DNA of 60,794 nt, the filler included, from Dimargaris cristalligena (Eukaryota): assembly GCA_003614675.1 (NCBI GenBank). It is 13 parts of 13 records of this genome, joined end to end, with 100 filler letters (N's around TTAATTAATTAA, not from the genome) between each part and the next. Parts side by side here need not be neighbours in the genome. Positions count along the whole stretch, not along the records: positions 51,624 to 56,162 come from ML003758.1; positions 56,263 to 60,794 come from ML003759.1; 11 more parts are not named here. One strand, written 5' to 3'. A program made the translations under genes and the position numbers. Position 1 is the first letter of the stretch, and every line of letters starts with the position of its first letter. This document shows positions 1-60,794 of this stretch, piece by piece. Below the pieces are notes generated by a model. The model did no database searches, was not told where the DNA came from, and saw only the letters and a list, made by a program, of their open reading frames with translations.

Positions 1-13773: not shown

Positions 13774-14048
13774 TGTGGTGAACTTACCACATTTTTTACT
13801 TACTTTTATTTTTTATCTATTTTTCGCACTTATCAGAAGTATGCCCCTGATGAGTGAATGGACCCCTGCCCCTACCCCTGATGAGTATAGTCATTTTTAC
13901 TCTATTTTTATTAGTTTAGTATTTTTTCTATTAGTATATTATATACCCTTGACTATGATGTACCCCTGCCCCTGGCCCAACTGCACCCCTATTCAAAGTA
14001 CAGTTAAAAATAGCTTTCTCCCTTTCCCTTTTTCCCTTCTATTATTTC
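13774..14048 (+). mobile_element. LTR-like family B 5' part; other copies at 23567-23656(-), 26900-27646, 28073-28157, 32769-32854 and a 3' end at 4507-4618(-)
   Basis: Conserved start TGTGGTGAACTTACCACATTTT; the longest copy ends ...TTCTTTACA (TG..CA); five contig ends fall in this repeat. Confidence 0.75.
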
Positions 14049-14148
14049 NNNNNNNNNNNNNNNNNNNNNNNNNNNNNNNNNNNNNNNNNNNNTTAATTAA
14101 TTAANNNNNNNNNNNNNNNNNNNNNNNNNNNNNNNNNNNNNNNNNNNN

Positions 14149-16377
14149 CAGCGGAGATGTGGGACGGGCCGCTACTGTGGCTGTGGTCGTTAAATTATCA
14201 ACCGATGCGAGTCCTACCCGCTGGCCCTGGGTAGAAGCAGCGACCTTCACTAAATGGTCGGCCTGCTGGTCCTCTAGGTGAAGGGAGCGGGTGTTGCGGC
14301 CTTGGCCAAAAAACCGGCGAATCTGGGACCCGGGGGAACGTTCAGGCGTAGCCGTACCCGATGATACCTCTGTAGGGGTTGATGAGGTACTGCCATTTTG
14401 GCTGCTTCCGCCTTGGTACACGGAGAATCGTGAGCGCCAGTTCTGTGGGGTGGGGACCTTCATACTAGTCGCCCGCTTCATATAGCCGGACAACTTGCTG
14501 CCCGATTTCGAGCCCACTGTAGATGAATTGGGGTTGGCTGCCGGGGCATTGCCGTCGGTATCGTTAGTCTCGCTAGGTGGCGCGTCGCTCTGAGCCCCGT
14601 TGAGTTGGGCTGCAAATTCGACCGAGGGTTTGTGGTTCAATATAGGCATGGGATCAGCCGATCGGTGGAAGGAGGTGAACAGGTCTCGGTTAGACCGGGA
14701 GAAGTCGCGACTTTGGGTGGCTTCCGACTGGGCCATGTGGGCCACCGAGCTGGTGCGCGAGGGAACGGCGGATGATACCTTACGACCGATGGGCTCCAGG
14801 ATAATGGCCTGTACCTTGCGATGGTGGAAATGTCCCCCGTTGAGCTGGGTGGCACTGGTTTCCGAATCCAGAAGGTATTGGATCAATTTAGTGCGTGGCA
14901 AATCATCGAGCCAGACCACGTCGAATGCGCCGTCATTAAGGCGGGCATGGGGGGAAATCAGCATATCGGATGCGATCCAGGGTACATTGGCGGCGGTAAC
15001 CTGGACAAAGGGGCCTTCGATGGTTTCCCAGGGAGCGGGCAATTTACCCGCCACAGGGAATACCACATCGGGGGCATGGTCCCCACTCGGCTGTGGCGTC
15101 AGTCCAGAGAGCGTCAAATAGGGGCTAGTATGGCCCCGGTGCTTACGGCGGGATTTCCGAGCCCGGGAACCCGGGCCGGCGGCCAGGTCCGTAGGGGACT
15201 GGGGCGACCTGGTGGAGGCGCTGGGTCCGGTAAACATATCGGCATTAAATGCGACCGCTTCTTCGTAATCAAAGTGGATTTCGGGGAGCGAGAACCGCGG
15301 GGGCACATCATGGAGGGCGGCGGGGATGGGGGTGGCCCCCTCCACCTGCCCATCCTCGGCCACGGGGGCCGGTAGGATATGCAGTCGGCCCTGGTACTTG
15401 CGCAGCTGCAATAGCCGAATAACCCCCCAGATATTCATGCGGAAGGAACCGGCCCAGCGTAGTTTTTCGGATTCGATGTCCACGTCGGCAATGAGGCCCC
15501 AAAGCATGTTGAGATGGCCGTAAATGACGCTGCCGTCGGGTCGGGACACGGCCATGACATCGGCCGCGTGGGTTCGACCCTTGATTGCGGCCAGGGTGGC
15601 CGCCTCGACGGAGTTCAGATCCAGCGATTTAGCCAGCCCATTACAAGTACCACAGGGGATAATACCAATGGGGGATTTGATGGCGTCCTGCCAGTCCAAG
15701 CGGGACATGATCCCGTTAATCAATTGGTGCAGCAGGCCGTCGCCGCTCAGGGTGACCACCGCCGCGTACTGTTTAAGATCCAGGCTCTGGCCGAATTCGT
15801 AGGCAAAATCGGCGTGGCTACTTTCCCGGAGCTCGGGTTCAATGCGGGCTAGGGCAAACATGGGCTTCACGATTCTCTCGTAGGCCTGCAGAGCCTTGTT
15901 GTTGCCCCCGTAGGGATTGGCCAACACGCATATCCGCCGAGTGGGCAAGGTGTCCCCGGCGCGGGCCCCGCGACTGGCGGCGGCGATATTATCGACCCAG
16001 TATTGGGCCTGATCTCTCGACTCGCAGCGGAACGTCCAGGGTTCGAACTGGGGTTTCTTACCCTTGTTCAGGGCGAGAGTAAACACGGTAAAGTGGGTGG
16101 ACGACTTGAGGTCCAGGAAGGGGAGCACATCGGCCAGAGACTTGAACTTGGACCGCTGGGGGGGACTGAGACTGGCGCCGAACACGGAATACAGCGGGAT
16201 GGTGACGATGGGCTGGGTGGAGACGGCGGCGGAGCGGCTGAGGAGCAGGGACTTGGAGCGGGTCTGGTCCTTGAAGAGGATCGAGTCTGTGGCCACGGAC
16301 AGCAGGCCGTGCAGCAGCCCCCCGGCCGAAAGGAAATCAACCTTGCCGGAGTGGAGCAGTAGATGGTTGTTGGTCAT
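14149..16377 (-). CDS. Sphingoid long-chain base kinase (Lcb4/Lcb5-like), 3' truncated
   Basis: DAGK-family motifs NPYGG, SGDGLLHQLING, IPCGTCNGLA, WGLIADVDIESEKLRWAG. Confidence 0.92.
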
Positions 16378-17539
16378 TTTGGCGGCGACTTGGTAAATGG
16401 GGCACTGTATATTCTATTAAGATTTATACCAAAGAGCATGGGTATGTCCCCATAGAGCAATAGTAGGAAAGGTGTCACAGGCGGAGGGGGGTGGGTCGTA
16501 AATAGTCCTAGGGCGACTCTGCGGGGAACTAAACTAAACGTGGAGCGGAAGAAGCCGGGAGCTCAGCCCGTACCAAAAAAAATCCACAAAAATAAAATAG
16601 CAGAGCAGTCGTGCAGTAGGATGAATGCAAACCGGCTGGCGGGAAACGAACGAGGAGGGGAATTAGGGCGAACAAACATACAAGAGTAAAACTATAGGGA
16701 GGTTGTTTAGAAGAGACCAGGTTGGCCGCTCGATAAAGCCGCACGGTGGTTAAAGAGCTCCAGAGCAAGTAAAGCACCCAAGGAGCATGCAAGGCCTAAA
16801 ATTCCCCTTGCGTGCGCCTAGCCGTCGCTTCTGGTTTTTTTCTGCGTGGGCGGCAACGAAGAGTGTGCTTGGGGGGAGAGGTGTGTGTTAGTAATAAGTA
16901 GAGGCAGTAAGTATAACTGTGGGTTCGTTTCCACTCTACTCCACTCCACTCCAGCCTGGCCTAGTCACAGTGTAAAGGAGAGCCATAGGGCGTCGCTCAC
17001 TTGTGGTGTGACTCAACTTCCGCAAATCACTGCTAAAGTGCTAGGGGTCGAGAGGTGAAGCGTTCCCTCCATTACTCTCCGCTTCAAGGAGTCGCAACCT
17101 CCTTCTCCACCCCCTGTCGTCTAATGCCAGCCTATTCGCTGTGCCAGCTAGCAGAGGAAGTCGATCCCGACTTCGAAGGTTACGTACGTCGTCAACCAAC
17201 AGGCAGTCGCTTGACAGACCAAATCTATATGGCTTCGCATTACCGGGCCCCAGGGGTCGATTCCCGGTGTGCGTTCCGACAACTATATTACGAGCCGTGG
17301 GCCGGTCAACCCAAAATTCAACATTTAACCCATGGCATTCGAAAGTGGAGTGAGGGCGAGGGTGAGACAGCTGAGTGGGGAGGATGATGATGAATGATAG
17401 GCCAGGTGAAGTTGACTTGTTTACCACACCGCCAGTTATTAGGCGCAACTGAAGCAATTAATAAACAGGAGAAGGGGGTGTGGAGGTTCGCTGCATCGAG
17501 CCAAGTTTGGCTTTATTGGCCATGATGCTAGAAACCATA

Positions 17540-17677
17540 CGGGAGAAGTTCATCCAAGCTGTATAACGAAAAATCCATTAGATTCAGCCAATATTACTAG
17601 TTAAAAATACATTTCCCATATATTTTCCCATACATGTATAATGTAAATCCTTATATAGCTGGGGCGAATTTCACCCA
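17540..17677. mobile_element. 138-bp MITE, second copy; partial third copy at 46833-46883
   Basis: Aligns end to end with 1358-1495, TA-flanked, starts CGGGAGAAGTTCA. Confidence 0.8.
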
Positions 17678-18862
17678 TATATACACTTTGTAATGATAAT
17701 TATAAATCTACTGATTGCTACGTTTACTGTCGTAATCTTTGGACTGGAGCTATACTCCATTTCTAGCATCTATTAGAGTAATTCGATAGTATATGGTACC
17801 TCAGTTAGCCTACTACAATGACCAGCCAGGTCAACTGACTCTCGACAGAAGTGCCAAGTTTTGATCTGATATATGACGATTTTGAGACCCGCTGCAGAAC
17901 AATAATTTAGGTGTATCTCCTGGCGCGCAAATCCATGCCAGGGGGTCAGGAGTTTTACTGCTGTTCCCACCATGCCAATGTTCGACTGCACTTTCTTTTC
18001 ACTAGTTCTTGCCTACATATAAAATTCCGAGGCCAACCTACTAAGCTGAAAAACATGTAATCCGGTTTAATACACTCTATTGGTTGTATAACCTACCCGC
18101 TACAGCTCCTTACTAGACATTTTATAGCTCTGTTTTTCGGTATCCCTTTTGGTCATGACTGCTCTCCCTATACTTCACTCGGTGCCCAGTTCTACACTTT
18201 GGACTACTGAAGCACACAATGTACCTCATTAGGTACCCTATTTGGTTGGGCCAGGGCTATTTCCGAAGCACCCAGGCCGGGTTTGAGAGACAGGCCAAGC
18301 ATTTTGAGCCCCATGCGCTGGATGTGTCACTAGTTGGGAAAGTGGCAGTGGTTACTGGTAAGTCATTGCCCATTACATTCCCCAGTGGGTAAATGGCAAA
18401 GTGTTTTGCTGCCTACTTTTTCCAGGGCACATTCCGTATAGACTGGTGGGAGTACCGCAAGGATAACAAGTACTATACAGAGCCACTTATTGCGCTAGTT
18501 GGGTTGTTTAGCCCATTGCTCTAAAACTCTAAGTCTTATTTTGTAAATGTTGTCATTGGACATAGGAGCAAACAGTGGCCTGGGAAAGGCCACTGCCCTA
18601 TCCTTACTAACCAAAGGTAAGTCGTATACAGTAGGCAATGGTGTGTTATTATCACCCATGATCTTCCTTGAGTTGGCCAAAAAACTACTCAAGGAATTAC
18701 TTCCGTGGTGGGCAGACTGTCCCTTATGCTATACCCATCCCGACCATATAGTCCTCATTTCANNNNNNNNNNNNNNNNNNNNNNNNNNNNNNNNNNNNNN
18801 NNNNNNTTAATTAATTAANNNNNNNNNNNNNNNNNNNNNNNNNNNNNNNNNNNNNNNNNNNN

Positions 18863-18904
18863 TTCGAAGTTATTATGTTATGGGTTCGAGTCCCATAGGA
18901 TGTT
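18863..18904 (+). tRNA. trnR: Mitochondrial-type tRNA-Arg(TCG), 3' half cut by contig edge
   Basis: TTCGAA anticodon loop remnant, T arm ATGGG-TTCGAGT-CCCAT. Confidence 0.6.
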
Positions 18905-18920
18905 AAAAAAAAATTATTTA

Positions 18921-18997
18921 AGTCTTGGAAGGCCCTACGGGCCTGGAGCATGAGACTGAAAATCTTGAAATAATGGTTTAATTCCATTATTTTTCTA
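18921..18997 (+). pseudogene. trnF: Degenerate mitochondrial tRNA-Phe(GAA)
   Basis: GAGCA TGAGA-CTGAAAA-TCTTG, T arm AATGG-TTTAATT-CCATT; D region replaced by GC hairpin AGGCCCTACGGGCCT; no acceptor pairing. Confidence 0.7.
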
Positions 18998-19199
18998 AAT
19001 ATTTTAACATTTCTACATATTTTAATATTTAATAACTTTGTTGTTTATTTTTTTTTTAGTGAAAAATAAATTTTAATACTTCTCCTAGGATATTTTTAAA
19101 TTGATATCTTCATGCGGTGAGCCATGTAAGTATCTTATCTTTCGAATATAAGATACATGTACATGTGTTTTTTAAAAACGCACATGTGCGTGTTTCGAT

Positions 19200-20362
19200 T
19201 GGTTATTGGATTATTTAAAGAACGTAATTTATATTTAATTTGTTATTGAATTATATTTTATTTATTTTCGATTATCGGATTATTTAAAAAATCGAAAAAG
19301 ATATACATATCTTTTTTAAAAACAACACATATATGTGTTGCTTTCGATATTTTTTATATTTTGGAATCGTATTTCATTTTTAATTTTATTATATTTTTTT
19401 TTTCTTTCGTTAAATTCATATTATTTTATATTATTTAATACAGAGATAAGTTTATATAATGATTGTGAGATTTATTTTTTTTCTATTTTTTTTATTTCGT
19501 GATTTAGACATTCACGTTCTTATTCTACAATGGATTCAGGAATAGATTTAGAAATGGAGTCGGAAAAGGAATGGGTATTAAATTTTAATCTCAATATTCA
19601 ATGGTTCGCTTTGGATAAAAAGGGGTTTATTTTTAACTCCCAAGCTTCTCTTGAAAAAAAATTTGTTGTTTATATATATTAATTAAACTCTAACGAGGAA
19701 GTATATGTTGGTTCTTCTAACAATTTTTATAGTAAATTTCATAAATATCGAACTCTCATCAAGAGTGGTAGTATTGATTGTTCTATCTTCTATTATTCTG
19801 TTCGAAAATATGGATAGAATAATTTTAAATTTGCCCGAGGTATCTTGGAATCAAAGATGCAGCTATAGCTGCATCTTTAAAATTTATTAAAAATTAATTT
19901 CGATAAATTTAGAATAACAACCAAGGGGTTGTTATAATAAGAGTGAAAATTTCACAAAAATAAAAAAAGAAATTCGAATTTCTCGCTTATAGCGTAAAAT
20001 TTAAAAATAATTATTATTATTTTCGTCTTAAAAGAGAACAATTTTACTTAGATTTATTTTTACCTTCTTTAAATGTTAATAAAATTGCTAGATCTTCATT
20101 AGGATAAAAATATAGTGAAGAGAGTAAGGAAAAAATGAGTCTCGTTTTAAAAAGTGAAAAAAATCATATGTTTGGTTAAATTCGTTCTGAGGAAATCAAA
20201 TTAAAATTAAGTGAAGTTAATGGTACAAAAATTTATTTATTCGCATTTTTTTTATTATAAAAAAAAATGTTTTTAATACAAATTTTTCCTTTCGTTAAAA
20301 AAGCTGCTAAATTTTTTAAATCTATAAATGTTACAATTATTAAATATGTTAAATCAGGTTGA
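19200..20362 (+). pseudogene. GIY-YIG homing endonuclease pseudogene 1 (GIY-YIG + NUMOD3 + NUMOD1)
   Basis: Hand translation: VVYIY*LNSNEEVYVGSSNN..FYYSVRKYG*NNFKF..REQFYLDLFLPSLNVNKIARSSLG*KYSEESKEKMS..KNHMFG..SEEIKLKLS..IQIFPFVKKAAKFF; stops and hairpin insertions; 5' limit approximate. Confidence 0.88.
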
Positions 20363-20638
20363 AAAAAAATATTTTTTTTTCAGGAGATCTATACAATATT
20401 TTTTTCCATCAGTAAAAAAAGGGAATTATTATCTTAATTTAACATCTTTTATTTACGTATGCATTTTAATTCATTTTTAAGATACATAATTCTTTTTTAT
20501 TTCTTTTTTTATTACTTCCTTTCCAAAATCCCTCTCCCCTCCCCTTTGGAGTAAGCTTTCATTATGATTTTTAATATTACTTCTTAATATAGCAAATTTT
20601 TTTTTATATAAAAAAAAAAAATTGTTTTTTCGATTTTT

Positions 20639-20709
20639 GCTTCGGTAGCTTAACGGTAAAGCATAGGGCTGAAAACCTTGTGAAAGTGGTTCGATTCCAC
20701 TCTGAAGCA
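20639..20709 (+). tRNA. trnF: Mitochondrial-type tRNA-Phe(GAA), intact
   Basis: Acceptor GCTTCGG/CTGAAGC, anticodon arm TAGGG-CTGAAAA-CCTTG, T arm AGTGG-TTCGATT-CCACT. Confidence 0.95.
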
Positions 20710-20714
20710 TTTTT

Positions 20715-20751
20715 GGATAGATGGTAGAGTCCGGTTTATTGTATCTAACTT
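20715..20751 (+). pseudogene. trnS: 5' half of a tRNA-Ser, ending at the anticodon loop
   Basis: GGATAGATGGTAGAGTCCGGTTTATTGTATCTAACTT aligns with the first 37 nt of the intact trnS at 22855. Confidence 0.75.
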
Positions 20752-21323
20752 TTTATTTATGCTTATAGCTATATAATTATTTAAGTGTCGAAAGCAATAT
20801 ATTTATGTGTTGTTTTTAAAATTTCGAATTTTGTGTTAACAAAATTTAAATTTGTTTTACAACAAATTCGATAAATAAGACCCGAAGGGTTTGTTTACAT
20901 GTATAAATAATTTATCGTTGACTTCCTACTTCCTTTCCCATTCTTTTACTTCGCTATTTATTCTATTTTTAAATGAATTTTCTTAACAATTTTATTATCA
21001 ATTAAAAATTGACTTTAAGATTCAAAAAAAAAATTTTTTTATTTTAAATTATTTATAGTGTATTCTTGTAATTATAACAGGTAGATTTATTTAATTAATT
21101 TTATAATCTCTAATTTTTTTAAGTTAAAATTCTTTGGGAGTTAAATAAAAAATCATAAGTCATGTAATGATTTTTTTTTCTTTTAAGTTTAATCTGGAAT
21201 TTTAAACTTGGATGCCAAATAGTTAATACCTTTACGTGGTCGATTATATAAATAAGTTAAAATGTAATAATACTTTAGCATAAAGTTACTATAACTGAAA
21301 CTAAATTTGATAGTAATGTATAA

Positions 21324-22610
21324 TTGTTAAACTTAAATTTTTTTTTTATGTTGGCTATCGGATTATTTAAAAAAGAAATATCTAAAAGATATTTCTTTTG
21401 GAATCATATAATACCTGTATTGGAATCAACACTTTTAGTATTTTTTTCTTGTATACTTTTATTTAATTATAATTTTATGCTTGAGATAAATTTATATAAT
21501 GATTTATTTTCTCTTCTTTTCATTTCTTGATTTGGGCATTCGTATTCTACTACTTCAGAGTCTCAATCTTCTGATTCGAACCTGAACCTTCGGTAGAATA
21601 TTCAATGGTTTGCTTTAGATAAAAATGGATTTATCAGAGATTCTAATAAGTCTCTTTAAAATAAAGCGGCTGTATATATTTATCAATTTCTTTTAAATGA
21701 TGATAAAATTTCGAAATAAGACATATGTATATGTGTTTTTTAAATATAATATATTTATATTATATTCGATAAGGTCTGCTTCGAATTTATTGCGAAGATT
21801 TGATCAACATAGAAGTTGAGTAAATAAAGAAGATTCTACTTGTCCGAAACTCTGTACTATAGTACGAGAATTTGGATGGAAACAATCGAAGATTGTTCCG
21901 AGATGTCTTTAAATCGAAGATGCAACTATAGCTGCATCTTTTAAATTTATTAAAAATAAATTTCGATTGATTTTGATTTACATTCAGAGGAAAAGATTAA
22001 TACAAATAAAGATATTATATTATTTATATTTATTCTTACCTTCTCTAAATGTTAATTAAATCGCTGGTTCAATGCTTGGTCCAAATTTAAATAAATATTT
22101 AAATTTTATTAAAATAAAATTCGAAATATTCCCTTGAGTCTAGAATAAAAAGGAGTGAGAATTTGAGAGGTGAGAATCATAGTATGTTTAGTAAAACTCA
22201 CTTAGAGGAATCCAAATTAAAAATGAGTATAGCTAAAGGTTTCACTATTTATCTTTATTCTTTGGATTTAAATTTAATTCAAATTTTTCTATCTTTAAAA
22301 GCTGCCGTTCAACACTTTGGTAGCAATAGTTGAACAATTCTTTAACATACCAAATTCGGTGAAAAAAAATTTAATTTAATAAGATTTAAATTTCACATCT
22401 TTAGATGTTTTATTTAAAATTTTATTAACATAAAATTTGATTTTATCCTTGAAGCCCCTTGAATCTGGATTTTAGCTTATTTTAAAGGTCAGACAGCTTT
22501 GCTGTCTCGCCTTAACTATTTATGTTTATTCATTAGATCAAAAATTACTCTATACTTTTCCTACTTTAGCAAAGGCAACAGAGCATTTTAATGTAAGTAC
22601 TCTTATTAGC
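21324..22610 (+). pseudogene. GIY-YIG homing endonuclease pseudogene 2, paralog of copy 1, with two NUMOD1-like repeats
   Basis: NIQWFALDKNGFI..AAVYIYQFL..SASNLLRRFDQHR..VREFGWK..LPSLNVN*IAGSMLG..GENHSMFSKTHLEESKLKMSIAKG..TIYLYSLD..TIYVYSLDQKLLYTFPTLAKATEHFNVS. Confidence 0.88.
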
Positions 22611-22854
22611 AGCACCTGCGGTGCTTCTCGCTAGATTTAATAATGTTTTTCAAAATAAATTTATTTTCGAAAGACACATGTATATGTGTTTTTTAAAAAC
22701 AACACATATATGTGTTGTTTTCGATTTATAAGCTTTAGATGGAAATTCTTAAAATCCTCAAAACTCATAGGTTCTTTTTTTCATTGACCCTTGAATTTTT
22801 GAGTGGTTTATAACTTTTTTTGATTTTTGGAATTGTATTATTTATTTCCCTCTT

Positions 22855-22941
22855 GGATAGATGACAGAGCTAGGTTTATTGTGTCTTACTTGAAATAAGA
22901 TGATGTTTTTACATCCGGGAGTTCGAATCTCCCTCTATCCG
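22855..22941 (+). tRNA. trnS: Mitochondrial-type tRNA-Ser(TGA), intact
   Basis: Acceptor GGATAGA/TCTATCC, anticodon arm TCTTA-CTTGAAA-TAAGA, long variable arm, GGGAG-TTCGAAT-CTCCC. Confidence 0.95.
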
Positions 22942-23159
22942 TTATTTATTTAATATAGTTATTCTTCCAGGTACATACATAAGTATAATAAAAATAAATA
23001 AATTGAAAAAAAAAATATATATTAAGTAATTTAATTCTGGTACTATAATGGAATTTGTGAGTTATGCTATACATATAAAATTTTATAAAAAAAAAATTCG
23101 AAAACAACACATTTATGTGTTGTTTTTAAAATAAATAATTATATTTATTTCGATTTTGA

Positions 23160-23205
23160 CCTCTTTAGGTAAATACATGCGGGAGTTCAAATCTCCCTCG
23201 GGCTT
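23160..23205 (+). pseudogene. 3' relic of a tRNA, possibly Leu(TAG)
   Basis: T arm GGGAG-TTCAAAT-CTCCC with upstream TTAGG; no matching 5' half seen. Confidence 0.4.
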
Positions 23206-23396
23206 CCGGCATCTGAAATAAATTTAAATCTATTATCTAATTAATTTTTATAATTTAATATTTTTATTTAAATTTTTATAAAAGTTTTATATTATATCTT
23301 TTTAAAAAATATCTCCATATAGATGTTTTTTTATTTTTATTTTATAATTTTTTATAAATTTTTAAATATGTATTTTTTAATTTTTTTAAGAGGTAT

Positions 23397-23466
23397 GACC
23401 TCTTCATCTAGTGGTTAGGATGGTATCTTTTCACGATACATACGCTGGTTCAAATCCAGTAGGGGT
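23397..23466 (+). tRNA. trnE: Mitochondrial-type tRNA-Glu(TTC), last bases cut by contig edge
   Basis: GACCTCT..AGGGGT acceptor, anticodon arm GTATC-TTTTCAC-GATAC, GCTGG-TTCAAAT-CCAGT. Confidence 0.92.
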
Positions 23467-23571
23467 NNNNNNNNNNNNNNNNNNNNNNNNNNNNNNNNNN
23501 NNNNNNNNNNTTAATTAATTAANNNNNNNNNNNNNNNNNNNNNNNNNNNNNNNNNNNNNNNNNNNNGCTCA

Positions 23572-26500
23572 TTCACTCGTCAGGGGCATACTTCCGATAA
23601 GTGCGAAAAATAGATAAAAAATAAAAGTAGGTAAAAAATGTGGTAAGTTCACCACAGACAGTACACATGTTTGTAAACAATCCATAGTATTGCACACCTA
23701 CATGCCTATGAAATCTGGCTTATCACTTTTCAGTGATGCTGACACAGTTTTGAGGGTAGCTCCAGACACATAATCCACCTCAATGATAATTCCATTGTCA
23801 GTTAATTTGCATGCTCAGATGGCCCATGGGACTGGGACACCCACTGAGTGAGCCACATCTATCATAAGAGTTTCATGGTGTATCACTCAGAAACCTTTCT
23901 AAACCACCATACTACTATTAGATAATAGCACAGTTAAGTCCAACTACTTGGCAAGTATGGTGGTATATTCCTACATGGGTGAGATTTTAATTCACAGATA
24001 CAGACAAAGCTATCTCTGTATTTGTATTAACTAGTCATTTATACTTCCATTATACATTCATTAAATAATTGAAAAGTGCAGTTGTAAAGAACTGAAGTCA
24101 AATCCTTAAAAACTGAATTTTATTTGAAAAAATAGATAATAAGAAGGGAAAGGTAATGATAGACTTGCTGTTCCAAGAGGTAGCAGTAAGGGGGAATATG
24201 TTGGAATACTAAGGACTTAAAGGAAATAAAACTGGAAGTAAGGGAAGAAAGCAGCTAGAGGACAGTAGGTACCTCTAGGTAGTTAGTTTTATTGAACTTT
24301 AATTTTCTGTGGGGTGAAATATAAGTGGCTAACATGAATGATCTCATAATAATATAATAAACTAATGTAATTAGATGAAAATAGGATAGGATAAAGAACA
24401 CATAGGAACATATTCTTTAACAGAATATTTATACTCAAAAGGGGAAGCCTATCCCCGAGACTCTTGACGGACTAAGAGTGGTTAATTTGGGTGACAGTCA
24501 GAAAAATATAAACAGTGGCTCCGGGTCTTTTGGGATTACCCGATCCATGACCCCCCAGTACAAGGGAGATGAGGGCCAACCACCAAATGGCTCTCATGAC
24601 TGGTAAATATTTTTTTCTATATAATTATGTTTTTTATATCAATCAGTTGTTTCCAAAGCAGTAGGAATTGTCACTGCTTTTATAGAGTGGCCGCAATGCA
24701 TACTATTTACATGCCTGTCCCCGTAAGATTGAAATACTATTATGTTGCATAAATGTGGCACCATATTATATTTAATAAAGGATTGGGATAGTGGATATCA
24801 CAATGTGGCAACTCTTAGATGGGAAACCGCCACATTGACTAAATGGACATCCCTCTGCTTTAATTACACATTTCGGGGGATTCGAAAAATAGGGGGTGGC
24901 ATATTTTTCTTAATATACTAACCACATTTAAACTGTATTGTTAATATTAAAAATTTCCTATTATCATATAGAACGATCCTATTCTAGGGAGGGTAATGGG
25001 TGACTTTTTAGGAATGGGATAAGACCCACCACACTCTGGCGCCTGATTGGCCCTCCCCATATGCCCCAATGACTACAGCCCCAAACCAACTATCCCCTCA
25101 CAAATCGGCCTTTACTCAATGGGTTGGCAATATAATGGTCACATAGTACATCTTCCTACCTGCTGCTAACATCTTTGATGAAGTCCTTTTTGCCAAGCCC
25201 ACCATCGAGTACTTAATATACATTTGGGTGGTAGAGTATTTAAGAGCTTTCTATGATCGTGTTCCTTTGCCTAGCAATTGTACCTGTTTATTTTTACATT
25301 AATTGTCTTGTAATAAGGATTGTCTTGAACTGCCTCCACTTTAAATCATTATATATTATGATTTTCCAGAAGTACTTTTCCCAATTATTTTCTTCACCAT
25401 CTCTATCTTATCATCAATGTCTTGTTTAAGCCACTGTCAGCCCTTCTAATCTGACTTAATCCCAGTGTAGTGATCGTCTGTTCTGACTAGGCCATATAGC
25501 ACCATATGTAACTTCCCATAGTCTCCCCCTGGTACTATGGGATCCTTCTATATTATATAACCCCTCCCCTTCCAGACTCCGTCTCTTCACACTAATCACT
25601 CAATTGGTAATCTAAAGACTCATCCAGTTACTATTAGAATCTTCTAGGTCCTCATGGCTATCCAGTTGGCTTATTCCTTGTATTATCAATCTTAAGAGTA
25701 CCTTCCCCTGGGGACCTCCCTCTGGAGTTGTCCCCCACATATATATAACTGAGCCCTATTGGGACTGGTTAGTTTGTTTAGCTGATTCCTACCCCCTAGT
25801 TTACCCCAATAAACTTTATATATGCCCACCCCCTTATATTGACTAGTAAGTATGCTACTACATATCCCTTACATAATCCCATTGCCTATGCCTTTATTAG
25901 TTAGTACTATGCCCATACCTGATGCTAGTAGCCCACTTGACTGAGTCTAGGCCCCACCTACTATTAGAAGCCTATCCCCGAGACTCTTGATGGACTAAGA
26001 GTGGCTAACTTGGGTAACAGAGTGTAAAAAATAAATTATATTTTTGTATACAGCTGTAGTATAGGCAGTGAATTTAATGAGAGAACAGCAGGAATGATAC
26101 TTCTGGTGTATATCATGGCTTTTTCCACCCTCCATTTATGCAGACTGGCTATTCATAGTCTGAGGGTAAGTATCAACTGCCAGATAGTACTACATATACT
26201 CAAATGGCCCTTAGAGGCTGCTGGATTGTAAGGATGGTGCCAAAAAGAACCAGTATAGAATAGGGGTAATTAGAACTATCTGGAATAAAGCCCGGCTTTA
26301 AGATATAAGCTTACAATGTGATGGACTATCTAATCTACCCTAATCCAGACACCTTAGTGTCCATCCCTATTAGGCCTTATAGTACCATATTAACCTTCCC
26401 ATAGTCACTACTAGTACTATGGGATCACCCTATACTATATAAACTTTCCCTTCCAGACTTTATCTCTTTATACTAATCACTCAAGTGCTGATCCAAAGAC

Positions 26501-28157
26501 TCTTCCAGTTACCATCAGAGTCTGCCAGACCCTAACAGCTATCTGGTTAGCCTATTTACCTATACCTTAGTCTTAGTAGTATTCTTCACCTAGACCTCCC
26601 TCTAGAGTTGTCCCCAGTATATATATCCAGGCCCCATTAGGACTAGTTAGATTCCTTAGCTTTATCCTAACCCCCTAGTTTACCCTAATAAACCCTATTT
26701 ATTCCCACCTCCCCTATACTGACTAGTAAGTGTGTCTGCTACATATCCCTTGCCTATATCTACACTAGAGCCTTTATTAGTTAGTACTATACCTATACCT
26801 GATATTAGTGACCTACTTAGCTAAACCCAAGCCCCATTAACTATTTGAAGCCTATCCTTGGGACTCTTGATGGACTAAGAGTGGTAAACCTGGGCAATAG
26901 TGAACTTACCATATTTTTACCTACTTTTATTTTTTATCTATTTTTTGTACTTATCAGAAGTACGCCCCTGATGAGTATAGTCATTTTTCCTCCATTTTGA
27001 TTAGTATAGTATTTTTTCTATTAGTATATTATATACCCTTAACTATACTGCACCCTTGCCCCTGACTAGACTGTACCCCTGCATTCAAACTGCCCCTGGC
27101 CTGAATGTACCCCTATTCAAAGTGCAGTTAAAAAATACTTCCTCCCTTTCCCTTTTTCCTTCTATTGTTTCATATTAAATTTATTGGTTACCCAAGTATT
27201 ACTTATTCTTTGTGATGACTAATATTATTATCTGGGAACTCCCCTCCCTTTCTCTATTATTTTTCTATCTTTTCATTTAGGCTTCCCCTTTTGAGTATAA
27301 ATATTCTGTTAAAGAATATGTTCCTATGTGTTCTTTATCCTATCCTATTTTCATCTAATTACATTAGTTTATTATATTATTATGAGATCATTCATGTTAG
27401 CCACTTATATTTCACCCCACAGAAAATTAAAGTTCAATAAAACTAACTACCTAGAGGTACCTACTGTCCTCTAGCTGCTTTCTTCCCTTACTTCCAGTTT
27501 TATTTCCTTTAAGTCCTTAGTATTCCAACATATTCCCCCTTACTGCTACCTCTTGGAACAGCAAGTCTATCATTACCTTTCCCTTCTTATTATCTATTTT
27601 TTCAAATAAAATTCAGTTTTTAAGGATTTGACTTCAGTTCTTTACAACTGCACTTTTCAATTATTTAATGAATGTATAATGGAAGTATAAATGACTAGTT
27701 AATACAAATACAGAGATAGCTTTGTCTGTATCTGTGAATTAAAATCTCACCCATGTAGGAATATACCACCATACTTGCCAAGTAGTTGGACTTAACTGTG
27801 CTATTATCTAATAGTAGTATGGTGGTTTAGAAAGGTTTCTGAGTGATACACCATGAAACTCTTATGATAGATGTGGCTCACTCAGTGGGTGTCCCAGTCC
27901 CATGGGCCATCTGAGCATGCAAATTAACTGACAATGGAATTATCATTGAGGTGGATTATGTGTCTGGAGCTACCCTCAAAACTGTGTCAGCATCACTGAA
28001 AAGTGATAAGCCAGATTTCATAGGCATGTAGGTGTGCAATACTATGGATTGTTTACAAACATGTGTACTGTCTGTGGTGAACTTACCACATTTTTTACCT
28101 ACTTTTATTTTTTATCTATTTTTCGCACTTATCGGAAGTATGCCCCTGACGAGTGAA
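23572..28157. repeat. 880-bp inverted duplication (23572-24451 vs 27278-28157)
   Basis: Arms are reverse complements in all stretches compared by eye. Confidence 0.92.
25435..26019 (+). mobile_element. LTR family A, full-length solo LTR (~580 bp); second copy at 26319-26899
   Basis: TGTCAGCCC...GGGTAACA termini; internal TATATATAAC followed by AATAAA. Confidence 0.8.
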
Positions 28158-28262
28158 GAAGCNNNNNNNNNNNNNNNNNNNNNNNNNNNNNNNNNNNNNN
28201 NNNNNNTTAATTAATTAANNNNNNNNNNNNNNNNNNNNNNNNNNNNNNNNNNNNNNNNNNNN

Positions 28263-29725
<1,463 letters not shown>

Positions 29726-31184
29726 AGCGTGTGTAGCCCCTTTTTCCCGGTGCTGGTAATTTCTGTAACTCCCTCTCCCCTCTTACTCTCACTCTCTCTC
29801 TCTTTTTGTTTCCAAACACTTTCGCATCTTTGCCTTATCGTGTACCTCGCCAATCTGCTTATTTATCTTAGTGTGGGTCTCTTTCTCTCTGTCCCACTAC
29901 TCGCATAGTCTGGCCATGCTTCTGATCATTACTATTTCTTTCCATCCGTATCGACTTCCAATGAATTATCCCCAGCCACATTATATCGGCTGAGCTATTC
30001 GTGTCAATTATATTCGAATTAAACACCAAAAGTTTATATATATAGAATTCCCTCTGTACAATGGTTGATTGTGCATGCTAGTTGGTGTGCACATATATTT
30101 AACATTAACAGTGGCATCTAATGCTGTGGTGAGGATTCTTACAAGATGTCATTACTTTAGATTTGCCTACGGGCTGTATACTTGGAGACATCATCTTTAG
30201 AGGATACGGGATAGGATGTTGGCAATGTGATGCACTAGAAATTCAGTATGGGTAGTGGGGTAAGAAAGCCAGTCAAGTTAGGGTGAATCAGCTATAGTGG
30301 CTGAAGGCAGTCAACGTCGTTAAACAACCCGAATAGCTAGACAGTCTCGAATAATTAGCCAGAACCAGACTTGCCATCCCCTCCACCAGCTACTAGTGGG
30401 CCGAACGAGGCATTGGTCCTCGCGGAATTGCCGCGTGTAAATATTTGCGAAGGGTGGCAGTAATCAGTGATGCGGATAGGAATTACCTCCCATAAATCAA
30501 GGCGAAGTCAGTGTGGAGAACTCCAGGAACCTGTATTTGGATGTTGAGATCGGTCCCTAAGGCTATTACTTCAGCTATTTCTTTGTAGTTGAGCTATCCC
30601 AGTGGAGCATGTTTGCTTCTAACGCTTTCAATCGTACATTATACGAGTTGGGTTGTGAATGGGCTGTATACGTATCCACAGAATGAACCATAGCTCAAGT
30701 ATCTGTTTGGGAGGAACCACTATTAGCAACATGCCTAATGTATTTATGTTGAGTCTGGATAGTGAGAGAGTGGAGCGAATCGGATGCTCCGATTCTTACA
30801 TCCCCAGTTAAATATACTATTGTTACCAGCCCTCATGTCAACCACTTGGTTGTCGATACCTATTAAAGGTATGAATGTGCCTAAAATTACAAGACATCCA
30901 CCAACTACAAGTCTTAAAAATGGGTGTTTATTTTAGACAGACAAGACTGGGCATATTAAGACAGCCTAAATTTCGATACTACTGTCCAGAAAAATTACGC
31001 TTAGCCAGTATCATCCGAGCACAATAAATAGTAGCCATGCCCCCTGAGTTGCCTGGGTCTAACATTGTATTGATGAAAACGTAAATGACGGGCACCATTG
31101 TCCATCCTCACAGGGTTAGCAATGCCGATTATAGCCGTGGGTGGTGAGGAAGGACCCGGTTAACCAGCTTCGCGTTACCCAGTC

Positions 31185-31466
31185 CTAAGAAACCGTTTGA
31201 GAGGAAAAAATGAAAGTGACAGTGGATTCTGGCTCGGTAGACGTAGTAGTAGTAGTCGTGGTAAAAAGCCACTCCGGGTCGGAATAGGTAGTGATTGTGT
31301 CGGTGGGCTCGGCCGATGTAGAGGTCGTAAAGGTGGGTTCCGGAGGTCCGCATTTTTGGGAGTCTCCCCGGCGCATTAGTTGAACGCCGTTGCAGTCAGT
31401 AGGAAGGGCTAGGGTGACGCCTTGAATAGCGGCCAGGGCCCAGACGGCGAAGAAAGCGGCCTGCAT
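31185..31466 (-). CDS. Small secreted Thr/Ser-rich protein
   Basis: Signal peptide MQAAFFAVWALAAIQGVTLA, RR dibasic site, two Cys, Thr-rich tail; true 3' end uncertain. Confidence 0.6.
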   Translation of the reverse strand: MQAAFFAVWALAAIQGVTLALPTDCNGVQLMRRGDSQKCGPPEPTFTTSTSAEPTDTITTYSDPEWLFTTTTTTTSTEPESTVTFIFSSQTVS

Positions 31467-33392
31467 GATGGTAAATTTGACGAGTTGGCCGTCTGTTTGA
31501 CTTAAAGGTAATATAGATGGCTGAGGTTATAAAAATAGCAAGATACTATTGTATATTAAAAATAATAATACTCAGGAGCGATAGCGTATTGGTAGAAGAC
31601 ACAATGAATTTCATAAGATTATTATTTCATGACAAAATCGGAATCAGTACTAGCAGAGTGATAAGAACGGATAGGTTGAAATCCTAGAAAGTGATTTCAC
31701 TGACATTTTATATTGTACCCGCTCACCCTCTATAAAGCACCTGTGGAACTCAGCTATTAAGCTTCACTGTAGCCACGCTGAATCCAATGAACACCAATGA
31801 CTAATGCCATATTAAAAACAGGTAAATTGGAATGGCCCAAGTCACAAATATCCATCTTCAAGTTTAACCGAAACGCCACGAAATTCAGCTTAATCCCAAC
31901 AACTGAATGTGCATGCGACTCAGTTGGCGGGTCCTGGAAATACGCTCATTAACAAACCACAATGTCCAACCGCCCTCCTTCGCACTGTAAATGAGTTAAC
32001 CCCACAGGATCTTCAAACAAACAGTCAGTGAGGGCGGGGGAAGGATTCTCCCTATTCTCTTTTACCAATCAATACCGAGACTGAACATGTGGGAAATGGC
32101 CATTGCCATTGGAAACGCTTATAACCAAGGCCTAATGCAGAAAATTCAGTAGGCACATCTTCGCGCCTCCCCAATACAGAACGAAATTTGAAACTGGTTA
32201 GAAATGCCCACTCCCAGCTTGATCCAAAAATGTTCGTTTGGGTGGGTGATTCATCGAGTTATTTTCTTCCATTTATAACTGGGTAAGAAACAATTGAGGA
32301 GAAATACCCTAAGTACATAAAGTGGAGTATCCAGCAAATTGTCTTGTCAGAATGAGCCAGATGGTCATAGGGTATAGGTGCATTTTAGACTGCTCCTGGC
32401 ATTTGGTATAATTGTGGTGCTTCACTAGTCTAGTATCAATTAGAGTCCACACAGGTAGGCACCCTGAGTGCCCAGTACTAGGTGTCATCTCAACCAGTAT
32501 GTTGGGCAAAACAAGATAACAATTAGAGATGCATTAAAGTATAGGTGCTTAGGCTACAGCACTGGTCAGGGGTGGGTATAGAGTGGCTTTATTAGAACAC
32601 ACCTGGTAGGAATAAGTTAAGGAATGAGTAGATTGTAATCCCCAGGGAGAATATGTAAGTAAGGACACCAATGGAGGACTATCCAAGAAAAGCAAAGCAA
32701 ATATTGATATTTGGCTCTGGATCCCAGTTACAGCTAAACTAGCCAACACACTGCATTTACATTATACCTGTGGTGAACTTACCACATTTTTTCCTACTTT
32801 TATTTTTTATCTATTTTTCGCACTTATCAGAAGTATGCCCCTGATGAGTGAATGNNNNNNNNNNNNNNNNNNNNNNNNNNNNNNNNNNNNNNNNNNNNTT
32901 AATTAATTAANNNNNNNNNNNNNNNNNNNNNNNNNNNNNNNNNNNNNNNNNNNNAAGATGTTGATTCGCAAGAAATAAATAGTTTATCGATAAAGTTTTT
33001 CAAAAGATGCTGAAGATGTTGAAAGTTGAATGTTGAATGTTGAAGATGTTGATTCGCAAGAAATAAATAGTGAATGGATGACTTCATGTTCTTGACAAAC
33101 TCATAAGATTTTGAATGTTGATTCGCAACTTTGCAAGAAAGAAAGATAAATGGTTTATCGATAAAAATTTTCAAATGATGCTGAAGATGTTGAATGTTGA
33201 TTCTGGACGCTGAAGATGTTGAATGTTGAATGTTGAATGTTCATCTTTTCAATCTTTTCAATCTTTTCTATCTTATCTTTCGAAGCATTCTATCCATTCT
33301 TTTCTTTCTTTCTTTCGACAAACTCTTTTCGTTCTTCCCATTCCTTTCGAAACATTCTATCCGTTCTTTCGCCAAATTGTGACAATTCCGCA

Positions 33393-33569
33393 CCGCGGTT
33401 ATGGGACTCGTCGCTTTCCATGGTTCCGTTTCAGACGCTTTCCTTTCCTTACCGTGGTAAGGTGACCGGTCGTGTCCCGTGGTTCCGTTTCCTTACCGTG
33501 GTTATGGGACTCGTCGCTTCCCATGGTTCCATGGTTCTGTTTTAGACGCTGTCCTTTCGTTACCGTGGT
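33393..33569. repeat. Imperfect ~65-75-bp direct repeat pair; (TGTTGAA)n microrepeats upstream at 32955-33240
   Basis: CCG.GGTTATGGGACTCGTCGCTT.CCATGGTTCC..TT.AGACGCT.TCCTTTC.TTACCGTGGT occurs twice. Confidence 0.75.
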
Positions 33570-33942
33570 CATATATTAGTCTTTTTTATCAATTTTTTTT
33601 TGTAATGACAGTCAATACGTTACCATGTTCACATGATTTCATTCTTTCGTTCTTTTTTGAAAAATAACAAAAACAACAAAAATAATATATTCAATTCAAA
33701 CATGGAAGAAAACGATTGTGACGTTTTCGCATCTACATCAGCATTCAACATCTAGCGGTGGGACATTTCGGTTCTTCTACATTACGAATCTTCTTGGTCG
33801 CTCCGAACAAAGGTCAGTCGATAAACTACTTCTTTTTTGTCTATTCTGAGTGCTGATGAAATCCGTTTAATGCTGATGAAAATGGCAGGTAGTATTCAAC
33901 ATTCAACATCTATCAGAACATGAAATTCATAAAGGCGTCTAG

Positions 33943-34059
33943 CGGTCACACTGATGACGTATTTTGTGTTGTTTTCTGGTTAATACTCTATATATGTTCC
34001 GGGGTCATTTATTGAAGAGTAACCAGAAAACAGTACAAAATACGTCACCAGTGTCACCG
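33943..34059. repeat. Long hairpin: 40-bp arms with 4 mismatches
   Basis: CGGTCACACTGATGACGTATTTTGTGTTGTTTTCTGGTTA pairs with TAACCAGAAAACAGTACAAAATACGTCACCAGTGTCACCG. Confidence 0.9.
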
Positions 34060-34094
34060 ATTAATGTTGCCTTTTTATGTGATTTTTTTTTTAC

Positions 34095-36668
34095 TTATTT
34101 CTCCTCTTTGTCTTCCTTCAAACAATAACCTTTCCAATATGAACTACGATATTTGTCTCTCTCAACAAATCTACTTTCGTCCAAAAGTTCCTTCATTTTT
34201 TCGAGAAACTTTACTTCGCCGATTTTTGTCTTTTGATTCCGTTCAGATTCATACTTTGTCATGTATCGCTTGTAAGCTTCCACTTTGCTCACAGTATTTG
34301 TCAAATCCTGTGTCTTCTCAATAGACATTTCCACGAATTCTTTTACTGTGTCCTGCTCGTTAATCAAACTTTCTTTCCACTTTTTGCATTCTTTTGGGAT
34401 GTGTCGAAAATTTGTGATCCAATAGTTTTTCAGTCCTTCCAAAGCCCACATCAAAAAATAAGGTCTCCATTGATCGAGCTTCTCGTCGATTTCCTCAGCT
34501 CGATACGTGTAATTTTCATGTTGGTGTTTAAGAAACTGTTCCTCATCTTTGTAAAATCGTGAACGGTGATGGATTATGAGCATTCTGTCCAGAAGAGCGC
34601 TATCTGTGAAATCAAACTGCGGAAAGTTCGCATCGTTGAATAAGAGCAACATTTTTGTTCCCCAAGTGAACTTGGCTATTTTGTCTGAACGAAAGTGTCG
34701 GCCTTCGAACATACTGTTGCCTCCATTTCGATCTTTCAGTTCCTGGTTGTCGAGCATTCTTTTGGGATCCAATTCTTCAAAGCAAGCAACACGAATCCCT
34801 TGATATGCAATCATTCCTGCACTGTGTGAATCCACTGTCTCATTGTGGTTGTCTGTTTTGTAAATAAGTGCGTTTGAACCTTTGCGTGCGTAATCACCTA
34901 ACGCCTTGTTAACGAGTTTCGCTATTGTGCTTTTGCCGTTGTGACCCTTTCTTTTGTCCGTAAACATGGCAAAGATCTTTGCTGGATGGTCACCCAACAA
35001 GCAATAGCCAAGATATCGCTGAACTATTTCCCTTTCATCATCAACGGGATAGATTTGTCGAATGAATGTTTGAAATTCTGTCTTCAAATTTTCGTCGATT
35101 TCCGATGGATTTTCTGGATAACTGTAACCCACAGTTTTCGATATCATATCTCCGGAGGTTCCTTTTCGAAAACTGCAAGTTTTCAAATCAATGACTCCAT
35201 TGTCCAATCCTAGTAAACGAACATTCGCATCGAGATCTGTTGCGAATTTTTCATTATATAGTACGAATCCAACTGATTTAGTTATATTTTCCAAATTTTT
35301 CTGTCGTTTGAGATATCTTAACCCCTTCTTGACGTTTAAGTATTGATCTTTCGTTGCTTGCTTATCTTTTTTGGGACCATCTTTCATCTCAAGAAAATGC
35401 ATTCTTTGACTGAGATAAGTACCCATTTGTTCCAATATTCCGACAAGAAGGGAGTCCAGGCAATTTCCAACTTTTTCTAAGCTGACCTCTGACCATTTCC
35501 CGTTTTCGAATCCAAAGAATTGGCGATTCTTTGTCCAAAACAGGACGCCCCGATAAATTTTCCCGAATAGACTAGCATAATCCCGATCTGCTTCGGGGCA
35601 ATCGATGATTTTTTTCAACGTGCTCAATTCTTTCATTTCCATCATTTCAAAATGGCATTTATCGGAATAGTTTTTCACCATAAACGTCTCCGGGACTATC
35701 TGAACACAGTACCAATTGTTGGAATCGTGTTTGTGTTCGAGGCAGATTTTACAATTCACATCTCGACAAGCATCGAAATTAAAGCCATGTTCTGTGTGGT
35801 TGATCATTTTCAATTTTTCAAAGCCAAATTGCTCAACCAATCGTTTCTCCACTGTATTCCAATCGGTGACAAGATTCGATAAACTCATCGGAGGGACGTT
35901 AATGTTAAGATAGTTGATGTAATTATTTGTTTGGTTCATCTCTTTTTCATTGAATTGCATTGCCATTGCGGATTCATCACCGATTGTTTCAATATGGCAT
36001 GTCTTTATCCTTTTGTTTGATTCACCATAATGTGTTTTCTTAACTATTGACACCGCGGGAGAGGGTTTCTGGGCTACAACCAGCTCCTTTTCGTCTCCAT
36101 ACATGTATTGAGCGAGAAAAGCGCGTTTTTCAGATTGGTGAGTGATTGCACTGAGGGGTCTTTTGTCGAAATCGAACTTGTGCGCATTGATGCACCCCAA
36201 GCATTGATTTTTTCCATAAGGAGCGGTGTCAAGTTCCGCAGGTTTTTCATTTGAAAAAGTGTTCACGATGTGTTTTTTTATGTCTGCTACTTTTGCTTTG
36301 TAACCTTTGGTGTAAGCTCGCAGACTTATTACGTGATATGCATTTTTTTTTCCCTCGTCTTTGATCTTGTATCCCGAACGTTCAGCATATGCCGTTTCCG
36401 CGCCAGGAAGAAGCTTTTCTATAACTTGTTGGAATTTTAAAAGCTGCTCTTGAATCATTTCCTCCGTGGCTTCTTTTTCACATTTCACATCCCAATCAAA
36501 GTACGGCCTGACTATTGGATTCTCTTCCAAAAATTCATTGTACATGAACCCCACTCGTTTCTCAGAGATTTTTTCGAATTCTTTTGCTGTCAGGATAACT
36601 CGATTTTTGTCGCGTAGCCCATGTAACTGTTTGATAAACGTCATTCTCTGTTCTTTGTGATCATCCAT
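34095..36668 (-). CDS. D5-like primase-helicase (AEP + Zn cluster + SF3 helicase), viral type
   Basis: PYFDWD, DTAPYGKNQ, CKICLEHKHDSNN, LDANVRLLGLDNGVIDL (D5_N), Walker A GHNGKST, Walker B ACFEE, motif C LLFND; intronless 857 aa. Confidence 0.92.
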   Translation of the reverse strand: MDDHKEQRMTFIKQLHGLRDKNRVILTAKEFEKISEKRVGFMYNEFLEENPIVRPYFDWDVKCEKEATEEMIQEQLLKFQQVIEKLLPGAETAYAERSGYKIKDEGKKNAYHVISLRAYTKGYKAKVADIKKHIVNTFSNEKPAELDTAPYGKNQCLGCINAHKFDFDKRPLSAITHQSEKRAFLAQYMYGDEKELVVAQKPSPAVSIVKKTHYGESNKRIKTCHIETIGDESAMAMQFNEKEMNQTNNYINYLNINVPPMSLSNLVTDWNTVEKRLVEQFGFEKLKMINHTEHGFNFDACRDVNCKICLEHKHDSNNWYCVQIVPETFMVKNYSDKCHFEMMEMKELSTLKKIIDCPEADRDYASLFGKIYRGVLFWTKNRQFFGFENGKWSEVSLEKVGNCLDSLLVGILEQMGTYLSQRMHFLEMKDGPKKDKQATKDQYLNVKKGLRYLKRQKNLENITKSVGFVLYNEKFATDLDANVRLLGLDNGVIDLKTCSFRKGTSGDMISKTVGYSYPENPSEIDENLKTEFQTFIRQIYPVDDEREIVQRYLGYCLLGDHPAKIFAMFTDKRKGHNGKSTIAKLVNKALGDYARKGSNALIYKTDNHNETVDSHSAGMIAYQGIRVACFEELDPKRMLDNQELKDRNGGNSMFEGRHFRSDKIAKFTWGTKMLLLFNDANFPQFDFTDSALLDRMLIIHHRSRFYKDEEQFLKHQHENYTYRAEEIDEKLDQWRPYFLMWALEGLKNYWITNFRHIPKECKKWKESLINEQDTVKEFVEMSIEKTQDLTNTVSKVEAYKRYMTKYESERNQKTKIGEVKFLEKMKELLDESRFVERDKYRSSYWKGYCLKEDKEEK

Positions 36669-36820
36669 TTTGGTCTTCTATAGACCTCTACTTTTACAAA
36701 TGATATATTTTCACTGCCTCAGACGCACCTGTCTATTTATAACCAAAAGCATTCGCATCATTCTATAACAAATTTCGAAATTGAAGATTCGAAATCTACA
36801 TCTTTTCATTCTACAAGATC

Positions 36821-37327
36821 ATGAATCTATCGATAAATCAAGACACGAAGAGCTCTGGCATTGTCGACCAAAATGTTGACAATGTCGACCAAAATGTTGA
36901 ACTAAATGTTGACAATCTCGACCAAAATGGAAAAGATTCGATTTCGATCTCCGCAATCACGACCCAACAGCAACCTACACAAACAAAAACAAAAAATGTT
37001 GATTTCGAGCTCTTCGTTTCTAGAATGTATAAGAAAAATTCTTTGACACCCATCGCTGAAATCACACAAAGAAATTATGTCAAATCACTTAAACGCCTCG
37101 AATCGATTGGCGCATTGCAGTACGTTTTCCAACCGTTGAAATGCATCGAAATCATTTCCGAAAACAACGGTGAAAAATCTGTTCGCAATTATGCCATGGC
37201 TATTGTCAAATTTCCTTGCGTCCTTGAAGTTGAAGAAATGAGTCACATTTGGCCTGATAACAACGATTTCTCTTTTCCTAAAGTCAATCGCATTTTGGGT
37301 CACTATCGGCTATTCTTGTTATCTTGA
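36821..37327 (+). CDS. Hypothetical viral-type protein with VDQNVDN repeats; weak resemblance to an integrase N-terminal (SAM-like) domain
   Basis: 168-aa ORF divergent from the helicase; IAEITQRNYVKSLKRL; GAAATTGA about 40 nt upstream. Confidence 0.5.
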   Translation: MNLSINQDTKSSGIVDQNVDNVDQNVELNVDNLDQNGKDSISISAITTQQQPTQTKTKNVDFELFVSRMYKKNSLTPIAEITQRNYVKSLKRLESIGALQYVFQPLKCIEIISENNGEKSVRNYAMAIVKFPCVLEVEEMSHIWPDNNDFSFPKVNRILGHYRLFLLS

Positions 37328-37645
37328 TCTCTTGATCCATGTATGATGTAGCTAACCAATTCGAACCCCACTGTTTTGGCCTCTTCATGTTTGCTATTTT
37401 TTTCCTCTGTTTATGTTCTCCCTGCTCGTCATGTTCCTGATTCATCAAGTGGTTTCTCTTTCATTTCATTCATTAGATTCTTTCGAATTCTTTTCATTCT
37501 TTCCAATCATAGAAGGATAGAATCCTTTCTTTTCTTTCGACAAATNNNNNNNNNNNNNNNNNNNNNNNNNNNNNNNNNNNNNNNNNNNNTTAATTAATTA
37601 ANNNNNNNNNNNNNNNNNNNNNNNNNNNNNNNNNNNNNNNNNNNN

Positions 37646-39132
37646 AGCCAGACCCGACTCTAAGCATATTGGGCAACCATTACGCAGAACTGAAGGATTG
37701 GGCCAACAGCGTGGAGTATGTACCGTCTAGCCAAATGGTCCCCGAAGATTTTGCCATCATGTTCCCTATGGTTGCCCGTGCGCTTAAAGCAGGTACGGGT
37801 GAAATCCCCGAGTTAGATACGTTGATCGTCAGAGTGAATTCCATTGACTATGGACCCGGCCATGACTCGGTATCCAGTGGACTTCCTGATCTGGTCAGCA
37901 CTAACCTACCTAACGACTTGACTCGACAAACTCTGCGCCGCATCCCCTATTTGGTGCAGAGCCACCTGGCCGCCCATTTCGTGGTCCACAAGAATTTGGG
38001 CGGGTTCAAACAAATTATCCGCTCCTGGATTGCCAGCGATCGCAACGACCCCACCCCTTCTAGCTCAACGCCGGTCTTCGAAGATTCCAAGTTGGAACTT
38101 ACGAATATGCCGTTGACTGGTGGGGTATTGGATGTGGGCCTTGGATCTCTAGATTCTATTTTGGCTATTAGAAGTCAGGGATTTGACCCCCAAAACAATG
38201 ACCCTTTAGATACTAGCGGAGATTATCCTCTCTACAACGGTAGATCCCGCCTGCCCATCGCGACCCTCTTTATGTGGGCTCTGGAATACGAAATAATTGA
38301 GGCCGAAGAATTGTTCACCGAATTTGGTAACCCTTTCCTCAAACGTGATCTTCCGTGTTTCTTGGCTCTTGGTTTCCAAGTCACCTATTCAAGTGTGGGT
38401 CTAGATTACAACGACGAGCCACTTCTTAGCCCCAAGGAGCAGTTTGGGTGCTATCAACAATTTACTTTCCAGGGCTATATCGCTATGCCGCCGAATGATC
38501 ACGAGCCCGAATCTGTCGAGATCTGGGTTCGTCATAATCGCAAATTGAACCCCGAAGAGGGCCTGGAACCTGGCGATGATGGTGAAACCACTGCGACTCT
38601 AGAAAAGAAATTGGGAGAGCTCCTGGAATTGGTCGACGATTCGGAAGACCTGCAAGATTTGGACGAAATTGATACTCGCATATATCCTATTCTGACGTGG
38701 GCCCGATCCTTTGGTACTGCAATTCACTATCTGAAAAATAGCACCTTGGCTGAGTCTACCGGGATCAACCAGGAGACAACCTACAGAAACGAAAGCCCAA
38801 TCCCCATCGCTCCCGAGGATCTCATCCGCGGAGTCAACAAAATCATAGAACTGCTAAAGTTCCTGATGTCCAAAATTGAAATGAGGGAATCATATCTAAC
38901 CTCTATTGACGGTAAAATGGACACGGTCATGGCCGATGTCGCCGAAGAAGACTCCATTAGTTATTCCTCAGAATCAGAACAAGACGACGACTTGGTAGAC
39001 ACTATTCACACAATGGCTGACGATATTCTTGTTGAACTGACAAACGGGCTGCAAATCCTCAGCGAAAAATATTTATTCAGGGCCGCGATTCTAGAGGGGT
39101 TGAAAGGATATCAAACTCCAGTGAATATTTAA
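37646..39132 (+). CDS. Acidic hypothetical protein, 5' truncated
   Basis: Frame of over 490 codons open from the contig edge; no motif recognised. Confidence 0.75.
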
Positions 39133-41733
39133 TTTACCCTTGTCCTAAATGCTAGGCTATATATTGTGAATATATGGATATACTAAACAAGTACACGAGT
39201 TCCAAGACCCCTATTCCCAGGACGGCATATATATGATGCTTGATACGAGTCAAATATTTTTATCACAGAAAAGTGGGCTAAACTCGGATATTTAGAATGG
39301 ACTGGACTTGACATTGTCACTCTGAAACTAACACACCCTGATCATTACTTTTGTTCTATCACTGTATCCCCAGGCTCAATATATTTACTTTATTAGTTGA
39401 TCATTTGGCATACTTCTAGTCTTCAAGCTCGGAGTAATCTAAAATCGGGACATTCAATTGTTATGGCCTCTTTACAGCTTAAAAGGAAAAAATTTGGTTA
39501 GCCACTCGAGTACCATCAGATTAGAAATCATATGGATAATACTTCTAAGAATAAAGTACTAGGAGTCAACTCCATTGATACTTTCTCAACAGAGGACAAT
39601 AATGAGGGGATGACAATAAACAGGTATTATATGTTAGAATGTTTAAAGAATGATAACTGTAAGCTTTATTGTATAATGATATAATCACTAGTAAAAGTAG
39701 AAATGAATCAGGAAGAAAGCCACAAATAGAAACAGCTACTCCAGTTGAGTTGTTTTATTGAATAGAGGACGCGCCCATAAGAATAAAGGGGTTGCAGTTA
39801 TAGAGGGTGAATAAAATACCACTCATAGGAGCCAGAAGAGAATCGCGATAGATCACGTGATTCATAACATTATAGGCACAAATACTAACCAGTGGTGTAC
39901 TTAGAAGTGGCTAATTAGGTACACCAGATGAATATTGACGAAGGGAGAATCAGGTTGTAAACTGAAGGGATATCTATATGGAAGGATAACACCAGAGAGT
40001 CGTCCTAGCAATAGTAGCAGGTTGAGGAAAAGTATGACGTTACCAACTTGGGTATGTGAAATTCAACTATAGTACCAAACATTGCAATCACAGATTTGAA
40101 ATTGCATAATACAGCCTTATATTGGAGGTCAGCATGGATAGGCTACATCCCTATGGAATAATAATATCCTGCACAATAGTAATAAGAAGAACCATGGCTA
40201 TTATTTAACAAGCGAATAAACACTGCCGGCCCTGGTTATTCATAAGCTAGTACTATTCTTGTAAATCAGGGCTTCTTTTGTAATTCAATATTTTGGCAAC
40301 ACCACCCAGGCCCACCGGGCATGATTCGGCTAGACATGGGACATCTATCAATTGGGATTTACTAGCGGCATAGAATGCTATAAATATAAAGATGCATAGT
40401 GTTGGGTGGTTTCACCTTAAATTTACTAGGCTTGAGATGGCGGGGATATGGTCCCAGAATCTTTCTTAGGACAATTTGATACTGACAGGGTTGTTCCCCA
40501 CCCTACAGGCAAGGTGCTGCTCAAGTGAGTGGGAGGATTAAAATTGGGGGGGGGGAGGGCTGGGACCCATGGCCAATACTGGGTATGAGTACAGAAAATG
40601 GGAAAATAAATACTTAAATGTGCTGAAACATTTAGCGAGAATCAGTTAAATTTATTAAATGAAGATATTGTTGAAAAGGGTGCTTCCTCGAATACTTGAC
40701 CATATTTTTACCGAAATCCATCGTATTTTTTATGACAATCTACAAATTACAATAGACTTAGAACATTGCATACTATATAGCAATAATAATAATAAAATAG
40801 GAGTCGATGGGGGTCGTTATAAACACATTACTTGTAAAAAAATACGATGATATATCGACAAATTGACCTTCAAAACTTATCATCAACCGTAATAGATCAG
40901 ATATTGCCACAGAAAAGGGTGCCATAGCATAGGGTACACACTGGAGATAGGTGTAAGCATTGGCTATATGCCGTTGGTTGGAAGGAGACTCAGAGGGGGG
41001 TCAACTAACTTAATGACTGACCTAAGACTAGCCACGGATTGTAACTGTCATATACTCAACAGAGCACCTAGGGAAGACATTACATCCACTTCCCCCAGCT
41101 GTAGAGTATCGAGAAAGGCATGGCATAAGATTCCAATTACTATGGCCCATACCATTCTAATCAAACCAGACCCCTAGTCATATCAGTACGATTAAGCAAT
41201 GTCTATAAGTTTTATAGTAGGACACCTATCTCTAATATTTAATTAGTTGCATCATTGATTCAGGTAATGTTGTGAGCCGATTATTGAATCAGAGAGAATG
41301 AGTCTCCAGAACCAACCCAGGGAGCATAATTCCAAATATCGCTAAGAAACCTGTTCAATTAGCCGAGGCTGGCGGGATAGATTGCATACTCTATTTTAGT
41401 ATGTTCGGACTCTCCATTGCCATAGCCATAGCCATCCAAGTCAATCCATCACCATTTACGGGGGATTATATATATATAGTTGTGGTTTATTTACAAGGCA
41501 CAAATTTTAAAGGTATTTCTCAATAAAATCCATCGGATAAACAATATATAAATAAACAGGGGAATTCTATAATGAGCTAACCAAAGACTCGGGCAATAGC
41601 CCAGCTAGAGCCAGCGTATACCAGTGTCCTATTTTAGTAGTTAGACTTTGGTAGAACTGAAGACATCCGTCATATTCAACCGGTAAAACGTCCAAATAAT
41701 GATAGCTAGCGGTGGCGACTCACATGGATAGAC

Positions 41734-41964
41734 TTAATGACTGTACTTCTTGTCAGCAGCATGGCCGATAAGGGCACCCCCAAGGGCACCAGTCTTGCCT
41801 AAAACGAGACCTCCAGCAGCAGCACCTCCAAGGGCGAACTTGTTTCTGGTGATGACGTTGCGACGGTAAAGGGTGGCCTGGGTTTCGGCAGGGTTCAAGG
41901 CAGTAGTAGTCGAAGCAGCGAGGACAACGGCGAGAAGGACAATGGGGGACAGGAAACGGGCCAT
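41734..41964 (-). CDS. 76-aa secreted prepropeptide with glycine-zipper mature region
   Basis: CACC-ATG context; [22 protein letters not shown] signal, LYRR site, then [41 protein letters not shown]. Confidence 0.8.
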
Positions 41965-41979
41965 GGTGAATTGTTGGGT

Positions 41980-42217
41980 GGACACCACCAGGATACGGGG
42001 GTCGAACAAACGGGCGACTTGGGCCAGCGTCCATTCGAACCAGGCGAAAAAGGGCGGATAGTCCAAGGTCCAGACGCTGGTGCTGTCGGTATACCATTCG
42101 GCCAAGGGACGACTGGCGGTGACGGCCAGCCAGTTGCGGTGCACCTCAAAGTCAGTCGAACGGTAGGCCGCAAACAACAGCAGCTTGGTGAAGGTGCTGA
42201 ACCAGAACAGGTCGCTT
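41980..42217 (-). pseudogene. ALG8: N-terminal fragment of ALG8 alpha-1,3-glucosyltransferase
   Basis: [46 protein letters not shown]; homology stops after about 80 aa. Confidence 0.9.
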
Positions 42218-42659
42218 NNNNNNNNNNNNNNNNNNNNNNNNNNNNNNNNNNNNNNNNNNNNTTAATTAATTAANNNNNNNNNNNNNNNNNNNNNNNNNNN
42301 NNNNNNNNNNNNNNNNNTTTGTCTCTTTATGCTAGCTGATTCTCCTTTCCTTTAGCTTTCCAACTTATACTTTCATTTTCTTTTCTGTTTATTATTGATG
42401 AAGTTATAGGTTGTTGATATCAATGGTGTTTTTAACCCATGATGATTGACTACTTCATATTACTAGTTTTATTATTTGATGATCTATTTATGAGCAAGGC
42501 TTGGGAATTACCAGTCTCTGGCAGATTCCTTCTTGGAATTATGCCATATGACTATGTAGCATGTATTCCTTTTATTGGTTTTATCAATATCCAATATGAA
42601 GGAGGACTAGGAAGACTGTGTCTTCCAACCTTCCAATTTTGATGAATTACTTCCATTTA

Positions 42660-43305
42660 ATATATTCATGATCATAGTTTAGCCAGTAGGTCAATTTTTT
42701 CCCTATTGTAGGTTTTTTATGACCTACAATTATTGCAGTTTTATTCTTAGCTATAGTTATTTAGTCTGGTCAATTTCTTATATATACCTTAGCAGTGTCC
42801 CCTCAGTTGAAGGGATAAGTTAAATTCAAGATAAGTATTTTTGTGATGTCATTTTCGATATAAGCTTCTATTACTCAGGATAAAGATTTATATTAACTTC
42901 ACCAGATAATACCAACGACTATCCTTTACCCAGTTTTTATTTAATTATTTTATTGCCACTACTCCTATTTATTTTACTTTCATTCACTTAGTTTGAAGTT
43001 GTGGTATCTCCGAGTACCAAATTGATTATACCATTTGATTATAACATTCTTTTATACTGTTTTTAGTTTATTTTATTTTTCTTATCAAATGACAATGTGA
43101 GACAACGACATATGACGCGATGGATGACCAGAAGATCAGCGGCAACTTCCCCAAGGCCACATCAGTCTCGACCCCCTCAAACCCAGTAAAGTCCAACCCT
43201 CCACACTATATGACAAAATATGTTGACCTGTCCAGTGGAAAGAAACCGGAGGTTCCCCCTCCTGCTGACACTCCCAAAGACAAACCAGTGGAGCCCCTTA
43301 AATAA
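42660..43305 (+). mobile_element. Third repeat family: LTR-like segment, PBS-like TGGTATCTCCGAG and short ORF start
   Basis: 42660-42870 matches 2110-2240 and the reverse complement of 4075-4185; ORF 43120-43305 matches 3112-3330. Confidence 0.55.
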
Positions 43306-46300
43306 TTGGCAATACACTAGATAGTGATATAGTAGACCAATCAGTGCTACTGTGGTCATTATTTCTTCGACATAGCTTTCCATTTTCAAAAGGTGTTATG
43401 TACAAATTCCTACATACATCTACATGCTGCATTGCAACGTACAAGTTAAATGCATTATCCAAAAACTGAGCAACATGTGTTGCTGCAAGGCTATTATTTG
43501 GGAAATCGACTTTCTAGTAGCACGATTTAATTCAACGACACCTTTACTTTATTGAACGGGATTCAAATGTGGTGATTTTTTTGAGAGCGACTAACTACAG
43601 GATGTAGATTCGTAGTATCCCATCCCACTGAAATTTGGGACCGAATATCCTGGAAGATAATATTGAGTTGCTGGGTATCCTGTTGTAGTTCATCTTGGAT
43701 ATTCTAAGGAAAATATGGCAATGGTAAATGACTATAGAAAGTGTAACAAGAGAGGCAAGCCGCTGTATTGTTCTATTCCGCAGGAATAGTTACGTTATCC
43801 ATCAGCTTGAATATTACTAATGCTGGATACAAAAGGAATGGGCAGAATATGAAAGATTATGATCACGTCGGTCCTTTTTGGGGCTATGTACTCCCTCGCT
43901 GGTAACACAAACATGTCCTCGGCATGCCATTTCGGGTAGGCGTTTTGTAATTTATGTGACCCCCTTGCTGAACTCGGGCGCGAAACAACGGGGTTAGAGG
44001 ACGAAATACGGGATATGGAGACATTAGGATATGAGCCCAAGGTTGGTTTGATAGAGTGCTGTATTGTGAAATCGATGATACTGCCCTTATCTGAATATAT
44101 GGTATGGCATTTTGAGCAACATACTCCCATCGAACAATACTTAACCAATAGCCACGAATACACCCAACCCATAGGACCGACCACTTCTTGTCGACATGAT
44201 TGTACGTGTTTATAAAAATACCAAAAATTAGTGTAGGCGAGAACATGGTGGTAGGCAAAATTGAATTAGCCGTGTTGCCACTGAAATTGGGTAGAGTTAT
44301 TGAGAGTCCAGCGACAATTCGTTTTAAAAACTTATTATGTTAATAGAGGGGAAAGAAAAAAAATCCGTAAAAATATTACTTTCCCCGAAGTAGAAAGGAA
44401 AAATTTTCTTGCGAAAATTTGTTTCTATATCTCTCTCCTTCTTTTATTACTTCCTACCAGCCGACCCTATTAATTTATTCTATTTTTACGTTCAAAATTT
44501 GTCTCTGCCGTGCTCTTTACACTTGAGCACGACTACTTTTCGGTTATTATAGACCATGGACTTGTCCATTGTGCAAAATAAGTATCGCCAATAAATAACA
44601 AAACGTCGACGGCATCTATTAACAATAATTGGATGAGACAAAAATTACCTTTTCTACCCAAAATGAATTGCGGGGCAGATCCGTGATTTACGGGTTGGCC
44701 ATACCGGTAATGTGGGATATAGGATAGGTGGAAAACAGATCCAGAAGATTCGGGGAGTTGGAAGCCATATGCTGAGCCATGTGTAGACGATCATACGAAA
44801 CGATAGGCCCAGCGAGTAGCAGAAATAATCTCTGGGATGCGGAAGGAATGCGCGTAGTATCGTCAAATAGGCAAAACCGATAGCATATCACCCCCTTTGT
44901 TTTCCACGACATAGCAATATTTGAGATGTACTCGGGTTAGGATTAGGGTAGCGCTCTTGCTCTGATTTAACAGTGAGGCCGTGTGGCGATGCTTTCAACC
45001 GAAACACTTTAAACATACCCGTATGTATACACATAGGCGGATGGAACTCAGTCGTATTAACAAATAGAGGCACCGGTGTCTACTAGCATGATGAACATCC
45101 CTTACGAATGATGGTCCTAGTCAAGATTCGGCCAGGCATTGCTTAAACCCCAGATATCGTGAAAATAACCTGCATTTGTTCCGATAGATGCCTGTGTTTC
45201 ATCTCAAGTGGCAATGATGTGCAAAACTTTGGACAGAGGTGAGTGAGTATGAAATGAGTTTCCATCCCATTAACAGTTCGATTGTCGACCGATTTAACGA
45301 AATTCTCGGACCAATAGTGCATACATGTATACGTAAACGCGGGCTAGGTTAATCGGATGGGCCTAATCAAACCCCCCGATTCCCACCCAGACGATCCAAG
45401 CCTCGGTTTGCTGCAAGGGTTTACTTTGGCTTTCCATTTGGCTGAGATGGGAGATTTGGGGGGTTGTTTAGGGCCAGTGATCGACCTCCGTGAAGCTGAT
45501 GCTAACTCACCGGCGGCCGTGGATGGGGGGAGAGGAGAGATATTGGTATATAATGGGAATTGGTCGACAGATGAACCAGATGGGAATGTCCTGGAATAAA
45601 CATTTTTGTAAGCGCAAATCATCCACGGTGGAAATACCTACGGGATCGGTTTAAAGCGAAGAACGGGTCCAAAATAGGCGGACAATCTTAAGCGAGTTAA
45701 TTAGTGACCAAGACACACATGTTTACAATACGGGAACTACTCAATCACAGGATAGACCAAGAAAAGCGGAATTCCACCATATTGCCTCTATGAAGTGAGG
45801 TGGAAAAGAGGGAGGGGGGTTGGCTTGACAAAAAGATCCGAGGCGTATTGCCAACCACAGGGTTAGGGATAGGCGACCTGATGTTCCGCTGAACCCTTCT
45901 AAAAATAAACGCAGGGGAAGCAAAGTTGGCAAGGGTCTACTATTACTGTCGGATGACAAGCCAACGCCCCTGTCTGGTGATAGACTACAGGCGGTTCATG
46001 AGCCCGTCGGTAGTGATCGACCAGTGCTTTCCAATTCCACATTTCGTTTGATTTCACAACATCCATTATATATCCATTTACCCAATTACCCACTGTTAGT
46101 ATTATATATTCCACTTTAGATTTTACTCTGATTCTAAAGGCTGTCAAGCTGGAAGATGACAAGATATGAATGACCTAATAGTTAGTAATTTGGTTAAAAC
46201 AATAGGAGTGATGGAATAAAACACCAATGGGGGAGCCCACTAACCAAACCATAACGTAGATGACTGGGACCAACTCACTCAATAATGGGGGCGGCGGTGA

Positions 46301-49096
46301 CTTACTAATGACTTATTAGGTCCCGTGGGGGAGGAGAGCGATGAATATACTGCTATCCCCCAGACCAAGATATTATCAATAAGGAGACAGGGGTGTGAAA
46401 GGGTAGAAAATAGTTACGTTTGGTAAATCTCCTAAACTGAAATCCGTAGATCCGGCCGGCGACTATACCTTTGAAGAAGGTGCACATTAAATAAGATTAA
46501 TAGGGCAGGTCGGGCGAGTGTTGGTCGTAGTTCACCACATTTTTCCGTGTAGACCATGCACGCTGATTCCTACCTCGGCAAACAACCCTCCTCCCCGGTT
46601 CATTTTAAATTTGCCTTGACGGCTTGGGACGAACAAAAATAACCGTGTAATTACTGCTAATTAGCCGGACAGCCCCTGGGTAGTAGGCATGGAACATTAG
46701 CTCATCAACGGAGGATGACCGACCTCATTTCTAATATTATATGCCTACGGGGAGATTAAGTTAAGCAATCAATACAACGGCCATTACCTATTGTTCCGAA
46801 CTCGCCCGCGGGGTACTAACTTTTCGTTGATATGGGTGAACTTCAACCCAACTGTATAAGATTTTACACAATATATGTATGGGNNNNNNNNNNNNNNNNN
46901 NNNNNNNNNNNNNNNNNNNNNNNNNNNTTAATTAATTAANNNNNNNNNNNNNNNNNNNNNNNNNNNNNNNNNNNNNNNNNNNNTTGGGGGAGTCGGGGGG
47001 CCGATCGTGTGAAGAAGGGAAAATCCCTCCACAATCTCATGCTGGGCTTATGCCCGTTTTTCTGGCAGGATGGAGTGTTCTGATTTGTAGTCTGAAGCCT
47101 TGCAGAGTGCGGCCCCCGGTTGCTTATGGGGCCGCAAGGAATAATAGAATAAAATATAGTTTTTAATATAAGCATTGTGTTAATTTGCTTGAATAGAAAA
47201 AACTGATTGATAAATGTAGGGAAAACCAATACCTTTTATACGCGCTATTATTATGAAAAAATCACTAGTGGTGCACGGTTGGAAATGGCAACTGTGCAAA
47301 ACAAATGGGTTAGGGCAGCTTCGTTTAACAAAAGAAAGGGCAGGAGAACAATAAGTGGATCCATAGTCGATACTGAACAAGCCTGAAAGTGCCTTGCACC
47401 TTCACCGTGCCCTTTGTTAATTATTAGACTTGAAATTGTGAAGTTTTCAAAAAGGAAGATGATTCTTGGCTAGTCTACTTTTTTTTTGAAGACTGCGGCA
47501 TATCCTTTACGGGATACTATATATGTTTTGTATGCCTTGTCTATGGATTAGTCAATCACATGGTCTCGATAATTTCGACCATGCCCATGGCAATGATGGA
47601 TACCATTTGAAATCCTTGCCAAGAATTGGCCACATTGAATCTATAACCAGAAGGCTTCTCATACCCCTTCCATTGTATTGTACCAGGAGGACCCCCGTGT
47701 TTGTAGACAAAGACTATTGTATTGGTTCAAGAAACTATCCGTAGTCCCAAATTTTCCTATTTACTACATTCTCGATTATATAACTACTCTTACCAGCCTA
47801 TTGTCCCCATTTTCATTTGGCTGTACAATACTGACATTTCATTTTTGGACCGTCATTATGGCAATTTGCTAATTTTTGCCACCGAAATGCTACTACTGTA
47901 GGTTTCTGTAATATTTTAGCACTCATTTACTTAGCCATTTCAATGCACTGCCTTTTTAATTCGTGTTTTCAAGTAACAATTCTTTAATCTGAAATTGACT
48001 TATAGCCACCTGTCTGCCAATATCACCTATTTTTAAGTCAAATGGGCTGTGGTCCTTCTTCGTGGATATTCTTATTTACCGATGTCCTCGTCTAATTATT
48101 TACACTGTGCCATACAGACAAGTGGACAATTTCTACTTATTCTAGCCCGTAAATCTCTTAAAGAATTATTTCAAAAGTAAGCCGCAGGTGTTTAATGGAT
48201 CATGACCCTTGACCTTGGTCTACAAGCTCCATTAGCTCTGAAATTATTTTCTTTGGATTTCTTTACTTCACTTTGACTGGGTGCTGGCACATTTAAATGA
48301 ATCGTGTCATTGTTCTTACGAATACTGCAGTAGCAGGTACTTAGAATGTTAATTTTTATTAAATGTCAGTAAACCAATTTTTTTATATACTTTAAATATA
48401 TAAAAAGAATGATGAAATTCGGACCAGATGTACGTTATAAAAGCTATATGCAAGGGGAACTACACGGTAAATTCATTTTTAACGAGTAATATTTACAACA
48501 TCCAACAGATCTTCTGTTTTACAACCTGGTTGATTCAACCCCATGAATATCCTGTTAATATTTGCGTGGTATCTAAATACGATTCACAAAGGTAGCCCAG
48601 TTCTGCCAGCCTGGGGAATCAAATTACAATCTTCTAATTTACCCTTGTTTAGCGCAGTTCAATGCTAGCAGTGAAAATATTTAACGGATATACCAATTGG
48701 TAGTTTTACAAAGCAAGTTGTAGTTAAATACATATGTACTGCCATGGGCAGGTACGGTTTTCTCCTTCTATGGGAATAACCAACCGTTTCCTCTCGTCAC
48801 ATGATGCCAACACACACTGAACAAACAGCGGCTACTCCAAATGCTAATTTGGAAACCACGCGTCTAGTTAATCCTATTTCCAACCCTGCCTATTTCCGGT
48901 CCTACTGACTAAATGGTTACTTCCACATCATTTGCATTCATAATTCCAGCTGAGTTGGAAATAATATCCTCTCATGTTGGAATGAAGTGGGCAGTGTTGA
49001 AGCTTATCCCTATCCTTATCCTTATCTGGTTACCATGAATGCCTCAGTGGATCTGAGGTATTTCCGCCTTCCATTTTATTTAGCTGTTTTGGTATG

Positions 49097-49677
49097 TGTT
49101 GCCCAGGTTAACCACTCTTAGTCCATCAAGAGTCCCGAGGATAGGCTTCCAACAGTAGGCAGGGCTTAGGCTCAGCTAAGCAGGCTACTAACATTAGGGT
49201 AGTTATAGTACTAACTAATAAAGGATAAGTGCAGGTAAATGCAAGGGATGTATAGTAGGCACACTTACTGGTTAGTATGAGGGAGTGAGTATATATAGAG
49301 TTTATTGAGGTAAACTAGGGGGTAATAATAAGCTAAGGAATCAAACTGGTCCCAGTGGGGCCTAGTTGTATATATACAGGTACTACTCCAGAGGGAGGTT
49401 CCCAGGGAAATGCTACTAAGACTAAGGTATAGGTAGATAAAGAGTCTGACCAGATGGCTTCACATTGGGAAGACTCTCATGGGAACTGGAAGAGTCTTGG
49501 ATCAGCAGGTTGAGTGTTCTTATGCAAAGCATTGGGGCTGGAAGGAGAAGGGTTATATAATAAAAGATGACCCCATAGTACTGGGGGTGACTATGGGAGG
49601 GTTAATATGGTACTATAAGGCCTAATAAGGATGGATAATTGATAAGTCCAGATTAAGTCAGATTAGGAGGGCCGATA
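49097..49677 (-). mobile_element. LTR family A solo LTR
   Basis: Full-length reverse copy; flanks GGTATG / GGCATG may be a target-site duplication with one C>T. Confidence 0.8.
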
Positions 49678-50536
49678 GGCATGATCTATTAAATAAACAA
49701 AAATTGGAATATAAAAGGGGTGCTATACCCAGCTACATTCAACTATTTAGAATAAAAAAATTATTGGATAACATAATTAAAGGCTAACATCATTTAACCT
49801 GCACTTTGGCAGGCACCTCCCAGGTTAGGCCTAACTGGAGGCTGGTTGATTTGCACAACCCCAGCTGGCCTCAGAAATTTTGGCCTGGGGGTCATGCACA
49901 ATGTTATCCCTCAATACAAAGGAGGGATATATGGAGCCACCCTTTTGAGGGTGGCTAACACTGATTTGTCCCTGTCTTGCTACAGGGGGAGGCCTGGAGT
50001 AGTTTTTTATAGTGGCCACCAGAAAGAGGAATGAGGGCCTTAGTGTGGCCATTTGTAGGAGGGTACAGGAGAAAGGTTAGAAGAGTAAATATGTGAATAT
50101 GGCAAGAAATTTGGAAGTAACTGCTGGAGAGATGATTATTAATAGCTATCCAGGATACAAGGTTAATGTGTAGACATTGGGGATAGCATCCACTTGCCTA
50201 TTTATAATTGGCTGGTGATTTTATTAATCAGATGCAGTGTAAGTAAGACCTATCTGTCTCTTCAAAGTGTACTACTTTCATGTGGCAATTTTATAAATTT
50301 AATAGGTAAACAATACCTTAATTGGTGATGAATATTAGGAATTGGTCTTGGAATGGCTATCATATCCCAGTACTCCCCTTGTTGCCATGTTAAGTAACTT
50401 TATGAATATGTAATACAATGGTCATTGTATTATAGTTAGGTGTAATCAACTGGTGTTATGGTATAAGGTACCCTACCTACAGCACTTGGTCCTGGGATAG
50501 GGCCATAGCTGGGGATTTTGACCAAAGGCTTCTAAA

Positions 50537-51111
50537 TGTTGGACCTTTTAATCTGACTTACTCTAGACACAGTCTCCATTAGGCCTTATAGAACCATATT
50601 AACCTTCCTATAGTCACCCCTGGTACTATGGGATCACCCTATATTATATAACTATTCCCCTTCCAGACTCCTTGTTTTGCACTAATCACTCTGGGGCTGA
50701 TCCAAAGACTCTTCTGGTTACTATTAGAGTCTTCCAAGTCCTCACAGCTATCCAGTTGGCCTATTTATCTTATCCTATCCTTAATAATATCCTCCTTTAG
50801 GGACCTCCCTCTGGAGTCATCCCCCATATATATAACCAGGCCCCATTGGGACCAGTTCAACTGGCCAGCCTATTTCTTACCCCCTAGTTTATCCTAATAA
50901 AGTATATATATGCTTACCCCCCTTGTATTGACTAGTAAGTGTGCTCACTGTATATCCCTTACTTATACTTACATCTAGTAGCCTTTATTAGTTAGTACTA
51001 TGCCCCCCAACCTAACACTAAGACCTGCTTAGTCAAGCCCAAGCCCCATCTGCTGTTAAACACCTATCCTTGGGACTCTTGATGGACTAAGAGTGGTTAA
51101 CCTGGGCAACA
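50537..51111 (+). mobile_element. LTR family A solo LTR
   Basis: TGTTGGACC...GGGCAACA, aligns with 25435-26019. Confidence 0.8.
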
Positions 51112-51929
51112 TAGTGCAAAAGAGTATGTAATAAATTTGCTTTTGAGACCACTTATATCTTGTCTAAAGATATCAGTAGTAGCCCCACATTTTCCGCAGC
51201 CTACCCCACTAAACTGATTAGAGCCCCTTATAACACTCCCTCATTACATTAAATGCAGTCAATCCTCTTATACATAGCCATATTTGATTTCAAAAAAAAA
51301 AAAAAAAAGCTTCCAAGCCTTGGTCAGCCAAAAAAAAACAACAACAACGAATAGTGATACCGTTACCCGGCTATTTGAGTAGATACTTGATACCCTATCG
51401 ACATAAAATTGGGGATAAAGATATACTGAAATGAAATGAAATTTATTACTAAGCGAGAAAAAAATACGCTTTGTTATGGGTGAGTTGAGGAGAATTCGAG
51501 TTATTAATAGCCACTCATGTACTNNNNNNNNNNNNNNNNNNNNNNNNNNNNNNNNNNNNNNNNNNNNTTAATTAATTAANNNNNNNNNNNNNNNNNNNNN
51601 NNNNNNNNNNNNNNNNNNNNNNNAAATGTACGAATATCTGGGAGTCCGTAAACAGGTTTAAAGTTAACTTGCCTGATCAGACATTGGGTGGCCCATTTTA
51701 CTAAGAACCACTACCCCTTCACTATGTGAGCAGCTTCAAACAATACATCACGTTAGATAGACTGCAGACAACTAGGTGTGGGAAACCCATGGCGACAGAA
51801 CGCAACCTCATCTTAAATGTTTATTTTTGCAGTAAACCTCGATTGATTTCTTAACATTTATATAATCCATTCCCAACCATCTCCAGAGATACACAAAACT
51901 AATGGCAAGCATCCGGTCTTGATTTAAGT

Positions 51930-54900
51930 TTAAAAAACACAAGAACGCAGCGCCTCCACCAATTTAGTCGAATTTTCGAGTACAATCACCGGATTATCCC
52001 GCAAGGGCAGACTCCAGTCGAATTCACCCGCGGCCGATATTTCGCCGGTCCCTTCAGCCATCGACTCCAACGATTCCGTCACCCACTGTAGCTGCCTACA
52101 CAATAAGTCAACTACAAATCCCCATTGATCAGCCAAACTCGGAGAGGCTGACACATCCTTTCCGCCGCCGTAAGGTTGGGCTGGCACGGATATCAAGAGG
52201 TCGGCGACTGTGATGAGGGTGGTAATGAAAGTCGGAAGCGGAAGCCACGGCGTGAGACGGATGGCCTTTTGGGCGGCGGATTTGGCCTGCCGAAGACGGG
52301 TTTTCAGGGCAGTGTAGTGGATGAGGGCCGATTGATTCTCCTTAGCAATAACATCATCAGCGTCGTCAGCAGCATCGCCATCTCTATCATTTACTTTGGC
52401 CAATTCGGGATGACAGGTTTGTAAAGCGAGGGCGAGCTTTAAGTAAGCGTGGGTGGTCGTCAGGGCACGTTCTGGTTTACCCTGCAAAGCCGTTCTGGCC
52501 AACTTCTCTGGTAAGGCGAGGCGGACCACCTCCCCCGAGGGGGTAAGTGCGGCGTTATCTTCGCCTTCATCTCGCCCGGCCGCCTGAGACCGCCGTACCA
52601 AGTCGCTCAGGGCGGTAAACAGGGGTCGGCGGGTGGGGTAGGCCCGGATGGCTTTACTCCCCGTTCGACAGGCACCGCCGGCCAGGTCCTGCTGTAATAG
52701 CGCCAGTCTACTAGTTAGGTAGGGCAACACCAGGTGGGGGTCAGCCTCGGGGGTCACAGCTGGCAGTTCGCGCTGGACAGCGGTAATGAGGTCGACGTCG
52801 GGTTCACACAAACCAATGGCGAATAGAGTAGCCAGGAGCTGAACATGCGACGACTGGTTCAATGCTGATGAGGTAGATACATCCGGGTTACCTAGGTTGT
52901 CACCAGCATCGCCAGCACCAGTACTGAGTTCCCCATTCGCTTCACCGGCCGCTTGGACACTGTGAAGTAATTGCTGTTTAGCCAAGTCGCGGTGTTCAGT
53001 CGTGCCTAGGGCCCATAACACCTTGGCCAGTAGTACCGACGTATCCTGGTAAAGCCGGACGTCCGGTTCCGCCCAGACGAGTGCCCTTTCGAATGAATGG
53101 AGACTAGCCTCGAGTTGGCCAGACCAATACTCAGCCAGGCCCTGTCCCAGTTTATTACAAACTAAGTACCGGCGTTGCTGGGTAGTGGCCGCGTCGTCCA
53201 CCTGGGGCAGCTGCTCATCTTCTTCTTCCATTTCGGCGGTGGCCGCCACAAAGTACGGAGACTCCATGAGTTTAGCGTAAATTTCCACCGACTCGGTGTA
53301 GTGTCCACCCGCACACAAGGCTCGCACGTAATTGCTTTCAAGCACCACCATTTCTGGCGGTGAAACGGTAGTCAGACCACTCTCTTTCCCATTAAACCTT
53401 GGCTTGTCCTGCTGGGCTAGCAATTCCCAGGCAATCCGGTAGGCCCCAATCGCCCCTTCGTAACGACGACGGGCTTCGCGCAGTAAACCCAACTGGTGCC
53501 ATGCCCAGGGTTGCCGGGGGTCGCGTTCCGTGAACTTCTCCAGGGCGAACTGAACCAGTGTGCGCGGGGGTAAAGCATCCGCGTCCCCACCGTTTCCGGC
53601 GGCGTGCCGCGCAGCTACCGCCCTCCAGTAAATTTGGGCCAACAATAGATTCACTTTGGATATATGCCGGGGCGAGCCACCACCACTGCCACTACTGCTC
53701 CCACCACTGCCGCCATTAGCCGCGCCTCCTTCGATAGAGGTGAAGGCATGACGATACAGGGCCAGTGCTTCGGTCGGCTGCCCAAGTTGATCCGCCAGCA
53801 AGGCCTGGCCTGCCCAGACGGGAACGAATTCGGGGTCCAGGTTCTGTATTTGTGTAAACACCCGATTGGCCAATTCCAATTTCCCGTGTTGGAGATAGAG
53901 GAACCCCAAATTCGACCAGGCCGATACATTCTTGGGTTGGATCGTGACCGCACGGATGAAAGCGTGTTGGGCCAGGCGGGGGTCGGCTTCAGCGGTTGAC
54001 AATGACGATGAGGTGGATGAGGCAACCACACCCCCAGGTGATTCCAGTACTCAGGTTGACTCGGTTGGAGTTGCAACGCGGCTTTATTGGCCTGCAGGGC
54101 ACTTATCAGCCAGGCCTGTTCGGCAATGGAGGAAGCGGGGGCAGCCTCTTCATCGACCGAGTCAGTAGTAGCAGTGGTAGTAGTAGTCGTTGCCTCTCGG
54201 AAGTAGTCGTAGTAAAGGGTCGCCAGCTGGAAATAGAGGTTATCGGTGGGTGCAGCAAACTCCGACAGTGGAGTTAAAGTACGTAGCTGGACCCGTAGGG
54301 ACAGGCAGGCCAAAGCGGTGAGGGCGGCCGCACGATGGGCGGAGTCCAGGGGTGATGGCAATGATGATGTCAATGCCGAAGCAGCCAAGCTGTCAGAGAC
54401 CGTGACTCCTCGCCAGGACCGATACAAAGCGGCCAGCTCGTGCTCCGGACAATCAGCCGGAAGGAGGTCGGGGTAAGTCGTCAGAATGTGGTCCATGACG
54501 GATCCTACCACGGACACAAATTCGTCGGTCGGGGCCTGGTTTTGGTGCACTACGTTCAGGTAGAGTCGACAGGCATCATGGATTCGCTCGAGAATTACCC
54601 ACTTCACGTCGCTTCCACTTTCCTCTCCCCCGTTTTTTTCCACTGGCGGGCGGCGAATCAACAGCGAATAGGATTGCACCAGCACTTCGGTAGCGACCAT
54701 ACGGACTTGACCGAAATACCCGAACTGCAGAAACTCCTGTCCCTGGAGCAAAATGCATTGTAAGCGAGCCACTTCCACCGTCGCCCGAATCGAGGAAGGT
54801 GTGACTGGCTGCGTTGGAGCATCAAAGTCCCCCGTTGAGCTTGGTACTGTAGTACGCGGTAGCAACTTAAATAAGCGGAGGGCCGAATCAAAGTGGACCA

Positions 54901-55890
54901 GGGCCTCCGGGAACTCGCTCAACTCCTGGAATACCCGACCCAACAGCCAGTGGATAGACACGGCCGAGGGCGAGTTCGGCTCTGCCTCAGGCTCCACGTC
55001 CGCCTCCACCAACTCCAGGGCGCGCTCGAGTGCCCGCCGGGATGCCACGTACCGTCCGTCACGGAAGTAAGCCTTGCCCAGTCCCTCCCAAACCACCACC
55101 GCCGTGTTGTTCCCACCCTCGGCGGCCGAGGACTCGGTATTTTTTGGGGCACCAGGCATCGTTTTAATAGCCTGCTGGAAGGCCGCAATGGCCTCCGAGT
55201 ACTGGCTGGTCCGGTGCAAATGGTCCGTCGCAATGATCCGCCAGGCCCAGCCGGCCCGGGGATTCACCTGTACCACCGTTTGGGTAACGCGGGCCACCAG
55301 AGTCCACTGGCGCTCGGCCGCATACAACTGGGTCAACTGCTAGGCGGTGTCGCTGTTGTTCTGGGGATTGAGTTCAAAAGCCCGTTGGTAGCATTTGAGG
55401 GCCCGCTGGACCATAGCCAGGGCCGGGTGATTGGAATTCGCCTGGGCTTCCCATTCGTAGAACCAACCTGACCAAAAGAAGGCCATATCTAGCTGGGGAT
55501 TAAGGCGGGTGGCTTGCAACCAGGCCTTGAGGGTCAGGAGCTTGTCACTCTGGTAAGTCCCGCCCTGATCCCAATAGATGTGTCCAAGCTGGAAATAATA
55601 CTCTGTGGTGCGGGGCTGAAGGGTGATGGCACATTTGATCAACCCCTTGGCCTCTTCCCAGGCCTGGTTTTGGAAATGGACCCACCTGAGTTCGTCCAGG
55701 GCCAAATGATTATCCGAATTCTACTCCGTGATGGTTTGTAGTAGTGCAACCAATTGGGCAAACCGGCCCTGGGAGTTTAGGACCATGGCGAGTCCCAGTT
55801 GCACCGGCAGGGAGTCGGAGTTTAGGGCCAGCACAGCCTTGTACACCTATTGGGCCTTAGGTAAATAGTGGGCATTGAGGGCCTGGTAGG
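51930..55890 (-). pseudogene. SKI3: Ski3/TTC37 TPR protein (SKI complex), disrupted and lacking its 5' end
   Basis: QATRLNPQLDMAFF..RALKCYQRAFELNP; WEGLGKAYFRDGRYVASRRALERA; YWNHLGV..LAQHAFIRAVTIQPKNVSAWSNLGFLYL; in-frame TAG at 55847-55849, 55721-55723, 55340-55342 and a frameshift near 54028. Confidence 0.85.
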
Positions 55891-56614
55891 AATTGGTTGT
55901 TGGAAATATAAATTCAAAGGTAAATGCAAGTACCTTTAATTACAACTATAAAGATATAAAGAAGAGAGAAAGAGCTGCAAGGGACAAGGCTAAATGCCCA
56001 CAGTAGGTTTTATTGATTTGGATAATAGCAGTTCTAATGATTAGGAAAAAGTCCCAGGTAAAGAAGGATATAGGTAAAGTTTAATATAATTATATAATAA
56101 ATTGGATGAAAGTTCCAATTGCTATAGTGGTATTATTTTTTTATTAAAACAGAAGATAGTGTNNNNNNNNNNNNNNNNNNNNNNNNNNNNNNNNNNNNNN
56201 NNNNNNTTAATTAATTAANNNNNNNNNNNNNNNNNNNNNNNNNNNNNNNNNNNNNNNNNNNNTGGAACGCAACATGAAGATAAAAACGTCAACGTGGTCA
56301 CAGAGCAGCTTGAACGAAAAGATAATTTTTGCAAACGAATTCATGACACAGGCCGAAAGTATATATGATCGGTGCTTGGATGTTATTCTTGAATTCCTTC
56401 CTGGGAATATTTTTATGCATTTGTAAAATTAGATCAAACAACATTAGTCAAAAAAACAAATTATATTCAAAAAACCAAACAGTATTCGAAAAAACATTAA
56501 AACAAAAAACAAAAAATAAAACCCAAAAAAAGAACATCAAAAAACCGAATTACAAAATTTAAAACACAGCGCAAGAAATGCAGAAAAAAGTTAAATGCGG
56601 ATGGGAATTTTTCG

Positions 56615-58006
56615 TCACTGGACACCAGTCAAGGTTGGAAAATGCGTTTCGTACGCATCCGCGGTCGGAGAAAGAACAGTCAAACCTTCTCTGCGATTTT
56701 GTGAATTCTTTGGAGCGCGCCTTCCGCCCTTGGCAGTGTGACCCGTTAAATGGTCACGGTTGACAACGCGAGTCGCATCTTCCATCTCGATGTCGTCAAA
56801 CTGATTCACAATTTGTTTTGAGTTGAATTGTTCGAGGTTGCTCAAAAACCGCAGGATCGGATCAAGGACATGAACAGATTGCTTTTGAATAAATGTTTCA
56901 ACATGCTCAATTCTGATTGGCTCTCGGTTCACGAGATATATTCCGTGAAGGCAATATAAAAAGTCGCGCATTGGATGGTTCCTCGGAAGTTTGTACCGTT
57001 TCAAAATGTAAGTATCCCTATACACATACATTGTGTACTTTCTGAGAGATACAAGCAATCTGTCGATGATATCGAAGACAGCATTTGATCCAAAATAGTT
57101 TCGAAAAAGTGTCCGTTCTTCTACTGAACATGCCAAATAAGATAGATGCATTGCTGGTAAGTTTTTTCGCAAGGAACTGGCAATTTTGAACCATTCATAG
57201 TCAACTTTCCATCGAATGGTGGGAGAATCGCCAGTTGAGTTTTTCGTAAATATGATACCGCGGCGAATGTGCATTTCCTGATTTTTAAGATTGCTTCTGC
57301 ATTCTTCTGCAGACAGTGAGTGTGGACTTCCGCACCATGATAGCCCGTGTTGAGAAATAGAAGAAGTTTCAACAAATGTTCCGATATGACGAGATCCAAC
57401 ATAAACAAGTTGTGGAACTCGATGAGGAATCACAAGTTGGTTTTCTGGATGTAGCAAAATAAAACTGTGCGTCTCGTCTTTTGCAAGATCGCGCTCGAAA
57501 AGATTAAAAGGTGCCTCAGAAACCGTTTCACAGAGAAGTCTGTAAAATGTTTTCGAAGATGACCATCTCGCACGAGTTGCGTCGATGCACCGATTCGTTG
57601 ACACAACCCATTGATCGTCGATATATGAAACCCTCAGAACGGTTCCATCTTCAGCTTCTTCGAGAGCATATGTATCGGGAGTATCAAGGTAGGACATTGC
57701 TTGGTCAATGTCGACGTCGCAAATGTTGTCCATGCCACGAGCTACTATTTCAAATGTTTTCTTTCGAAGAATTATCCCGTTGCATTCGAGAACAACGGGA
57801 TCAGACATATCAGAAAGTTCCGTTGGGTGGATCAGGAAAAGGTCTGGGCGCTTCCTATCTAGTGAATATCTCAAATAAAACGGCGACCTGTGAAGAACTT
57901 GATTAAAAAGGTCGCGAAACGTTTTCTCTTTATTCACGTCACCAACGACTATTGACGGGTTGCCGTTTTTAATCCATGTCGAAATCAAATTTGAGAGTGC
58001 AGCCAT
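56615..58006 (-). CDS. T4 Rnl1-like RNA-ligase-fold protein of large DNA viruses, catalytic residues substituted
   Basis: LECNGIILRKKTFEIVARG, EEAEDGTVLRV..WVVST, SFILLHPENQLV, RRGIIF, RWKVDYEWF. Confidence 0.75.
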   Translation of the reverse strand: MAALSNLISTWIKNGNPSIVVGDVNKEKTFRDLFNQVLHRSPFYLRYSLDRKRPDLFLIHPTELSDMSDPVVLECNGIILRKKTFEIVARGMDNICDVDIDQAMSYLDTPDTYALEEAEDGTVLRVSYIDDQWVVSTNRCIDATRARWSSSKTFYRLLCETVSEAPFNLFERDLAKDETHSFILLHPENQLVIPHRVPQLVYVGSRHIGTFVETSSISQHGLSWCGSPHSLSAEECRSNLKNQEMHIRRGIIFTKNSTGDSPTIRWKVDYEWFKIASSLRKNLPAMHLSYLACSVEERTLFRNYFGSNAVFDIIDRLLVSLRKYTMYVYRDTYILKRYKLPRNHPMRDFLYCLHGIYLVNREPIRIEHVETFIQKQSVHVLDPILRFLSNLEQFNSKQIVNQFDDIEMEDATRVVNRDHLTGHTAKGGRRAPKNSQNRREGLTVLSPTADAYETHFPTLTGVQ

Positions 58007-58220
58007 TTTTCACAATTTTCAAATTTGCAATATCTATAATTGAAAGGAACAAGCACGAACACCTTTTATATAAAGTGGTTCGGCCTTTCCACTTTGGTAT
58101 TATCGATAGATTTTCTATTATTTTGTCACAATTGATCAATATTCGAAATTGTTGATTTCGTTTTTGAAGTAAATTTACTTGCGCATTTTCCTTCTCGACA
58201 TAAAGAAAACAATTTGATTA

Positions 58221-58442
58221 ATGAACCCAATAATTATGTTACTATTTTTCTTCATGTTGGCAATATTTGTCATTACTGTAATATCTACAAACCACATTAA
58301 AAGCAAATACATAGCGAATGAGATAGCTCGCACAAAATCAAATTACCAACTAGATCCAGTTCCAGTTGGAAGTGTTCCCCACAAAGTGTTTTATGCCATG
58401 TTCAACGATGACGACACTTTGCAATTGGGTTTGATGCCGTAA
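58221..58442 (+). CDS. Small single-pass membrane protein
   Basis: N-terminal hydrophobic helix then ..QLDPVPV..VFYAMF; recalls small membrane proteins of Mimiviridae-like viruses (unverified). Confidence 0.6.
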   Translation: MNPIIMLLFFFMLAIFVITVISTNHIKSKYIANEIARTKSNYQLDPVPVGSVPHKVFYAMFNDDDTLQLGLMP

Positions 58443-58565
58443 CTCGATATTTTCAATATTGATAATACATTATGCAGATACATAATTTACAACTGATAAT
58501 TGATTAGAATATTTCTTTTTGACTGTCTATAACTAACACAAACAACGCAGAAAGTAAAAAAAACA

Positions 58566-58982
58566 ATGTCGTCTCTAGGAAAAACGAGGAATAAAAAACG
58601 AACCAAACGTAAAGTAAAATATCCAACTTTAAAAAGATCAACAAAATCTGTAAAACTGTCAAAAATATCAATAAAACGATCAAAGAAGTCAGGAAAACGA
58701 TCAAGAAAATCGCTATCCTTAACAGGTGGTGGACTTAAAAAAATTTTGCAGTTCGAAGTTGCATTTAAAGAAGCAAACAAATCTTTCCCGGTTTCACGTG
58801 CACAGTTGAAAGAAATGTACAAATTAATAAAAAAGGAAGAAGAAGATTTAAATCTCGAAGATAATCAAGAGGAAAAAGACGCATATCCAGACATAGATCA
58901 AGTTATCGAATTAGGAAAGAAATGGTCTCAGAAAAACAAAGGAGTGAGCACAAGAACATTGGATCTTCTCCGTAGATTGTAA
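58566..58982 (+). CDS. Protein with K/R/S-rich basic N-half, TGGG linker and acidic C-half
   Basis: 138-aa ORF with AAACAATG start; its stop abuts the PP1 stop. Confidence 0.75.
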   Translation: MSSLGKTRNKKRTKRKVKYPTLKRSTKSVKLSKISIKRSKKSGKRSRKSLSLTGGGLKKILQFEVAFKEANKSFPVSRAQLKEMYKLIKKEEEDLNLEDNQEEKDAYPDIDQVIELGKKWSQKNKGVSTRTLDLLRRL

Positions 58983-58983
58983 A

Positions 58984-59895
58984 TCACTTTTTCTTTTTTT
59001 CTTTTGGCTTCAATGTTTTTACCGAACACAACATGTTTGCATCTATCGAAAGCATTCCAGCGCAGTTATCGAACTGCCCGTCGTAATTGGGTGCAGAAAA
59101 AACAGTAATTAGCTTTCGATTGGCGAAAAATTCACATCCGTCTTCGACCACCTGATGTGCCCTGCAAACCAAGTCAATATCGTTTTCACGACAAAACCTT
59201 TCCACAACATCCGCCCCAAAGACCCAAGACGCCCCTCGATCGTTGGGCAGAAAACCTGATATATTCTTTTCTGGATCAGCCCATAAAAGATCACACATGA
59301 GCCCTTCTTCTGGTATCGGACAAGGCCTTCGGATTAGATCCACTTGGGATATTTTCAATAAATCTGGAGACAATCCACCATGACAGCAAAAAACCTTGTC
59401 GCTTACCAATGCTGCAAGCGGCATGTAATTAAAGCAATCTACGAACGTTTTCCATACTTTCATGTTGTATTTTCTTTTGCACTCGTCCGTAAAACCATAA
59501 ACTCGATTTAACTGGCTATCCTCGTGATTGCCTCTCAGAAGAAATATCGAATCAGGGAATTTCAACTTTAACGCAAATAGTAGACAAATGGTTTCGACAG
59601 AATGTTGCCCTCTGTCAACATAATCTCCAAGAAAAAGATATCTCGATTTTGGAGGATATCCGTTCATTTCAAAAATACGAAGCAAATCAAAAAATTGACC
59701 GTGAGTGTCTCCGCATATTATGAACGGCGCCGATAATCTCAACAATGTTTTTTCTCTTGCAAAAACGTTCATTATGGTTTTTGTGAGGAGAACGACGTGA
59801 TCTTGTGGCAAAGGAGTCACCGTTCCCGGAAACTTTTCCCTTTCCGAAACCAAATGATTTAAGGTGGACACTACGACCGTTTCTATTTCCGCCAT
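58984..59895 (-). CDS. Ser/Thr protein phosphatase PP1 catalytic subunit, divergent; likely start MAEIET at 59895, 303 aa
   Basis: GDTHGQ, GDYVDRG, LRGNHE, HGGLSP, DLLWADP, RAHQVVEDG, FSAPNY; intronless. Confidence 0.96.
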   Translation of the reverse strand: MAEIETVVVSTLNHLVSEREKFPGTVTPLPQDHVVLLTKTIMNVFAREKTLLRLSAPFIICGDTHGQFFDLLRIFEMNGYPPKSRYLFLGDYVDRGQHSVETICLLFALKLKFPDSIFLLRGNHEDSQLNRVYGFTDECKRKYNMKVWKTFVDCFNYMPLAALVSDKVFCCHGGLSPDLLKISQVDLIRRPCPIPEEGLMCDLLWADPEKNISGFLPNDRGASWVFGADVVERFCRENDIDLVCRAHQVVEDGCEFFANRKLITVFSAPNYDGQFDNCAGMLSIDANMLCSVKTLKPKEKKKK

Positions 59896-60003
59896 CTGAT
59901 CTAGAAATACAATGATTTCCTTTACGCTATTATTGCAAAAAAAAGCTTGCTCCAAACACATAAAGCATTATCTTCGCAACTGAAATCTGTTATTGTTAAA
60001 ACG

Positions 60004-60606
60004 TCACAGACGATATTTTGTACATAGAATAGCGTTTCCTGCGATAACTCCTGTTACAAAGATTGCCATGAAGCACATTAAAGTTCTATCATTAAGATGA
60101 CCAAAAAAGTTGGTCAATATTTCGGCCAGGATCGCTGCTGTCTCTTTGCTTTTCAAAATATTTTTGTCATCTTGTTCCATGCATGTCTTCCATGCATCGC
60201 ACGTTGATTCCAATGCTGGAGGGGCATCGATATGTGAGCAACGGTTGTTGAAATAGTCTCGGCTGCATTTCACAATGTCCCGCATCAGAACGTGAGATTG
60301 TTTGTCCAACTGCTTTTGAAGATCTCCCTCCAATATTTGTATAATAGTCGAGATTCCATAAAACAACATGACAACGATAGAAACATTGAATACTAGTTGC
60401 GCATATGCAAGGAACAATCCCGGAATCATGGACAGAATGTGAATATATTTCAAAAACAGTTGTTCGTCCTTTCTTGTAGAACCAATGCGTTTTGGTTTTT
60501 TTGTAACGGGAATCCATTCATTTTCTTTGTGGGTGTAAAATACATTTTTCAAAGTTGAACCTGATGAATGTGCTTTGTTATCAGACGGAAAAACAGCTAG
60601 TTCCAT
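60004..60606 (-). CDS. Brr6/Brl1-family nuclear envelope protein
   Basis: TM1 YAQLVFN.., luminal four-Cys pattern IVKCSRDYFNNRC..PPALESTCDAWKTCM, amphipathic ILAEILTNFF, TM2. Confidence 0.88.
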   Translation of the reverse strand: MELAVFPSDNKAHSSGSTLKNVFYTHKENEWIPVTKKPKRIGSTRKDEQLFLKYIHILSMIPGLFLAYAQLVFNVSIVVMLFYGISTIIQILEGDLQKQLDKQSHVLMRDIVKCSRDYFNNRCSHIDAPPALESTCDAWKTCMEQDDKNILKSKETAAILAEILTNFFGHLNDRTLMCFMAIFVTGVIAGNAILCTKYRL

Positions 60607-60794
60607 TTCACCACCGCTCTAGTACCAATCTTTTGATTGTTCCACTTAAACACGAAAATTGCGCATTCCATGTGACACTTATGGAAATCTTAAATGTAAA
60701 ATAAAACATGCTTCAATTTCAGAATAGATCCGGCACCCATGCAAAGACTAAGTGGGTGTTTAACAGCAAGCACATTCATCAGGTTCAACCAAAA

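Follow-up and report, generated by a model that had tools for sequence, protein, structure and literature searches.

How does a homing endonuclease gene (HEG) come to lie between two copies of one tRNA gene, and how does this arrangement arise twice in a row? This question is raised by one contig within the window, the stretch of 60,794 nucleotides from Dimargaris cristalligena (assembly GCA_003614675.1) that was analyzed here. The window consists of 13 unrelated contigs of ~4.6 kb joined by N44, a stop-codon linker, and N44, and the adjacent pieces have no physical linkage to the contig at positions 18863-23466, to which the whole cassette finding is confined. The initial annotation had described two tandem mitochondrial cassettes, each with a dead tRNA, a GIY-YIG endonuclease gene, and a replacement tRNA, and had proposed a family of elements that insert at tRNA genes, supply a substitute, and have retargeted between tRNAs.

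The contig recurs in nine runs from three studies at 84% or more of the sampled words and is most likely an AT-rich piece of an organelle genome, namely that of a fungal mitochondrion; a mitochondrial origin is what we infer for it. The aligned parts of the endonucleases contain three TGA codons, and as none of the three stands opposite a W, the genetic code is not readable from this contig.

tRNA genes, tRNA remnants, and double-hairpin elements

tRNAs were detected with ARAGORN and with the Rfam tRNA model at a cut-off of 29 bits. Together with within-contig alignment, tblastn, and Pfam, these searches recovered all features of the initial annotation at their positions (Table 1), including a pair of paralogous I-TevI-like GIY-YIG genes that stand free and are each flanked by one tRNA gene in two versions, dead and intact. 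Dead and intact copies are all on the same strand as the HEG remnant that they bracket. Both contig ends, as defined by the N runs, fall within tRNAs. Around both HEGs, five tRNA genes or parts of such genes and a further three fragments occupy the 4.6-kb contig, and the HEGs lie inside a tRNA gene cluster, which is a SegB-like setting. As the contig is dense in tRNAs, HEG remnants, and hairpin elements, adjacency alone carries little statistical weight.

Table 1. Features of the contig at 18863-23466, with positions counted along the window.
Feature	Position	Strand	Evidence and remarks
3' part of a putative tRNA-X	18863-18904	+	Cut by contig start; Rfam positions 31-71, 16.9 bits, E 9.2 (weak), flagged 5'-truncated
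ψtrnF, decayed whole-gene copy of trnF(GAA)	18921-18997	+	Rfam 18927-18996, 23.5 bits, below the cut-off of 29
Two double-hairpin elements	19140-19200 and 19290-19349	.	Spacer upstream of pseudogene 1; folds, TCGA-bounded segments, family alignment
GIY-YIG/NUMOD3 homing-endonuclease pseudogene 1	19410-20434	+	tblastn with P0007 residues 26-267, 3 frames
Double-hairpin element	19848-19905	.	Inside pseudogene 1, at the site of a pseudogene 2 copy
Intact trnF(GAA)	20639-20709	+	Rfam 64.3 bits; ARAGORN 20638-20710
ψtrnS 5' half, trnS positions 1-37	20715-20751	+	30/37 identical to trnS, E 1.3e-6
Double-hairpin element(s)	20786-20873	.	35 nt after the ψtrnS 5' half; folds, family alignment
GIY-YIG/NUMOD3/NUMOD1 homing-endonuclease pseudogene 2	21480-22665	+	tblastn with P0007 residues 20 to ~320-340
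Double-hairpin elements interrupting pseudogene 2	21709-21771 and 21912-21968	.	Folds, family alignment
Double-hairpin element	22665-22726	.	3' end of pseudogene 2; folds, family alignment
Intact trnS(UGA), class II, long variable arm	22855-22941	+	Rfam 48.6 bits; ARAGORN 22854-22942
Double-hairpin element	23096-23155	.	18 nt before the trnS-like 3' fragment; folds, family alignment
trnS-like fragment, 3' side of variable arm and T arm, positions 56-81	23174-23199	+	24/26 identical to trnS, E 3.7e-6
trnE(UUC)	23397-23466	+	2 nt missing at contig end; Rfam 46.8 bits, flagged 3'-truncated; ARAGORN 23396-23469

ψtrnF retains the GAA anticodon loop in the Rfam tRNA model and was not called by ARAGORN; it has a GC hairpin where the D-loop should be and a decayed 3' acceptor strand. 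Its 40-nt core matches trnF positions 22-61 at 30 of 40 nucleotides (75%, E 2.6e-5 within the contig). In the ψtrnS half, the match to trnS stops after the first anticodon base, and the seven differences are distributed over the D-stem (two), the D-loop (three), the junction of D and anticodon arms (one), and the anticodon stem (one). Both D-stem differences preserve pairing via G-U in the Rfam structure, which, with two positions, is weak evidence for a once-functional variant over random decay. The two remnants are unlike in kind, one being a whole gene and the other a 5' half. Spacing is tight, with ψtrnF beginning 16 nt after tRNA-X and ψtrnS 5 nt after trnF. The trnS-like fragment adjoins a hairpin element and no HEG, and an 8-mer identical to the trnE 5' end stands just before it. 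As controls, we used trnE, the 5'-cut tRNA, and a nuclear-type trnI from another piece of the window, whose best non-self matches had E values of 0.05-0.7. Only trnF and trnS, and none of the control tRNAs, had significant extra copies within the contig.

The ~60-bp double-hairpin element is present in at least eight copies in this contig, in spacers as well as inside the endonuclease reading frames. In an alignment of eight copies, TC and TTCGA are invariant at the ends and a T/A tract occupies the center; rich in AT, the elements end in TCGAA and TTCGAT and fold with -9 to -22 kcal/mol. The tetranucleotide TCGA occurs 30 times in the contig, compared to 9.4 expected occurrences. Double-hairpin elements occur in the mitochondrial DNA of Allomyces and chytrids, and GC clusters in that of yeast. 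Judged by form, our elements resemble those of Allomyces and chytrids in being short, multi-copy paired hairpins with conserved ends in spacers and ORFs, whereas their AT-rich composition sets them apart from the yeast GC clusters. Among the matches listed in a literature search for "double hairpin elements", there was no fungal work.

Two decayed endonucleases of one subfamily

Both pseudogenes align along the intact 354-residue homologue P0007 (tblastn E values of 8.5e-46 and 8e-24 for pseudogenes 1 and 2). In these alignments, pseudogene 1 has at least six in-frame stops, and pseudogene 2 consists of at least four frame segments with several in-frame stops. DNA-binding modules are present in both, with NUMOD3 scores of 34.7 bits in pseudogene 1 and 30.7 bits in pseudogene 2 (Pfam cut-off 20.4) and two C-terminal helix-turn-helix modules in pseudogene 2, whose NUMOD1 score of 17 bits is below the cut-off (34.6 bits in P0007). 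The GIY-YIG domain itself (PF01541) scores 16.7 bits in pseudogene 1 and 21.2 bits in P0007, both below the cut-off of 22.6; the GIY and YIG motifs are legible in the sequence, and the pseudogenes have strong homology to proteins with precomputed PF01541 hits. There is no ORF of more than 120 codons under table 4, and neither unit has an intact frame for an active enzyme, as each is spread over at least three frames and broken by stops and hairpin-element insertions. Both endonuclease genes are dead.

Stop-codon reassignment was considered and rejected. In-frame TAA and TAG codons stand opposite Q, W, L, Y/F, and K in the homologues and are therefore mutations rather than recoding, and W at conserved endonuclease sites is encoded by TGG. 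We also rejected the idea that the hydrophobic leader upstream of both HEGs is the remnant of a host protein gene. The leader gave no Pfam hit and matches the N-terminus of the HEG P0162, which makes it part of the HEG; the N-terminal extension of pseudogene 1, from 19410 onward, is such a match. In the search for group I introns that the initial annotation had called for, no group I or group II model matched either strand of 18863-23466 at E<=10 (Rfam), although the Rfam group I model is of limited sensitivity and misses many mitochondrial introns. No group I core with host-gene exons around an ORF was found.

The two units are collinear over ~1.19 kb, upstream leader included, and align over this length at 60% DNA identity; in the MAFFT alignment, 639 of 1004 positions (64%) are identical. 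Unit 1 is identical to P0009 at 43/74, to P0010 at 43/79, and to P0007 at 45/89 residues, compared to 36/90 between unit 1 and unit 2. In a tree of the C-terminal DNA-binding part (91 columns), unit 1 groups with P0007, P0009, and P0010 (support 97/97) and unit 2 with the cox2-fused P0214 (92/88), the distance between the units being inflated by pseudogene decay. As judged by this tree, the HEGs are of separate ancestry, belong to different subclades, and are not each other's closest relatives. Their ~64% identity and different subclades argue against a recent tandem duplication.

The element at 19848-19905 and its counterpart at 21910-21968 are identical at 52 of 58 positions (90%), in comparison to 64% for the surrounding block. 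The intact homologues P0007, P0006, and P0161 lack this element; if it was inherited at this shared site, the common ancestor of both HEGs would already have been broken.

Members of the family are fused to atp6 (P0173, with PF00119) and to cox2 (several, with PF02790), which indicates that this GIY-YIG subfamily makes known gene-end hybrids, and many homologues carry the source label "group I intron endonuclease". The sequence into which P0009 continues is similar to the 3' flank of unit 1 (a match judged by eye), and this read-through suggests that the unit-1 locus is common to another genome.

A metagenome scan recovered the P0007 contig and 32 more distant loci, but none of the contigs of the closest relatives, P0009, P0010, P0006, and P0161. 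Among the retrieved stretches of the more distant loci, five contained called tRNAs, and in three of these a tRNA stands beside the HEG: a free-standing relative lies between trnS(uga) and trnP at L002 and just upstream of trnM at L004 and L005. None of these five has a partial tRNA duplicate of more than 22 nt. No tRNA lies on the 1.8-kb contig of the nearest intact homologue (L001). With P0009 as the query, viral contigs gave a weak, irrelevant match and prokaryote genomes none, and an exact 22-nt pattern from the trnF 3' end had no match in viral or prokaryote contigs. When P0007 was compared to 50,697 phage records by tblastn, 42 records matched, all below 60% identity; the best of these, with 25-38% identity, were generic I-TevI-like genes, and a SegB annotation was absent from the best 25 of the 42.

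Origin of the duplicated tRNA genes

We consider it an even chance that the locus is a fossil of endonuclease-driven tRNA gene duplication, with two HEG invasions followed by decay. The ancestral state would have been a compact organelle tRNA cluster in the order tRNA-X, F, S, and E, which two different members of one free-standing I-TevI-like GIY-YIG subfamily may have invaded long ago. Each invasion would have been completed by repair of a double-strand break, with homologous joining at the tRNA and illegitimate joining at the opposite end, and the HEG would have arrived together with a copy, or the 5' part, of the neighboring tRNA gene. The resident copy would have been left upstream as a remnant, as the whole trnF in one case and trnS positions 1-37 in the other. 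Later, nonsense mutations, frameshifts, and insertions of the double-hairpin element would have ruined the HEGs, and selection would have retained one working trnF, trnS, and trnE each. The positions of ψtrnF and ψtrnS are those expected in a compact ancestral X-F-S cluster, which counts for HEG-driven duplication. Points against it are the unlike remnants, a gene order that is the reverse of that in the known hybrids, the hairpin element at a shared site of the HEGs, the trnS-like fragment away from any HEG, the lack of partial tRNA duplicates at the five distant loci, and the L001 contig devoid of tRNAs. The anatomy fits the model of insertion at a tRNA and supply of a substitute; a causal role of the HEGs in the duplications, and the assignment of the tRNA copies as old or new, are what we infer from it. 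Of the insertion mode that the initial annotation had proposed for a whole family, the position of each ORF between tRNA copies held, but a whole ψtrnF and a halved ψtrnS leave no common insertion point.

In this scenario, the locus would be for tRNA genes what the mobile-ORF gene hybrids are for atp6, atp9, cox2, and nad3. The precedents named by the initial annotation do exist. Mitochondrial mobile ORFs carry substitute gene ends and have formed hybrids in Allomyces (atp6), Glomus (atp6, atp9, cox2, and nad3), Rhizopus (atp9), and Mortierella (cox2), with the inserted copy of the atp6 type joined to the gene body, followed by the ORF and the native remnant downstream (PMC3630166). As in these hybrids, a free-standing endonuclease ORF has here a functional copy of host-gene sequence on one side and a displaced, diverged copy on the other, so that duplicated parts of one gene flank it, and the subfamily includes atp6-fused and cox2-fused members. 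The differences are that the hosts are tRNAs rather than protein genes, that the ORFs are dead, and that the order is the reverse (remnant, ORF, intact copy), so that the likeness to the Allomyces atp6 type, with its substitute upstream and native remnant downstream, does not extend to gene order. I-TevI-like group I intron endonucleases of mitochondria share the domain set of GIY-YIG, NUMOD3, and NUMOD1/HTH, whereas the genes analyzed here stand free between tRNAs, with no detectable intron core or host exons. A shallow literature check found no description of a mitochondrial GIY-YIG gene linked to tRNA duplication, and the consulted parts of PMC5626475 and PMC9744193 describe nothing comparable.

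The tRNA fragments could instead be by-products of recombination or slippage in repeat-rich spacers, for example between double-hairpin copies, with HEGs that merely colonized the same spacers and decayed. The hairpin elements 35 nt and 18 nt from the trnS fragments make such HEG-independent recombination a real alternative, and the abundance of these elements and of TCGA, the fragment at 23174-23199, which lies away from any HEG and looks chimeric with its trnE-like 8-mer, the lack of tRNA duplicates at the five distant loci, and the contig ends inside tRNAs, which hint at further repeated tRNA sequence, all point in the same direction. Against this, each HEG remnant is bracketed by copies of one tRNA, the only clear extras are those of these two tRNAs, and for this enzyme class, partial gene duplications linked to HEGs are on record in mitochondria, both by the family fusions and in the literature (PMC3630166). 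On balance, spacer recombination is possible but rather unlikely. That one ancestral cassette of tRNA and HEG underwent a tandem duplication, through unequal crossing-over or SegB-like amplification, and later diverged with a change of tRNA identity, would explain the collinearity of the units and their hairpin element at one shared site, and phage SegB is reported to make tandem repeats of tRNA and truncated segB (PMC13096335). However, the units bear different tRNAs (F and S), their HEGs are merely ~64% identical, and unit 1 groups with the HEGs of other genomes and not with unit 2, which renders this origin improbable.

It is highly improbable that the ORFs were encoded in group I introns, such as an intron in the trnS anticodon loop as in bacterial or plastid tRNAs. 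The ψtrnS half does end directly after the first anticodon base, where the group I intron of tRNA-Leu(UAA) classically sits, and the source labels of many relatives point the same way, but no intron model matched within the sensitivity stated above, exons of no other host gene are present, and the complete trnS downstream makes splicing unneeded. Equally remote is the idea that the contig is an assembly chimera or mitochondrial DNA that was copied into the nucleus and is decaying there. A short stand-alone contig with broken ORFs might raise this suspicion, but the recurrence of the contig in nine runs from three studies speaks against it, and three intact tRNAs at 47-64 bits next to destroyed ORFs indicate that the tRNAs are under selective constraint, as expected for a functional organelle genome and not for a dead nuclear copy.

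tRNA genes as possible hosts of mobile endonucleases

Beyond the preferred reading of two invasions followed by decay, the units might be fossils of a mitochondrial GIY-YIG lineage that targeted tRNA genes as SegB does and spread as substitute-tRNA cassettes, a reading that we regard as unlikely. SegB recognizes the conserved TψC motif of tRNAs (PMC2330249) and co-transfers neighboring tRNA genes, with tandem repeats of tRNA and segB being possible (PMC2330249; PMC13096335). Like SegB of phages T4 and T6, the HEGs described here are free-standing GIY-YIG genes embedded among tRNA genes; unlike phage SegB, the units are old, carry different tRNAs, and reside in an organelle genome, and the best phage matches of P0007 are generic I-TevI-like genes. 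Such a lineage may have recognized a conserved tRNA feature and hence be present next to different tRNAs, its cassette would bring a substitute tRNA or half of one while the resident copy decays, and the differing DNA-binding modules of the two HEGs would then reflect retargeting. As both endonucleases are dead, their former cutting of tRNA genes is putative.

This locus, a decayed relic on one short contig, is a lead for comparative mitogenomics and not a demonstrated system. Endonuclease-driven gene duplication has so far been known for protein genes, and here the hosts look like tRNA genes. In mitochondrial protein genes, the replacement of gene ends in connection with endonucleases is established, as is tRNA-linked homing for phage SegB; mitochondrial tRNA genes as the duplicated or replaced host would join these two phenomena. 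tRNA duplicates and pseudo-tRNAs in fungal mitogenomes complicate annotation and gene-order phylogenies, and the process proposed here is a possible mechanism for their scattered occurrence. If the reading of the units as tRNA-targeting cassettes is true, homing endonucleases would be one force behind the turnover and duplication of tRNA genes in organelle genomes.

Decayed and intact tRNA copies around two endonuclease pseudogenes

On a contig of 4,604 bp and 24% GC (piece 5 of the window, 18863-23466), each of two pseudogenes of homing-endonuclease genes (HEGs), called unit 1 and unit 2, lies between a decayed upstream copy and an intact downstream copy of one tRNA gene, trnF around unit 1 and trnS around unit 2. 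The positions and descriptions that the initial annotation had given for these tRNA copies were borne out by ARAGORN, Rfam, and comparison within the contig. ψtrnF has kept a GAA anticodon loop, and its core is identical to trnF at 30 of 40 positions (E 2.6e-5, within the contig), but it scores under the Rfam tRNA cut-off of 29 bits; its D-loop is swapped for a small GC hairpin, and the pairing of the 3' acceptor strand is lost. The likeness of the ψtrnS half to trnS breaks off past the first anticodon base. A third, trnS-like fragment lies 230 nt downstream of intact trnS, with an 8-mer equal to the trnE 5' end just before it. The controls (trnE, the nuclear-type trnI of piece 3, and the tRNA cut by the contig start) had no non-self match better than E 0.05.

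Features of the tRNA-endonuclease contig and of two other pieces
Feature	Position	Details
tRNA cut by contig start	18863-18904	3' part
ψtrnF	18927-18996	tRNA model, 23.5 bits
Unit 1, HEG pseudogene	19410-20434 (+)
trnF(GAA), intact	20639-20709	ARAGORN + Rfam, 64.3 bits
ψtrnS 5' half	20715-20751	5 bases past trnF; 30/37 vs trnS positions 1-37, E 1.3e-6
Unit 2, HEG pseudogene	21480-22665 (+)
trnS(UGA), intact	22855-22941	ARAGORN + Rfam, 48.6 bits
trnS-like fragment	23174-23199	24/26 vs trnS positions 56-81
trnE(UUC)	23397-23466	ARAGORN + Rfam, 46.8 bits
Double-hairpin element, example	22665-22726
Double-hairpin elements, shared site	19848-19905, 21910-21968	units 1 and 2
Small GC hairpins	18933-18945, 19917-19932, 20887-20900, 22490-22508, 22610-22628	4-nt loops
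tRNA-Ile, anticodon AAT	13082-13158	piece 3 (38% GC), 65 bits
857-aa ORF	34095-36668 (-)	piece 8, D5_N, 33.4 bits

Both endonuclease genes are dead. No ORF of more than 120 aa was found in the region with translation table 4, and fragments translated across the stops, with X in their place, gave NUMOD3 matches (34.7 and 30.7 bits) and sub-threshold GIY-YIG (16.7 bits) and NUMOD1 (17 bits) matches. An exhaustive HMMER search returned 1,399 relatives at E<=0.001. The top one, P0007 (354 aa, 54% identity), is an intact ORF on the 1,777-bp metagenome contig L001. In tblastn, unit 1 is split over three frames along P0007 residues 26-267 and has at least six in-frame stops; unit 2, along residues 20 to about 320-340, is split into at least four frame segments and has stops as well. 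These stops sit opposite Q, W, L, F/Y, and K of P0007 and the homologues P0006 and P0009; a conserved W, a TGG codon, is mutated to TAG once, and none of the three TGA codons stands opposite W. We rejected a changed genetic code as the source of the stops, which arose by ordinary nonsense mutation of AT-rich DNA; the code of the organelle is not readable from this contig alone. A hydrophobic leader common to both units had no Pfam match. It matches the N-terminus of the HEG protein P0162 and is thus part of the HEG, so that its reading as a piece of a host gene was rejected.

The window is made of 13 pieces of about 4.6 kb set apart by runs of N and is not a single molecule; its 12 linker sites (4619-56262, e.g. 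18763-18862) consist of N44, a 12-base six-frame stop linker, and N44. Their GC content ranges from 23% to 58%, so that more than one replicon, or even more than one organism, may be represented. The genomic context is limited to this contig, which starts within a tRNA and stops 2 nt short of the trnE end. The remaining pieces carry eukaryotic genes, including a Brr6-like domain, DUF3712, a calcineurin-like phosphatase, and a D5_N primase-like ORF, some of which we take to be fungal gene types. The D5_N primase-helicase-like domain, on an unrelated contig, is of a type found in large DNA viruses and some mobile elements, and the tRNA-Ile gene is a typical eukaryotic nuclear one.

Relationship of the two units and their relatives

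The units can be aligned over about 1.19 kb at 60-64% DNA identity, and their tRNA-proximal flanks gave no convincing alignment. Within the 93 alignment columns that hold a residue in both units (C-terminal part), unit 1 shares 43/74 residues with P0009, 43/79 with P0010, and 45/89 with P0007, but only 36/90 with unit 2, a distance that the decay of both pseudogenes inflates. Unit 2 is nearest to P0162 (40/90), P0008 (36/81), and P0214 (38/90). A maximum-likelihood tree built on little data (20 rows, 91 columns) groups unit 1 with P0007, P0009, and P0010 (support 97/97) and unit 2 with the cox2-fused P0214 (92/88). DNA identity to L001 is 85% over 126 nt for unit 1 and 82% over 116 nt for unit 2. 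Judged by these identities and the tree, a recent plain tandem duplication is unlikely, and the units look to be distinct members of a single subfamily, each with its own kind of DNA-binding modules.

A set of 115 homologues of P0007 at E<=1e-10 includes several fusions to COX2 (PF02790) and a single fusion to ATP6 (PF00119); those with names are from Fusarium, Stagonosporopsis, Drechslerella, and Coleochaete. The subfamily therefore makes known gene-end hybrids. In the set of 33 metagenome loci, the free-standing HEG of L002 is intact and lies between trnS(uga) and trnP, adjoining rnl, and L004 and L005 have HEG remnants immediately upstream of trnM. In the stretch taken around each locus, none of the five loci with tRNAs called (L002, L004, L005, L006, L015; the tRNAs adjoin the HEG in the first three) had a partial tRNA duplicate of more than 22 nt. 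No tRNA was found on L001, where the flanks of P0007 (1-540, 1606-1777) are GC-richer, structured, and non-coding, with no Rfam intron match. P0009, from another metagenome, continues into sequence like the unit 1 3' flank (judged partly by eye), which suggests that the unit 1 locus has an ortholog in another genome. On L005 (1-6284), three or more distinct GIY-YIG/NUMOD ORF fragments stand one after another ahead of trnM; decayed endonuclease copies thus line up next to tRNAs in other organelle genomes too.

Hairpin elements

TCGA occurs 30 times on the contig versus 9.4 expected, a threefold excess. From eight aligned copies, we defined a double-hairpin element of about 55-60 bp that runs from a TCGAA end through hairpin 1, a T/A tract, and hairpin 2 to a TTCGAT end. 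At least eight copies lie within 19140-23155, in the spacers and the interior of both HEGs, and there are degenerate extras; one copy lies 35 nt past the ψtrnS half and one 18 nt ahead of the trnS-like 3' fragment. Both HEGs have an element of one subtype at a homologous codon position, and none occurs there in P0007, P0006, and P0161. These two copies agree at 52/58 positions (90%), versus 639/1004 (64%) across the whole homologous block, which may reflect site preference, homogenisation or conversion, or inheritance from an already broken common ancestor. Small GC-containing hairpins are also scattered over the AT-rich contig, among them the one in place of the ψtrnF D-loop and another that breaks the second HTH module of pseudogene 2; they could represent another class of small mobile element.

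Origin of the arrangement

Duplication caused by the HEGs is the best-supported reading, with about an even chance of being right. Free-standing GIY-YIG HEGs would have invaded a compact tRNA cluster twice, long ago, and each time break repair would have been homologous within or beside the tRNA and illegitimate on the opposite side. The resident copy (whole trnF; trnS 1-37) would then have stayed upstream and the working copy downstream, and the working trnS may combine an incoming 5' half with the 3' half of the resident gene. Against this reading count the differing remnants, a whole trnF and a trnS half, and the third tRNA fragment, which adjoins a hairpin element without any HEG. The latter favors the main rival, HEG-independent recombination among hairpin repeats, which we regard as possible though doubtful. 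A further point against duplication by the HEGs is that, on so crowded a contig, the adjacency of HEGs and tRNA copies has little statistical force. An ancient tandem duplication of the cassette is improbable in view of the low DNA identity of the units and their different tree partners.

That the ORFs are intron-encoded is very improbable. The ψtrnS break coincides with what we take to be the classic tRNA-Leu intron site, but the scan for group I cores suggested in the initial annotation, extended to group II models, gave no match on either strand at E<=10, no exons beyond the tRNAs were found on the contig, and the complete trnS downstream makes an intron unneeded. An artefact is just as improbable; the contig sequence is reproducible, with at least 84% of its words (84-91%) present in nine runs from three studies under two organism codes; further runs have 9%.

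The precedents named in the initial annotation exist. One paper (PMC3630166) describes mobile-ORF hybrids of atp6, atp9, cox2, and nad3, citing Allomyces, Rhizopus, and Mortierella cases; these parallel the present layout, but here remnant and substitute stand in reverse order, which also counts against the HEG-caused reading. The tRNA-linked GIY-YIG endonuclease SegB of phage is a second parallel: it recognises the TψC motif of tRNAs and takes neighbouring tRNA genes along (PMC2330249), can give rise to tRNA-segB repeats in tandem, and shows enrichment next to tRNAs of many isotypes (PMC13096335).

That these elements form a family that targets tRNA genes and switches between them is a hypothesis resting on two fossils. 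The parts are of known kinds, namely I-TevI-like HEG pseudogenes, pseudo-tRNAs, and hairpin repeats. For their combination in an organelle, where a HEG has a dead copy of a tRNA on one side and a live copy on the other, and this occurs at two different tRNAs, a shallow full-text literature search found no description.

Follow-up and report, generated by a model that had tools for sequence, protein, structure and literature searches.

A short Brr6/Brl1-family protein beside a divergent PP1-type phosphatase on a giant-virus-like contig of a fungal genome assembly

Gene content and composition of the contig

The window, the whole 60,794-nt stretch of assembly GCA_003614675.1 analysed here, is composed of 13 contigs of 4,618 to 4,532 bp each, separated by spacers of the form N44-TTAATTAATTAA-N44. 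The last of them is a separate contig of 4,532 bp, lacks introns and carries five ORFs, all intact and without in-frame stops:

56263–60794, no strand: giant-virus-like fragment, the whole contig (80% coding, GC 0.38, CpG observed/expected 1.19)
56615–58006, minus strand: Rnl1-like protein, 463 aa, of a family present in giant-virus MAGs (35 relatives, Atlas, IMG/VR)
58221–58442, plus strand: hypothetical ORF, 73 aa, with a hydrophobic N-terminal stretch (without Pfam match)
58566–58982, plus strand: hypothetical ORF, 138 aa, N-terminal half rich in Lys/Arg/Ser, C-terminal half acidic (sub-threshold Pfam match only)
58984–59961, minus strand: divergent PP1-type Ser/Thr phosphatase, 325 aa (Metallophos, structural relatives, trees)
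60004–60606, minus strand: short Brr6/Brl1-family membrane protein, 200 aa (PF10104, 32-member clade, AF2 model)

The gaps between the ORFs measure 214, 123, 1 and 42 bp, giving a coding fraction of 0.80, and the convergent stop codons of the 138-aa and 325-aa ORFs end at 58982 and 58984, in agreement with the first-pass annotation of five tightly packed, intronless genes with abutting stops. Relatives of the 73-aa ORF were sought in Pfam only. The contig was found again in 6 runs of 3 studies.

The contig holds 35 TCGA sites at a GC content of 0.38 and a CpG observed/expected ratio of 1.19. The seven contigs of higher GC (0.41–0.55) have ratios of 0.72–0.86 with 10–26 TCGA sites, and three contigs without long ORFs have ratios of 0.16–0.32 with 1–6 sites; the abundance of TCGA and CpG noted earlier relative to both classes is thereby borne out. 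Two further contigs are CpG-rich, namely 18863–23466 (1.22, 30 TCGA) and 32955–37545 (1.15, 44 TCGA). The tetranucleotide signature of 56263–60794 correlates with that of the latter at r 0.86, and with those of the other 11 contigs at −0.29 to 0.20. This companion contig carries a primase-helicase-type protein:

32955–37545, no strand: companion contig, alike in composition (GC 0.379, CpG observed/expected 1.15, 44 TCGA)
34095–36668, minus strand: D5_N primase-helicase-type protein, 857 aa (Pfam D5_N, E 6.6e-08)

Close relatives of the 857-aa protein were sought in IMG/VR and PDB, and none were found. D5_N domains are also present in phages and other mobile elements.

The 463-aa protein, searched alone, has no Pfam match at E ≤ 0.1 and no PDB match at E ≤ 10, but a profile of 28 family members matches T4 RNA ligase 1 at E 0.007 and PF09511 is carried by 3 of its 35 relatives, which confirms the earlier Rnl1-like designation in part. 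The motif-I lysine is absent, the corresponding column being occupied by Ala (17), Ser (9), Gly (1) and Thr (1) in the 28 members. The nearest Atlas clusters are 91–96% Viruses, most commonly Nucleocytoviricota, and Rnl1-like genes lie on three IMG/VR GVMAG contigs. A further relative is present in a Chytriomyces assembly, and some contigs with homologues reach 322–372 kb.

The Brr6-like protein and its PP1-type neighbour

Judged by its sequence, the membership of the 200-aa ORF in the Brr6/Brl1 family is solid. Its match to PF10104 (Brr6_like_C_C) has an E-value of 6.4e-31 and a score of 107 bits, where 25 is the cut-off. This profile search upholds the Brr6/Brl1 domain that had been read from the DNA, and hydropathy and the cysteine positions bear out its two membrane segments and four luminal cysteines. 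The following elements can be distinguished:

60325–60444, minus strand: first membrane segment, residues 55–94 (hydropathy; model helix 46–120)
60181–60267, minus strand: disulfide helix-bundle tip, residues 114–142 (C-x8-C, 12 residues with P-P-A-L, C-x5-C)
60097–60147, minus strand: amphipathic helix before the second membrane segment, residues 154–170 (AF2 model, helical wheel)
60016–60084, minus strand: second membrane segment, residues 175–197 (hydropathy and AF2 model)

The luminal cysteines are residues 114, 123, 136 and 142, arranged as C114-x8-C123, 12 residues, and C136-x5-C142. The AF2 model (pLDDT 77) places the helices as expected. On a helical wheel of residues 154–170 the hydrophobic side chains occupy 140–320 degrees and the polar ones 0–160 degrees, and the sequence of this helix is conserved across the short clade. 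The loop tip is almost invariant in the clade alignment, with P130 in 26/26, A131 in 25/26 and L, M or I at position 132 in 25/26. The N-terminus comprises only 59 aa. The protein is a minimal form, in which the whole luminal fusion core is kept and the long cellular N-terminal extension is absent.

The tree of Brr6 proteins sets a group of 32 short rows, to which the query belongs, apart from 67 cellular-type rows (SH-aLRT 97), most of these 67 being proteins without a name. All 18 short-clade clusters looked up consist of metagenome proteins without a name. None of 17 pattern matches to Brr6-like ORFs in IMG/VR contigs was confirmed, and BFVD, a set of viral protein models, holds no fold match at E ≤ 0.001. 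In the literature searched, no virus-encoded Brr6/Brl1 is described, as the first-pass annotation had supposed, and no paper links Brr6 or Brl1 with giant viruses.

The adjoining 325-aa protein matches Pfam Metallophos at E 1.2e-46, and among solved structures PP1 scores highest (414 bits; PP2A reaches 261 bits), which confirms the earlier assignment of a PP1 beside the Brr6-like gene. All PPP catalytic motifs are present, and in the alignment human PP1-gamma begins at the position of Met23. It shares 55–58% identity with cellular PP1s, which are 66–91% identical among themselves, and a GNHE-D signature, seen in 0/15 cellular PP1s, is shared by the query with 23/24 members of its clade. All 21 cellular PP1s fall on one side of a branch that excludes the query (SH-aLRT 97). 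A grouping with the fungal PP1s is rejected for the query by an AU test (delta lnL 85, p 0.0002), the tested group having been chosen after the tree was seen; the viral-type PP1 group itself reaches an SH-aLRT of 90, below the mark of 95. In the trees, both proteins lie outside the sampled cellular groups, at SH-aLRT 97 each, and neither is the host's copy.

The association of the two genes is a conserved co-occurrence. They are also adjacent in metagenome contig L004, with identities of 59% (PP1) and 44% (Brr6). As inferred from equal contig sizes and not from the contigs' sequence, homologues of the genes occur together on six environmental contigs (62,677 bp, with all three genes, 94,951, 321,979, 14,192, 12,250 and 6,060 bp) and on one B. 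helicus contig (73,981 bp). Of the 18 short-clade Brr6 clusters looked up, four come from contigs whose size equals that of a PP1 contig; the Brr6 contigs of 109,658 bp and 49,839 bp match none. Neighbouring genes in related metagenome contigs are of cellular type (ABCG-type transporter, SIMPL). Two diverged gene copies, 74–91% identical, are found in one assembly, and an 81%-identical paralogue and a PP1 paralogue are named as B. helicus proteins at NCBI.

Origin and possible role

Composition, the tetranucleotide match to the D5_N contig, the Nucleocytoviricota-labelled Rnl1-like family on GVMAG contigs and the position of PP1 and the Brr6-like protein outside cellular clades set the contig apart from ordinary host DNA and give it the look of giant-virus sequence. 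We favour, with moderate confidence, the reading that it is a fragment of a Nucleocytoviricota genome within a chytrid assembly of Blyttiomyces helicus type, and that it encodes a minimal Brr6/Brl1-family protein and a divergent PP1, two conserved genes other than those of the host. The virus would most probably belong with those lately reported from zoosporic fungi, and might be present either as an integrated provirus or as an episome. Giant viruses of such fungi are already published (Mycodnaviridae, PMC13533422), and in one preprint Blyttiomyces is apparently a host label among giant-virus genomes with known hosts. Binning by tetranucleotides, suggested earlier as a route to NCLDV markers, singles out the D5_N contig, but MCP, PolB, A32 and VLTF3 were not seen on 56263–60794, on L004 or L005, or on the flanks of L001–L003. 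The nucleocytovirus proposed in the first-pass annotation is accordingly supported in part, by virus-like composition, the Rnl1-like family and the trees, and not by these markers. A recent capture from this host has to be abandoned, since both proteins sit on long branches within old, virus-like environmental clades.

We postulate that the viral Brr6-like protein would insert into the ER and nuclear envelope and help viral genomes or capsids to pass an envelope which these hosts keep closed, while the co-inherited PP1 may dephosphorylate envelope, pore and other host or viral substrates within the same programme. Family membership, the conserved core features, the non-host phylogeny and the co-occurrence of the genes are results of the analysis; the giant-virus state of the DNA, the localisation and fusogenic activity of the protein and its functional link to PP1 are what we infer; a nuclear-envelope 'toolkit' role connected with PP1 would be part of this picture.

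As regards the source of the DNA, the analyses run so far show neither binning with host-like contigs nor nesting in a cellular lineage, outcomes that would have spoken against the first-pass view. Ordinary host genes (Blyttiomyces) from an AT-rich and badly assembled region of the fungus are very improbable: the paralogues named for B. helicus and the high word depth of the contig in four samples of one study are in keeping with them, but in tetranucleotide signature the contig differs from 11 of the 12 others, introns are absent at a CpG ratio of 1.19, and the closest relatives are all environmental. The exclusion of PP1 from fungal PP1s and of the Brr6-like protein from the cellular-type group adds to this, so that both trees, the AU test and the tetranucleotide signature contradict such an origin. 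An unlikely source, though less so, both of the contig and of its environmental clade is a cellular eukaryote of compact genome that lives with the chytrid, for instance a parasite resembling rozellids or microsporidia or some other gene-dense protist, whose Brr6 and PP1 would be evolving fast. It would account for the cellular type of all family-named genes near Brr6-like genes (PP1, ABCG transporter, SIMPL), for contigs examined without capsid, PolB or packaging ATPase, for a Brr6-like protein without match in IMG/VR or BFVD, and for the length of the longest contigs with Rnl1-like homologues. It is disfavoured because two diverged copies in one assembly are unusual for single-copy housekeeping genes of compact genomes; the predominantly viral Rnl1-like clusters, with members on GVMAG contigs, the D5_N primase-helicase on the co-binning contig and the apparent Blyttiomyces host label also stand against it.

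If the DNA is viral, the protein might act elsewhere than proposed. Giant-virus inner membranes are ER-derived, and there is a small but real chance that the protein shapes, opens or fuses ER-derived virus-factory sheets into the inner virion membrane and not the nuclear envelope. Only the membrane-active core is kept, and the N-terminus has 59 aa where that of Brl1 has 299 aa; in yeast the Brl1 extension contacts the Nic96 pore complex, and preprint simulations show Brl1/Brr6 rings that disorder lipids and mix bilayers as a general membrane activity. Against this, the PAL loop, almost invariant in the clade, mediates trans-luminal Brl1/Brr6 pairing between the two nuclear membranes in yeast, the precedent of herpesvirus CLCC1 is one of egress from the nucleus, and the fungal giant viruses so far described have a nuclear, integrated phase. 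We regard as improbable that the short protein is an antagonist which pairs with host Brr6/Brl1 through the PAL loop, gives no support to pore assembly and so blocks new pores and the host's nucleocytoplasmic traffic. Overexpressed amphipathic-helix and loop mutants of Brl1/Brr6 are dominant-negative in yeast, and the viral form is without the N-terminal region essential in Brl1; however, the amphipathic helix, the loss of which makes such proteins dominant-negative, is still there, with a distinct hydrophobic face and a sequence conserved across the clade, in keeping with a working protein and not an inactivated one.

Related proteins and viruses

Cellular Brl1/Brr6 proteins (PF10104), which fuse the two membranes of the nuclear envelope when nuclear pores are formed, resemble the Brr6-like protein in the Pfam match, in two membrane segments around a luminal domain and in the amphipathic helix before the second of these. 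The four-cysteine spacing is identical to the S. cerevisiae Brl1 motif given in a preprint (C-x8-C ... C-x5-C), and the P-A-L tip here corresponds to the PAL motif that PMC13043894 places at the loop tip. In contrast, cellular-type hits have 300–600 aa against 200 aa here, Brl1 has the far longer N-terminus, and the cellular-type proteins share 25–36% identity with the Brr6-like protein and form a separate clade. The first loop position in the short clade is often not bulky hydrophobic (Pro in 12/26, Ala in 5, Leu in 5), and unlike its cellular counterparts the protein is encoded on virus-like DNA beside PP1.

PP1-like phosphatases occur at 29 IMG/VR loci, mostly on contigs named GVMAG; they are full-length, PPP/PP1-like and also outside the cellular PP1 clade. 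However, they are only 41–51% identical to the query, belong to other groups in the tree, and at none of the 29 loci does a Brr6-like ORF lie within 10 kb.

Mycodnaviridae are likewise known as giant-virus DNA in assemblies of chytrids and blastoclads; this DNA is densely packed with genes, differs from the host in composition and has RNA ligase and D5-like helicase-primase among the reported marker genes (PMC13533422). The main text of that paper makes no mention of Blyttiomyces, Brr6, Brl1 or phosphatase. As 4.5 kb does not allow a core-gene phylogeny, the comparison is one of likeness only.

A functional parallel is offered by CLCC1, which in metazoans is reported to be equivalent to Brl1/Brr6 in function. 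[quoted passage not shown] It differs in belonging to another protein family, which has three helices in the membrane and a loop that diverges, and to another virus realm. Moreover, vCLCC1s group with their own hosts' genes as three separate captures, whereas the Brr6-like clade groups with none of the cellular proteins sampled and is PP1-linked. If the contig is viral, it would bring a Brr6/Brl1 protein not found in print as virus-encoded into the already known setting of giant viruses of zoosporic fungi, with herpesvirus vCLCC1 as the precedent for a virus-borne nuclear-membrane fusion factor.

Composition and coding content of the contig

Thirteen contigs, ordered by size from 4,618 down to 4,532 bp and joined through N44-TTAATTAATTAA-N44 spacers, make up the window, so regions adjacent within it are without physical linkage. 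The last contig, at 56263-60794, contains five intact open reading frames (ORFs) that occupy 80% of its length, with gaps of 214, 123, 1 and 42 bp between them. The tight packing described in the first-pass annotation is borne out, as are the abutting convergent stops at 58982 and 58984. The contig had also been called AT-rich with abundant CpG and TCGA, which agrees with a GC content of 0.38, a CpG o/e of 1.19 and 35 TCGA sites; in seven higher-GC contigs of the window the CpG o/e is 0.72-0.86. Comparisons of composition, tetranucleotides and coding fraction set the composition and gene density of the contig apart from those of the host. The tetranucleotide comparison that had been proposed, carried out within the window, pairs the contig with the one at 32955-37545 (r 0.86, vs -0.29 to 0.20 for the other 11 contigs). 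This companion contig has a GC content of 0.379, a CpG o/e of 1.15 and 44 TCGA sites, and encodes an 857-aa protein with a Pfam D5_N domain, for which a single-sequence query returned no close relative in IMG/VR or the PDB. The genes of the two contigs considered here are as follows.

56615-58006, minus strand: Rnl1-like protein, 463 aa
Target contig: small ORF, 73 aa
58566-58982, plus strand: ORF between the Rnl1-like and PP1 genes, 138 aa
58984-59961, minus strand: PP1, 325 aa
60004-60606, minus strand: Brr6-like protein, 200 aa
34095-36668, minus strand, companion contig: D5_N primase-helicase-type protein, 857 aa

The 138-aa ORF at 58566-58982 was assigned to no family. Its first half, very basic and rich in Lys, Arg and Ser, looks like a signal for nuclear or nucleolar targeting; its second half is acidic. 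A search over 11 upstream regions yielded the 10-mer TTCGAAATTG (58142-58151 and 36774-36783) as a candidate shared upstream motif, which we rejected. The exact 10-mer is found once in each of the two virus-like contigs, in intergenic DNA 5' of a small ORF. Allowing one mismatch gives 11 matches in the window where 6.0 +/- 2.4 are expected, which is no enrichment, as 6 of 100 shuffles also reach 11.

Elsewhere in the window, the contigs at 1-4618, 23567-28162 and 46984-51523 hold no long ORFs and have CpG o/e values of 0.31, 0.16 and 0.32; unlike the virus-like contigs, they look like repeat DNA after CpG loss. The contig at 18863-23466 (GC 0.24, CpG o/e 1.22, 30 TCGA) contains no stop-to-stop ORF of 120 aa or longer, and its tetranucleotide correlation with the target contig is only 0.20. 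The remaining contigs with nameable ORFs (TPR, diacylglycerol kinase, SIS and DUF3712 domains; GC 0.48-0.55) look like ordinary eukaryotic genes.

The Brr6-like protein and its short relatives

The profile search suggested for 60004-60606 confirms its initial assignment to the Brr6/Brl1 family: Brr6_like_C_C (PF10104), whose cut-off is 25 bits, matches with a score of 107.3 bits (E 6.4e-31), and the alignment spans residues 67-194 of the protein and positions 2-130 of the 133 in the profile. Members of the Brl1/Brr6 family, as described in a preprint and in PMC13043894, have a pair of membrane segments, an antiparallel helix bundle held by disulfides and tipped by a conserved PAL (hydrophobic-P-A-hydrophobic) loop, and a luminal amphipathic helix. 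In the protein studied here, hydrophobic stretches at 55-94 and 175-197 correspond to the two membrane segments that had been placed around a luminal domain. The four luminal cysteines pointed out at the same time are C114, C123, C136 and C142, invariant in 26 of 26 members of a clade of short environmental proteins that includes the query. Their spacing, C-x8-C, twelve residues and C-x5-C, equals that of the Brl1 motif of S. cerevisiae as given in the preprint, and two disulfides are predicted from these conserved residues. The PAL loop of the query reads P-P-A-L; across the 26 aligned clade members P130 is found in 26, A131 in 25 and L/M/I132 in 25, and the first loop position is variable (P 12, A 5, L 5, others 4).

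An AlphaFold2 model built on 26 sequences (mean pLDDT 77) comprises a long helix at 46-120, extending from TM1 into the lumen, followed by a loop and helices at 130-144, 154-170 and 173-199. Helix 154-170 carries hydrophobic residues at 140-320 degrees and polar residues at 0-160 degrees (moment 0.30), and forms the predicted luminal amphipathic helix preceding TM2. The model has no fold match in the PDB or BFVD at E <= 0.001, and a four-copy complex prediction of residues 46-200, with a score of 0.05 (mark 0.32), speaks neither for nor against self-association. A long N-terminal extension of the Brl1 type is absent, with 59 residues before the Met of the public gene model and about 54 before TM1; in Brl1 this extension measures 299 aa, is essential and touches the Nic96 complex, according to passages of PMC13043894. 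The public gene model begins at Met60 and spans 141 aa. As the residues just 5' of Met60 are conserved in relatives, the model appears too short and Met1 to be the start, which indicates that the 200-aa ORF is the real product. By eye, neither the N-terminus of the Brr6-like protein nor the 138-aa neighbour holds a canonical RVxF PP1-docking motif.

When 1.84 billion cluster representatives were searched exhaustively with HMMER, 1,070 matched at E <= 0.001. The sole near relative, at 81% identity, is a [quoted passage not shown]. Next in rank come some two dozen short proteins, 141-269 aa in length (31-49% identity, E 1e-40 to 1e-20), followed, after a gap, by longer proteins at 25-36% identity (E ~1e-19 and weaker). 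All 18 short-group clusters looked up consist of unnamed proteins from metagenomes or run assemblies, on contigs of 613 to 109,658 bp, and the named members of the long group belong to fungi (Zancudomyces, Coemansia, Calcarisporiella), one euglenid and one syndinian. The phylogeny called for at the outset was built from 99 rows, namely the query, P0002, three JGI metagenome loci (L004-L006) and the homologue clusters P0038-P0131, with 55 weaker listed hits excluded. In this unrooted tree, 28 of 28 short rows and four other short proteins split from 67 cellular-type rows (SH-aLRT 97); a name or cellular neighbours are available for only six of the 67 and for L006. The short clade comprises at least 32 clusters at 50% identity.

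Pattern scans were run with A3, a Brr6-like alignment smaller than A2, which was too diverse. Among JGI metagenome contigs 3 of 354 matches were confirmed, L004 and L005 being of the short type and L006 cellular; none of the 17 IMG/VR matches was confirmed as Brr6-like. L004 (2,594 bp) carries, in divergent orientation and next to each other, a PP1-like gene of 325 aa (59% identity to the query) and a Brr6-like gene of 215 aa (44%), the latter followed by a 260-aa SIMPL/DUF541 protein at 1772-2554. The Brr6-like gene of L005 (54% identical) adjoins an intronless ABCG-type half-transporter of 689 aa at 473-2542. L006, the weakest match, is plainly cellular, encoding a 454-aa Brr6 with CAD and RabGAP genes close by.

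Gene linkage, the phosphatase and probable viral provenance

Three independent protein searches, compared by equal sizes of the longest recorded contigs, bring homologues of the three genes together in several combinations. From these equal sizes, and not from contig sequence, we infer that the homologues in each row of the table share one contig.

Table. Homologues of the three genes matched by equal size of the longest recorded contig (P-numbers are protein clusters).
Contig size; Rnl1-like; Brr6-like; PP1-like
62,677 bp; P0008; P0049; P0220
94,951 bp; P0019; P0050; none
321,979 bp; P0028; none; P0205
14,192 bp; none; P0038; P0209
12,250 bp; none; P0045; P0215
6,060 bp; none; P0055; P0202
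73,981 bp (B. helicus); P0003; none; P0199

Within the short Brr6-like clade, the contig size equals a PP1 contig size for 4 of the 18 clusters looked up and an Rnl1 size for 2 of the 18. Many other contigs of the clade are too short for a neighbour gene, and the Brr6-like genes on contigs of 109,658 and 49,839 bp have no counterpart in the PP1 or Rnl1 list. The closest relatives of the 463-aa and 325-aa ORFs are B. helicus proteins too (for PP1, among the best 120 of 7,999 hits), and the assembly holds second, diverged copies of all three genes, with protein identities of 74%, 81% and 91%.

The identification of the gene beside the Brr6-like gene as PP1 stands, with a Pfam Metallophos match of E 1.2e-46 for the 325-aa ORF. 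The PPP motifs GDxHG, GDxVDRG and GNHE, whose residues serve in catalysis, are intact in an alignment to human PP1-gamma. Scores against solved structures are 414 bits for PP1, 261 for PP2A and 237 for PP5, and on this comparison the phosphatase is PP1-like and not PP2A-like. Pfam places no STPPase_N domain in the query at E <= 0.1; its relative on L004 has one (E 5e-08). From the best 120 of 7,999 hits, the PP1 tree took the 24 unnamed environmental proteins of highest identity and 21 named cellular PP1s from chytrids, other fungi, animals, plants and protists, to which the L004 protein, the B. helicus paralogue and 21 of 29 IMG/VR PP1-like ORFs were added. Excluded were fused or multi-domain proteins (P0192-P0198, P0200), the rest of the listed hits and eight IMG/VR rows that were truncated or near-duplicates.

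A branch with SH-aLRT 97 unites all 21 cellular PP1s and leaves out the query, and the query pairs with the B. helicus paralogue (SH-aLRT 99). This pair, the 24 environmental proteins and the L004 protein constitute a 27-row group at SH-aLRT 90, below the mark of 95; the IMG/VR proteins are found in other groups. Placing the query and its paralogue with the eight fungal PP1s costs 85 log-likelihood units and was rejected (AU p 0.0002), the group for this test having been named after inspection of the tree. The query is 55-58% identical to cellular PP1s and 57-65% to the environmental group, and cellular PP1s across kingdoms share 66-91% mutual identity (median 78%). In the PP1 alignment (A4), an Asp follows GNHE in the query and 23 of 24 environmental members, and in 0 of 15 cellular PP1s. 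After APNY, the query and 20 of the 24 group members have Asp or Asn, and 12 of the 15 cellular PP1s have Cys, presumably the microcystin-binding cysteine. Read from the alignment, both residues are derived, common to the virus-type PP1 clade and situated beside the catalytic motifs.

For the 463-aa protein the label "Rnl1-like" is more tentative and comes from the family: a profile of 28 family members matches T4 RNA ligase 1 (E 0.007, about 160 residues aligned), and the query itself has no Pfam match at E <= 0.1. Pfam also returned nothing for the 73-aa ORF, and as a single query the Rnl1-like protein finds no sequence relative in the PDB. Its 35 relatives are nearly all unnamed, some being encoded on contigs of 95-372 kb, and 3 of the 35 carry PF09511. 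An invariant E-D-G of the family aligns to K-E-D-G of T4 RNA ligase 1; a T4 Rnl1 fold is plausible. The motif-I lysine (K-x-D-G) is the residue that forms the ligase-AMP intermediate. In the family alignment (A1) the corresponding column holds A17, S9, G1 and T1 and no Lys in any of the 28 sequences, so the family is probably not a conventional ligase.

Three studies, with three organism labels among them, contain the target contig in a total of six public runs, a recurrence that argues against a one-off contaminant. Among four runs examined, two of one study cover the whole contig with near-identical sequence at a word depth of ~240-580, one of a second study covers it at ~5, and one of the third covers 20 of 30 bins at ~3; these are Logan contigs of amplified or low-depth data, and their depths are not comparable with the host. 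Three runs extend past 60779 with the same AT-rich sequence. The sequencing runs X1 and X2 also contain contigs of low depth (3.6-12.9) that differ at 20-76 positions across 180-660 bp, which fit the second diverged copy seen at the protein level.

We consider the contig very probably viral. The signature match at r 0.86 ties it to a contig with a D5_N protein, although D5_N is not exclusive to giant viruses and the target contig itself lacks a D5 primase-helicase. Rnl1-like and PP1-like genes both have relatives in recognised giant-virus genomes. Three IMG/VR contigs named by their source as giant-virus MAGs (L001-L003) encode Rnl1-like relatives at 34-36% identity, and the Atlas clusters closest to the Rnl1-like protein are labelled "Viruses, commonest Nucleocytoviricota" at 96%, 91% and 96%, automatically and on few members. 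PP1-like genes are common on IMG/VR giant-virus contigs, with 139 confirmed relatives, full-length in 29 of 80 kept. Published giant viruses of zoosporic fungi, the Mycodnaviridae, count an RNA ligase and a D5-like helicase-primase among their markers (PMC13533422). The same paper reports two related viruses within one Allomyces host, beside which we set the diverged second copy of all three genes as viral evidence. Blyttiomyces is named in a 2026 preprint passage on fungi-infecting giant-virus genomes with known hosts.

A compact cellular eukaryote as the source is, by comparison, improbable. In its favour, the Brr6-like gene has no relative on IMG/VR giant-virus contigs or among BFVD models, is not found near the PP1-like genes of IMG/VR loci, and is adjoined by cellular-type genes in L004 and L005. 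Single-protein IMG/VR scans returned no relative for the Brr6-like, Rnl1-like or D5-like protein. Pfam detected none of MCP, PolB, A32 or VLTF3 on any readable contig (target, L004, L005 and the flanks of L001-L003), and no NCLDV core gene in the L001-L003 flanks. Against these points we weigh the signature match, the viral Atlas and MAG relatives of the Rnl1-like protein, the PP1-like genes and the second gene copies. One of the MAG loci, L001:81-5533, has genes for an HSP70 and a NUDIX protein as well, together with one for a full-length ATG9 (E 1.6e-117). Public B. helicus proteins annotated as "fungal" Brl1/Brr6 or PP1-beta-like are probably viral.

A candidate nuclear-membrane fusogen

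At the level of sequence, our results show that a conserved, virus-associated clade of minimal Brr6/Brl1 proteins keeps every feature of the luminal fusion core, and that the minimal protein is co-inherited with a divergent PP1 with intact catalytic motifs. Brl1/Brr6 in fungi and CLCC1, their animal equivalent, have recently been proposed as fusion machinery. In passages of this literature Brl1/Brr6 are modelled as oligomeric rings that pair across the lumen via their PAL loops and need the amphipathic helix for fusing the two membranes at pore insertion. We tentatively favour a role of the viral protein in nuclear-envelope fusion, which takes the largest share among the functional readings. 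The protein would be targeted to the chytrid ER and nuclear envelope, where it may supply or boost the fusion of inner and outer membranes at the right time and place. Such fusion could give viral genomes or capsids a passage across an envelope that stays unbroken, and PP1 might take part in the same programme by acting on substrates at the envelope, the pore or elsewhere.

Alternatively, the Brr6-like protein may act on ER-derived factory or virion membranes, or it may antagonise host pore assembly by pairing with host Brr6 while having no pore-binding N-terminus. Returning to nuclear-envelope fusion, the fuller proposal is that a widespread giant-virus lineage, chytrid viruses included, carries a minimal self-sufficient nuclear-membrane fusogen (a Brr6/Brl1 core of ~200 aa) and a co-inherited PP1, which together would bring viral genomes or capsids across the unbroken envelope of hosts that divide by closed mitosis. 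This we regard as possible but rather unlikely. The virus-borne clade would show which parts selection keeps once the pore-targeting N-terminus is discarded, namely TM, disulfide bundle, PAL loop, amphipathic helix and TM. The protein would provide a small natural construct for fusion assays and, if the proposal is true, a natural "minimal Brl1" for dissecting the fusion of two nuclear membranes. Its conserved pairing with a viral PP1 hints at a possible regulatory link. These points are relevant to the fields of nuclear pore biogenesis and giant-virus cell biology.

A full-text literature search found no virus-encoded Brr6/Brl1 in print; the supplementary tables of the Mycodnaviridae paper and giant-virus catalogues could list such a domain. 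The main text of that paper (PMC13533422) does not mention Brr6, Brl1, phosphatase or Blyttiomyces. Chytrid giant viruses are already known, and public giant-virus MAGs contain viral PPP phosphatases. That viruses can capture a factor for nuclear-membrane fusion is likewise known, from CLCC1 in herpesviruses: as described in passages of the literature, loss of CLCC1 stops herpesvirus nuclear egress at the fusion step, and shortened copies of it were captured three times by fish and mollusc herpesviruses. By analogy, our observations suggest that fungal giant viruses manipulate the nuclear envelope in parallel to these herpesviruses, and the Brr6-like protein would, if the proposal is true, be the NCLDV counterpart of their CLCC1 capture.
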